Origin: Paraphysomonas bandaiensis
Lineage: Eukaryota; Protista; Chrysophyceae
Reading direction: 5' to 3'
DNA length: 64,000 nt
NCBI GenBank assembly: GCA_965644295.1
Contig: CBFFRP010000186.1
Coordinates: forward strand, 1 to 64,000
The notes under the pieces are model-generated. The model worked only from the letters and a program-made list of their open reading frames with translations. It was not told the origin of the DNA and searched no databases. Both the position numbers and the translations under genes were made by a program. Of the stretch, positions 1-64,000 are shown piece by piece; positions within the stretch are counted from its first letter, which is position 1; the number at the start of each line of letters is the position of its first letter.

Positions 1-685
1 CTGAATAAGTTCAAGCATTTCTTTATCATACTTTAAAGAAAGGAGCCGATTTTTTAAAACTATTTTGTTTATTGTTTGTTGCGTGTGTGTATTCAACTAT
101 TTATTAACCTTCATCCGTTTTTTCTTTTTGACATCTTTCATGGCCTTTTTAAAATTATCTCTTTAAACCATTTTGCTTTTTAATAATTTTTTAATTGGTA
201 ATAACGTAAAAATTATTTTGAATAGAATAAATTATTTTGATAAATTATTTTGAAAAAATATTTTGAATAGAATAAATATTTTTGATAAATTATTTTGAAA
301 AGTATTCATGAGTTAAACAATGAAAATTATTTTGAAAATTTATTTTTTGCTTGCAACTACTACGATGACTATCACTAACCCTTACCTTATATCTTTCCAG
401 CAACTACGACTAGTCCGCTTTATTACTTCGTCTACTAATAAGTTTATTTTTGAGTATAGTAATTAGTATATTTATTCTATTATCATACGTCTTTTATAAA
501 AAAAATTATTAAAAATTTCTAAAAATATACTCAAAAATATACTATAAAATATTAAGGTTCTTTATTACTTTTTGAATTTTAAGTATATTTTATAGTATAT
601 TTTTTAAATTTGTTTTTTAATTTATTACTTTTTAAATATTATATTAACTTTATATATTTAAGTTATTTTATAGCTTTAAGCCCTG
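1..685. mobile_element. Probable right end of an AT-rich non-autonomous hAT-like element (left end outside the window)
   Basis: Very AT-rich tract with repeated AAATTATTTTGA units. It ends abruptly at GCCCTG (680-685), the same terminus as the CAGGGC...GCCCTG MITEs elsewhere in the window. The partner terminus and TSD are not visible. Confidence 0.35.
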
Positions 686-711
686 TTTACAGAGGGCGTT
701 ATATTAGCTCG

Positions 712-1841
712 CTAATGGAAGAGAGGATAAGAAAAACTTGATTTTTCGTTCATCGTATTTGTTCTGTGTGTGTCATACGTCCAGTTTGCCAGTAGCGGTA
801 CAGTTTCATTAATAATAAACTCATCGCCTACATTCGGATGCAAAATATTGTATGTATGAGAGCAATCAACTGTAGGTCTCGTTGTGGGGTGGTCTGTGGG
901 AAATGTCGTAGGCATATCAGTTGGTGCCACAGTGGGAAGAAAAGTTGACTCTACTGATGGCTAGGTACTTGGTTGATCTGACGGTGCTGCTGATGGTACA
1001 GATGTGGGAGCCGCAGTGGGAAGAAAAGTTGGCTCTACTGATGGCGAGGTACTTGGTTGATCTGACGGTGCTGCTGATGGTACAGATGTGGGAGCCGCAG
1101 TGGGAAAATGAGTTGGCTTTACTGTTGGCGAGGTACTTGGTTGATCTGACGGTGCTGCTGATGGGCCAACAGTGGGAAATCTCGTAGGCGTATCAGTTGG
1201 TGCCGGAGTGGGATGAACTGTTGGCGCTACAGAGGGTTGTGCAGAGGGTACATGCGTGGGAGCCGAGGTGGTACCGGGATACATACATCACTATCACATC
1301 CAGATGTGAACCCAATAGGGCACTCAAACACCCGGTGGTACTCCTATATGTGTCTGGTGGACAGTCTAGGCGGGCCCAAACTCTGCGAGTGGTATCAAAA
1401 TTACTACTCACACTGTTATCATCACACTCCCGTCTAAAACCGCTACCTCGAATAGTCCAGTTATGCTTATATTTCTCCCTGAAGGGAAACCTAAGAATGC
1501 TCCACTCTCGAAAGCATCATTTGTGGATTCTGGAAGATATGCTGTATGATCACTCAGAGGTATGAAACCGTCACTCCAGTATGAGGGATGATTTTTCTTT
1601 TTCCCACTGTAAGCAGTGTGGATAATATGAGGCTCGGCTGTTTTAAAATGCACTTTTCGTGAGTGTGATGCTGAAGTACGCTCAAACCTATCCTCTCGTA
1701 TGAGGTCATGGGTGTACCCCGTAGATTCTGTATGTGAGTTCGAATACAGTGATAAGGGTGCAACATCAGGCACTAGTACTGGATTAGTCCCCCCTTCACG
1801 TATACAGTTGTATAGTTGTGTCCACCCCCCTTTATCAGTGT
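712..1841 (-). pseudogene. 3' part of a secreted protein gene with a fibrinogen-like YCDxxTDGGGWT motif and Pro/Thr/Ser (PTxxPS) mucin-like repeats
   Basis: ORF pieces 1408-1872, 961-1284 and 712-930 read ...TDKGGWTQLYNCIREGGTNP...SHSRKVHFKT... and then PTAAPTSVPSAAPSDQPST repeats. There is a premature TAG at 961-963 and frame breaks. It joins 13879-14027 once the Gypsy element is removed. Confidence 0.75.
930..1181 (-). repeat. 84-bp coding tandem repeat, about 3 copies (28-aa PT/PS unit)
   Basis: The unit CAGTGGGAAGAAAAGTTG...GATGTGGGAGCCG recurs at about 930, 1014 and 1098. Confidence 0.9.
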
Positions 1842-2267
1842 TGTAACTTTTCTGTGCCCGCAGATGACTCACAAACCGTGACTCAACTCTGAATGGACCA
1901 AGAAAAGATGATCTCTTGTCTAGACTCTACAACCCACCAAAATAGTATCCGCCAGCGGGCTGCGATACTGTCCAGGGCGCAACGACGGGCGCACTGCCAG
2001 AAACACTAACAAACCGTAGGTGCTCTTTAAGAAAAGTAAATTATAAAGTCAGTGACAAGAATGAGCAAACACCCATCTCGTTCAACGTAGATCAACACTA
2101 CACTACGATCAACACTTCACACTCGAAAACAATATTCACGTACTAAAACCAATATTCACATACGAAAACTTCGACTATCTACGAAATCACGTATTTTGTA
2201 CTAAAACTTCGAAGTTCTGGACTTCAGTCCAAATCGAATATGAATCGCCGTCAAAAAACTGAAAAAC

Positions 2268-4751
2268 CCACCGATCTATGTAAAACTAAAGGCTGGATTT
2301 TTGGGAGTTGTGTAAAATAATTTACACGAGAAAAAATTATTCTCTATTGTAGTGTGTGTGAGTTTTTGGGTTTAGCGAAACTAGAAGAACTATGTAAAAT
2401 GAATTACACAACCTAAACTAAAAAATCCCCTGGTTTTTCACTCAAAAATGTCACAAAACTACACATTTTCAAGATAATAATCGGCATATTGTCCACAGAA
2501 TCCAGAGGCAGATATCTGTTAGCTTAGAGGATACGATGCGATACTTCTAGTAGTAAAGAGGAACGCAGGCTGTGATATGATCATAACCTCACTGGGAATA
2601 CATGAGCTCATAGTTCTTTCATGCCACATGCTGCTGGTTGTTGATTTAGCTGGTGAAAGGTATGGTTAAGTGGCAATCATACAGGAGAGTTGGTCTATTT
2701 CAAAGACAGAGATAGCAGAGTTGATTCCATGACCATAACACCAGAGGGCTCTCAGGTAATACGATCGGATGATATTGTAATATATTCAATTTAGTGGTTC
2801 GAAACAGAGCATATTAATATACTCATACTGCAGAGCTGATCATCAGAGAGACTCACATAAGAATAACTCCACTTGAGTGTCATTCTCCTCTCTGATTTGA
2901 AGGTAAATACTACTATGATTGTCCTGTAACACCAGAGGAGTCTTAGGGTAACGTTCTTGAATTATGTTGTGAAAATATTTAATTTAGAAATTTTGATTCT
3001 ATGATACAGAGCATATGACGAAAATGACACTTCAGAGCTCGATAATGGAGAGACCCACGCAAGAATAACTTCAATTGTCAATTGAGTATGTATATACTAA
3101 TATGAATGTAAGATATATTACTTTCTCACTGTGCCCTATACGTATTGATGTAAATAAGGACGGTGTATTGAAACATGTCAATCATTGTCACCTAGATATA
3201 GGGTGCTTTGTATCTTGATATTTACCATCTATCATAAATAGAATATTAGTGCTACCTGTAACACTCTGCAGAGGATGAATACGCCAGCCTATTAGTAGAA
3301 TATTATGTTGACATTACCATGATACCTGGTAATCGTAGGTAGTATATATTGATTATTCATAATAAGATGCAATTTCTTCACTCTGGAAGTTGCTTGTAAA
3401 TAGTATTGTAATTGTAGACTTATCCATAGTTGTTGATTTATTGCTATTATGGAAGAAGCGCCTAAGAAAGACGTTCTAAGTTAAGTGCAGCTATTGCAGT
3501 ACTAAGAATGCTGTTGGAAGAAAATGATCCACTAATGGCTGGTTACCCCAATGAGGAGTATGTCAGGAGCGTTGGACTTATGGTTGGATTAAATGATGCC
3601 AATATCGACATATGATATTGCACTAATACACGTGCCTAATCGCCTCCCTATAGGTGGTATCTATAACCTCTACATTTCCTACTGATAAGTATCCCTATTT
3701 ATATTAAAATGTACCTACAGGCACTGCCTACATGTATCAATACTACCTATAGGTACTACCTAAAAATATAATACCAATACGACCTAGAGGTACTATAATT
3801 AACAACAATAAACACAGTATAATATATATATTGCAAAGTAGGAAATAAAATAAAAACCAGCAATATTGCAGATCTGTATCAATTATGAAAAGACAAAGCA
3901 TGTATTCAATTAAAATAAGACGGTATTCGCATTAACATCTTACGAAGTAAAAATTAACGGCAATTACTACTTAGAACCTACTAATATACATACCACGAGA
4001 AATCTGAACCAAAGTGTAAACTAGCTCCCAATCACCTGCTAAGAAGCAGAAGCATTGTGCACTTCAGATGTCTTCACCGCCAATCTGAGTTCAGTTAGCT
4101 TCCAAGGTAATGATAACATTTGTTCGTCCAAGCCATCTTACACCGATCTTACACCGAGATAACTTCTCGGGTACGATACTGATACAGAGGTGTATATATA
4201 GGAAATAATTTACCCAAAATATTATTTCTATTAATTGCATGCATTAATAATACTAACATGAACGCTGCCCCCCATTGATGGATATTGAAGATGCTAACGG
4301 TCACATTACTTGAATCCTTGAATTATCGGGAGAACTTCACAGGATGCACACTGAGCATGCATTCTGCAAAATAACGATTCAAGCAGTATTTTATCCTCTT
4401 GTAAGGGCCCTCTTCCACTTCACTGTCTCTTCTGATGGCAATAACCACACACATGACTCAGTTGTCTCAAGCGGATAAAAGTCATCATACTGGTCTTGAA
4501 CAGCATGAATCTTGCAGTACAGTGAAGTCATGTCAGTCCATTAACGACTCCATCAATCGTCCTTTGTTTTAATCTGCAGGTTGGGTCATAATTTCACCCC
4601 ACAATAGACTGTCTGTGTGTCTATGTATGGTCACATGACCCTCACATCTAACACACTCCTGCCAGTATACCAGCAACCGTATATACAAAATACATACTCT
4701 AATAATACGTAATTTACACAATTTTACATAGTTTCGACCGTTTAGAAAAAC
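2268..4751. mobile_element. Non-autonomous 2,484-bp inserted element, copy 1 of a head-to-tail dimer
   Basis: Absent from the intact LTR. GAAAAAC at 2261-2267 and 4745-4751, subterminal inverted CTATGTAAAA/TTTTACATAG, and no ORF of 60 aa or more in the ORF track. Confidence 0.85.
3449..3639 (+). pseudogene. Decayed homeobox-like fragment (TALE-like); second copy at 5933-6123
   Basis: With one frameshift it translates as MEEAPKK/RSKLSAAIAVLRMLLEENDPLMAGYPNEEYVRSVGLMVGLNDANIDI*YCTNTRA. The TGA falls where the helix-3 Trp is expected. Confidence 0.45.
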
Positions 4752-7235
4752 CCACCGATCTATGTAAAACTAAAGGCTGGATTTTTGGGAGTTGTGTAAA
4801 ATAATTTACACGAGAAAAAATTATTCTCTATTGTAGTGTGTGTGAGTTTTTGGGTTTAGCGAAACTAGAAGAACTATGTAAAATGAATTACACAACCTAA
4901 ACTAAAAAATCCCCTGGTTTTTCACTCAAAAATGTCACAAAACTACACATTTTCAAGATAATAATCGGCATATTGTCCACAGAATCCAGAGGCAGATATC
5001 TGTTAGCTTAGAGGATACGATGCGATACTTCTAGTAGTAAAGAGGAACGCAGGCTGTGATATGATCATAACCTCACTGGGAATACATGAGCTCATAGTTC
5101 TTTCATGCCACATGCTGCTGGTTGTTGATTTAGCTGGTGAAAGGTATGGTTAAGTGGCAATCATACAGGAGAGTTGGTCTATTTCAAAGACAGAGATAGC
5201 AGAGTTGATTCCATGACCATAACACCAGAGGGCTCTCAGGTAATACGATCGGATGATATTGTAATATATTCAATTTAGTGGTTCGAAACAGAGCATATTA
5301 ATATACTCATACTGCAGAGCTGATCATCAGAGAGACTCACATAAGAATAACTCCACTTGAGTGTCATTCTCCTCTCTGATTTGAAGGTAAATACTACTAT
5401 GATTGTCCTGTAACACCAGAGGAGTCTTAGGGTAACGTTCTTGAATTATGTTGTGAAAATATTTAATTTAGAAATTTTGATTCTATGATACAGAGCATAT
5501 GACGAAAATGACACTTCAGAGCTCGATAATGGAGAGACCCACGCAAGAATAACTTCAATTGTCAATTGAGTATGTATATACTAATATGAATGTAAGATAT
5601 ATTACTTTCTCACTGTGCCCTATACGTATTGATGTAAATAAGGACGGTGTATTGAAACATGTCAATCATTGTCACCTAGATATAGGGTGCTTTGTATCTT
5701 GATATTTACCATCTATCATAAATAGAATATTAGTGCTACCTGTAACACTCTGCAGAGGATGAATACGCCAGCCTATTAGTAGAATATTATGTTGACATTA
5801 CCATGATACCTGGTAATCGTAGGTAGTATATATTGATTATTCATAATAAGATGCAATTTCTTCACTCTGGAAGTTGCTTGTAAATAGTATTGTAATTGTA
5901 GACTTATCCATAGTTGTTGATTTATTGCTATTATGGAAGAAGCGCCTAAGAAAGACGTTCTAAGTTAAGTGCAGCTATTGCAGTACTAAGAATGCTGTTG
6001 GAAGAAAATGATCCACTAATGGCTGGTTACCCCAATGAGGAGTATGTCAGGAGCGTTGGACTTATGGTTGGATTAAATGATGCCAATATCGACATATGAT
6101 ATTGCACTAATACACGTGCCTAATCGCCTCCCTATAGGTGGTATCTATAACCTCTACATTTCCTACTGATAAGTATCCCTATTTATATTAAAATGTACCT
6201 ACAGGCACTGCCTACATGTATCAATACTACCTATAGGTACTACCTAAAAATATAATACCAATACGACCTAGAGGTACTATAATTAACAACAATAAACACA
6301 GTATAATATATATATTGCAAAGTAGGAAATAAAATAAAAACCAGCAATATTGCAGATCTGTATCAATTATGAAAAGACAAAGCATGTATTCAATTAAAAT
6401 AAGACGGTATTCGCATTAACATCTTACGAAGTAAAAATTAACGGCAATTACTACTTAGAACCTACTAATATACATACCACGAGAAATCTGAACCAAAGTG
6501 TAAACTAGCTCCCAATCACCTGCTAAGAAGCAGAAGCATTGTGCACTTCAGATGTCTTCACCGCCAATCTGAGTTCAGTTAGCTTCCAAGGTAATGATAA
6601 CATTTGTTCGTCCAAGCCATCTTACACCGATCTTACACCGAGATAACTTCTCGGGTACGATACTGATACAGAGGTGTATATATAGGAAATAATTTACCCA
6701 AAATATTATTTCTATTAATTGCATGCATTAATAATACTAACATGAACGCTGCCCCCCATTGATGGATATTGAAGATGCTAACGGTCACATTACTTGAATC
6801 CTTGAATTATCGGGAGAACTTCACAGGATGCACACTGAGCATGCATTCTGCAAAATAACGATTCAAGCAGTATTTTATCCTCTTGTAAGGGCCCTCTTCC
6901 ACTTCACTGTCTCTTCTGATGGCAATAACCACACACATGACTCAGTTGTCTCAAGCGGATAAAAGTCATCATACTGGTCTTGAACAGCATGAATCTTGCA
7001 GTACAGTGAAGTCATGTCAGTCCATTAACGACTCCATCAATCGTCCTTTGTTTTAATCTGCAGGTTGGGTCATAATTTCACCCCACAATAGACTGTCTGT
7101 GTGTCTATGTATGGTCACATGACCCTCACATCTAACACACTCCTGCCAGTATACCAGCAACCGTATATACAAAATACATACTCTAATAATACGTAATTTA
7201 CACAATTTTACATAGTTTCGACCGTTTAGAAAAAC
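4752..7235. mobile_element. Non-autonomous 2,484-bp inserted element, copy 2
   Basis: Appears identical to copy 1 at an offset of 2,484 bp. It ends in GAAAAAC (7229-7235), after which the LTR resumes. Confidence 0.85.
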
Positions 7236-7448
7236 GTATCTCAGCTACTAAACTGAAAACCTCGAATGTCGTAAACTGAAAAGGTAACTCCCAAATACAG
7301 TGAATATACCCTGTATATGACAACCTCTATATGCATATGTATACCATATATATACCATATACTGCTCCAGATATATACGATATATACACACTATATACAG
7401 CACAGTATTCTATATACAAATACACGCAGTGTATACTGCTGCGTGACA

Positions 7449-7468
7449 CTACCCTCTTTTTCCTTCCA
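7449..7468 (-). promoter_or_regulatory. Polypurine tract (plus-strand primer)
   Basis: The minus strand reads GGAAGGAAAAAGAGGGTAG directly before the TGTCACGC start of the 3' LTR. Confidence 0.85.
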
Positions 7469-7505
7469 ACGGATAAGAGATTCCGGAAATTAGGAAAATT
7501 CAAAA

Positions 7506-10500
7506 TTAAGAGAGGATATTGGGAAATCTGGCACAGAAGGCGGAGTCTACCAGAACCATGGTGTCAGGGTTAAAATCTCGTGTAGTTCCATAGTTCTGGA
7601 CATCATAGGCTGACCATTCAAAAGTAGAGTTAAAGAGAGAACAATACACATCAATAGTGATCCTTTTGCGGCCCGCCCAACGCTTATAGACACATTGAAC
7701 TACATAAAGAGTATCATATGCATTAGGTAATTCTAAAGCGTCATAGAAGTCTGCACCCCACGCTCGAAGATTAACAAAGACAACGTCTCCAGGTATCACA
7801 GTGGATATAACACACTTCTTGAGTTTAGTCTTCTGTTGCACTGCTTCCTTTGCAGAAAAACGTAAGGGAAACAATTCAGGGACACTGAAAATATATTCAT
7901 GAAAAGCTTCACTTGTCGCAAGATCAGTAGAATATGGCATCCACAACAACGATTGATCGGAGAAGAGAACTCTGAAATCCATAGTAGTTCTTTTTTCGGG
8001 GTCCCCTCTATAAGCCACCACTTTGTCAAGAGAAAATTGCCTATAGTCAATCATTGCTATGCGAAAAGCCTCCTCCTTGCTACCAAAGAATGGCTTCAAC
8101 CAAGACATATGTAACGTCACATCAAACCGCATTACTAAATGAGTACAAATAACATCGGCCTTGTACGTGGATACTACTTCATACGGTCCTTTGAATCGAG
8201 GATATAATTTGGACGGCTTATGTTTCGTTACATCCAGTTTAAACAAAACAAGCTGGCCTGGTTGATATTGAGTCATTTTCTCTGCTGGGGTTTTGGACAT
8301 ACGTTTATTCTGAATTTTCTTCTGAACTTCACACGCAATTTTCCTGATAGCTTTAAGGTTATCATTGAAATTGGAAATATAAGTCGAAGAAGCAAATTCA
8401 TCTGAAGAACTGTCAGGGATATGAAAATACTTTGAATCCATTGTTCCAAACGTAAACTCAAAAGGTGAAAGACCCGTCTCACTTGAAATTTCATCGTTGA
8501 GAATGAATTGTATCAACAAATAGCATTCTGGGTCACTCCAATTTTCTAATCTTTCGTCATGAACCAATGCACTAAGAAAACGCAATAATTCCCGATTACT
8601 TCGTTCCACCATGTTGGACTCATGTCTATTCACTAACGACATTCTAAAGCGGACTCCAAACCATTTCAGGAGTAACTGAACAACCCTAGCTGTGATATTC
8701 GAACCTGGATCCGATACCATCACTTCAGAAATTCCATATGTGACAAAGTAACTGAACAAAGCACGTGCCACTCCCTCTGCTGAGTAATTACGAGCTGGAT
8801 ATATTCCTACTAGGCGAGATGGTAATTGTTTCACCACATGAATACAACAATAACCATTAGCATCTACCGGAGTAACAGTCAATGTATCGAAACCCACAAA
8901 ATGTCTGCAATTATCAAGATTTAATGCTCTTATCGGTGCTTGCAACGATGTACTCATATCATAACCTAACTTTTGACAAATAGGACATCGATCAATAAAA
9001 TCTTGGATAATTTCTGTTGTCAAGGTATGACCCGGAAATACCTTACTAAGTTTCAACCATGTTCTCTTAGCTCCGTGATGACCCATTCTACCATTGTGTA
9101 CTAGATCAAAAGCTTCTTTTAGAGACTTTGGCTGTAAATTCTGACTAGCTAACTCATCCAAGGCTTTGACTAGTTCCTCTGGGAATTCTGAAACACAAGC
9201 AAGATCATCTGCCTCCGCTGACAACATACCACTCTCATCATACATAAAAAGTTGGTCTTCCGACAACAGACTAGAATTCTCATACTCCACTCCTAGACAC
9301 AATTCAATATCTGAACATGAATCTTCAAGACAAAGATCTAACAACATGACACAAGAAGCTGCTCTCTCCTGTCCCATTCTTGATAACCAATCCGCGAAAC
9401 GATTTAGTTTACCTTTGAAATGTAACAAATCCATATCAAAGTTTTGCATGAACATTCTCATTCGAACTATTCGGTCAACCACTGAAATTTCCATCCACTT
9501 TAGATTTGCATGATCCGTCATAATCGTAAAGTGTTTTCCTCTCAAGTAGTACGACAACTTAAAGATAGAATAGAATATTCCAAAACATTCCTTGTCTATA
9601 GTTGACCATTTGAAAGCAAGATCTGAAAATTTTTTAGAAACCATAGCTATGACCTGAAAAATCTCCTCGTTGTTCTCATTAATAAAAATCTGAATAAGAA
9701 CACCACCACATGCATACTCAGACGCATCAGTCATTAAAATCCACCTGAGATTATAATCTGGATGGTATAGCATCATTGAACGCAAAATAGCTTCCTTAAA
9801 AACCTCAAACTCATGACGATAATCAACTTTCCAAGTACTCTCATCCCAGTTGAAACCCTTTCTAGTTGTATCGTTCAAGTAATGAGTCAAATCACTGTAC
9901 AGAGGAATAAACGGCTTGAAGTAAATCGCCGCTCCTAGAAACCGCTGCATCTCTCTAGTCTTATTCTTGCCTTCTGGAAACGGAATTGACGTCACTGCAC
10001 TTTTACGCTGATCCGTTAGACAATATGTATTATCCTTACAAAGATATCCGAAGAACTCAACTGAAGAAAATCCAAACTTACTTTTTGACAACTTTAACAC
10101 AATGTTATAATATTTGCACTTCTCAATGACCAACTTCAATTTCTGAAATGCATCCTCATAATCATATGCAAGTAACAATAGATTGTCGAAAATTACAACC
10201 ATCCACTCCGAGTATTCAGCAAAGACATCATAAACTATTTGCATTAGAACACCACTAGCCGGAGAGACACCTTCTGGAAGAAACATTGGCTCAAATTGGC
10301 CCCATGGGGTCTGAACTGACAACAACGCTGATGTTTCATTGTGTAATCTTATACCATGGAACGCATTGCATATATCAAGATCAACAAAGATTTTATATCC
10401 TACCGCTTTATGTAACTCGGTAATCACATCAGGGATCGGATAATGCGGTGAAAGAATCTCCTTATTAATCCTTCTATAGTCTCCACAAATTCTGATGAAA

Positions 10501-11450
10501 GGTTTCGTTGCCTTTGGTGCTACAACGATAGGTGACGCATAAGGACTGGTGCTTGGTCGGTAGAAATATTTATTCATTCTCTGAAACTCCTCCTTAGTTT
10601 TCTGATACAACGCAGGTGGAATCCTCCTCATATTCCTGGGCTTAATACGATCGGGAATACTATTCTTGGTCTGTAATCTCAATGGTTTAACATGTTGAAT
10701 ACCTTTCCAATCACAGGGCACAAACACATCAATTGCCTCCTCCTTTAGGAATTGAACCACATCAGTCGCACTAGCAAATTCCGAATTAACTCTAGACTCC
10801 ACTTCTTCCAAATACAACTCTCTTGCTTTCGCAACTGACACTTCCAGAAAATTCAAAATTCCTCCAAAACTACAAGGCTCTGGTATTAGGTCATCCTCCT
10901 CAGCACATTGATTAACTGGATTCTCCCATGGTTGTATAACTGAACCGGACACAATATAATTCTTCAGTTCCTCAACATCATCACTAACAACTGCCAACTG
11001 AGACAACAAATTATTTGAATCATTACTCGCTGATTTAATCATTTTGATAAATAATTCACTGAAATGTTCACATATTGTAGGCAATCCGATAATGATATCC
11101 TTTGTCATTCCTTTCAAAATATACAGTTTAACCCATGCTTCGTACTCCTTATCATGATCTTTGAATACAATTTTCACTGGTACATATCCAGGTATGACTA
11201 CCTCCTGTCCATTTGCTACTCTCACTATTAATTTATTATAAATGACATCCTTTTCCAAAAAACGTTCATATCTCTTGTAAAACTTATCCGATATAAAATT
11301 ATTCGAACTGGCACCCGAATCAAACAAAACGATATCGACATCAATCTCTTCACTATCACTATTTACAATGACACCACAACGATGAGCAGCAGCTCTAAAC
11401 TCCTTGCATGAAAATTGATTCAAGTTCACAACTGCTGTTAACACCTCTAG
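7506..11450 (-). CDS. pol: Gypsy Pol: aspartic protease, RT, RNase H, integrase (HHCC, DDE, GPY/F), chromo-like domain and C-terminal extension
   Basis: LFDSGAS; DLDICNAFH...IFDN; TDAS...E...TDH...ADWLSR; HNGRMGH...CPIC; GFD/VSD/VER; FKGPY. Uninterrupted for about 1,314 codons and in frame with gag. Confidence 0.95.
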   Translation of the reverse strand, partial: LEVLTAVVNLNQFSCKEFRAAAHRCGVIVNSDSEEIDVDIVLFDSGASSNNFISDKFYKRYERFLEKDVIYNKLIVRVANGQEVVIPGYVPVKIVFKDHDKEYEAWVKLYILKGMTKDIIIGLPTICEHFSELFIKMIKSASNDSNNLLSQLAVVSDDVEELKNYIVSGSVIQPWENPVNQCAEEDDLIPEPCSFGGILNFLEVSVAKARELYLEEVESRVNSEFASATDVVQFLKEEAIDVFVPCDWKGIQHVKPLRLQTKNSIPDRIKPRNMRRIPPALYQKTKEEFQRMNKYFYRPSTSPYASPIVVAPKATKPFIRICGDYRRINKEILSPHYPIPDVITELHKAVGYKIFVDLDICNAFHGIRLHNETSALLSVQTPWGQFEPMFLPEGVSPASGVLMQIVYDVFAEYSEWMVVIFDNLLLLAYDYEDAFQKLKLVIEKCKYYNIVLKLSKSKFGFSSVEFFGYLCKDNTYCLTDQRKSAVTSIPFPEGKNKTREMQRFLGAAIYFKPFIPLYSDLTHYLNDTTRKGFNWDESTWKVDYRHEFEVFKEAILRSMMLYHPDYNLRWILMTDASEYACGGVLIQIFINENNEEIFQVIAMVSKKFSDLAFKWSTIDKECFGIFYSIFKLSYYLRGKHFTIMTDHANLKWMEISVVDRIVRMRMFMQNFDMDLLHFKGKLNRFADWLSRMGQERAASCVMLLDLCLEDSCSDIELCLGVEYENSSLLSEDQLFMYDESGMLSAEADDLACVSEFPEELVKALDELASQNLQPKSLKEAFDLVHNGRMGHHGAKRTWLKLSKVFPGHTLTTEIIQDFIDRCPICQKLGYDMSTSLQAPIRALNLDNCRHFVGFDTLTVTPVDANGYCCIHVVKQLPSRLVGIYPARNYSAEGVARALFSYFVTYGISEVMVSDPGSNITARVVQLLLKWFGVRFRMSLVNRHESNMVERSNRELLRFLSALVHDERLENWSDPECYLLIQFILNDEISSETGLSPFEFTFGTMDSKYFHIPDSSSDEFASSTYISNFNDNLKAIRKIACEVQKKIQNKRMSKTPAEKMTQYQPGQLVLFKLDVTKHKPSKLYPRFKGPYEVVSTYKADVICTHLVMRFDVTLHMSWLKPFFGSKEEAFRIAMIDYRQFSLDKVVAYRGDPEKRTTMDFRVLFSDQSLLWMPYSTDLATSEAFHEYIFSVPELFPLRFSAKEAVQQKTKLKKCVISTVIPGDVVFVNLRAWGADFYDALELPNAYDTLYVVQCVYKRWAGRKRITIDVYCSLFNSTFEWSAYDVQNYGTTRDFNPDTMVLVDSAFCARFPNILS

Positions 11451-11453
11451 TCA
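11447..11453 (-). promoter_or_regulatory. Candidate stop-codon readthrough signal UGA-CUAG between gag and pol
   Basis: The minus strand reads GAT TTG TGA CTA GAG GTG TTA, and pol continues in the same frame. Confidence 0.8.
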
Positions 11454-13142
11454 CAAATCATCATCGTTATCATCATAGTCAATTTCTTCGCCACTACCAC
11501 CACTATCCGTATCTGCTTCTGCTCTCAAGTGACTCAACAATTTGACTTTGGGTTGATGTTTACCAGTTCCCGGGATTTTCCTAAAATGACCTGGATTAGA
11601 CGACTGATTCTTCTGTGGAGGCGCATTAAAAGACGGTTTTGGTATCAAACTGAATCCTAATCGAGAACCCATCTTCTTAAAAGCTTCATTAAGAATTACC
11701 TTATCATGTGAAAATTTACAATTCTTCTCTTTGCAACCACCTTCCTGAGTCATCTGTCTATAACATGGTGACTGTTCCATATCTTTCACAACTAAGACAC
11801 TGTTTTCCTCCTCACTGGGATTATCCTTATCACTACTTCTTTCAAAAGATAAATCATCTGCTCCTTCTGCTGAATTCACAGTTTTCACATCCCCTTTCTT
11901 CTTAAAATTAAAGCGGAACCTCCGTTTAAACTGCTGGTGCTTCTCGTCTAACTCTCTCGTAATCTTCAAATGACTAAAGAACTCAGTAAGAAATGCTTGT
12001 ACAGAGGCAAAATTCTCCACTTTCAGAAGTCTTCTCATAGTATCCTTCATGCTAAATGGAATCAACCTCATGAAAGTCTCCAGAGAACCCCCATTCTTAA
12101 TTGTTACTAATGGAATACTTTCATACAAACCATTACTTTTGCACGCATCAACCAAGAATTCATAACGCTGTGTAAACTTTGTTTCAAGAATGCATAACTC
12201 CTCATCAACTCTCTTAAAATCCTCCAACTTATCCATATACACTTGGTACGCAGTGCAAGATTTTAACAACATATCATTAAATGCGACTACATCCAGTGGC
12301 CTGATATCATGTTTTACTGCAGACATTATATCAGTTATCGAAGCATCATTACAACTCAAAGTAGTTGGATACACATGAGGAAATAACCCCATTAAAGTAT
12401 GCTTCACAGTCTCTTTGGCTCGACCCTTGATCAATATGAATACTGAAGGAATTGGCTGATCATAATTGCACTTCTCAAACTCAGCTATATCCTCAAGAAA
12501 CCGCATGAACTTATCCAAATCAATTTCCGAAAGCGAAATCGTTCTCTTATATGACTTGTCCTCAGTTGTCAACATAATCTTCTTGACTTGCCTCTTCTCT
12601 GCTTCAGCAACCGCTTCCTGTACCGTTTGTAGCGTTTGTCTCTTATCCTGACGGGGTTGCACTATACTGCTCTCCTCCAAAATACTCTGAGTGGCATTTC
12701 TAACTCCCTGTCGAATAGCTGTCTCAATTTGTGACTGCAATAGAGCTGGATCAATGTACTGCTCTGTATGATGATGAGTAATGGGTCCTACATTAACTTC
12801 AATACCCCTAGAAGTAGTTGACGCATCTTCATTATGAATTATATTCGATATGTCCTCCTCACGAGGTACCACTTCATCTAGACCTACAACTGAAGCTGCT
12901 GGTGAAGTCCTCCGAGATCTTATCTCTTCGACTGCTGTAAGACGTTGAGTAACTTCAACTCGAAACTCATTGAAATTCTCCTCCTGCCTTAGCTGTTGCT
13001 GGTTAAGCTGATGCATGTCCTCCCGAAGCTGCTGGTTCTGCTCCTGCAACTGCTGCTGAATGTCCTCCCGAAGCTCATCCCTTAGCTGCTGAAATTGTTG
13101 ACTGAACATGTTGACCATGTCTTGGAAGCCTTGAGGCTCCAT
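11451..13142 (-). CDS. gag: Gag-like protein with an N-terminal Q/E-rich coiled coil and a C-terminal CCCH finger
   Basis: 563-aa ATG-initiated ORF between the 5' LTR and pol; CYRQMTQEGGCKEKNCKFSH near the C-terminus. Confidence 0.88.
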   Translation of the reverse strand: MEPQGFQDMVNMFSQQFQQLRDELREDIQQQLQEQNQQLREDMHQLNQQQLRQEENFNEFRVEVTQRLTAVEEIRSRRTSPAASVVGLDEVVPREEDISNIIHNEDASTTSRGIEVNVGPITHHHTEQYIDPALLQSQIETAIRQGVRNATQSILEESSIVQPRQDKRQTLQTVQEAVAEAEKRQVKKIMLTTEDKSYKRTISLSEIDLDKFMRFLEDIAEFEKCNYDQPIPSVFILIKGRAKETVKHTLMGLFPHVYPTTLSCNDASITDIMSAVKHDIRPLDVVAFNDMLLKSCTAYQVYMDKLEDFKRVDEELCILETKFTQRYEFLVDACKSNGLYESIPLVTIKNGGSLETFMRLIPFSMKDTMRRLLKVENFASVQAFLTEFFSHLKITRELDEKHQQFKRRFRFNFKKKGDVKTVNSAEGADDLSFERSSDKDNPSEEENSVLVVKDMEQSPCYRQMTQEGGCKEKNCKFSHDKVILNEAFKKMGSRLGFSLIPKPSFNAPPQKNQSSNPGHFRKIPGTGKHQPKVKLLSHLRAEADTDSGGSGEEIDYDDNDDDL

Positions 13143-13239
13143 GGCTCAATCACACGAAAACTAAACACACTTATCTCTTGGGCTCAATATATATTAACTT
13201 GGTACAAATATACTGCTAAGCTAAGCTAAGTAATATTAC

Positions 13240-13878
13240 TGTAACTTTTCTGTGCCCGCAGATGACTCACAAACCGTGACTCAACTCTGAATGGACCAAG
13301 AAAAGATGATCTCTTGTCTAGACTCTACAACCCACCAAAATAGTATCCGCCAGCGGGCTGCGATACTGTCCAGGGCGCAACGACGGGCGCACTGCCAGAA
13401 ACACTAACAAACCGTAGGTGCTCTTTAAGAAAAGTAAATTATAAAGTCAGCGACAAGAATGAGCAAACACCCATCTCGTTCAACGTAGATCAACACTACA
13501 CTACGATCAACACTTCACACTCGAAAACAATATTCACGTACTAAAACCAATATTCACATACGAAAACTTCGACTATCTACGAAATCACGTATTTTGTACT
13601 AAAACTTCGAAGTTCTGGACTTCAGTCCAAATCGAATATGAATCGCCGTCAAAAAACTGAAAAACGTATCTCAGCTACTAAACTGAAAACCTCGAATGTC
13701 GTAAACTGAAAAGGTAACTCCCAAATACAGTGAATATACCCTGTATATGACAACCTCTATATGCATATGTATACCATATATATACCATATACTGCTCCAG
13801 ATATATACGATATATACACACTATATACAGCACAGTATTCTATATACAAATACACGCAGTGTATACTGCTGCGTGACA
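13240..13878 (-). repeat. Intact 5' LTR (639 bp)
   Basis: TGTAAC...GTGACA termini; matches the split copy at 1842-2267 plus 7236-7448. Confidence 0.96.
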
Positions 13879-14027
13879 GTGTGCATATCACAGCATACAT
13901 TGACTTTACCCTTAGCAGTTGTAAGATGATATACACCGTCATTTGAGTTGCCTCTAAGCCTTGATGAACATGTCTGTGCAGCATCAGAGAGGGAGATGAG
14001 AGTTAGAAGCAATGATACAGTTAACAT
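13879..14027 (-). pseudogene. 5' part (signal peptide plus start of the fibrinogen-like motif) of the gene disrupted by the Gypsy element
   Basis: MLTVSLLLTLISLSDAAQTCSSRLRGNSNDGVYHLTTAKGKVNVCCDMHT joins in frame to DKGGWT at 1837 after removing the element and one GTGT. Confidence 0.8.
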
Positions 14028-15092
14028 GTTAGTGTATTGCTATATATATGTATGTATTGATATAGTGGTTGCTCTGTGTGTCTATACAGAAGCTCTCTAG
14101 AACGTTTTATAGTTATAGGAATTCTTTTTTAAAAGAAAGGAACAGACAAACATGTGCATGTACTAGTGAAAGATACCTTTTCCAGCGTATCGGCATCCTT
14201 CGTATATTTTTGTTCAAAGATGCCTCTAATATTGAGACAACAATTATGTGTATTCTAGCCATAGTTATACTGCAGTTATATAGAATATTTTTGCTTCATT
14301 TTATTCCCGAAAAATAAGATGCGAGAGATGAGGAATTTTGAAAACAGGTACCCAGAAACCATAGATTTCGAATACGTCCACCAGTTGTACGTCCGTACGT
14401 CCAATCAAGGGCATATAACCAGTAGATGTATGTATCTGATGTCGTTTGGAACACAGTGTTTGGATATGTGTTTAGTATAGTACATCAAGCAGGCCATAGG
14501 TTTCGAACCACCTGGAAGGGAGTTCAAAACCTCACCCCTCTTTTTGGGTAGGATTTTTGTTAAGCACGAGTGTAGGTCCAGTAAGCTCAATATAATCAAC
14601 AGACATCAACAGTGTGGAGCAGATGATAACAGTTACATTCTTCATATCAGACTGAGAGCATTCTACAAGAGCAACCCGAAACAATACAAGTCTTAATATG
14701 AAGAAATATGAAATGGCGTTAATGTAACACGGTATTATTTCAACTGAGACATTAACAAAGAGAGCAGGGGTGGCCAACATGTATGCTCGTGCCGAATACA
14801 GGACATAGCTTTTTTATTTACTGGCACGATGCCATGAAAATGATGATATTGTATTGTCTATAGTAATTTAATTTCGACTGTCAAACTTACTATATGGTTA
14901 TAAATTCTCGTGTTTTACTTTAGTTTGCAGCGTATTGTTGTTGGAGTAACTACTCAGACACTTTATTATTTATATCGTTATTAATATTAAATTTCATTTA
15001 GTTACTACTCAATTTCTCAATGAATAGTATATATTACAAGAATAGACGGTAGATGGAGGTGAGTCAACGTGGTGGTACAAAATTATGCTTTA

Positions 15093-15368
15093 TGTGCCCC
15101 ATTCTGAGCACGTACTAAGGTAGAGCCGGGTGGGTACCTAACTAATACTTGATTTAAGTCTCATACGTTATTTGCTACCTACTGAACCCAACTACTAGCT
15201 ACAGCATTATCACACGGTATTCAGCGCTGAATAGGCAGTGAGACCCCGAGTGGGGAACTGCTGAACTTAGCAATGTGTACATAGATAGAAGTGCGCGGTC
15301 GCAACACTCAGCAGTACCCACTAGAGGGCCGCACGCAGTGATTAGTTACGCTGTCAGTATGGGGCAAC
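15093..15368. mobile_element. About 275-bp solo-LTR-like or MITE-like element
   Basis: Imperfect inverted ends TGCCCCATTCTGA (15095) and TCAGTATGGGGCA (ending 15366). The right end coincides with the truncation point of the next gene. No TSD found. Confidence 0.45.
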
Positions 15369-15372
15369 TAGA

Positions 15373-16401
15373 GTGCTGGGACAGATGTTCGATTATATAT
15401 CCTATCTACGTAACTCTTTTGGGCAGTGTGAAATATTCGGGATTGTAACTACACTGGAGGCGTGGCAAGTGGTCTGGTTGCCGGACACAGATGACTTTGC
15501 TGCTTCAAAAGACTTGAATCCACCCATATATGAGGATTTGCACACCCAGTTTCCCGTGGAGAGCACACTGGCAAGACAGCTCCATGGGAGCGCGGTGTAC
15601 CGTTATGATGATTCTCAGCTACTTCCCTTGATTGGAACAGTATTGTTGAAATCGATGCACTCTCAATATCGAGAGGTCTCGCTGCTCTCCTCACAAAGGG
15701 CTTACATCATTCTCTATGAGGACAATTGGCGTTGGGGCACGATTTCCAACACTGAATTAATCGAACACACGGCGATTGCACTTACGCTACCCAACTACGC
15801 GCCAAATCAATTAACAGTGTTGCGGCAATTCCACGGAGGGGCGGATGGTCAGGTTTGTCTCGCACTGACTAAAGATTTCAATTTAGTTGTTGTAAAGAGC
15901 TTTTTTGATGAGAGTCTTTGTGAAAAGGGATGGAATATATGGAGAAAAGTGTACGGAGAACGTGTGTTAAGTAGTAGATTGCTAGATTCACAGTGTCTCG
16001 TAATGCCTTTTGTTTTCCATTTCATTGAGCGAGAAGGATCAGTGTGCTTTGATTTTGACCTATCAAATTGGGGTAGAGTTGCGAACAGTGAGTCGCTTAA
16101 TGACGAGCGATTTGAAGCGTGGACGACGAAAATAAACAATTGTATTATGTCCTCTGGTATTACAGCGGAATGGGCGCTTAATGCAAGTGTCGAAAAGCTC
16201 GCTCGACACAGTTTTGTGCATGGCGATCTTGAGTGGAGACATGTTGCATTGCTTCCAGTCCTCAATGACAATGCGGATGATGTCATTGGTATGAATCCAG
16301 TACTTATAGATTTAGCTAGAGTCGAAAAAGTTGAATCAGAATCAATTGCTCTTGAGAGAATGCAAAAAAGTAAAGCAGACCTGATGTCAAAATTGACCTA
16401 A
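15373..16401 (+). pseudogene. 5'-truncated copy of the REase-kinase gene (kinase part open)
   Basis: Matches the last 341 aa of the 58707-60305 protein with 8 substitutions, and lacks the N-terminus and the PD-(D/E)xK motifs. Confidence 0.85.
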
Positions 16402-16749
16402 ACCACTCTACAATTTTATATATGTACTGTTGATAGTATACATGTTCTATATATATATGGGTGTTATTTAAATTCTTAATTAGTGTTATTGATGAAAATA
16501 GAATTAACATTGCTGATGTTGTTGACAACAGATGCAAAGCTGTTTATTGTATGCAAAGCGACATCGTGATTGAATTCGAGGTAGCGAGCGAGTATGGGTG
16601 AGACGTAGATTAGAGAGTCGTGTATCCTGTGGTGCGGTGATATCCATGGCTATGTCATGCCAGTACCTATTTTTTGCGGTGGAGACAGGTGCTTTCCCTC
16701 GATGAATATAGCAGACAATCCCTACTCCACCGAACCGGTACGATGAGCG

Positions 16750-16910
16750 TCTTGATGATGCTAGTGCTAGTGCTGCAACTCCTCACAAAGCAGCTGTGGT
16801 GGCATTATGCTCTCGGCACTTATGCTTTGTTCCTTCGACCTCATTCGATGGACCTGAACCCTATTGAACGTGTTTTATATTTAGCCAAGCATTATACTCG
16901 TAATCTTGTA
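16750..16910 (+). pseudogene. Tc1/IS630-type DDE transposase relic (second copy at about 58200-58360, minus strand)
   Basis: LDDAS...HKAAV in one frame, then LFLRPHSMDLNPIERVLYLAK, resembling the FLPPYSPDLNPIE motif. Confidence 0.7.
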
Positions 16911-17031
16911 GGTAGTGTTTCAGAGAAATGGGTTAATTTAGCAATGTAGTAGGAAATAGGGAATTTTTGATTTGGGCATTAGACTTAAGTTAACCTTGCT
17001 CTACACGTAAGCCTTAAACTTACTTTATTTG

Positions 17032-17145
17032 CAGGGCCTGGTAACCATTAATGGTAATGGAATTAATGGCCATTAATGGTAATGCCATTATAATTGCCGG
17101 GAACTGGACTACCATTAATGGGCCATTAATGGTTACCAGGCCCTG
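17032..17145. mobile_element. 114-bp hAT-like MITE
   Basis: Perfect 23-bp TIR CAGGGCCTGGTAACCATTAATGG and four CCATTAATGG palindromes. The TSD is degenerate. Confidence 0.8.
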
Positions 17146-18624
17146 CTTTGATGCACACAACGTACTTTCAAGAAAGCATTTGACTATGAATGGGCAGAAC
17201 AATATCTGCTGCCTATATCAATATATACGTCGTTAATACTTCTTTCAATCCAAGGAACAGCTGTAATACATAGTAGAAAACTTGTAATGACCACCTTTGT
17301 TCTTTCTCATACAAATCTATATTTCATTCTGGTCGGTCGGAGAAGCATGGGATTATGAGTTTGATAGGTTCTTCCCCATTCCGACAGTGTAGGCTTGCTG
17401 TGTCAAGTTATGGCATAATTGGATGATTTACTAAGTTAACTGGACGTGTGTTCACTCATAAATCTTGTTATAAATTATATAATCAACATCTCTTCTCATT
17501 CATCAATTCATGTTATCTCTACGACCAATCATTTCTCGTACGATTTTGCATCGTCACTATCTTGTATGATCAATATATTATATTCAGTTTCGTTACTACA
17601 GTAGCTATCATGTTGATAGTTCTCATAATACAGTAAACCACTACTGTATTCTTCGACTAACGGTACTAATTCCAATTCGACTACGGTCACACATGATTGT
17701 GACTGGGAGCCCGATTCTATATTGAATCCCAACAAGAGAATGAAGACTATCTATGTCGCTGAGCTGGAAGTAAGCTCATGGGGCCTCATGCATCGACATC
17801 CGGACACACAGACACTAGAGCGAGTCTAGATGCTTAGTTTTAGCATATCGTTCAGCTTAGTGAAGATGTGTGTCTATGATACGGTGGATATGTTGGAGTT
17901 AAGCATCTTATATTCAAGATGTGTGTCATAGAGTGCATATGTATGCATATGTGTGTGTATATGATCCGGTGAGGGCTTCTGTATGCAGATAGAGGCACTT
18001 GGAGTGAAGGGGTGAGTCATATCAGTGTACAGGAGGGTAATCACTGTATCAGGAAGGAAAGAAGATCACTCTGTCATACTCTCTTTAGAGGTAATCATCA
18101 TGATGGTTATAGTGGTATGCTTACCTGAATAATGCCCATTAAAATTACAGAAAATGACCTGAAATTTACACAAAAATTATACCTTTCTCCAATTTTCTAC
18201 CTGTTGACACCAAAAAAGCGCAGATTTTGATCCAAAATCATCCAATAAGTCCTAAAAAGTATGATTATGTACATATATGTACGGATTTTTAGGTACAGGT
18301 GTTTTTTTGGGACTGATTGGTCTGTATACCGTACACTGCCTGCTCTTATCATAGATATTTTACTATAAAAAAATAAATTTATACATAAATAACGGGTTTT
18401 ATGCACAAAATAGGGTTTTTATGAAGAGAGCCTGTACCAAGCTAAAATTCAGTTCCCGAATAATGTAAGTGTACAGCACTGAAGGTGTGCGTATGTATGT
18501 GTATGTATGTATGTATGTGTGTTTGGATGGTTAGTCATAGTAGGGGCAGGGTTTGTAAAGTGTACCACAGCATAAACGGTCGCTTCATACACTCTCGTCG
18601 AGGTGAGAGTGTGTCTGGCTGATC

Positions 18625-19820
18625 ATGGATAAGGTCCAGAGGCCCAGTGCAGTGCAGCTGGTGGTTTTGGTGTGTTTATGTCTGCAGACGACAGGGTGAG
18701 ATACACACACAATACTCACATGACATCACATGCACCGCTACATGTACAGCATGTGGTATGGTTGTGTGATATGGTTATGCTCACACTGTGTGTTAGGTAC
18801 TGTGTGACGATGAATGTGTCCAAGAAAGTTCTGCACGAGTCGTATTCTAACACGGAGGTGCTGTTGGTGGCAGAAGTAGTTAAGCTACTTGTTTCTGGTT
18901 TACTTGTGATCAACTCTGCTGGACACAGCCCTTCGTCCATTGGAGCAGTACACATGTCTGATGGTACAATCGAGACATGGAATCTGAAGCGACTGCTCCT
19001 GCTGTTGTTGCGAGGGAGAAAACTGATCGTCCTTGTGGTGTTGTATTCCATTTCGAATATTATCCCGTTTTTCGCAATAGGACAAATAGGGGCTGCTGCA
19101 TTCACTGTAGTGATGCAGTTGAAAATATTTACCACCGCGGCATTCAGTACGTTAATGCTCTCCAGGCAATATTCTTCGACCAAATGGCGTGCATTGCTGC
19201 TTCTTGTGATTGGATGTGTACTTGTCTCATCTCCTATCATAAATGCTGGGCGGTCGAACATATCGTCGGTGGAAGGTGGCAATAGTGGTGACTCCAGCCC
19301 AGAGATGGTTACTGGTGAAATATTAGGTCTTTTGGCCACTCTTTTGCAGGCCACCATATCTGGATTTTCTTCAGTTTATTTTGAGGCTCTGCTGAAGGAC
19401 AAGGACGACAATACCACCATATGGGAGAGGAATTTTCAGCTGGCTTTCTACAGTATATTCTTCCTGTGTGCAATGACGGCGGGGGAACGGTGGATACATG
19501 TCGACTCCTCCCTCGCTCTCTCAACTGCAGGGGATAACGAGGGATTTTTTGTTGGGTGGACTGCTCTTGCGTTTGTGTTATCTTTACTGCAAGCTGGGGG
19601 CGGGCTGCTTGTGGCAGGGACGCTCAAGTATGCTGACGCAGTGCTGAAGTGTTTCGCGACGGCAGTATCTATCATTTTAACATCCATACTCAGTTTTTTT
19701 TTCTTAGGTAGCGACATTGACATGTTCGTGGCCATAGGATACATGACCACTGTACTTTCTATTTTCAACTACACGCTCGACCACCAACAATTGCCTCAAC
19801 CGACCCCAACTTCTAGGTAG
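18625..19820 (+). CDS. SLC35A-family nucleotide-sugar transporter (UDP-Gal/CMP-Sia-like), one predicted intron at 18696-18796
   Basis: AEVVKL, QLKIFTTAAFS, SGFSSVYFE, IWERNFQL and GGLLVAGTLKYADAVLKCFAT motifs with multiple hydrophobic segments. A GT-AG intron links an upstream ATG exon in frame. Confidence 0.9.
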
Positions 19821-20149
19821 CGTGTAAATATATATCGTAATTTAGTGGTGTTGTATACAGTTATTTCCGTTATAGAAATAGTGCAGTTTTCACGATCGAG
19901 TAACATTAACGATGGTCCTGTAGCATTAGGTGGTCATGTTTGGTTGACGTGTTCCATCGTAGAAGTTCTGCCATTCTGATGAGTATAATACCATTGGTTT
20001 AGGCTAGGCATGTTGAAAAAATGTGATGAAATGCTTTTGTTAAACTGATGTGATATCAACAAAGCTTTTTATGTTCACAGAACTTGTGTTTATATCTTAG
20101 AGGCTCTAAACTATCAATGCAGTATATTAGATCGAAATAAGTGTATTTG

Positions 20150-20396
20150 ATAAAGGGTATCCGGGGAATGGGCCCACCTCAAGCATCCGGGCTATTCACC
20201 TTAAGGACAGAGAGCTACAATGGTTGTATGTTAGTTAAATTGTTTTGCCACACGCCAAATACTAAAAATCAGACGTTCACAACCGTATGTTTAACGTTAT
20301 ATAGTAGGATACCAGAGCTAGACACTAGATAGTTAAATTGCAATGCTAATTTACTACTGACTCATAAACGCCTATTGCTAATAAGAAGACATTCAT
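20150..20396 (+). mobile_element. 3'-end fragment of the LINE-like family
   Basis: Shares GCATCCGG...TTCACCTTAAGGACAGAG and the terminal GCCTATTGCTAATAA...GACATTCA with the copies at about 21000, 47400, 56900 and 62600. Confidence 0.7.
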
Positions 20397-20899
20397 TGCT
20401 GATATCTCTTCTTGTGACATAATTCACACCACACACAAAAAATTGGTAAAAGTATCAGTAGTTTGATCACCTATACTAACGAGACACAATGTCGCTGTAT
20501 TGAATGAGCCATCTAGATCTAAATATTCTCTCTCCCAGTGATACTTGTGATCTCAATTTGTTTCGAGCGTGTATGAAATGCCTGATTCAGTGCTAAGTTA
20601 CGAAGACTTTGGCTATCTAGGAAATGGGGTGGGTTTGTGCAGGCAGAGTCGAGTTCGGCCAACACTCACCAAAGCCATACCAGTTCCTGCATATCAGCAT
20701 ACATGGCTTGATACTCACTCTGCATTGATACTACTCCTCATCACAGTCACTCCAACGCTCTTATGATCTTCTACCTCTTTTTGTAACTATGGTCTCTGAT
20801 AAATTTCTTAGGACTTTTCTGATCTTCGCCTAGATATTTCTTCCTTTTCTGCCCATCATATCTAAATATAATATAAGTGTCTCTTGTGTACATGTCTTT

Positions 20900-21388
20900 G
20901 GGCCCTGACAAATAAACAGGCACCCCAGAATGGGCACAATTCAAGGGCACACGAGGTATTGGGTTGCCTAATCCAGGCTGTTCACCTTAAGGACTCAAAA
21001 ATCCTGAAGTCAGCAGGTGTCAAGGGTATCAACATTTTGTTTTCTCACTGCATTTGCTTTGATAGAGCGAAAGTAGTTGCACCTTGGTGCTTGCGGTCAC
21101 GAACAAGCAGCGTTCGTAGCGTTATATGAAAGTCTGATTATTACATGAGTACGGTTGCGTACAGAAACTAGGTTTTATGTCTATAGACTAGCTAATAACT
21201 AGATTTGCTATATACTACTAGTGGCGGGCAACCGTCTCGGGACTGCTTGTGCATCGCTGCGAGCACCATGGTGCAACCATTTCGTAGCGTTAAATGGTAG
21301 GATACCAGAGACCAGTTAGTTAAATTCCATTCCAATGCTAATTTATTACAGACTCTTAAACGCCTATTGCTAATAATAAGACATTCAC
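20900..21388 (+). mobile_element. Two adjacent 3'-end fragments of the LINE-like family, the second with an internal inversion
   Basis: GTTGCACCTTGGTGCTTGCG...CAAGCAG is forward at about 21075 and reversed at 21243-21277; terminus GACATTCAC at 21388. Confidence 0.7.
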
Positions 21389-21479
21389 TACATCGCCTTC
21401 TATATCTCAATAACAAAACTAACTAGATACATCAAATCGATGAACAAGCATGTTGAAGAGAAATGCCAATGCAAGAATC

Positions 21480-21800
21480 AACCCAACTGTGATACCCTTG
21501 ACTATGGGAGCAAACGTATATTCAATATCCACTTCCGACAGCTGTCCATATCCCAACGCCACCAGTATTCTGTATTCTTTATCGACCCATCCTTGTTGTA
21601 TTTAACAGGATTTAAGTGGTCGCACATTAGTGCGTCGACCGCATCAAAGACATCACGTTGAAATAGATCTTTCCGTTCCAAATACCTGGCCTCCTTCCAT
21701 TCGTCAGCTTCCGGACACTGCAAGAACTTATCGTAGGTTTCAGGTTCTCTGTAAGTAGACAGGTCAGTGATCAATGCATCATCACTTGCCTTACACATAT
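21480..21800 (-). pseudogene. Ty1/Copia pol relic (start of RT)
   Basis: EPETYDKFLQCPEADEWKEARYLERKDLFQRDVF...KDGSIK matches the Copia EPxTY...WxxA...E...DGSI pattern. Confidence 0.75.
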
Positions 21801-22302
21801 TCACGGCGTCTTCCCCACACAGAAAGTTGATCTCTCCTAACATGGGAACTTTTGTGATTACTATGAAGGTTCGCACCCTCCTACACCTGGTCTCTCTAGG
21901 CATTACAGTTTTCCACAACTGTATTCTTAAGCTAATGGTCATAAATCAAAAACCTTGAAATATGGCATTAAATTGCTTGCAAACAGTAAAACTCAACACC
22001 ATGTTGTTAATTGTGACTTTCCCAGAAGCTTTTGACCTAAACATTTACTGTATTGTCAACTACTGTAAAAATTCGTACAGCTAATTTGTTGACAGCTTAG
22101 TGATTATTATCACAAGTATATATATTTAATTCTTAGAGAGAAATGTTGCGCTGCAGGGGTATGGTCAGGATAACTCAAGAGGACGACTCACATAGGGAGC
22201 ATGATAAAGTTCCATATAAGACGAATAAACATATCAAATTATTCGCTCATTGAGCATTAGTGATTTCATATCAAAGGGAATCAAACTATTACGTCATGTT
22301 CG

Positions 22303-25300
22303 CTAAACATCAGAAATTGTCCTGTAAGTCCAGTACGCATGCTTCAGCATTAAAGAATCCGGCACGTTCTCGAACCAGCTCAGTGACTCCAGATCAACCT
22401 CTGAACTGTAGGTAAGGTATTCCTTCAGTACCGCATCCTCGGACCAAGCTGCTGAGCTAAGCTGTTCCGTACAAAATTCCCTCAGGATGGGTAAAAATAC
22501 AAATGTATCAATAGCTCCGGTACTTGTAACTCGCTGCAATTCCAGCAGCATATCTTCAGGGAGAGGGGCCCTGTATGCCAGTGCCACGGTGGAGAGTGGA
22601 TCATCATCTCCCTGAGACTCCAGACTTACGTAGAGAGACTGCAGATGACATAGACGTATATGCTGAGCAAGAGATGGGCAGCGAATCTAGAAAACTCATC
22701 AGAAGACAAAATTAACAGAACGAAGAAGAGTTTGCTACGTACCTCTTCCCACTTTCCAGGGCGCATAAGAAGCACTTCAAGAATATAGGACTCCAGTAGC
22801 ATGCCCTCGTCCAGGGACTGAGTCGACCCACCAGTCTGAACAATGAAAGTCATACACTCCTCTAACACAACCTGTAGACGAGCCAGTCTGGTTTGTGTAT
22901 CCAGTTCAGCCCATATCTATTCATGGATTATATACATGAAGAATTATAAGAACTGTGCTGTACCTGATCCGCGAGTGCTGCAGGAAGGGGGACCTGCTTG
23001 ACCTTCGCAGCCAGTCCCCTAAGCCCGCCAGACTTTCTCACCTCTCCTGCGAATTGAAACTGATGAATGTGCAACGCAAGAGGTGATGACGAAGTTAGTA
23101 GTGCTTCTTTTAGCTCCGAATCGATGCGTTGGAAGTTAAAGCCCTTTAAATGTCCACCACCTGGCCCAAGTCCCTGCAAATAACAAACTAGTTATCGTTT
23201 TAGCTACAATCACGAATCAGGTATAAACCTGATGGGCAGCGGCTGAAACAATCGGCATAAGCGTTGTCAATCTGTCATATCGTAGCAACCTATGCCGAAT
23301 AATTGGTATAGGAGTTCGGTGAGAAACAACAGGCACTCTGGGCATCTCGTTGAGCTGTATTTCATTTTCAGGCCGATCACTAATCTCTTGCTGTTGTTCT
23401 TGATCTCTCTGCTGACGTAGGGAAGGGGTCATACCTGGGCGCCTCAGCGGAACGGCGCGCACCGGCTTCTCAAGCATGTCATGACTTTCTTCCTCAGCAA
23501 CCAAATTGGATTTCTCAGGAAGAGCTGTCAGTGATGCCACGATTCTATTGTGGCAGTCCTGCAGAGCTGTGAGAAGTCGAATCGTGCACAATCCTGCGGC
23601 TTCTGTTTCACCGTGGAAGGCAGTGGGCAAAGAAAAGTTTATTGTTGTTTTTTCTCCCATCAGCCCATCAAGCTCTCCGCGCTTCCCTCCAGTTAAATCA
23701 ACCACACCATCCTCAGTTATAAAAGGATTAGGGTTACATTCGTACAAGAACTTCACCAGATGGAAAGATTTATTGAATGCAGTGCAGAAAGCAGACAATA
23801 ACCCGCGCGCCTGATCTCTCTTATCAACCGGGGCAAGAGTATCAATCACATAGGAATTACTCCACATGGACGCCTGCGGCATATCATTCCATTTAAAACA
23901 GCATACACAATACAAAGTTCGACACACACCTGATCCCTGGTGATAGTTGATGGAAGTACGGAAAAAAGAAAAGACTGCCATGCAAGTATGTCTGCAATGT
24001 GTTCTACGAGTGGAAGTGTCGCCTCATTGCTGAGAACAGCCTCTATGACGGGAAAATCTACGGCATTTCGGGATCTAAGGCGAAACCACCTCGTAAAGGA
24101 CTCAAACGAAACAGGCTCTCGTACTCGCCACATCAACTCTCGATAAGACTGGACAGTTGGAAGATGGTCTGTTTTATCACTTTCCGCTAGCGGGGATTCA
24201 AGAATGCGACTCCAGCTACGCCCAAGACTGTCGGCCAGCATGAGAACTGTGACTGCACCAGTATTTTCTTCCCTTGCCTTGCGCACTATCTCTCTAGACC
24301 TGCAGTACAACGTTACATATGAACACTACACAATGTAGCAGTACAGCAGACAAAAATAGGAACTTACTGAGTAGATGCAAACACTGGATCAGAGGAAGTT
24401 GCCTGAAAGAAGTTTTCAAGTTGAACTCTAAGTCAAAATCATATATTAGTAGCAGATACGCTACATTGCACGTTGCTTACCGTACACCGTTAGTTTTAGG
24501 GCCGCCATAAAAGGCCGAAAGATCTCGGTTGCATAATGAAGAGAACACCATATGCAGTCCCATGCAGAGATCCTCCTCTGTAAACGATGTACAACTCTTC
24601 ATAGAGCGAAAATCTAATTTCAATCGCTTCCATAGCGCAGGCATAATGTCTTTGGGTTGTGAAAGTTTCATAACCACTGCGAGCTGTCGTTGAGTGAATT
24701 GTGACGACGACGCCCCGATAATCATTGCGGCGTGAAGCATGAACCTCATTGCCATTGTGGCTATACTATTCTTATAAGTGGAGGACTTCAGGGTATCGTC
24801 AGTAAAGTAGCCCGGCTCAGCGTGATCGATCCCTATACCCAAACGTGTGGTGCCCGTTACTGAAGTGTGATTGGTACCTCCAATTAGTGCTCCACATCCT
24901 GGAGCAGAGCAACGAGTTTTCTCCATGGGAAACGTGCACTCACCCACTGTATAAGGATGTCCATTCCTAAACAGTCACAAAAATAATGCTACGTAAGGCA
25001 CACATTCGGTAGAGTAGTCTTGATACAAAACCGCACTTTTCACAAAAAAACACCTCCATAGAATACACTGAAGCCTACCTGCACTTGTACCATCCCACAT
25101 AACCCATAGCGGAAGTCAGCATTTCCATCTCGCTTCTGGGCATAGAAGGAAGATACATGTTCTTCAACTCGCTGGGGTTATGAATTGCCATACCCAAATA
25201 AAATTGTGGATGCTCCACCGCAAGAATACCGACATGTGCTATCAACTGCTCCACTAACAACTCGCGCTTGTTTCGGTCAACTCTTGGTGGCAAGGACTGA

Positions 25301-28300
25301 ATCCATCTAAGAACTCCTCTCCAGACAGATAAATCGCTTGAGTTTTGATGCGAAGGGCTCAGACTACTAATCCAACTTTCCAGTGATGTCGTGTCATCGC
25401 CACAACTACTACGCTGAGTAAAAAAGGCTCCAAAAATGAGTCCCACAGCCTGATGCGTATTCAACGTATTACTCTGTTGCATCTTTTGGTGCCATGCCCT
25501 TATACTACATTCCGGCCCATTTTGAAAAATAGAAAGTTTATAGGCCTCACATGCAGAAATATAAGAACTTCGTCCATGCATTGTACAGAAAGGATCTACC
25601 ACCATACACCCAAGGCCCTTCCTGTTGCACAGCAAGCGAGCATTCGATGGAAGAGCAGGGTGTCCATTGGGTCTCTTTAGGTACTCCACTAGCATGTCAT
25701 TTCCAGCTACCTCACGTACGACCTTCATAAAGTACACAACAGCTTCGTCGCATTCACATAACAGGGTAGCAACGCTGTCATCGGTACACCGAGGAAAGTC
25801 TGTGTCATTTTCAAGTGACGTCGACAGGAAGGAACATACATCTCTGACGTAGTCACGAATGACATACCTCGCACATACCACTGAATCGATGACATCGATC
25901 CCTTTCTCTCTAAGCACACGCGAAGCATTATCGCTGACCTCGGCTGTAAGATACTCGTACATGCACTGCAAATCGCTCCCCTTAATCATTTCTACGCTCT
26001 GAGTTGCGTAATAGTCTTCAACAATTCCCAGATATAGCTCTGTCACCTCCTGCCCCTCATCATTTTTCACTGACATTAAGGAGCACAGGGTACTTTTTGC
26101 TAATTTAACTGTGCTCCTATCCGAAGCATCAACTATTATGTCCCGAAAGATTCCTATGAGTGCCTTTCTCAGCCGCAAAAAACCAGGGGAGTCAAGGTGA
26201 TAAAACCGCTCGGGTAGTGAAAACAAAAGACACCCCATTTCACTTAGCAACAATTCTGAGAAAGACGTTTCAACACAGTCTACTGAATGAAGAAAAGTGT
26301 ATTCGGTCCATACGAAACCTAACAGATACTCCCTGACAAGACTACATCGAAGAGAGCCTGTGGTATCACAAACGCGTACAAAGTTGTTGAGACACGTGTG
26401 GTTCATAGGGATACAGTTAAACGTAAATTTTACAGTCTCCAGAATTCCATGACGAGCTTCTGTTTCTATTGTAATGTGTGCGTCCAGGCAATGCAACGTC
26501 TCAGTCAGAATCGCCGCAGAACATTGTAGACCCCAGAACCTTTGCAGTAATTTTTCCTGTCGCAAAGATAATGGTGACCTATTGCAATTTCCTTTTTCTG
26601 TCGATTCCAGCAGGAAATATGACAGCAAGGTTCGTAGATTTGGTGCGATTCGATGGAACAGACGCAACACACACTGCGTATGTTTATACATCTCGGATCT
26701 GCCTTTATAATTACTGTCTATGCTACAATTGCTAGCACATGCATTGAAATCTGTATCAATACTATTCCTCAGGGCATCCAATAGGTACTCTGTAATAGTT
26801 AAGCATGCGATTTCCTCCACCCAACCTGCTTCAGTGGTACCTTGTGTCGTAGTCTTTTGCATTTCTCGAATAAAGATTTCATCAATGCATTCCGCGCCAA
26901 ACAAAGCTTGGGTAATTGGATCACTCATGGCGTTACTAACAGCAGACACAATTGTTGAAGTGTGAAATAGAAGATTATCGTATCTCCAGTGGCATGCGTG
27001 CACAATACTGGGCCTGAAATTACAATTACTTTTAAGAACACCTCGTATTATAGTCTCCATAATACTGTAGTGTGTACGAAATGACATGCCAGGAACAGGG
27101 TGAAATGTAGCAGCAACAAAATCATGGAGATATGCAGTTGAATTAGACTCTAATAAACTGGATATTGTCCCGCAAACGTCATCTTCAGGCGCGACAACAG
27201 AGCTAATATAGGAAGCAATGGAACGCGCTATATATGGCAGCGGGTCACCTCCGTCTGATGCATTGAAGGCTGCGGCCTCCACATTATGCCTCGTCGTGTC
27301 ATGACTGAGCAGACTGATTATACGTTCACTGAAGGGAAACTGACAGGCTAGAGGGTAATGAGTTCCACTGTTTCTCACAACACAGTCAGAAAAGTAGTCT
27401 TGACTTTGAGGGGAAGTAATCAGACAAGAACGCGCAATCGCTTCAGGCCCAAAAAATTTTTTTGCAAGAGCGAGCCATCTCTCTAACTTGAAATTTACAT
27501 TCTCTGGTTCCGCAGAGAAATATAGATTAGTATGTAAATTGAGGAGGTTGAAATCTCTGTCTAGATTGCGGAAAACATGGGCGAGTGCTTGAACAACCAT
27601 AACCTCCAGGGAATGCAGAAGTGACTCGCGGAAAGTCCCAGATGAGTTGTCGTAATCTCCACATGCTATTTCGACATGAAAAAATGTACCTGAAACCATT
27701 AAGTCTGACTTTTCATCTAGACAGGAGAGTACACACTCTTCGATATATTCAAAAAACTTTGGGAGGGAAAGCAGGTCTTTCACAATTTTTATATACGAAA
27801 TATTTGACACAGATTCAGGTCTCGTTGGGGTGTGACATCTGGAAAGAGCACTCTGAAAAGAGTCTAAAATGGTTACTGAAAGCATTCGTCTATTATTCAA
27901 ATACAAGGAGTTCACTGATTGCGATGTAATATCTTCCAAGGAAAAACCCTCCATGTCAGATGAGGCACGCACATCGTCCACAAAGAAATACTGCCACGGT
28001 GGGTGGAAGTCTAAAATATACTCTCGGTGTCTTGATTTTACCCCAGGCGGGAGGTGCATCACAAACACTATATTGCGACATGGTGCGGAATATCCCCTTA
28101 TGTGAGAGTACCTTTGCACCGCGCGTACGCACATGTACCTCGCATGGCTCACCAAAGACGAAGTACAATGTAGGGGATCGCACAAAACTATCAGAGTACT
28201 TGGAGAACCGAAAGATTCGGAGCCAAGAAATAAGTCCAACTCACTCGCCATTTGCCTCTCCGACGACACCAGTGCTAACTGTAACACCCGCAAGTCCTCA

Positions 28301-31300
28301 CACCGTACAACGTACCCTTCCAATGCACTTGTTTTACGAGCACAGCTCCACGAATCGCACGCTAAACTGAAGTGAGACACAGGAGATTTCGTTGTGACAA
28401 GTAATAGTTTCCCTTCTTTTTCGGAAGAAATATAAAGCTCATTCTCTAAAAGGTCGAATATATGAGTGTAACGTGCCATATATACACTGCATGGATCTTT
28501 ATTTCTATATCTTATATCTAGCTCGTACTTAAGTGCTGGCGATTTCATGACAGCTGTTGGAAAGACAACATCCAGTAATCGCAACTTTGCCCTCAACACT
28601 ACATCATGAAGACTGATTCCATAATCAGTTGTACTTTTGTTGTCCAAATATATTTCTCTCTGGCAGTAGTCTGATAAGTTCAGCACAAGCGAGGGGATTG
28701 TCTCGGTATAAAAACCACAAAACACCTCGCTCAAGGAAGTAAATGATGTTTCCTTCAAAATTAAATTGCACCATTTCATCAGTTCTTCAGTTGCTATTTT
28801 GCCTCCTGCGCTGGAGAGAATATCTGCTGGGGACAATACTTGCTTCTCGAACCTGTTAAGAAGAGGCAAGTCGAGAGATTCATAGGCTTGCTGCTGGTCA
28901 ACAATCACAATTAGTTTAAAACCCTTCTCCACGGGGCAAAGCTGAGATCTTGGCCCTAGAGCCAGTCGAAGCATCCTCATCTCTACCCCAGTCTCTATGT
29001 CCCTCTTGAGGACGTATCGCTGATTGAGGACATCATATAAGCTCTCAAACATGCTACACAATTAGTTAAACCAAAGAAACATAGGGTATGATACGGTAAT
29101 TGATACCTCTCGTTGTGAAGCAATGTGACTATTTGTCCTTTCGCCATGGCGTTCTTCACCTGGGAAGCACAATGAGGTGTAAATTACAAAATAGCAGGCA
29201 CACTACTTGATTAATTTGTTGGATGATATGCAACTCCTGCAGGTCATCCTTGAACCGGCTCCCTACCAATACTGTGGTAGAAGCGTGTGACAATACACCG
29301 CAACCAAACATCAGTTGCAGTGCCATATCACTGGACGACAAAACCATCAGGTGTCGAGAGGAAAATGAAGAAAGGTTGTCTTTGATGAGCTCCAAAGTAG
29401 ACGGCACAGCAGGACATAGTGATTTCCGAGTGCTCAAGGAATCACAAAAGCAGTGTGTATAGAATAGGTCAATCAATGCCGGCAAGGACTTAGGGCGTCC
29501 ACCAAAATTCCTGGCCACAGCTGTAATCAAGTCCAATGGGGTCAATGCTTGAGCGCCCTGACACATGTACACCTCACGCAAGTGTTTTAAAAGACTATAA
29601 TAGTCTCTCATTCCTATAAAATCTCTAGTCCCTGAGCCAAAGAATTTTTTTTGGTCAGAGTAAATAATGTGAAATGCTTTGGCAAGATTCATAAGCCATG
29701 GCTGAAGTCTAGTAGCCCCGCTGTCTTCTCTGGCAAGCACAGGGCCACGAGGTGGGCTATCACCATCTACAACCGCTTCAGTTGTAGATCCCACGATGTT
29801 TTTGCCTGTGAACATGATGTCTTCCGCACTAGGATCAGGGCGTTGTAGACATATAGCGCGGTTCATTTTACTACTGTCTAAAGTCCAGTTTGATAGACCT
29901 ACTATCGCAACCGGTGGGTTTACAAGCATATAATGAAGCACTTTTAGAGGCATATCAGGTGAGTTTTCAGCAAGTCCAACCTATGATTTCAACAGCTAAA
30001 AAGCGAATATTTTACGTAGGAATACTTTTTACCTCATCCAGCAGCAGCACTGTTAACACATCTTCGCTGTGCTCCTGATAAGACTTAGCGGCTTCAAATT
30101 GGTATAAGATGGAGGCAGAAGTGGAGAGAGGAGAACACTGATACTGAAATATGTAAACTGCTGGAAATTTTCTCCATAAGGGCATGGGAGATAGCGATCC
30201 CTGAAGATTGGAAGCTATTACCTGAATTGCCAACGTCTTGGATGTACCAGGGCGCCCAACAATAAAAATTGGTATCTTATTCAAGATGCATATTATAGTG
30301 ACAAACAAATTCTCTGTGAGCGCTTGGTTCATCGCAATGGATGGCTCCACCACGAGATTGTTAACGAAACGCCTCTGCATATTTTCGACAACACTCTGCA
30401 TAAATCCTTCACGGGCCAATGCATCAAACTTAATCTTAATGGCAATCTTGCTCCATCTTTTAACAACAGATGACAGCTGAATAAAAAAGCTTCTCCTAGC
30501 TTCTGAGGATGGTAGACGGTAACCGTATACATGGGAGATAGCCAAGACCGTCGATCGGCACAGCAGAGAAATTATCATTGACCCCTTGTCCTGCTGCCTC
30601 TTTCGCATTCCGATCTTGTAATAAAACCATATCAGGAGGTCAAGACACCGCTGAACATCACGCAACGAAACTACACTGGGGTCGCCTTCAAATTCCCTTA
30701 GGTAGCATTGACATCGTCCAATTAGATTTGATATCACATTTCTCTCATCCAGATTGGAAAAAGAATTGAGTTTCTTATCAACCATGGACTGAATATAAAG
30801 TGCTTCAGTGTCATCTTCAAGTGATCCAAAGTCGAAAATGAAATCTTTTAACGTAGGTGGGATTGGATGAACTTTATATACAAGGTTTTTGATGTTGCCT
30901 ACTTCTTCACTAAGCTTTGTAGAATTACTATCCACTCTTAATTCCAGCCCTGCACCAATTCCATCGTCTCCTCTAGAGGATTTTACGCGATAAGGATTCA
31001 GGGCAGCTAATACCTTAATTCCTTCATGAATGCGCTGTCCTCTAATACTACGATGGCATATGGCCTCTGTGATGAGTCCCATGTGAGGGCATGTATTTAT
31101 TTCATCAAGAAACACATAAACGGCAGCTTCAGATGGATTGCTGGCAAGTGCATCTGAGGCTGATCGGAACACTGATATGATATCATCTTCAGTTGTTCCG
31201 CCATGAACGTCTAGTGAGATAAGCTTTACATTTAGCCAGGCGCAGAGAAAGCTCAATAGCATCGTCTTGCCACACCCGCACTCTGGTGGTATGATACCAG

Positions 31301-34300
31301 AGTGAGTCAATAATAGCGATAAAAAATAGAAATTAAAAAGACAACAGCATCCTATACTTACCTCCCAGAAGCACGACAGGAACTCCACAGCGCACCCTAT
31401 GTGCTATATCATCACAGCACACAATATATTTGAGAATGTACCTGTATACTATGGCAAGAATCTTCAGCAGTGAATCTCCAGTCAAGCAATATGATCCTCC
31501 AAGCAACTAATAAACGAAGTCAATTGCGCATAACGAAAAAGACGGCAAGCACTCACTCGTGAAGCTTCTTCTGGTCCTCTGTTAATTCCAGTCAACGCAG
31601 AAAGAATCTTCCAGTAAGAGGATGAAAAGCTATCAGCAGTTCCAGTCCCGCCCTCTACACCGATGCCATTTTGCTCTAAATGCCTCAACAGCATAGGATG
31701 GAGCTTTTTCTTTAGTTTCTCCGGTCGGGTAGAAAGAAATACCACTCTGTGAGCACTATTGTTGAATAAAATGCATTCGTGGTTGCTGTCCTGCCATCGC
31801 AATAGATGTACGTCGTATTCCCCTTCTGGGGTTATTTCCTTACCACCGCAGTCGTCCTGGCTAATCATACACATCCTGCAAGACTTCTCAATAACATCGG
31901 GTGGGAGGTACATCCAGTTCTGGGACACAGCATTGTCATCTCCCATTATAAAATAGCCCTGCACATAGATAAAAACCAGAATATGAGTTGCACGGTAAGG
32001 GCACCTGATCCTCATTACACTGGGGGGCAACAATCCATCTTCTCTCTTTAGAAAAAAATAAATGTCGTCTAACTCCATCCGTCAAAGTAGTGGATGGCAT
32101 CTTGATGTAGTGCGGTCTTCCGTTGATATCGTCATAAGGTGGCTGTCTGAGGTAGAGTCCATCCTCAGTAAAGGAACAGTATGCACCTTTACCAAGCTTG
32201 CCGCACCCCGATATGCGAATGGCTTCTCCTCTGTATGCGTCAGAACGGTTGACATTTACCGCCTCACTGCAAATAGAGGTTGACTTTTGCCACTCTAGAG
32301 AGCTTACCCAAGGCGATGTTAACTCTGGGCCCAAAGAGTATGAATACGTCGAGCCGCTATTCTCGATGATGTCATCAATAACCCAAGAGTGTGATAAAGA
32401 TCTATAATAAAGATAGAAGCAGCCACATGGACTGCGAAAACACGGCTTCCCATCATTGTTGTATTCACACCGCCTCCACGACTTGTTGAAAACTCCTCTC
32501 GTCATACCAGTCACACGAACCTCCGAAACACCGCCATCACTATTTCTAACTTCACTTTGACGAGTGGCAAATTCAGCAGCCGTTTTTATGATGAACAACA
32601 TGATCTCTCCTTTGATTTTACGTTTTGTTCTTACGTCCTCTTGCAGTGTTCGTACTCCAGCTGAGCCATCAGGCATGCATGCCCCATTCAAGGGGCTATC
32701 AATGTGATGCATTTCGTTAAACTGCCAGTATAAAACATTAACAAAATTCCACATACACCAGAGACTAATGTTTGTGTTTTCTTGAGTAGTAGCCACATTT
32801 TTAGCACTTTCGTTATCTCTACGTTCACCAAGATTACTGAATCCTCCTGTCATGCCTGCAAACAAGAGATCAAATGCTCGTGGCCCATCAATGCCATATC
32901 CACTCATGAGAAGTCGCTCAATGTCAGCCTGGGTTCCCATATTTTCAATGATCTGGCCTTGTTTTTCTCTTTCCTCCAGAGATTGAATTCGATTCACACT
33001 AATATTGCTAGCAGTCGAGGAGTTGCTCTTGGCAGATACTGTTTCGTACAAATCAATTAACCTATTTCTTTCCTCTGCTTCCATGTCGTTCGGCTCACTT
33101 ACTGCGAATTCATATGGGAACGTGCCACAAGCATGCTGGAGAATATTTAGTGCCACACAAACATACCTCAGTCGTTGAAACGCAGTGGACGACTCAACAT
33201 TTCGAGAATAGAGTCCGGAGCCAACTATGCCATCGTAGAGTGGAGAGAAGTAGTCCTCCCCCATTCCGTGTTTCAAATCCGACTCAGAAAAACAAAAAGA
33301 AAGCCGAGACGCTGCTGTCAGCTCCATAGGGTAGATGGCACAATGAGATAAAGAACCATGTAGAAGCGATGCTGCCATCTCAATGCATACGGCACTCTTC
33401 GGAGGGGGTACCAAAGCATACTGACCATACCCATCCGAAACAACACCAAGAACAGCGAGTTCAAAAATAAATGATGCTAAACTTGAGTTAACAGAGTTGG
33501 CGACATCCAGATGAAACACATGAGATTGGTAGGCAGATGAATTGAAAGTATTGCCAATACGGCGCAAGAGTAACGCTCTGTCAACAGGACAATTTACAGA
33601 CCCGTTGATAGGAATGTATATATATTTCCCATTCATTTCGTGGGCCTTGGTTCTGACCATAAATGACTTCCCAGCACCCGCACGATTGCCGTGATATACT
33701 TTCACCATCGGCGAGTAATCAGGTAGGGAGGCGAAAGCCTGAGATATAGCAACAGGAGACAGCGCGCATGGTGCAACTACATTGTGCTGAAATTGAGCAA
33801 CAACAGGACATAGATGCCTACTTCCCTGACAAGAGAGAACCAACGGTCCGCGTCTTTCTCTAACACTACCACCCTCTTCGTATCCAATACTCTCTGCTAT
33901 TATTTCCCGAAGAATTTGCCCTACAGATTCTTGTACGTCATACGATAAACACTGAACTTTTAATACATAGAAGAGTTCATCACCAATGCCATATAAGTGA
34001 GACTCTTTCCAGCGATGTAAAAAATTCGTGACAGTTTCAAGTGGGGTATAGCGCGAACACACTAAACAATTTCTCCACTCTGGCATAACACTTCGGGATA
34101 TGTACAATGTCATGGCCTGCTCATACTCTATCACTGACGATACAGCGGAAACGGTGTACACGATGCCACTTTTCAGCTTGGGTACAGTTACGAACTGATC
34201 AAGATCATCATTAAGACAAACTTTACGCCGCCTGACGGGGACACAAAGAAGAGATCTGTGAATAGTTTCACACAGTGGTTCCAGAAGGTTGCTGCTAACT

Positions 34301-37300
34301 TCATCGACATTGAAACCACATGACAGCTCTTCCCAATATTGCAATAAATGGCTTGTTACTGAAGAGATCACGGAGCCATCGTAGGCAGCTTGTGCATTAA
34401 CAAAGCAAATAAACAGCGGCACTAAATTTTCAATTAGAGAGTTATTTTCCACCAGGGCGTGAAGCAACTGATAGCAACGCTTTAAATCGAAATAGTTCAT
34501 GAAGTAAAACCGTTTTCTTGCAGCGTTAATTCTCTCTTGCCATAATTTAAGTGCGCAACGAGCTTCTTCAACAGCGAGAACGTAGTCTTTGTCATCTGCA
34601 TCCACAGATATATTCTGCGAGTAGGACGGATAGTAGTCAAAGTGCCCACTGTCCATCAACGCTGACAAAACATCACGCAACTTACGAGCCCAACCGAGTT
34701 GGTGCAAAAATCTGTCCACAATATTTTTTAAACATCCTCCAACATTATCCCCGTCTCTGGACAAAACTATATTACTCTGAAAGTCAAGAAGTTCTGGAAG
34801 GGCGTGCTTGTGTGTCTTTTCCTCAATCTCACCAGCTCTCTCGTGGTTTCCAGTTGATCGACTTGCTGTTACGTATCTAAGGGACAAATCGTGGCTATGA
34901 CTAATACCGCTTTCGCCAGCTCCACCTGATGTCAGATCGTTTTCACCGACAACTTCACGCCACACACGTCCTTCCAGTACCCACGTCGATTTGCACTTTG
35001 GCTCGTATAACTTCATCAGTCTACTAGATGAAGCCCCCTCAACATTGTAGCGAATAATATCCATTAATGCTTCACGCACGCCACCACATTCAGAAATATT
35101 CTTGGCAATGACATTCGGATCCATTGACAAGTTTAAGTTAGAAAAAACTTCAAGAAAATCACGGACAGTTTTAAAGAGGGGTGGGTAGTTATAAAGATAT
35201 TTGTACAAGAAGCTGCGGATATTTCGAAGCATGGACAAGTACTTCTCTTCCACTCGACAATGAACGTCGTCCCATAATTCGGTGGGACATTCCATCTCTT
35301 GCAATCCCATTGCAACCTCCAAACTACTGGAGAAGGCGTTGTCATCACGAATAACCCGCAAGAAAGTTAATAAGGAAACATTCTCTCTCACGGACATTAG
35401 AAGATTCAGAGGGACAAGGAGAAGGCCCTCATCGAGAAGTAACGCTATGGGCCTGTACATGTCGAAATCGGATAGAGTCTGATTTTCCCACACCCCAGTC
35501 ATACTGACAGCTTGATTCAATTCTTTTAGTGATCGACTCAGCTCATTGAGCTCAGCAGCGGCCTCATCACTCACCAAAGACTTCGCAACTGAAAACATTT
35601 CCTCCAACTCATTTCGATTTTGTATGAGGCTATGTACATGTCGCCAATCTCTCAGCTTTTGTCGAATAACTTTCACTTCCCCAACCACTTCAGAGCTAGA
35701 TGCCTCTAGATATTTCCAGGGATTACCATCTTCGTTTTTATAAGAAAGTCCTGTCTGGACAAGAACAGTTTGTTCAGTGACATCCATGAGATAGTTGCTG
35801 TATTTCTCTATGGTGCCGCAAGTAATTGATCCTGTTTGTACGCTTAGGAAAAGATCGCGCCAACGTCTGCTTGTTAATTTTATCCTCATATCATCCACGC
35901 GCGCTTCACCAGCCTCTGTCCAGAGCATGGTGAAGAGTTCAGTTTTGTCAGCGCATACGAGAAGCCAGTCCAGTGCCTGTAGGAGCAATGCAGGCAGCGG
36001 GGGATAAGAACGAGTGCGGGTCGCATAGTCTTTCCCATAAAACTCTATGAAAACATCCGAGTAAAGGTCATGATCGTAAGGAAGTGGAAGTCGTAGAAAC
36101 ACTCTAACTGTGTTCAGAGTAAGAGCAACCCAATTATTGAGAGCTGCCTGAACGTCAGCAAGTATTACCTCATCTGCACTCAGAATTTGAAGAACCTACA
36201 ACAAGTTGTGCTGATTTTCAGATATAAACTCGAACTCACGTTTTACCTTGGCGACTGTCTTCGTTTCCACTAGCGCATTCTGAAGTTCAGTTTCCAAACT
36301 TTCAACTATACCAGGTTCGCCAAGTGCACATTTCAGTCTCCGCCACCCATCAGTGAGTAGGTCACGATTGAGGTGAATCTTTCGCAGCATATCCACTGTA
36401 ATATGACCACGGATACAGTTATCACTAATTCCGATAAAAACTTTAGAAATTATTTCATAAAGATTCTCCAATTTAGATCGCCACGGGGTGTCACCACGTG
36501 TATGTAGGAGCTCATCATCAGTTCTCCACTCGATGAGTGCTGACCAAAGGAAACATTCATAAGATATAACCTCCTGAAACACCTCCCACATGGGTGGGTT
36601 AGTTCTCCGACTTTCAATATCACTGAGCTCTTCTAATGTAGCATACTTGCGAGCCTTTTCGTATTGAGCCGCCATACGCTGGTCTACTCGAGTCATGACA
36701 ACGTGATGATGGCTGCACAAGATATCGCTCAATACATGCTGAGTTACCACACTGAGAGCCTCTTCTGATGACTGTTTAGCACTTCTTATAGCATTTAGCA
36801 GCTCACTTAAAACAGTTGAAGGTTGAAGAGTTCGTGCCACGTCGGCAGTTGTATCTCCGAAAACTTTTACCACTTCTAACGGCAATTCTTCACCTCTAGG
36901 AGAACAGATGTCAGCCACGTGCTGTACTGTCGACAATGAACGATCCAATTGCTTTTTTTCTCCATTCACATCGTCAACAAGAACAAACCCAAAGCACATC
37001 GAGTCAATGTGAATGCGCATCATCCATTCAATTGTCCTCTTCATCACCATATCCCCTTCATCATGCACAAGTGGGATGTCTCTAACTGTGTCGCTCCACC
37101 AGAGCAAGGCCTCACCTACAATTTCGTGATGGGGAATAGTATTGAGAGTTGAAATTGGAACTATTCTATTGAGCCAACGAGTAACTTCACGACGTAGGTC
37201 AGCCACCAACGAGCGGTCCATCGACCATTCCAATCGCTCAAGCAGTGAGCCTAGTAAACGAAGCGTGTGAGGCCCAACCGGAAATATGAACCTGACAGAC

Positions 37301-40300
37301 AACTAGACATGGGCACAGAAATTTTTTTAGCTAAGTACGAACCGCTCAGACTTTAATATGCAGCACATTAAATCTTCAGATGCTACTGACTCCGGTCCAT
37401 ACTTAAATAATGCAATCAACCCATTTATCTCAGCCTGACTGTCGATAAATGGAGACGAAAAGTCATAATTTTGGATATAAGTCATCAGTGTTGCCTGACA
37501 TTGGATAATGACATCAGGATGAAATGAGAGTAGTCGATAAAACTGTTCCAAAGATTTGATGGACGGAGCGTTAGCCAGCATTGCAAGCAAACCAGCAGGA
37601 ATAGCTTGATGACGGTGTATTAGATCTTCCAAATGAGATACTTCATGTTCATATGTTCTCATCAGCAGATGCTCTTTTACCCTCCACATGGCACCGCAGG
37701 CAGAATAGAGGGACTTCACCAGTATATGTCCCGACTCCAAATATGTGCCGGCAGCGTCCATCATAGAAGTGAATGCGGCTTCTAGAGGAGCATACAGATG
37801 CGATGCAACTGAGAGAGCATCCATCAGAGAATTATCATCTATCATCCTGTAGACTTGATGCCCACTTAACTCAGTAAACAAAAAGCACCCCTCCGCCACT
37901 CTAATGATGTCTCCAGGTAAGAAAGACATTGACGAAGGAATACATTGCGAGTCGACGTAAGTAGTAGTCTCACCAGTGGTAATAACTACCCGCCATATAC
38001 AGCACATCCCTCTGTCGGACACCAGCAGGCCCCCACGTCCATCACAGCACAGACCAGTGAGGTTCTTGAAGGGATCTCCACTCGCAATAGTCTTGACGTT
38101 GACACCATCAAACATTCGAACTTTAGGAATTCGTCCCTGCTCAGTAAAATACACACCTCCAGAGCCGGCACAGCATGACGTTGGAAAGTGAAGAAGAGAA
38201 AAATTCCCATCATCGTTGCCAGGTATACCTTGTTTCCCCGCAACGGTGTGGACAACCCACCCCTGTCGCATACATATTACAATACATTCACAGCAAAAAC
38301 GCCGATCACCTTTTTCTCCGGCGCAATGGATCTCAGTGTATGATCACCTCTGCTGCAAACGTAAATCTTTCCATTGTAGCTACACACGCCACATGGAAAG
38401 CTTAATCTTGTCTCTTTTCCCATCCTGTCAGTAGACATCGAATTTCCAGCTCCAGCAATTAGAAACACACCACCTTCCACTAATTCTTTTCCAATCCTTG
38501 CCACTGGAGCCTCCGAGGACACAGCGTCTCCAATCACGACACCCTTCACTACGTGATTGTTGGTATCAGCGATAATAAGTAAAGTTTTACACTTTTTGTT
38601 GTCTCTTATATCATACGTACAGAGAGCACGAGGAGTGTTGAGACGAGAAGATTGAAGTGGTCCAATATTCACTCCGCTTCCATTACCAATTAGTGTGAGT
38701 CCAGAATCTGGCTTCATAAGAACGCGCACAGCGTGATTCATTGAGTCTGCGACAAACACCTCTCCTCCATTATCTATTCCAGAAGTGTAGAGGGGTTCTC
38801 CTGTCGAATCGCATCGTATGGCTAGGCCACTTGGCTGGGAAAAGGCCAATTCAGTCACAGATTTTTTTTCGCTTCCAGGAGGTCTTGCAGGACCTTTGTG
38901 CCCCAGTCCGGCCCAGACAAAAAACACCGCATTTCTACTTTCAGAACATTTAGTCTGTGCACGTTTATATTCTCCATAGCTCCAGAGGCGTCGAAATGAG
39001 GGGTTGTCAATACGGCATTCAACTCTATTCACGAGGCGCATATAGGCCAAGTGCATACGCTCCAAATCATCCCTGGCTGTCATAAATTTGTCAAACTTTT
39101 GCGTGCTCTCCTGTTTCATCCTTTCACTTTCTGATAACATCTCAAACATATGTACCAGCTTTACATTATCTACTTCAGAGTGTGGCGAAAGAGATGCGAT
39201 CAATTCCCTATGTGACCCACCTACTTCCGTCAATACCTTCAGTATATCTACGGCTGTGTCTTCTTCATCCTTCCGATCTTCAATCGAAACAAGGGCCTTC
39301 GAATAGTTCACAGAAACCCTCTCCTGAATTCCAATCATCTTACAAACATCCCTCTGTAAAATATTTAGCTTCCCCTCGAGGGTCATTAGTTGCTCCTGAA
39401 AACCCCAATCTTGTCTGGACTGATAAGCATCTACTCTAATATTATCTTTACCTCGCAGCTTCCCAAGAAGGGGAAATACCCCCTTACAGGCGATGTAAAG
39501 AGGTAACGGAGATGTGCAGTCTGCTTCAAGGAGAAACTGCAACGCCGCTTGGGTCCACCGCCTGACAGCAAATGTGCCAGGGGTGTCTGCGGCCGAATAT
39601 AATGTCTTCATATTCGAGGAATGCATCAGAGAAAGAGGTAGAGTGTACAGTGCACGCATTCCTTCCGCTCCCACAACACTACCAGAGATTACCTCACGCA
39701 ACTGTCCTACTGCAATCAAAGCGAGGTCAGGATGAGGGAAGGTCCCTGATTCGACTGCTTGAGAGAGACATAACAATAACTCGCTCTGCAGGGAGTAGCT
39801 ACATTGAGGTATTCGTCGTATATACAATAAAATGGACTGCGTCATCCACGCTTTATCCGCTAGCGCCACAGATTCCACGGCCGGCTGACAGAGTGCGTGA
39901 TGTAAGCACGAGAGAAGGGATGAGAATATCGCAGTTACATCAGGCCCAAGACGAGTCATGGAAAGAGTACTTCCAACAGCGATGTGACCGATGCCTTTGT
40001 TAAAGCCTACTGGAAGCTCAAGGGTGAGCTGGAATCTCTCATTAGTGTGATGAAGACGCAGAGTAGCATCTAACTCATGACATCCATCAAACACACTGCT
40101 GGGAGCGCTCACATGAAACACACAGCAACTCTCAGCCGGGAGAGAAGCAGGCAGTATCTTATCCTTATAAAAAACAGAGTCTGTGTCTGTGTGAGTGTCT
40201 CTCTCTCTCTGTGAGTCAATAGCTGCGGCATGTGAAGCAAAGTGTCGGAGGGTCGGTGGAGAGGGGGGCAGAGGGGGCTCACTGTCTGATAGAGTGGCAC

Positions 40301-40499
40301 CAAGAAGAGGAAGAGGATGAGGGGGTGCGTCTAAGTGAGAGCGTATCGTAACATCATCTATCGATATGTTACTAATATCGTGAGTGTTATGTAGCAATAC
40401 ACATAGAAGCAGGTCGACGGATGACTCATCTGGTGATGATACTTCAGGTAATTTGGACCAACGAGGCGCCGAGGAAATGACCTCAATATTCAGCAGCAT
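22303..40499 (-). CDS. Giant multi-exon RNF213/mysterin-like AAA+ ATPase and RZ-finger E3 ligase with N-terminal NHL repeats (roughly 5,500-5,900 aa)
   Basis: RNF213-type motifs in order: AGAGKS; GECGCGKT...VHGG...FLDEINT...ALNPYR...LVYKVHPIP...VSLRDV; GRPGTSKT...YQCS...LDEVGLAE.S...PLKVLH...SNW.LD.SKMNRA; GMRDYYSLLK...RNFGG; ESLYDVLNQ...LLNRFEK; RZ finger CRNGH...GEC...C...CGALIGG..H. The ORF blocks are joined by short GT-AG introns (for example 36196-36246 and 38264-38310). Not every exon boundary was resolved. Confidence 0.9.
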
Positions 40500-41032
40500 G
40501 AAGACTGTTGTTCGTTGCTATACACTATACACTATACACTGCAGTACTATATAAATGATACGTATGGCAGTACTGGAGTGGCTGCTGAGGACTCCAGTGC
40601 TGTGAAGTGAATTGAAGTGAAGTGTGCAGGATATGCAGTCACACTGTGAATAAGGAGCCAGTGTGGTGTGTGGGCCAATGAGGCCAAACAAAAAACAACA
40701 CCATGAGGAAAATTCAGATATTCGACATCATCATCATCAGTGTTCAAGTATCTCGGGGTTCCGGTTACCCCAATAATAGAGTGCTGGACAAGAAAAATAC
40801 AGCTGTATACAGGTCCAGTATACTAGTAGTGTCCTATGCCCATGCTGACTGCCCATAAGATATACTGTATATACGTGAGTTAGCTTATTATTTAGCTTAA
40901 TCGTCACATTCACTATCGCCTCATTACTTCGAAGTAATACACTGTCCGTTGAAATGTCGGGGCTAGATCTTCAGATAATTGTGCCGTGTAAAACTGCATC
41001 CTCAGTGCAGCTATTGAGCCCATACGTCACGG

Positions 41033-42519
41033 TAGGACAAGGGAACAATCCATTGCAATTATATTGTAAGTAGCGTTCCAACAATACGATGACTATACTT
41101 TAATTTTCTAACCGCTCCAACAATACTGTTGCAATATAGTAGTATCACTGATCAGAGTAATTTCATTTTTAGTCCTTGTCATTGAGATCAAATGATCCCC
41201 CAACCCACTACACTTCAAACCAAGATACTAATAGCGATTTGGTGGTCACGGTACTACCGGGAATTAAATACCATGAGTGTATTTGTCATAAGCAGGAAGT
41301 CTGTAAAGCATATATACTGTTTTATTAAACAGGCAAGCTTAGCTTTATGAGTAGTCAGGCTTAGAAAGCAGTGTGAAGTGTTATTCCGTTGTGTTGGTGT
41401 TATGAAATACGTTGCAGTGCTGTTCGTAGAAAATAAAAAATACAATCTGCTGCATTTACGCATTTACTCACAGCCGGTTTCATATGGGTATACGCCGACA
41501 GAATCAGGCCGTGTGCAGTATAGGAAGTATAAGAGGTATGAGGGAGACATAGCCTTGATCGTAAGTACTTTTAACATCAGGGCAGTAACTCCCAGTTTCT
41601 CTATTTATTCAACACAGCCTACTGCTTTTTTAGAACTAGATCAAGTGATACTGATTTATTAATACTTATTTATTGATAGTTACTGAGTATTCTAGTATCA
41701 TATGAATTCTATCAATTATCAACAGGGACTGAAGGATATTACAGAGAAAGTTTAAACGTTTAAACAGTGCTAATCTGGTTTTAAAGATAATTAACAACAA
41801 TAACTATGTAGAAGCAACTCGTGTAAACAACATCAACTAATTCGTAGTCCACACATTGATATGCTACGCATCTAATATAGAAATGCAGATCTAACTAAGT
41901 GTACTCCATTCAGACAGTGATTATTGCAACAATACAGAGGATGACGAAGCTATGTGAAAAATTCTTCAATTAGCTCAAAAATTTTAGAAACGGAAAGTTG
42001 AAATATCTAAGTACAGATGCACGAGTCATGTAGTATGTACTACCAATACATGTGAACGCCTCTTCAGCGCAGCAAAACTGATTATAATATCAGTGTTGTG
42101 CAAACGTGCAAACGTATGCATCATGCATCCTACCACACTTAATATGCTGTTGTTTCTGAAAGCTAACCGACAGTTGTGGCCGGATGCAAGCATATTTCAA
42201 TATTTCAATTAATATTGGATGAATATGGTGATGATGTCACCGATGATGTCGCAGAGACTCAGAGGATGAGTACGAGAAAACTTTTAATTAGTTAAGAGAT
42301 GGGTTTGATTATCCAGTGACCTTAGACCTTATAATGACAAGTACTAAAAACTACGGATGTATTTACTTACTGATTAGTCATACTAATATATATATATATA
42401 GCAATATATTGTATACAATATATTACTATAGTATTGTAGGGCCGGTTTAAAAACTCCATCAATACTATTGATGAACGCTATCTAACAATAGTATTGCAAT
42501 ATATTTTTCCCTATCCCTG
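41033..42519 (+). mobile_element. Decayed hAT DNA transposon
   Basis: About 42005-42190 translates SKYRCTSHVVCTTNTCERLFSAAKL...MHPTTLNMLLFLKANRQLWP (hAT C-terminal dimerisation motif). Degenerate 38-bp TIRs (28/38 by eye) end in CCCTG at 42519. Confidence 0.75.
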
Positions 42520-42825
42520 ATCAAAACCTTGTAAGAACAACTGTAGATTATTGAGCTTGTCTGCCATTAGTAAGAGTAGTACTTGACCGGGACAACAAAA
42601 TATTTGAGCGAATTCCGAATTACTCACTCAATAAAATAAAAATTAATTAATGTTAGCTACACCTCGATGATCTTACGGCACAGGTTAGAGTCTATAGCAA
42701 GCAAAGAGTAAGCAACACTTGAAAATCGATAAGTTCATAATTTTGCATTAATCATCAGTAATTGGAATTTGCATACAATTATAATATAAATATTTACCGG
42801 GAGAGACTAGTGGAGTCCAATCACC

Positions 42826-43320
42826 TCATGATAAATTACCTGATACCCAGAGCAAAAGCATGAGGAGAATAGCGAATGGTAAATAGGACTTAATAATTCC
42901 AGATACACCAACAAACTTGCCGCAAAAAAATATCCACACACCAATATAGACCATATTGAACTTAGTGTATCCATTAAATCCCATCAAATTCAGACACTGA
43001 GCCACATGCGAGTGACAATTGTCGCAAAATATATTATGCATCCGTTTGGAGTAAATATCGCACCCCTGATCCACGCCCTCATCCCAGCTCATGTGAGAGC
43101 ACCGCCCAGGATCCAACTGAATGTATCTTGTCGGACTTCCGAAGGCCATTCTCCCAACCCCGATAGTATACGGGCCCGCAAAATCATGAATAACACCCTC
43201 TGAATCAGCTATACCTGTATGACCAATGAACGGAAGGATCCACGTAATAGGCGGGAGAGGAGACCACAGAATACAGTTAGGATACAGATTCTTGCCCGGC
43301 TGAACTGGCCGAATATCCAT
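42826..43320 (-). CDS. TMEM222: TMEM222/RTE1-like (DUF778) membrane protein, 164 aa
   Basis: YPNCILWSPLPPITWILPFIGHTGI...HDFAGPY...MAFGSPTRY...HNIFCDNCHSHVA; start taken at MDIRP. Confidence 0.9.
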   Translation of the reverse strand: MDIRPVQPGKNLYPNCILWSPLPPITWILPFIGHTGIADSEGVIHDFAGPYTIGVGRMAFGSPTRYIQLDPGRCSHMSWDEGVDQGCDIYSKRMHNIFCDNCHSHVAQCLNLMGFNGYTKFNMVYIGVWIFFCGKFVGVSGIIKSYLPFAILLMLLLWVSGNLS

Positions 43321-43360
43321 TTTGATAAACCTGAAATCACTGTGAATGAAACACTTCACA

Positions 43361-43750
43361 CATACATACATACATACATACATACATACATACATACATA
43401 CATACATACATACATACATACATACATACATACATACATACATACATACATACATACATACATACATACATACATACATACATACATACATACATACATA
43501 CATACATACATACATACACATACATACATACATACATACATACATACATACATACATACATACATACATACATACATACATACATACATACATACATACA
43601 TACATACATACATACATACATACATACATACATACATACATACATACATACATACATACATACATACATACATACATACATACATACATACATACATACA
43701 TACATACATACATACATACATACATACATACATACATACATACATACATA
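43361..43750. repeat. (TACA)n microsatellite, about 390 bp
   Basis: Near-perfect tetranucleotide array with one 2-bp phase shift near 43518. Confidence 0.98.
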
Positions 43751-43799
43751 GTGGCTTCTATGTGGGGTTTGGTTGATATGAGTGTGTGTTGGGTATGAT

Positions 43800-45971
43800 A
43801 TGCAGTCGAGTAAGCGGAAGGTTGATAGTGTGGGGGGCTCTCTTCGAGTGGCTTTAAAAGTGTCTCGAGATGCGTATAAATATAAAGAGAGGGACGAGAG
43901 GGACGAGAGGGGGGCCTCAGAGACAGAGACGGAGGCAGAGAGGAGGGGTGTTGGGGGGGGGAGTGTTCGGGTTGCTATCAGAGAGTCTCTTAAGATGCTG
44001 TCGTCTGACTCCACACACACAGAGAGCTCCTATGAGTCTGTTCGAGGAGACTCTCATCCATATAAACACAAGCAGAGAAGAGAGAGAGACCCCTCGGCTC
44101 TCACGACATTCACTGATATGACTGTGATCGACATGTGGAGGAGTGGAGAGCGTCTCTCCGGACAGAGCGACACATTCGGCTCCATACCTGTGGAGTTAAC
44201 AGAGAGATTTGTGTGCGAGTTCCTCTCAGTGCTGGACCTCTGTATGCTCCGGAGAGTTTCAAAAGGGATGTGGGCGTGTGTGTGTTGCCACTGTTATAAC
44301 ACAGGCACAACTGTGCTCTGTCAAGGTGCCTACGTGGCCACAGTAGCCCCGCTACCTTTGCCCACAGGTGTCAAGTACGTGACATGGGGATTAAGGCCAG
44401 GCTGGGAAGACAGACACAACCACCAATGTCAAGAGTGCGGCGCAGTTGTGTCGGACGGAGAAGAATGTGGGCGGTGCTTCACGTGCAATGTGAGTGTCCA
44501 CTTGGCATGTTATAGGGGCAAGGGACATTGGGAGACGGGGGTGTTTCTATGCGAGGAGTGTGCAACTTCTACGGAGACACCCGTCAGTGGCTACCCTATT
44601 CTTCTAAACTCCCCAAGTTCTCGATCGCGTCAGTTCAGGCATCGAAGTGAAGCTATATTGGACAGCAATGTTGCCACCGAGAATAATATCAGTGCAGGAA
44701 GTCGAGTAGGTTGTAGCTTGAGATTAGCTCTGAAGAAGTCACTGGAAGATTTAACTCCGAAAACTGTTCTAGATGGAGTTTCAATTCGGAATGTTGAGTG
44801 GGATCGAGGAGCGGATGGTCGATTCACCGTAGTTGGAGGCTTTCATTCCTCCAGCCTGACCAGCAATGCTGACCTATACCACCACTCTCCTTCCTCTTCT
44901 ATACCGTGGTCTGTCACACGGTGTCTTCAACCATCAGTAGATAAATCCCCTTTGTTTCCAGTGCACTCTGGCAACTCTGTAGTCTGTGGGGATGATATTT
45001 GGACTTTTCCATGTAGACGAGACAGGGTAGGATGGTCTGGAGCTGGTGGTGCAGAGGTATGTTTTCACAGAGCCCGTGTCTTGGCTGTAGATGGTAGTTA
45101 CCGTACGGGTGGATGGGTAGAGAAGACAGTGTCTGGTCAAAGTCCAACTGCTAGATCAGGCGCAGCACTGTGCTTTGTGCCTGCCCTTTCTGGGGCTCTT
45201 CTGCATGGTGGTCTGGCGATAGTTCATTCAGAGGGACAGAATGCTCCTGCAACGAGCAGGTGGTGGCATTATTCCTCTGCTGACGATTTTGAAGATGAAC
45301 AAGCTACAGTGACAGATGTCAAGGGATGCTCTCGAATGTTCTCGTCCTCATCTCTGTACTTGCTGTTCGCTCAATCTCAGACCTCAGATAGGTCCTTCAC
45401 CTGGGAGGAAGTGTGCACGGCTGGGGCGAGGCCCTCTGCTCGATATGGTCACACCATGACCTGTATTGGGAAGAGAGTGTGGATGTTTGGAGGCATGGGG
45501 GCTCCTGCAGTACCTTCAGAGGGACGGAGACGGAGTGGAAGGCAGCACTTCAATGACTTATTCTGTTTGGATATTGATTCTACGAAGACGTCTTCTATGC
45601 GGTGGATACAACCCAAGTGTACTGGTAACCCTCCTATACGTCGAGCTGGACACTCTGCACTCGCATTTGGGCCGCAGTTGGTAATTTGTGGAGGAGTCAA
45701 TGGTGGAACTTGTCTCTCTGACATGCACCTACTTCACACGCCAACCCTAACCTGGTCAACTCTGAAGTCAGCAACAGGGGAGTCAAGTCGACCATTGGCA
45801 ATTATGTCCCGTCGAATGCGCCCAGCCCTTCTTCCTCTCACACCAAATTCAATTCTGGTGTTCGGCGGTGGAACTGGGGCAGACTACGGGGCACCCCTGT
45901 TCAGAGATATCCCAGCAGATGCATATGTTGTCACAGTTTTACCCACCACCCGGCCAGCTGCCATCATATAA
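43800..45971 (+). CDS. UIM-like/F-box-like/PHD/Kelch-repeat protein
   Basis: Single 723-aa ORF: IPVELTERFVCEFLSVLDLCMLRRVSK (F-box-like), C4HC-type finger CQEC...CFTC...HLAC...CEEC, Kelch motifs PSARYGHTM...MFGG and PIRRAGHSA...ICGG, and three LRxALxxS helices. Confidence 0.8.
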   Translation: MQSSKRKVDSVGGSLRVALKVSRDAYKYKERDERDERGASETETEAERRGVGGGSVRVAIRESLKMLSSDSTHTESSYESVRGDSHPYKHKQRRERDPSALTTFTDMTVIDMWRSGERLSGQSDTFGSIPVELTERFVCEFLSVLDLCMLRRVSKGMWACVCCHCYNTGTTVLCQGAYVATVAPLPLPTGVKYVTWGLRPGWEDRHNHQCQECGAVVSDGEECGRCFTCNVSVHLACYRGKGHWETGVFLCEECATSTETPVSGYPILLNSPSSRSRQFRHRSEAILDSNVATENNISAGSRVGCSLRLALKKSLEDLTPKTVLDGVSIRNVEWDRGADGRFTVVGGFHSSSLTSNADLYHHSPSSSIPWSVTRCLQPSVDKSPLFPVHSGNSVVCGDDIWTFPCRRDRVGWSGAGGAEVCFHRARVLAVDGSYRTGGWVEKTVSGQSPTARSGAALCFVPALSGALLHGGLAIVHSEGQNAPATSRWWHYSSADDFEDEQATVTDVKGCSRMFSSSSLYLLFAQSQTSDRSFTWEEVCTAGARPSARYGHTMTCIGKRVWMFGGMGAPAVPSEGRRRSGRQHFNDLFCLDIDSTKTSSMRWIQPKCTGNPPIRRAGHSALAFGPQLVICGGVNGGTCLSDMHLLHTPTLTWSTLKSATGESSRPLAIMSRRMRPALLPLTPNSILVFGGGTGADYGAPLFRDIPADAYVVTVLPTTRPAAII

Positions 45972-47376
45972 TAGACAGTCTAGGTTAGTACCGAGAGTTC
46001 GCTTTACTGAGTATATGCAGCTCAGTTTTCTATTTTTGTTATCTGTCATGGATTGTGCATTTGTAAGTATCAACGAATTGTGGATTTAATGAGTTTGTCG
46101 TGCTTGGCTGTTGGATATCATTAATTTGTTGTGATGCGTAATAAGTTGCAGCACTTCCATATACAAGCAAGATATATATTCGCAATGAAATTATCAGTTA
46201 CTGTAGTATTTGAAGTAACAATTGTGCTGTGTTCACACACTATGTATCAGACGAGAGGCAACAGGAACTTGTCTTCGAAATAAGCAGTAAAAAATCTCTG
46301 AAGATACAGCTTTCGGTAAATGATATGCAATTGTACCTACCAGAGTAAAAAGTATAATAATTACAAAAACTATTTCAATTGAAGGCATTACAATTGATAT
46401 GCATCGGACGAGAAATAATTGGCTAAGAAAGTACAGTGGTACTCCTACTAGGCATCGCCGTTGTAAATATTTATTTATACTCATTTAATATACGGGGGTA
46501 AATCTAGTCGCCAAAGTGAAATTGCATACATTGCTTAAATACGCCATTAGAGTGCAATGCCAAGCAACCTGAAATCAACAATTAGGGAGAAAAGTAGCAA
46601 AATATTTTAGGTACATACGACCTGATATGATGGTGTACTACTAGAAAAGGACGAAAGCGTAGATCTCACTTTCCGTTACTGGTTACGTCATAAGGTACGA
46701 GGTGTGTATGATCTAGATTAATCAAATTGACGAGACCATCGAAGCCAGATTTAGGGTAAGAGTGTTCTGATACACTTTCAATACATGTGGCCACAACTGA
46801 CGCTGCATTAATGCTGCTTTAATCTACGACGCCTTCCATACCGTATCCTACACGTTTCCTCATATAATCTACGAATGTCTAATATAACCGTTCCGCTATA
46901 TTATGGTGTTATGTTGTATGGTATTATATAAATATTATTTTCTATTTCACATGTGGAATATTATAGCTTTATGTGTGTCACGTTTATGATGACCATAATT
47001 TAATGGATTGTTGTTGAGCTTTATTTTGGTGCTTCTTTATATTATACTTATAGTTGGTATTATATTATATCAAGTTTCGTAAATACCATCACTATACTAT
47101 TACAATTTATAGTATGATTTGTTTGTTTATCGTCAATTCTATTAAGTATATATATATCAGAACTTATATATATGGACATCTAAGAAATATTTTATTCATA
47201 CTTTTCGACCATTTTTTGATCAGTTGACTAGATTTTTCCTTGAGTCGACTTATACCTAATTGTGAAACTGTTCTCTACAATGACATCACAAATATCAGGT
47301 TTTCTATTCCAGATATTCTCTCTCGACCTCTTAGTGTGCCGCCTCATTTTAATATCGTAAGTACATAAGGCCAGTA

Positions 47377-47540
47377 GTGAATCTCTTGTTATTATGTAGC
47401 TATATATAGACGTGTAAGAGTCAAAACTAATGTAGCATCAATTTAACTAACTATTGCTTAACTCCGATATCCTACTATTTATTGCTACGAAAGCTGCTTG
47501 TGCGTCACCGCAGACACCAAGGTGCAACCACTTTCGCTCT
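47377..47540 (-). mobile_element. 3'-end fragment of the LINE-like family
   Basis: Reverse complement of GTGGTTGCACCTTGGTG...GACGCACAAGCAGC...AATAGTAGGAT; terminus GATTCAC. Confidence 0.65.
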
Positions 47541-47907
47541 CATATTTCTATTGCATATAATAGTCTTCCTAACCACTTAGGATTGAAGTTAGATACGATA
47601 GGGCCTACAGCGACCTACGTTCCGTTAATTATAGAATCTAAAAATATATATTGTAACTCTAATTAATCACTCAGTGTGTTACCTCGCTTAAAAGGTAATG
47701 CACAATGTCGAGCATCTCTCCCATTAATATACTCATGAAAAACGATACACCACTTCTTACTCTCTTCGTAAAGTGACACTGCTATGTTAAAATGTGGCAT
47801 TTATTATTCTAGGATACGCACGTTAAAAGCAACTACACCTTTGTAGAAACCATAGATACCATGACACAAAAATTCTACATAAATACATATACACAAAGTG
47901 ACCTTCA

Positions 47908-50900
47908 CTATTTTTGGCTCTTTTTTTTATTTAGAACAACCGCCCCATTAGGAAGGCGCCGTGTGAGCTTCTTCGAATGAGCAGGGGGTGCACCTCGTGG
48001 TGCAGAACTACCTTCAATACTATGACCTTTTTTACCAGAATCGTCAGTATTTAAGCCTATGTCGTCGTACCGCTCTCTATTAAAGGGTGCTCGTCGATGA
48101 TCCCTTCTGTGGCTACCTGTAGTCACTGGGGGAGCCATATCATCCTCATCCTCATATACAATTCCCCCTCCCATCGGTACTTGAATATGACCTTCCCGCA
48201 CACGAATTGGAGATGCAACAGGACCTCGACTACCAAGAGGAGATCCGACGTCAAACTTGCGATTCGATTTCTGGGGCGAAGTGTACTTCGAATAGGGGTC
48301 ATCTTCAATATGGTCAGACATGTCGTAACTAGCATGGCTCTTATTCTGGTTTGAATAACCGGAAAAGTGATCATCACGCTTAAGGGGAACATTGTGACTT
48401 GGCGTGCTGCTGGAGTAGTGTGACGAATCTTCCTGATGAGCAATCGCGGGTGCACGGGTCTTCGGTTTGAACCCGAATGCACTGTCTGCTGATGTAAGAG
48501 ATGAGTATGGAGCTGCGGGAGTATCCTTGGATTGTCGCACAGATAGATTAGAGAGTGAACAGAGCAGGCAATCGGAAACATTATGTACCGCACACATTCC
48601 TCTCTCCCTCTCACCACCACAACTGCCGACGGGATCATCAGCAGTCCCAATGGACTTCTGTTCCTGCTTGTGATGAAAGGTCGTTGGTTCAGTGGGTGAA
48701 ACATCTTTTGGGGCGAACATTGCGCACAATACGCAAGCCTGCAATCCATGTTTTTTACAAACTCCAGCTACGACACTCGCAGACATGCTGCCGGGAGACC
48801 CAAATGAGGTTTGAGGTGGATCCACTTGATGAAATTGAGATCCCAGAGACTGTTGATGAGTATTATACTGATCACTATCGTAATGGTGTGATTGTTGAGA
48901 TGTATATTGCTGAGAACTCCGCTCCTGCTGAACATCGCTGAATTGAGATGCGTAGCGCTGAGAACCTTGTAGCTCATAAGTTTTGTTAAATTCATTGTGA
49001 TAATGAGGTTGCTGAGATGCGATGTGTTGAGATCCCTGGGCATCGTTACAGTGAAAATGTTGGGATGTATGACGCTGAGAGACTTGCTGCTGTTGAGATG
49101 TGCTATGCTGCTGAGTGTCATTAAAGTGAGACTGTTCCTGCTGCTGGCGTTGCAACGAGTCGTTGTAACGAAATTGTTGAGGCAGGCTATGCTGTGCACC
49201 CTGTGTTTGCTGCGGTGTGTTAAGTTGAAAGCCATTGTTATATTGAGTCTGTTGAGCTGTGCTATGCTGAGATCCTTGTGGCTGCATATAAGTACCAAGA
49301 GAGTTAGATTCTTGACGCCTGTCATTGTGAGACTTCTGTGGGTTTCGATATTCATCCCGGTTGTGTAATAACTGTGACTGGTGATGAGTATTGCTGATGT
49401 TAAGCTGTTGTGGCTGCTGAAATGGGTCGTGATGTTGCAGTTTTGATTGGCCTTGCATCTCAGTATCTGTGCCTTTGGCTGAAGAATGATGCGTCTGGGT
49501 TATACTATGATGTGAATGAGGAGGCGACTGGGTTAAAATGCCTTTTATTTTACTTTTTGTACCCCTTGCAAGTGATGCCTTGGCAGTTGACGCAGAAACA
49601 AGAGCCCCAGCACTGCGAGTCTTCAGCGCAGGCAGGACGGCCGACCCTGCATTAGAATTTGAGTGCCTATCTGCAGAGGCTGCTCGCCTCTTATCCGCTT
49701 GATGCTTTTGATCGCTAGTTTTACCCTTTGGGAGCCTGCTGGCGCTACTATTAGCTAGTCCAGACACTCGCTTCTTCTTTTTCTTGGGTTTAGTGGCAGG
49801 GGCGGCAGGAGAGAAGGGAGTTGGGGTGGGGGCCGGGGTGCTAATGATATCCCCGTCTTCGCCATCACCAACGGTGGACCGAACAATATTGAGTTCTTGC
49901 TCATACTCTCTTATCTGGTGCTCGTACTGTTCAAGCATTTCCCTCATATGAACACAGGACGGGCAAGCATTACTGGGAGAGTCTACGGGCGGTGGTGTTG
50001 GTGAAGGCTTGGCTATTACCTGTTGCTGTAGAGTCTGCACCTGCGCCCTAAGAACTGCGATCTCCTTTTTCGCCTTTTCCAAGGTCATTCCCTCGCCTCC
50101 CTGTCCTTGCCCCTGGGAAAGCAATCGCTTGGACGGTCTCAGTACCGTTTTAATTTTACTAGCTCTAGCGGCGAACTGGAGAGTTGAGTAAGTTTCGTCT
50201 ACCATGCTGGCGTCGCTACGGACAGTCGCTATCAGAGTGGTTCTACCTCCACCCAGTGAATCCTGCAGTAGGCGTGTAAGCAAAGAGTCTCTGTACGGGA
50301 TATGACGGCGACCGGGCTCTATTAATGCAGACACGCAATTGCCAAGGACATGTAGAGATGTGTTGATGTTTGTCATTTCACGCAACTGCTTATCAGCGGC
50401 TCCGCCTGTGCTCTGCTGGGACAAGGCTGGTCGCCACTTTTCGCTGCCTGCTAAGTCAACGAAACTAAAGGTGGCCCTTTTCAGAGTAGCCATGCCCTCT
50501 GTATCTACTCCATGCACCTGCACAAACATCTGTAGTAGGGTGTGACTCCGACTGGACTCAGCATTGAGGTCAGTGGACCTCACAGCTCTATTCCTAACTC
50601 CCTTCGCAAGAAGTGCGAAAACGTCCTCTGTGCAATGCACGCGGTATTCGGATAAACCCTGTACATACACAGAGCTACTCACTGTTAAACGTCATATATT
50701 GGGCATGGGGATATGCGGACACCTGTTGCAGCCCTTCTCTGAGTCTCTAAGCTGCAGGGGGTTCTCCCTGCGCTTGTCCTGAAGTAGATCGTAGATGCGC
50801 TATATTTATCCTCTATTACGCTACATCAACTCACCTTGATACAAAAACACATACCTCGTTGTATATCTGCATGAACTGGCAGTCTAGTCGGACATAGAGT

Positions 50901-51462
50901 GAAAATAACAAACATGCAGTTACGAAAAAATAATCGAGTAAGGTAGCACACTCACTTATCAGAAAATCGAACCCTTCGCTGCTTGCCTCCCGAAGTTTGT
51001 TAATGAGCGCAAATATGTCATTCACACAGCGCGGCACAATACCAGCCCCTTCATTCTCGCCAGGCACATTGTCTGTCCCGCAATCATCCTCCCATCCGCT
51101 TCCCAACATCGAATAGGTCTTGCCGGACCCTATACAAGACATCACTCGCAATCACATAAACAAACACACTCATCGTCGTTTCTCACACCTGTTTGTCCGT
51201 ATGCAAGAATGCAGCAGTTGATACCGTCCATGACATCATTCGCTGAGTCTCTGCAGTGAGCGTACAGTTCCTCTTGAGATGATTCGCACCCCAAAACATG
51301 AGAGAAACTGAACTGAGCGGACGCCTTTCCCTTACTGTCTCTGTTGACAGACACTCTCCGCCCCTCCTCTATCACCAGAGGGCTCTCCTCATCATCATCT
51401 GAGGGGGTCTCCGAGGGGGGACGAACACGAACCATAACTCTCATGTTTTCTTCCTGCGGCAT
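47908..51462 (-). CDS. N-terminal-motor kinesin with about 4 short introns, a coiled coil and a Q/H/S-rich tail
   Basis: RVMVRVRP, AYGQTG/SGKTYSM, NAESSRSH, DLAGSE, INTSL and HIPYRDSLLTRLLQDSLGG. Confidence 0.95.
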
Positions 51463-51647
51463 ACCTCACACGCCCCTCCGCCTACAGACTACACGCTAGA
51501 TCGATATATAAGAGACAAGATCACCCTAACAACACACACATCCCTCAAATGACTCACTCCACTCACACAAACCCACTCAGAATCACTAACAAACAAACCC
51601 AAAGAAACAGACACCCGTGTATATGTATGTATGTATATATACACATG

Positions 51648-51875
51648 TACATACATACATACATACATACATACATACATACATACATACATACATACAT
51701 ACATACATACATACATACATACATACATACATACATACATACATACATACATACATACATACATACATACATACATACATACATACATACATACATACAT
51801 ACATACATACATACATACATACACACATACATACATACATACATACATACATACATACATACATACATACATACA

Positions 51876-51907
<32 letters not shown>

Positions 51908-51943
51908 CATACATACATACATATACATACATACATACACATA
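51648..51943. repeat. (TACA)n microsatellite, about 295 bp
   Basis: Near-perfect tetranucleotide array upstream of the kinesin gene. Confidence 0.98.
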
Positions 51944-53519
51944 CAGCGCACTCGTGATATAACGCGATTAGGGTCCGCGAAATGAAATCGCGATATAGGT
52001 TTTTAGCATAAAAGTGGCTGTATTTATATAAAATCCCTGTTTTTACAATAAAAACCCTATTGTAGGAGTTTTTCTGACACTTCTTTCAGCATAGCAGCCG
52101 TGAGTGTGATGACTGGACATCAAGCGCACATATCTTACACTATACACTATCATATGCTCACATAACTGTAGAGTATAAATGCGCACACGAAAAAGAAGAG
52201 CATCTTCTGTTGCATGACATCTCGCACGCCTGCTGCCGATAGACTCTGATGTTTGGTAAGTACTGCAGGAGTATACAGTGCTCAGAGGATGGATGATTGA
52301 GAGCAGTTGGCCCGCCCTGCATATTGGGTTCACAGGGTGGACTCTATGTTGCTTAGAAACTCTTTAACGCGTGAGTGCAGCCTCATGATGTATGACTACT
52401 CTGGTGCTAAATGAGACAATTCTGTATCCGTAGGGGTGTATATAGTAGTGGTTGTAGCAGCGATTATGCTTCATTATTCATCAATATGTGTTTTATTTGT
52501 CTTTTGAATAAGTATATAAATGTCAATAATAAAATGTAGTATGCACAAAAAGATCATAGCGTAAAATGTCCAATAGCTGGTTATTACACTTCCTTAAAAT
52601 AGCTAACATACCTGAAGGTTGTTGGCCTTCTTGTTTAGCATAATCAATTATAGTATAAAAAGCATTTTCTGCTTCTTGAGAACTTATCTTTCTTCTTTCA
52701 ACATCTACAACGTCTTCCTCCATCACGTGCGCATCAGACATAAGTCTGTCTGTGAGCTCATCCACTTCATGATCGATGACGTCTTCAGCAAGTACCCAGT
52801 TGACAAACGCCATTGTCGATATCAGCTGTAAGTGTCGGGGGTAATATACCGGTCTTACGCCGACATCTTACTAGTTATTCTCGGCTTTAATATTTCTCGT
52901 TTTTCTACAAATCAACTACAATATTCATAGCATCAAGCACAGTTGGCTTCCCACCATAATTCATACCGCATCATCCCGGTTTGCGACGCTTTGCGGCCCC
53001 TTGCGCTTGAATATATGTCTCTTCATTATCATACACAGACAACAAACTTTATCACGGTAATAATTCGTTCTCCTAAGATGGAGGTATTCTACCAGTCGTT
53101 TTTCTACTTCAAAATACTGTGACATCTTCCGTCTCTTAGCATTATTATCAAGAATGTTTGTATAACGGCCATTCCGACCGTCCTTCAGATAACCAGTGAC
53201 GCATCGTTCCATCTGTGACACCATAGTTTCTACACCACAGTTCAAAATTCTTTGCACTAGAGGCCTTCCATTTCTCACATAGCTCTGATTGCTCTGTAAG
53301 GGTTCGTGACTTCCTGCTTTCTGGCTCACGACGCTTCATTATTCATTCAATTCTTACAATGCATAGCATCTACTGCTACCATTGAGGGGTATAGTGCACT
53401 TATGAGGAGTGATCTGTGGGGAATACAAAAAAACCGGGTTTTATAGTATATATTTCGCTATTCGCGAAAGAAAATCGCGATATACGATATAGGAATCGCG
53501 TTATATCGCGAGTGGGCTG
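51944..53519 (-). mobile_element. Internally deleted pogo/Tigger-like DNA transposon
   Basis: 26-bp TIRs (CAGCGCACTCGTGATATAACGCGATT, 24/26) flanked by TA on both sides. CENP-B-type HTH relic KRRKMSQYFEVEKRLVEYL and C-terminal SSQEAENAFYTIIDY; no DDE core seen. Confidence 0.85.
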
Positions 53520-54039
53520 TACATACTGTACTGTACATACTGTGGCATGAAACCCCAGCCTTTTGGGAAAACCTTGGGTTTTTAGATTTGCGATCACTCT
53601 CTTCAGATTGCTTTGGGCACATTGTATCGGCAGTCAGCATCTTATTTTTCGGAAATAAATCGAAGCAGAAATCTTCTACATTACTGCAATACTACTACGG
53701 CTGGAATACACATAATTGTTGTCTCAATATTAGAGGCATCCTTGAACAAAAATATACAAAGGATCCCTTCAGGATCGTGATATAGTGATAGGCAGTTGCT
53801 TCATGCCAGTCTATACATACATGATTCTTATATGCATAATAACCATATATTCCTAGTCTACATTCTCTGGGTGTCTGTCAGCTACAATATCGATATTCAG
53901 TGGATCTGATGTCACGGAGAGTTAGGAAGGGTAAACGCGTTTTAGAGGAAGAGTGTGAGGGGGTTCCAGAGGAACCGAGACCCTCCAGTGTTGTGGAAGG
54001 GGAAGAGGCAACACACAAGAAGGCAGAAGGGGAAGAGGC

Positions 54040-56400
54040 AACGTTTGGTGGATAAGCTAGAGAAGTTAGGAGCAATCCAACCTAGCACAGCCACGCATTT
54101 CAGTCATCCCTTTGTGGTGCCGAAGCCAGATAATAAATGGCGGTTGATAATCGGGTCACGACTTCAGAAAGCTGGCCAATTCCTAATATAAGAGATATGA
54201 TATATAGGATTGGTGAGAAGCGTCCTAAATTCTTTGTGGTGATGGACCTCACGTCTGGATATCATCAGGCGTCAGTGGGCAAACGATCCCGTACTTGGAT
54301 TGCCTTTATTACTCAGAACGGGGTGTACGAGTGGCTCCGGCTCCCCATGGGTTTAAAAGGCGCTCCATCTTATTTCCAGAGGCAAATGCAAAGTCTAGTG
54401 CTGGCGGGTCTGGTTTATAAGATTTGTGAGATATATCTTGATGATTGCATTATTTTCGCAAGCTCAGTGGAAGAGCTCATTGAGAATTTAACTGCCGTAT
54501 TGGCAAGGTTTAAGAAATTTGGTCTGACAGTAAATCCTAAGAAGTGTGTCTTTGGGGTGTCGGAAGTAGAGGCCGTGGGCCATAAGATAAATGAGTGGGG
54601 TCATACCTTCACGAGAGAACGGGTGGATAATATTGTAGCCATCCCGAAGCCAAATACCCAAAAGCAATTAAAGCATTTTATGGGAGTGGCAAATTTTGGA
54701 AGATATTGTGTTCGCGATTATGCGCTTATAGCGAAACCTTTGCATGGGATGTTGGGGAATTATTTATACAAAGGCTCAGGCGCGTCGAAGAATGCTCGAC
54801 TGGTCAGAGGAGGCCACGGTAGCATTCGATGTACTCAAGGAGCGAATTCATGAGTGTCCCTTATTATTTTTTATGGATGATGTTTCCCCCATCTATCTAT
54901 ATACTGATGCATCAATAATAGGGATTGGAGCTCATTTGGTGAAATCGTGGAGGGTCACGAGCGCACAATTGGTATGATTAGTAAGGCGTTCGACTCAACC
55001 TTGGCGAAATGGCATACCTGTGAGCAGGTAGGATTTGCCATATTCTATGCCTTGAATAAGTGGGAATACTTGTTGGGAGATCGACGTTTTATTGTTCGAA
55101 CGGATCACGACAACTTACGCCAGCTTAAGCAGGAATACGGTCATCTTAAGCGTGTGCAACGCTGGTTTATGTGTTTTCAGTCGTTTGATGTTACCTTCGA
55201 ACACTTGGCAGGAGAACTCAATGTGATGGCGGATGCTCTTAGTCGAATTTGTGGGGTGGACGCATCCGATGAGATCGGTGAAAATGTCTGTTCTTTACTC
55301 GAGCAGTGCCTTGAGGTAGAGCAGGATACAGAGTGTGAGCATATCCCGAGTCGCTTCTAGAAAGTTATTAAGACTTGTCACAATAGTGTAGTGGGTCACC
55401 ATGGGGTAGAACGAACCATGGGGAAGTTGCGAGGGAGCAACAACTATTGGAGGAACATGCGTCAGCATGTAATAACTTTTATTAAGAGATGTGTGTGTTG
55501 TCAGAAAATGTCAACGTTGAAACCATCTGTGTGGGTACGTCCATTTTTACACTGTCGAAATACTCGATGGGAGAACGTATTTATATGGATTATATTGAAG
55601 GCTTAATGCCGGATGAATATGGGTTTACGAGTATATTAGTGCTGATTGATGCCTTCTCGAGGTGGGTTGAGTTATTCCCCACGAAAGGTATATCGGCGAA
55701 AGATACAGCCCGAGCTTTGATTCAATTTTTCGGTAGATTTTCTATGTGCTCGATTTGTAAACTTACCTCGGATAAGGGCAAAGCGTTTATTGCTGATATC
55801 ATTCGTGAGATAACAGCCTTGTTGGGGGTGGCTCACTCTTTTTTACAATTGAATACTCGAAGGAGGAAAATGGCATAGTCGAGAGGGAGAATAAAGAGAC
55901 TCTTCGACATTGCGAAACATCATTTTCGAGCGAGTTGCTTTAAAGTGGTGGTGCAACGTATTACCGATGGTGCAACGTATTACCGATGGTGCAACGTATC
56001 TTGAATGCGACTGTTCATGGATCAACTGGGGTGGCCCCAGCAGAGCTTGTGTATGGTAAAGCCATAAATCTGAATGCGGGTTTTATTTTGGATAGAAAGA
56101 ATTTGCCATCTTGGGAGAGTCGAGATTTATCACAATGGGTGGCTGACAGACTTGTCGCTCAGGATAAGGTTAGGGCGTATGCACAACAGAATTTGCGTAT
56201 CCGAGACCAGCATCATAATATTGAGTCTAATATGCCGGAGGGTATATCCTCGTATCCGGTAGGGGCTTTGGTGTTAGTGGAATATCGCCAAAACTCGTTG
56301 AGGAAGGGTCCTCCGAGCAAATTACCATATTTAAAAGGCCCCATGAAAGTGGTGGCGATAGATGGTGCAATTTATACAGTGCAGAGTCTTTTGACCAAAT
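54040..56400 (+). pseudogene. Degenerate Ty3/Gypsy pol (RT, RNase H, integrase) with several frameshifts; no LTRs seen
   Basis: MDLTSGYHQ, LPMGLKGAP, YLDD, YTDAS, TDH, ADALSR, GHHGVERT...CVCC, IDAFSRW, SDKG and KGP spread over different frames. Confidence 0.92.
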
Positions 56401-56798
56401 GGAGCGTTAAAAATATTATATATGGAGAGATATATGCATCAAAAGTGCTAACCAGAAAATGATTTCCCTACCAAACTGAAATCGGGTTTTTGATGTTTTT
56501 CTTACCCCAAAAAAATGCTATCTAAAGTAGAAATGATCTACGATATACATACTCTTTACCTGCTCATCTATGCCATGAACCAGAGATACTACATGGATTA
56601 AGGCATGAGAGATAGCAGTAGTCAGTGATATATTTTTCTATTGCTGACAGTGTGTATATGTGGTTGATGCTGAAATAAATTAGGCACTATTCATCAATAA
56701 CTAGTTTCTAAACAATAATAAAATCATCTATAAATAGTAATATTATCCCAACTGTGGTAACGATCTTGAACAATAATAAATTTTCTATACATTTTAAA

Positions 56799-57330
56799 GT
56801 GAATGTCTGGTTATTAGCAATAGGCATGTAAGAGTCAGAAATAATGTTGCCAAGCAATTTACTAACTAGTAACTAGTGCTTCACCCTGGTATCCTACTAT
56901 TTGGCGCCACAAAAACTGCTTGTGCGTCACCGCAAGCACCAAGGTGCAACCACTCTCGTTCTCTGTCCTTAATGTGAACAGTCCGGATGCTTGACTTCTC
57001 TGGGCAGCCCAATACCCCGGATGCCCTTGAGGTGGGTCGGTGGGTCCATTTCCGGATGCCAGTCTATTCGTAAAGGTCCAAAGACGACTGCACAAGTGGC
57101 CCTTGTACCACACAAGCATATGGCTATGGGGCAAAACATTATGTGTTGTCTATGTTTGAGGGTCACGTATGTTTCCCGGAGAAATATTTCCGGTACTTAT
57201 CCCCCAGAACACCACAAAAAGATGTTGAGGGAGACTGTAGAAGATGCCACACGGATGGTCAGTAGGATGGCTCTCAGAGAATCTGCGTGCGATCTATATG
57301 GTCATCAAAGTTGATGAAAGGGTGGGTGAT
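56799..57330 (-). mobile_element. 5'-truncated copy of the LINE-like family
   Basis: Reverse-complement match to the shared 3' blocks and the GACATTCAC terminus; the 5' boundary is approximate. Confidence 0.7.
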
Positions 57331-57445
57331 AAAAACCAGAGCATAATCATGGTGTTATGTATTATATATGTGGAATACCAGCGTATTGAGTTTTGCTGTG
57401 GGAGCAATTAAAAACTGTAATTCTAAGGTATTGGAATTATGACAC

Positions 57446-59741
57446 TTAGTCGAAGAATACAGTAGTGGTTAACTGTATTATGACAACTATCAACATGATA
57501 GCTACTGTATTAACGAAACTGAATATAATATATTGATCATACAAGATAGTGACGATGCAAAATAGTACGAGAAATGATTGGTCGTAGAGATAACATGAAT
57601 AATTGATGAATGAGAAGAGATGTTGATTATATAATTTATAACAAGATTTATGAGTGAACACACGTCCAGTTAACTTTTAGTAAATCATCCAATTGTGCCA
57701 TTACTTGACACAGCAAGCCTATACTGTCGGAATGGGGAAGAACCTATCAAACTCATAATCCTATGCTTCTCCGACCGACCAGAATGAAATATAGATTTGT
57801 ATGAGAAAGAACAAAGGTGGTCATTACAAGTTTTCTACTATGTATTACAGCTGTTCCTTGGATTGAAAGAAGTATTGACGACGTATATATTGATATAGGC
57901 AGCAGATATTGTTCTGCCCATTCATAGCCACATGCTTTCTTGAAAGTACGTTGTGTGCATCAAAGCAGGGCCTGGTAACCATTAATGGCCCATTAATGGT
58001 AGTCCAGTTCCCGGCAATTATAATGGCATTACCATTAATGGCCATTAATTCCATTACCATTAATGGTTACCAGGCCCTGCAAACAAAGTAAGTTTAAGGC
58101 TTACGTGTAGAGCAAGGTTAACTTAAGTCTAATGCCCAAATCAAAAATTCCCTATTCCCTACTACATTGCTAAATTATCCCATTTCTCTGAAACACTACC
58201 TACAAGATTACGAGTATAATGCTTGGCTAAATAAAAAACACGCTCAATAGGGTTCAGGTCCATCGAATGAGGTCGAAGGAACAAAACATGAGTGCCGAGA
58301 GCATAATGCCACTACAGCTGCTTTGTGAGGAGTTGCAGCACCAGCACTAGCATCATCAAGACGCTCATCGTACCGGTTCGGTGGAGTAGGGATTGTCTGC
58401 TATATTCACCGAGGGAAAGCACCTGCCTCCACCGCAAAAAATAGTTACTGGCATCACATAGCCATGGATGTCACCGCACCACAGGATACACGACTCTCTA
58501 ATCTACGTCTCACCCATACTCGCTCGCTACCTCGAATTCAATCACGATGTCGCTTTGCATACAACAAACAGCTTTGCATCTGTTGTCAACATCAGCAATG
58601 TTAATTCTATTTTCATCAATAACACTAATTAAGAATTTAAATAACACCCATATATATATAGAACATGTATACTGTCAACAGTACATATATAAAATTGTAG
58701 AGTGGTTTAGGTTAATTTTGACATCAGGTCTGCTTTACTTTTTTGCATTCTCTCAAGAGCAATTGATTCTGATTCAACTTTTTCGACTCTAGCTAAATCT
58801 ATAAGTACTGGATTCATACCAATGACATCATCCGCATTGTCATTGAGGACTGGAAGCAATGCAACATGTCTCCACTCAAGATCGCCATGCACAAGACTGT
58901 GTCGAGCGAGCTTTTCGACACTTGCATTAAGCGCCCATTCCGCTGTAATACCAGAGGACATAATACAATTGTTTATTTTCGTCGTCCACGCTTCAAATCG
59001 CTCGTCATTAAGCGACTCACTGTTCGCAACTCTACCCCAATTTGATAGGTCAAAATCAAAGCACACTGATCCTTCTCGCTCAATGCAATGGAAAACAAAA
59101 GGCATGATGAGACACTGTGAATCTAGCAATCTAGTACTTAACACACGTTCTCCGTACACTTTTCTCCATATATCCCATTCCTTTTCACAAAGACTCTCAT
59201 TAAAAAAGCTCTTTACAACAACTAAATTGAAATCTTTAGTCAGTGCGAGACAAACCTGACCATCCGCCCCTCCGTGGAATTGCCGCAACACTGTTAATTG
59301 ATTTGGCGCGTAGTTGGGTAGCGTAAGTGCAATCGCCGTGTGTTCGATTAATTCAGTGTTGGAAATCGTGCCCCAACGCCAATTGTCCTCATAGAGAATG
59401 ATGTAAGCCCTTCGTGAGGAGAGCAGCGAGACCTCTCGATATTGAGAGTGCATCGATTTCAACAATACTGTTCCAATCAAGGGAAGTAGCTGAGAATCAT
59501 CATAACGGTACACCGCGCTTCCATGGAGCTGTCTTGCCAGTGTGCTCTCCACGGGAAACTGGGTGTGCAAATCCTCATATATGGGTGGATTCAAGTCTTT
59601 CGAAGCAGCAAAGTCATCTGTGTCCGGCAACCAGACCACTTGCCACGCCTCCAGTGTAGTTACAATCCCGAATATTTCACACTGCCCAAAAGAGTTACGT
59701 AGATAGGATATATAATCGAACATCTGTCCCAGCAATCTAGT
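57446..59741 (-). repeat. Inverted copy of 15367-17660
   Basis: Direct sequence comparison. Confidence 0.95.
57966..58079. mobile_element. 114-bp hAT-like MITE (duplicate of 17032-17145)
   Basis: Same 23-bp TIR, inside the duplicated segment. Confidence 0.8.
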
Positions 59742-60305
59742 ATCGGGCAGCTTCGACTTCCCAGGGTATTTTACCTCAATCACTGCAATCGGTACATCAG
59801 ATTTGGTTCTAACAACCCAAAAGTCAGATTTCAATACTCTCCAACCAGCTTTTACCACCACAGGCAGTAATGTTGTTCGACAATGAATCCATAAATCCGA
59901 AGCAATACCCATGCATGTCATCACATCTCGAATAGTTCTTCCGATATAGTCCTCAATATATCCCCCAGAAATGTATTCTGGCATGTACTTGTTCTTTTCC
60001 CGCGTTTGAAGTGCCAGAAGGAATTCACTCGCCCAAGAGGGTTGATGTATGGCGATATCATCAAAGATACCAGTATGCCGAACTTCATATCTATCAACAG
60101 CCGTATAGGTGGATGCATATGAAGACGAACCAGAAGAATCTCTATGATAAAACTTCAATTTATTTAATCCATGCTTCCAAAAGCGTTCATTAGAATACGG
60201 AGCACGCTGAGCCAGTAGCTCATTCACCTTCGCCAGCTTCTCCTCTTGTTGAAGTATCAACTGTCGAACGTTTTCTGGTAATGCTTCTAAATCAATTCCT
60301 TCCAT
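58707..60305 (-). CDS. Intronless PD-(D/E)xK nuclease plus atypical kinase fusion (Crinkler-type REase-kinase architecture), 532 aa
   Basis: N-terminal coiled coil; SDFWVV...AVIEVK...LGQMFDY (REase fold); HGGADGQV...VVVK...MPF...HGDLEWRHV...LIDL (kinase fold). Confidence 0.75.
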   Translation of the reverse strand: MEGIDLEALPENVRQLILQQEEKLAKVNELLAQRAPYSNERFWKHGLNKLKFYHRDSSGSSSYASTYTAVDRYEVRHTGIFDDIAIHQPSWASEFLLALQTREKNKYMPEYISGGYIEDYIGRTIRDVMTCMGIASDLWIHCRTTLLPVVVKAGWRVLKSDFWVVRTKSDVPIAVIEVKYPGKSKLPDTRLLGQMFDYISYLRNSFGQCEIFGIVTTLEAWQVVWLPDTDDFAASKDLNPPIYEDLHTQFPVESTLARQLHGSAVYRYDDSQLLPLIGTVLLKSMHSQYREVSLLSSRRAYIILYEDNWRWGTISNTELIEHTAIALTLPNYAPNQLTVLRQFHGGADGQVCLALTKDFNLVVVKSFFNESLCEKEWDIWRKVYGERVLSTRLLDSQCLIMPFVFHCIEREGSVCFDFDLSNWGRVANSESLNDERFEAWTTKINNCIMSSGITAEWALNASVEKLARHSLVHGDLEWRHVALLPVLNDNADDVIGMNPVLIDLARVEKVESESIALERMQKSKADLMSKLT

Positions 60306-60551
60306 ATTCTTCAGCTATAAACTTAAACGGAGTGTCTCTCTGCCTCCAGTGCGGCAGTTCAAGTGCTGCTTGTCTTGATTGTATTTAAAAGTCAATGAAA
60401 TGAGAAAAATATCAGAGTTTACAACCACATTTTTGGACTTTTTATCCGAAAATTGGACTTTTTATCAAAAAACGGTTGTTTGGACTTTTGACACCAACTG
60501 GAAAGTAGGATATTTAACAGATTGCTGTTGTGCATGTACAGTATACTGGAG

Positions 60552-60689
60552 GTGGTTGTGCATATCGATTTCATCAATTTGTTCATTGAAAAGTCATCGT
60601 TTTTTCAGTAAAAAGTCACTTTTTCTCATTTTCACTAAAAAAACGATGACTTTTCAATAAAAATCAATGAAATCGATATGCACAACCAC
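60552..60689. mobile_element. 138-bp foldback MITE
   Basis: 23-bp TIR GTGGTTGTGCATATCGATTTCAT plus an inner inverted pair TTGAAAAGTCATCGTTTTTT; no clear TSD. Confidence 0.7.
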
Positions 60690-60690
60690 A

Positions 60691-62696
60691 TTCGTCCATC
60701 ATTATACCGCCTGCTGTACCGATGTACGTGTATCTGATGCTCACAGCTCCTCAATGCATATGCCGCCGTGTAGCCCGTATGTCCATCCCTCCGGATGGGT
60801 ATGAAAGTTCGAGCCGTGGAAATACACACATATGCACGCGGGTTTCGTCAGTCCTGCACACCGTCATTTCACTCGAAGCCTCCATGAATGGGGTGCAGAA
60901 GTGGGACTTATTCGACATCAGCATCCTCCAACTGACCCCCTCGACGAGCAAAGTGTTACTGATATCACGGATATGCTGCACCTCGGTGACTTCCCCCCCG
61001 ATTCATGTCACGCAATCTTCACGGATGGCTCATACAAGCAGGAATTCCTTGGGCCACGCTGCCTCACGCATGTCAGTCCCCATACACGATGGTCTCACTG
61101 GGGTGCCGCGGCTATCGTGTGGCTCCCGGAGAGCGCTTGGAGAAGTTGTCGAGCAAAAATCCTACGACTAACGACTCACGTGAGGGACATGCCTGGTATT
61201 AATCCTTATGCGTACGAACTCCTAGCAGTTGTCACATCACTCATACTATCCTCATGTGCTCCTGCCACTTCCCTATCAATACAGACTGCAAGGCTGTCTG
61301 CGTGAGAACTGGGGAAGCACTCTCCACACGACGACGCGCACTTGGACATCGTGCTAAAGGAATCTTCCTTGAGAGCATCGCGACGGCCAAAACGTGCACC
61401 AAGAGGAACATTAATTGGGTCCGCTCACACCCCGAGCTTCACATGCCCGATGAATCTCAATGGACGAATATAGACCAAGGTATTTACATAGCAGACGCGG
61501 TTGCAGGGGGTGAATCGTTGGAGGTTGACCACATGTTAGACCACAACAATTACACTTTCTGTAAAATTGATATAACCAGAGTTATGGAGCGTATACTCAC
61601 GTCCGGAACATGCCATTGGCGTCTGTCCGGCATACGCCGGCCGGATCTTACCCACCCCTTGGTCACTGATTTGGAATCTCTTCGCGATCAACGGACTCCA
61701 GAGAATTACACTGCCCTCCGTGACCAACCCTACGGCAATAATCTGGATCGTTCACCTGGATACTGGATTGATAGTGGCGCCTTACTTCCGCACAAACTGG
61801 CCCTCGCTGGCTGCGGCATATCCAAGGTCAAGGACAGTTCACAACTAAGACAACGCTTACTCAATACAGCCCTGGCACGGGACAAATCCTACAGCAATGG
61901 TAGGAATAGGGCCAAAACAAAGTTTGGACTTGACCTAAACAGAGCCAGATTTGGCTTTCGGCTTGACCCTCTAAAGCATATGTGTCTTAATTGCCCACAC
62001 GCCTCAATCTCTCAGAAACGAGATTCCGCCTTACACAGATACAAGGAGTGTCCGCGAAAACTCCTAATTGAAGCTCAAATGGAAAGCGCTTTCGGAACAC
62101 AGTACCAGTGCTCCCTCAATGCGCGTGGACTACGTACCATTGAAGCGGCAGTTGTTTCCCTCTTTCAACCGCTCTATAATGCAGCCAAACAAATGCTCCA
62201 AGATCGTAGTGGGCGTTATGCTGCTGTCAACCGGAGGGGGGCGGAAAGACTCCCCACTAGCAGTGACGCCAACTCCGTCAGCTACTCCTCTGCCCAAGGC
62301 CCAACTCGCAGCAAGAGCTATTCCAAGGCACACAGGAGCCCCAATATTCCCCCTCGTCCATGTATCTCAGGTTAATATCACTTGACTCACTGATATAGAA
62401 TCCTCCTCCACAAAGTCCCGAGGTGCCCTATCCTAAGGGGCGTCCTCCTGAATGATCCCTCTGTACTTCAAGAACTGACGTCCACAGAGAGCTTCTCCCT
62501 CACACACAAGAACGGAAGTGGTTGCACCTTGGTGCTTGCGACGACGCACAAGCAGCTTCTGTAGCGTTAAATAGTAGGATATGAGAATTTGTACGAGTTA
62601 GTTACTGGTAGAGGTCGATCTAGCTTGACTAGTCTTCATCTAACTACTTATCTGGTGTCGATTCTTGACGCCTACTGCTAATAATAGGACTTTCAC
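60691..62696 (+). mobile_element. 5'-truncated, frameshifted non-LTR retrotransposon retaining RNase H and a Cys/His relic
   Basis: IFTDGS...YELLAV...NTDCKAV...WVRSHPE...IADAVA (RNase H D-E-D-D) across a frameshift, then HMCLNC. The 3' UTR is shared with five shorter copies. Confidence 0.8.
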
Positions 62697-62968
62697 AGAA
62701 TTATATTAGCTTTCTAGTCATACTACTACTATTGACTATTGGTAATATGCAGGATAAAGGCTGAGAAACAATCGTTTGTAAAGCATGAGGTGCATAGAAC
62801 TAATGAGTTGTTCTCTAAGTCATTCTCTGTTTACAGAGAATCTACATATAGTTGACTACAATCTGCGTCAATTGATTGACAATATATTGGTACGCAGCCC
62901 TGATATATATAAATATGTAGTTTTCTTTCATTTAGGTGCTGATTCTGGACTTTCATATATATAAATAT

Positions 62969-63085
62969 CAGGGCTGAGTATCAATTAATTGACGCAGGTT
63001 GTAGTCAATTATAATAGCAATTATACTTGCTGTCTCAATTTCAATAATTGACAATTAATAGAAAATCAATTGATACGCAGCCCTG
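62969..63085. mobile_element. 117-bp hAT MITE with an 8-bp TSD (partial inverted copy at 62851-62902)
   Basis: CAGGGCTGAGTATCAATT...AATTGATACGCAGCCCTG flanked by ATAAATAT on both sides (62961-62968 and 63086-63093). Confidence 0.88.
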
Positions 63086-63396
63086 ATAAATATATGGCAA
63101 ATATATTCAATGCAATAGCATTAACAGTGTAATTCTAAAACAGTTAAAACGTTAAAACCGCCTTACGGTCACATATAGTCCTTCGTTAACATAATTGAGT
63201 TAACAATAGCTACTGATATTTACATTGAGTATAAATGCCTTGAATACTGTACTTACCCTTCAATGCAATGCGGATGTTTATACGTTTATACAATTTGATT
63301 TCTTAGAACATAAGTTTTTTCGCCAAAAATATTTATTGCATAATAATTAAGTATTATATCACATGATGCAATTGTCGGCATTAATAGAACACTACT

Positions 63397-63939
63397 TCAA
63401 TTATCATAAGGATTTCCCTCCCAGTTAAATTTTTCGATGTCATCATTAGAGATGTGCGTTGCAGAGTTTAAAGGTGAAGCATCGGTAGGCTGAAGGGTGG
63501 TTTGGCTCACAAGAGAAATTGCGTTTAAGCTATCCCCAAGAATGTCCACAGGAGATGCCGACGCAACTGGAGCTGGTTCAGCATTGGCACATTGCACAAC
63601 ATACCGCTCAACACTCACCACAAATTCTTGCTCTAAATTAAGTAATTCATCAATACACTGGGCGACGGTGTCATTCAGATATAACAGTTCCCTGAACTCG
63701 ACTCTGCTCAATACATCGATAGACTCGGATTTAGCTCTCATAACAGTTAAAAATCCTATCGCATCGAACCAGCCCCCGACAGAAAAACGAAGAGTATCAT
63801 CTACCATATCAATACAATATCCAAGCATCATGTCAACAATTGCAGTCCATCTTGCATCAGATAATGCACCCGCAGGTATAGATGAAACAGAGGGCTTAGA
63901 ATTAGTTAAAGCGACGTTTACCAATCTTTTCCAATTCAA
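63397..63939 (-). CDS. Hypothetical protein, probably the last exon of a gene starting beyond the window
   Basis: 180-codon open frame with protein-like composition in an AT-rich context; no motif recognised. Confidence 0.4.
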   Translation of the reverse strand: MNWKRLVNVALTNSKPSVSSIPAGALSDARWTAIVDMMLGYCIDMVDDTLRFSVGGWFDAIGFLTVMRAKSESIDVLSRVEFRELLYLNDTVAQCIDELLNLEQEFVVSVERYVVQCANAEPAPVASASPVDILGDSLNAISLVSQTTLQPTDASPLNSATHISNDDIEKFNWEGNPYDN

Positions 63940-64000
63940 ACAGTCCGTCGGATTAAGAACAGTGAGCTTAGGTGAAAAAATATTTATGGTGTCAGCAGCC

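Follow-up and report, generated by a model that had tools for sequence, protein, structure and literature searches.

Programmed UGA readthrough as the probable gag-pol strategy of a Ty3/Gypsy retrotransposon in Paraphysomonas bandaiensis

The window examined here, a 64,000-nucleotide stretch of a P. bandaiensis contig (CBFFRP010000186.1), carries a recently inserted Ty3/Gypsy LTR retrotransposon on its minus strand, in which gag and pol share one frame and are separated by a single TGA. Judging from the conservation of this stop and the stop-codon bias of related families, programmed UGA readthrough is very probably the best explanation of the layout, as originally predicted. The predicted gag-TGA-CTAG-pol arrangement was confirmed in both coordinates and frame: gag ends GAT GAT TTG TGA, the frame continues with CTA GAG GTG TTA, and pol then remains open for 1314 codons until a TAA at 7506. 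The protease had been placed about 40 codons past the stop with no preceding ATG, and indeed its catalytic Asp is pol codon 44, with no in-frame Met until codon 115, leaving this element with no AUG between the stop and the Asp. The junction stop lies one or two codons 5' of a segment that, on visual alignment, corresponds to the hydrophobic N-terminus of the protease in fused relatives; the free end of Gag would therefore roughly coincide with their probable cleavage site. Under the proposed mechanism, UGA would terminate most ribosomes to yield Gag and a few percent would read through to yield Gag-Pol, which would keep Gag more abundant than Pol, as is usual. The near-cognate tRNAs for UGA are those for Trp, Cys, and Arg, one of which would decode it, and the CUAG may weaken termination, perhaps together with a hairpin about 14-64 nt downstream. 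The coordinates of all features are listed in Table 1.

Table 1. Features of the retrotransposon, numbered from the first nucleotide of the window
Feature	Position	Strand	Remark
5' target-site duplication, ACAC (4 bp)	13879..13882	-	
5' LTR, 639 nt, TGTCAC...GTTACA	13240..13878	-	638/639 match to split 3' LTR
12-nt palindrome AGTAATATTACT at the usual PBS site	13229..13240	-	starts with the final A of the LTR
ORF in gag position, 563 aa + stop	11451..13142	-	ATG 13142 to TGA 11453-11451
CCCH motif C-x9-C-x4-C-x3-H in Gag	11706..11765	-	coordinates by hand from protein position
In-frame TGA separating gag from pol	11451..11453	-	same position in L080
CTAG 3' context of TGA	11447..11450	-	in 3/27 TGA families; not in L080
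Predicted 3' hairpin	11381..11445	-	core stem about 11437-11387
pol, 1314 codons (protease, RT, RNase H, integrase, GPF/SH3 region, C-terminal extension)	7506..11450	-	
Protease Asp, D(SG)	11321-11319	-	pol codon 44
First Met of pol	11108	-	codon 115
RT motif IFDN	10193-10182	-	from pol codon 420
Polypurine tract	7449..7468	-	adjoins 3' LTR
3' LTR, first 220 nt	7229..7448	-	
Insertion within 3' LTR, two identical tandem 2484-nt units	2261..7235	.	foreign to the element
3' LTR, last 426 nt	1842..2267	-	
3' target-site duplication, ACAC	1838..1841	-	

The assignment to Ty3/Gypsy follows from both structure and coding content. Direct TG...CA LTRs, a target-site duplication, and a polypurine tract are all present, and the 5' LTR matches the 3' LTR at 638 of 639 nt, the latter being split in two by tandem units that are flanked by 7-bp GTTTTTC duplications. 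Pfam places protease, RT, RNase H, and integrase in the Ty3/Gypsy order. By similarity only, the best solved relatives of the RT/RNase H are 4ol8 and 7q5b (Ty3-G, E about 1e-42), followed by 8r0s at 1e-32 and by retroviral Gag-Pol/RT entries at 1e-16 or weaker; an Atlas search confirmed the RT/RNase H protein and nothing further. At the integrase C-terminus, a Pfam Chromo match was obtained in one of 26 members (E 0.044), and a fold search with a model of this region (pLDDT 92) returned no clear chromodomain, as MBT, Tudor, PWWP, and SH3-like barrels matched at a TM-score of only about 0.2. No tRNA genes were detected in the 64-kb window, and a scan of viral contigs found no relatives there.

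Of the related families, 53 had readable DNA; in 32 of these the junction contains a single in-frame stop, 18 are fused, and none shows a clear frameshift. The junction stops comprise 27 TGA, five TAG, and no TAA, compared with 8 TGA, 10 TAG, and 13 TAA where pol ends in 31 families (TAA avoidance, Fisher p = 2e-5). The families are related and per-family p values are thus too small; the TAA test is the one repeated at the lineage level, where it gave p = 0.004 after collapse to 13 lineages. TGA-CTAG occurs in 3/27 TGA families versus a background of 0.4% per codon (p = 1.6e-4), recurring in three distant lineages, and C at +4 is found in 13/27 versus 21% in the background (p = 0.0015). Seven of the 27 have TGA-CTA or TGA-CGG, UGA-CGG also being a known readthrough context, and four of the five TAG families have G at +4. 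From the stop-codon bias and the CTAG enrichment, we can conclude that the junction stop is more than a chance occurrence. The expected conservation of TGACTAG at the junction, however, did not hold, since the nearest relative (L080, RT 74% identical) has TGA TCGG.

The stop itself was retained in L080, at the matching codon 44 positions ahead of the Asp, and two Gag-only relatives that are 44-46% identical, P0181 (cluster of 19 members) and P0182 (cluster of 15), terminate at the same DDL. The concern raised with the original prediction, that the stop might be a nonsense mutation private to this copy, is thereby answered. That the TGA is such a mutation in a dead or non-autonomous copy mobilised in trans is extremely improbable: the closest sister clades are fused, as it would have them, but orthologous stops recur at 44-74% protein identity, pol is open for 1314 codons, and 11451-11453 carries no variant letter in contigs of four DNA runs (weak, as the copies are near-identical). 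Sense decoding of UGA, through a variant nuclear code or selenocysteine, might account for the 27 TGA among 32 junction stops, but TGG is used and internal TGA is absent in pol and in five further long ORFs of the window, 43782-45971 being left out of the count, an RTE1-like host gene terminates at TGA, five families have TAG at the junction, and an Rfam search of 1800-14000 at E up to 1 returned no match of any kind, SECIS included; we regard it as scarcely credible.

Two further alternatives would have Pol made without passage through the stop. In the first, reinitiation or an internal promoter would produce Pol separately, the shared frame being a relic of a fused ancestor. The junction of Tca2 contains a minor promoter (PMC2194720), and in 28/32 stop families a Met falls within the interval from stop to Asp (44-130 codons long across the 32), such that reinitiation is possible for those families. 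The RNA contigs, from four runs, map to ~7229-9650 and the LTR, which would suit a separate pol transcript, although the 3' bias of polyA selection also explains this. In the window element, however, the first AUG lies past the Asp, three other families likewise lack an AUG before it, and neither the absence of TAA nor the leaky contexts would be explained. We consider separate synthesis very unlikely. The second is removal of the stop by a small intron that would use the TAG of TGA-CTAG as its acceptor, one example being a 51-nt GT..AG intron that preserves the frame. There are 24 in-frame GT..AG pairs spanning the stop, their acceptors including those 4, 16, and 19 nt after it, and the RNA contigs do not reach the junction. 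L080 has four such pairs, with acceptors at +27 and +47 and none shared with the window, and by hand count YAG occurs within 15 nt after the stop in 9/32 stop families. Splicing would not require gag and pol to share a single frame with one stop and would leave the absence of TAA unexplained, making it highly improbable as well.

Folding the sequence downstream of the stop had been suggested as a check. The hairpin of the window element stands out under synonymous-codon shuffles (z = -2.96) but is not significant under dinucleotide shuffles (z = -0.85 and -1.19), and that of L080 is not significant either (z = -0.18 and -0.66). Across families, folding is stronger in the 90 nt 3' of the stop (mean z -1.42) than in control windows (-0.39; Wilcoxon p = 0.018), with z below -2 in 11/32. 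In place of CTAG, some other lineages have covarying 3' hairpins: one subfamily has 11 bp with two compensatory changes and 0/88 cells broken, and another has 13 bp with one compensatory change and 1/65 broken. Shared structure was not found in the group L005/L010/L030 and was poor in L070/L071/L076 (7/27 cells broken) and in L052/L054/L056/L060/L085 (14/55 broken); most members of these groups have a strong individual hairpin. In several relatives, the stem begins about 5-9 nt past the stop.

Overall, readthrough is favored by the intact layout, the lack of Met before the Asp, the shared stop position in L080 and P0181/P0182, the avoidance of TAA, the enrichment of C at +4, the better 3' folding, the compensatory pairs, and the precedent of Tj1, which is inactive once its stop is removed. 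We count against it the loss of CTAG in L080, the non-significance of the hairpin under the dinucleotide null and of that in L080, the Met ahead of the Asp in 28/32 stop families, the fused sisters, the in-frame GT..AG pairs, and the result obtained with the Tca2 junction.

The suggestion that the element belongs to a distinct retrotransposon lineage is supported by sequence traits, namely an xxDN RT, a CCCH Gag, and a palindrome replacing the PBS. The xxDN motif is present in 152/152 clusters, whereas YxDD is usual for Ty3/Gypsy. The label gag derives from the position of the ORF and from the homology it shows with the N-terminal region of fused relatives; the 563-aa ORF has no Pfam Gag match, and a structure model built from three sequences reached a pLDDT of 38. 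CCCH is present in 40/45 family Gags and CCHC in 0/45. At the position of the palindrome, the TGG that starts a tRNA PBS is absent. Tf1-type self-priming was ruled out separately, as the longest perfect complement is 7 nt and no complement of ≥10 nt was found with G-U pairs allowed. Within the lineage, the nearest sister families are fused ORFs and apparently cope without any stop, and on the tree the junction has switched between stop and fused 10 or more times. The hypothesis that the stop arose only once was rejected (p-AU 2.4e-5). It should be noted that the tree is unrooted, the gypsy RT at 54137 being too divergent to serve as root (branch 3.66), and consequently gain and loss of the stop are indistinguishable; the stop was probably acquired or lost repeatedly inside a single large lineage. 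This shows the choice between a fused ORF and a leaky stop to be evolutionarily labile. The novelty here looks to be a large lineage with these traits that repeatedly switched its gag-pol strategy.

Most of the readthrough signals defined so far come from animals, fungi, plants, and the viruses of these groups, and a limited literature search found no paper on stop-codon readthrough in diatoms or stramenopiles. Tentatively, and as a possibility just short of an even chance, we propose that a lineage of Ty3/Gypsy elements, widespread in aquatic microbial eukaryotes and so far undescribed, with a catalytic xxDN RT, a CCCH Gag, and tRNA-independent priming at a covarying palindrome, may have reinvented gag-pol readthrough at least 10 times, each time by either a bare UGA-CU(AG) or a poorer context plus a 3' hairpin, used interchangeably. 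If so, animal-type CUAG and virus-type structural signals would both function in these hosts, and the lineage would constitute a natural collection of readthrough signals that evolved independently. Its dozens of natural junctions, fused or stopped and with varied contexts and hairpins, would suit tests of universality and of the substitution of structure for context.

By sequence, the junction fits the UGA-C, UGA-CU, and UGA-CUAG contexts listed for readthrough (bioRxiv 10.1101/2022.12.06.519325). The closest parallels are Tj1, Tosmo1-3, and Tcry1, Tf1/sushi chromoviruses of fission yeasts described as gag-TGA-CT(A/G)-pol (bioRxiv 10.1101/2022.12.06.519325), and transposition of Tj1 is reported to require its stop, removal of which abolishes activity (PMC4600332). 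In light of these elements, the view that readthrough is a gammaretrovirus strategy foreign to Ty3/Gypsy is not supported, and a single such junction is less remarkable because they already use TGA-CT(A/G). They share with the present element the gene order of Ty3/Gypsy, a single TGA in frame with CT(A/G) after it, fused sister elements (in their case Tf1 and Tf2), the absence of a tRNA PBS, and a Gag without CCHC; Tj1 additionally has a pol without AUG (here, none before the Asp). However, they self-prime via a PBS complementary to the 5' LTR, where our element has a 7-nt longest match and a palindrome; they keep GAA-TGA-CT within one clade, where the context here varies over at least 10 state changes; and they have a 5-bp target-site duplication, as opposed to a CCCH Gag, an xxDN RT, and a 4-bp duplication here. 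Tca2 of Candida albicans shares the gag-UGA-pol layout in one frame, with Pol made from gag-pol RNA, but belongs to another superfamily, Ty1/copia; its UGA junction alone reportedly gave no readthrough in S. cerevisiae (PMC2194720), and the claim that the CUAG motif works in the host protist is not supported. In alphaviruses (UGA) and the gammaretrovirus MuLV (UAG), a leaky stop precedes the polymerase and 3' RNA structure helps (PMC8310308). The resemblance lies in the leaky stop upstream of the polymerase, the 3' stems of relatives, and the +4 G of TAG families; the MuLV signal consists of UAG, an 8-nt spacer, and a pseudoknot, whereas the stop in the window is UGA and the host a microbial eukaryote. 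Skipper of Dictyostelium has a gag ORF closed by a stop codon. Like our element, it is a two-ORF Ty3/Gypsy element of a microbial eukaryote without a canonical PBS, but its PBS position is occupied by a polypyrimidine stretch, its Gag is of the CCHC type, and a chromodomain is present (PMC5006619), in contrast to the palindrome and CCCH Gag seen here. Fungal GalEa copia elements belong to Ty1/copia and have a second complementary element, CHSeq2, and the accessible part of their description makes no link to a stop codon (PMC5445492); they nonetheless carry, as here, a palindrome where the PBS would lie, conserved in their case and taking in the final A of the 5' LTR (PMC5445492).

The layout of the gag-TGA-pol junction in the original prediction proved accurate, as the gag-position ORF, the single TGA, and the open frame of 1314 codons were all found again. 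CTA GAG GTG TTA directly follows the TGA, and the same frame extends to a TAA at 7506, with the protease Asp at pol-frame codon 44, the first Met at codon 115, and the reverse transcriptase (RT) motif IFDN from codon 420. Pfam domains of pol occur in the order protease, RT, RNase H, and integrase, and the solved structures most like this RT are those of the Ty3 RT. Since the LTRs are alike at 638 of 639 positions and ACAC flanks both ends, the insertion is young. The tandem units, which contain no ORF reaching 80 aa and in which we noticed no terminal inverted repeat, reflect either tandem insertion of a non-autonomous element or a duplication made during assembly. Most runs carrying the element are marine metagenomes or coded organisms, and the host is probably a marine microbial eukaryote. 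In the integrase model, the barrels are SH3, chromo-like, and one further (MBT, Tudor, and PWWP matches are weak), and they may guide target choice. Elsewhere in the window, the DUF5898 segment is possibly a mobile element, the dispersed repeat possibly represents the ends of a small transposon, and the large AAA-domain gene is one that we take to be reminiscent of RNF213-like proteins.

Features of the element and the surrounding window
Feature	Position	Strand	Description
gag-position ORF	ATG 13142 to TGA 11453-11451	minus	563 aa
5' LTR	13878-13240	minus	639 nt, TGTCAC...GTTACA
3' LTR, two pieces	7448-7229 and 2267-1842	minus	split by tandem units
Tandem 2484-nt units	2261-7235		two, 100% identical, breaking the 3' LTR; 7-bp GTTTTTC duplications
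Palindrome	13229-13240	minus	adjoins 5' LTR end
Variant in run X8	11395		majority contig differs; Arg19 of pol to Thr (read by hand)
RT catalytic motif	10182-10193	minus	IFDN
Integrase C-terminus	7509-8282	minus	predicted fold, pLDDT 92; three small barrel-like domains
DUF5898 ORF segment	15367-17676 and 57430-59741		2.3 kb; two inverted copies, 98% identity
AAA-domain gene	~23200-40500	minus	very large, multi-exon
Second Ty3/Gypsy element	54137-56462		degraded; ordinary YLDD RT; ~24% identical to main element
Dispersed 60-90 nt repeat	21064-21127, 47448-47541, 56870-56963, 62509-62589	both	83-88% identity

At 11451-11453, no other letter was listed in the contigs of four DNA runs, which is weak evidence against a private mutation, as the copies share about 99% identity. 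In L080, the nearest relative with DNA (RT 74% identical), the TGA stands at the equivalent codon, again preceded by DDL and 44 codons upstream of Asp, and two Gag-only relatives known as proteins only, P0181 (46% identical, cluster of 19) and P0182 (44% identical, cluster of 15), end at the same DDL. This is stronger evidence that the stop is not private. In L080 it is followed by TCGG; thus, the position of the stop is conserved, but CUAG is not. A protein search found 682 relatives, of which 120 were listed. DNA loci came from metagenomes (79, from the best 80 of 134 confirmed) and genome bins (16); a protease match was present in 81 of these loci and the window taken together, two were removed for short RT, and the 79 used formed 53 families at 90% RT identity. 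Among the matches listed, 32 of the 53 families have a single in-frame stop located 44-130 codons upstream of Asp, 18 are fused, two have a stop elsewhere (L062 and L075, the latter 489 codons upstream of its protease match), and one (L040) was too degraded to score. The L062 stop, a TGA at 4958-4960 in the context CAAA, lies between protease and RT, not gag and protease, in a long-branch relative. L032, which is degraded, was scored by hand as stop from a junction common to L034, and L002, which has a frameshift inside gag, was scored by hand as fused via its 90%-identical partner P0054; no frameshift-type junction was apparent in other families among the matches listed for the 53. With proteins added, the listed matches gave 152 clusters, of which 76 are fused, 34 have a stop, and 42 are of unknown state, and the true proportion of stop families is uncertain because the unknowns are mostly Pol-only proteins without DNA.

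The stops themselves are biased. Among the matches listed, the junctions of 32 families use 27 TGA, 5 TAG, and 0 TAA, versus 8 TGA, 10 TAG, and 13 TAA at the pol ends of 31 families. This avoidance of TAA gives a Fisher p of 2e-5 per family, where p values for stop and context bias ignore relatedness, and p = 0.004 with families collapsed to 13 tree-read lineages. In the listed TGA families, C follows in 13/27 (background 21%) and CTA or CGG in 7/27 (background 1.6%). Conservation of TGACTAG across relatives was not borne out, as CTAG occurs in only 3/27 (background 0.4%): the window, L020, and L021, which sit in separate clades, each adjoining relatives with other contexts. TAA avoidance and leaky contexts would together be a signature of selection for leakiness. 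RNA folding is also stronger just past the stop: in the 32 stop families, the 90 nt that follow it have a mean z of -1.42 versus -0.39 for control windows deeper in pol (p = 0.018), with z below -2 in 11/32 of those listed. An 11-bp stem is kept in the L032-L047 group (2 compensatory pairs, 0/88 cells broken) and a 13-bp stem in the L029-L065 group (1 compensatory pair, 1/65 cells broken); a common structure is poor or absent in three other groups. In a comparison picked after seeing the data, the 5 TGA-CT families fold more weakly (mean z +0.33) than the remaining 27 (mean z -1.74; p = 0.019). Evidence for the long hairpin predicted in the window is mixed, with z of -2.96 against synonymous-codon shuffles (2/300; best of 25 windows) but -0.85 and -1.19 against dinucleotide shuffles, and no significant hairpin 3' of the stop in L080. 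The X8 variant at 11395 would close a G-G mismatch of this hairpin, though it is a single, weak case. Separately, L070, L071, and L076 have very stable hairpins in the first 25 nt, starting on the first base past UGA or immediately afterwards, without a spacer (z -9.2 in L071, -6.5 in L076).

The junction stop is a real, conserved feature, and from the shared frame, single stop, TAA avoidance, leaky contexts, hairpins, and missing AUG, we infer with considerable confidence that it most likely serves programmed UGA readthrough. Splicing that takes the stop out of the transcript is possible given 24 in-frame GT..AG pairs, although no acceptor is common to the window and L080. The RNA contigs covered about 7229-9650 and the LTR, short of the junction. 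Separate initiation of Pol seems very improbable, as the window element lacks an AUG for it, and UGA is unlikely to be a sense codon, given that TGG is used, and internal TGA absent, in pol and in five other long ORFs, an RTE1-like gene ends at TGA, and an Rfam search of the element gave no match. Programmed readthrough would also have been switched repeatedly. In a tree of 62 rows of known state (13 fused proteins added; L062, L075, L078, and unknown rows excluded), the window and L080 pair together (99%) within a larger clade (99%), the remaining 11 members of which are fused. For the pair, local gain of the stop is the simpler reading, although gain is not separable from loss on a tree without a reliable root. 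State changes number at least 10 on this tree and 12 on a 153-row FastTree, a count to which recombination between RT and junction could add. A single clade of all stop families was rejected (p-AU 2.4e-5).

The proposal of a distinct retrotransposon lineage was upheld. Among the matches listed, the RT motif has DN instead of DD in 152/152 clusters (IFDN in 108), and Gag has CCCH in 40/45 families and CCHC in 0/45. The catalytic xxDN (IFDN, LFDN, IHDN, IWDN, and others) replaces YxDD, and the lineage evidently still transposes. In place of a tRNA primer-binding site stands a 10-12 nt palindrome, AGT...ACT, whose centre varies but is self-complementary. It was found in non-coding DNA of 20/42 listed families (22 matches in 73 kb non-coding vs 4 in 237 kb coding), and its position beside the 5' LTR end was shown for just two, the window and L047 (3665-3674). 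Possible roles for it are in priming or in the dimerisation of two genomic RNAs. Our literature search, mostly of non-subscription papers and with Repbase and GyDB outside its scope, found no description of the lineage or of an IFDN RT motif. A similar palindrome is reported for fungal GalEa copia elements (PMC5445492).

The original prediction called gag-pol readthrough unusual for Ty3/Gypsy elements; the strategy is uncommon but known. In bioRxiv 10.1101/2022.12.06.519325, the fission-yeast elements Tj1, Tosmo1-3, and Tcry1 are described with a TGA in frame and CTA or CTG after it, and Tf1 and Tf2 as fused elements. Further reports indicate that removing the stop abolishes Tj1 activity and that its pol lacks an AUG (PMC4600332), and that in Tca2, whose layout is gag-UGA-pol, the junction by itself did not produce readthrough in S. 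cerevisiae (PMC2194720); alphavirus and MuLV readthrough signals (PMC8310308) were also compared. Readthrough is already known in Ty3/Gypsy; novelty seems to lie in the lineage, in its repeated changes of state, and in the convergence of its signals.
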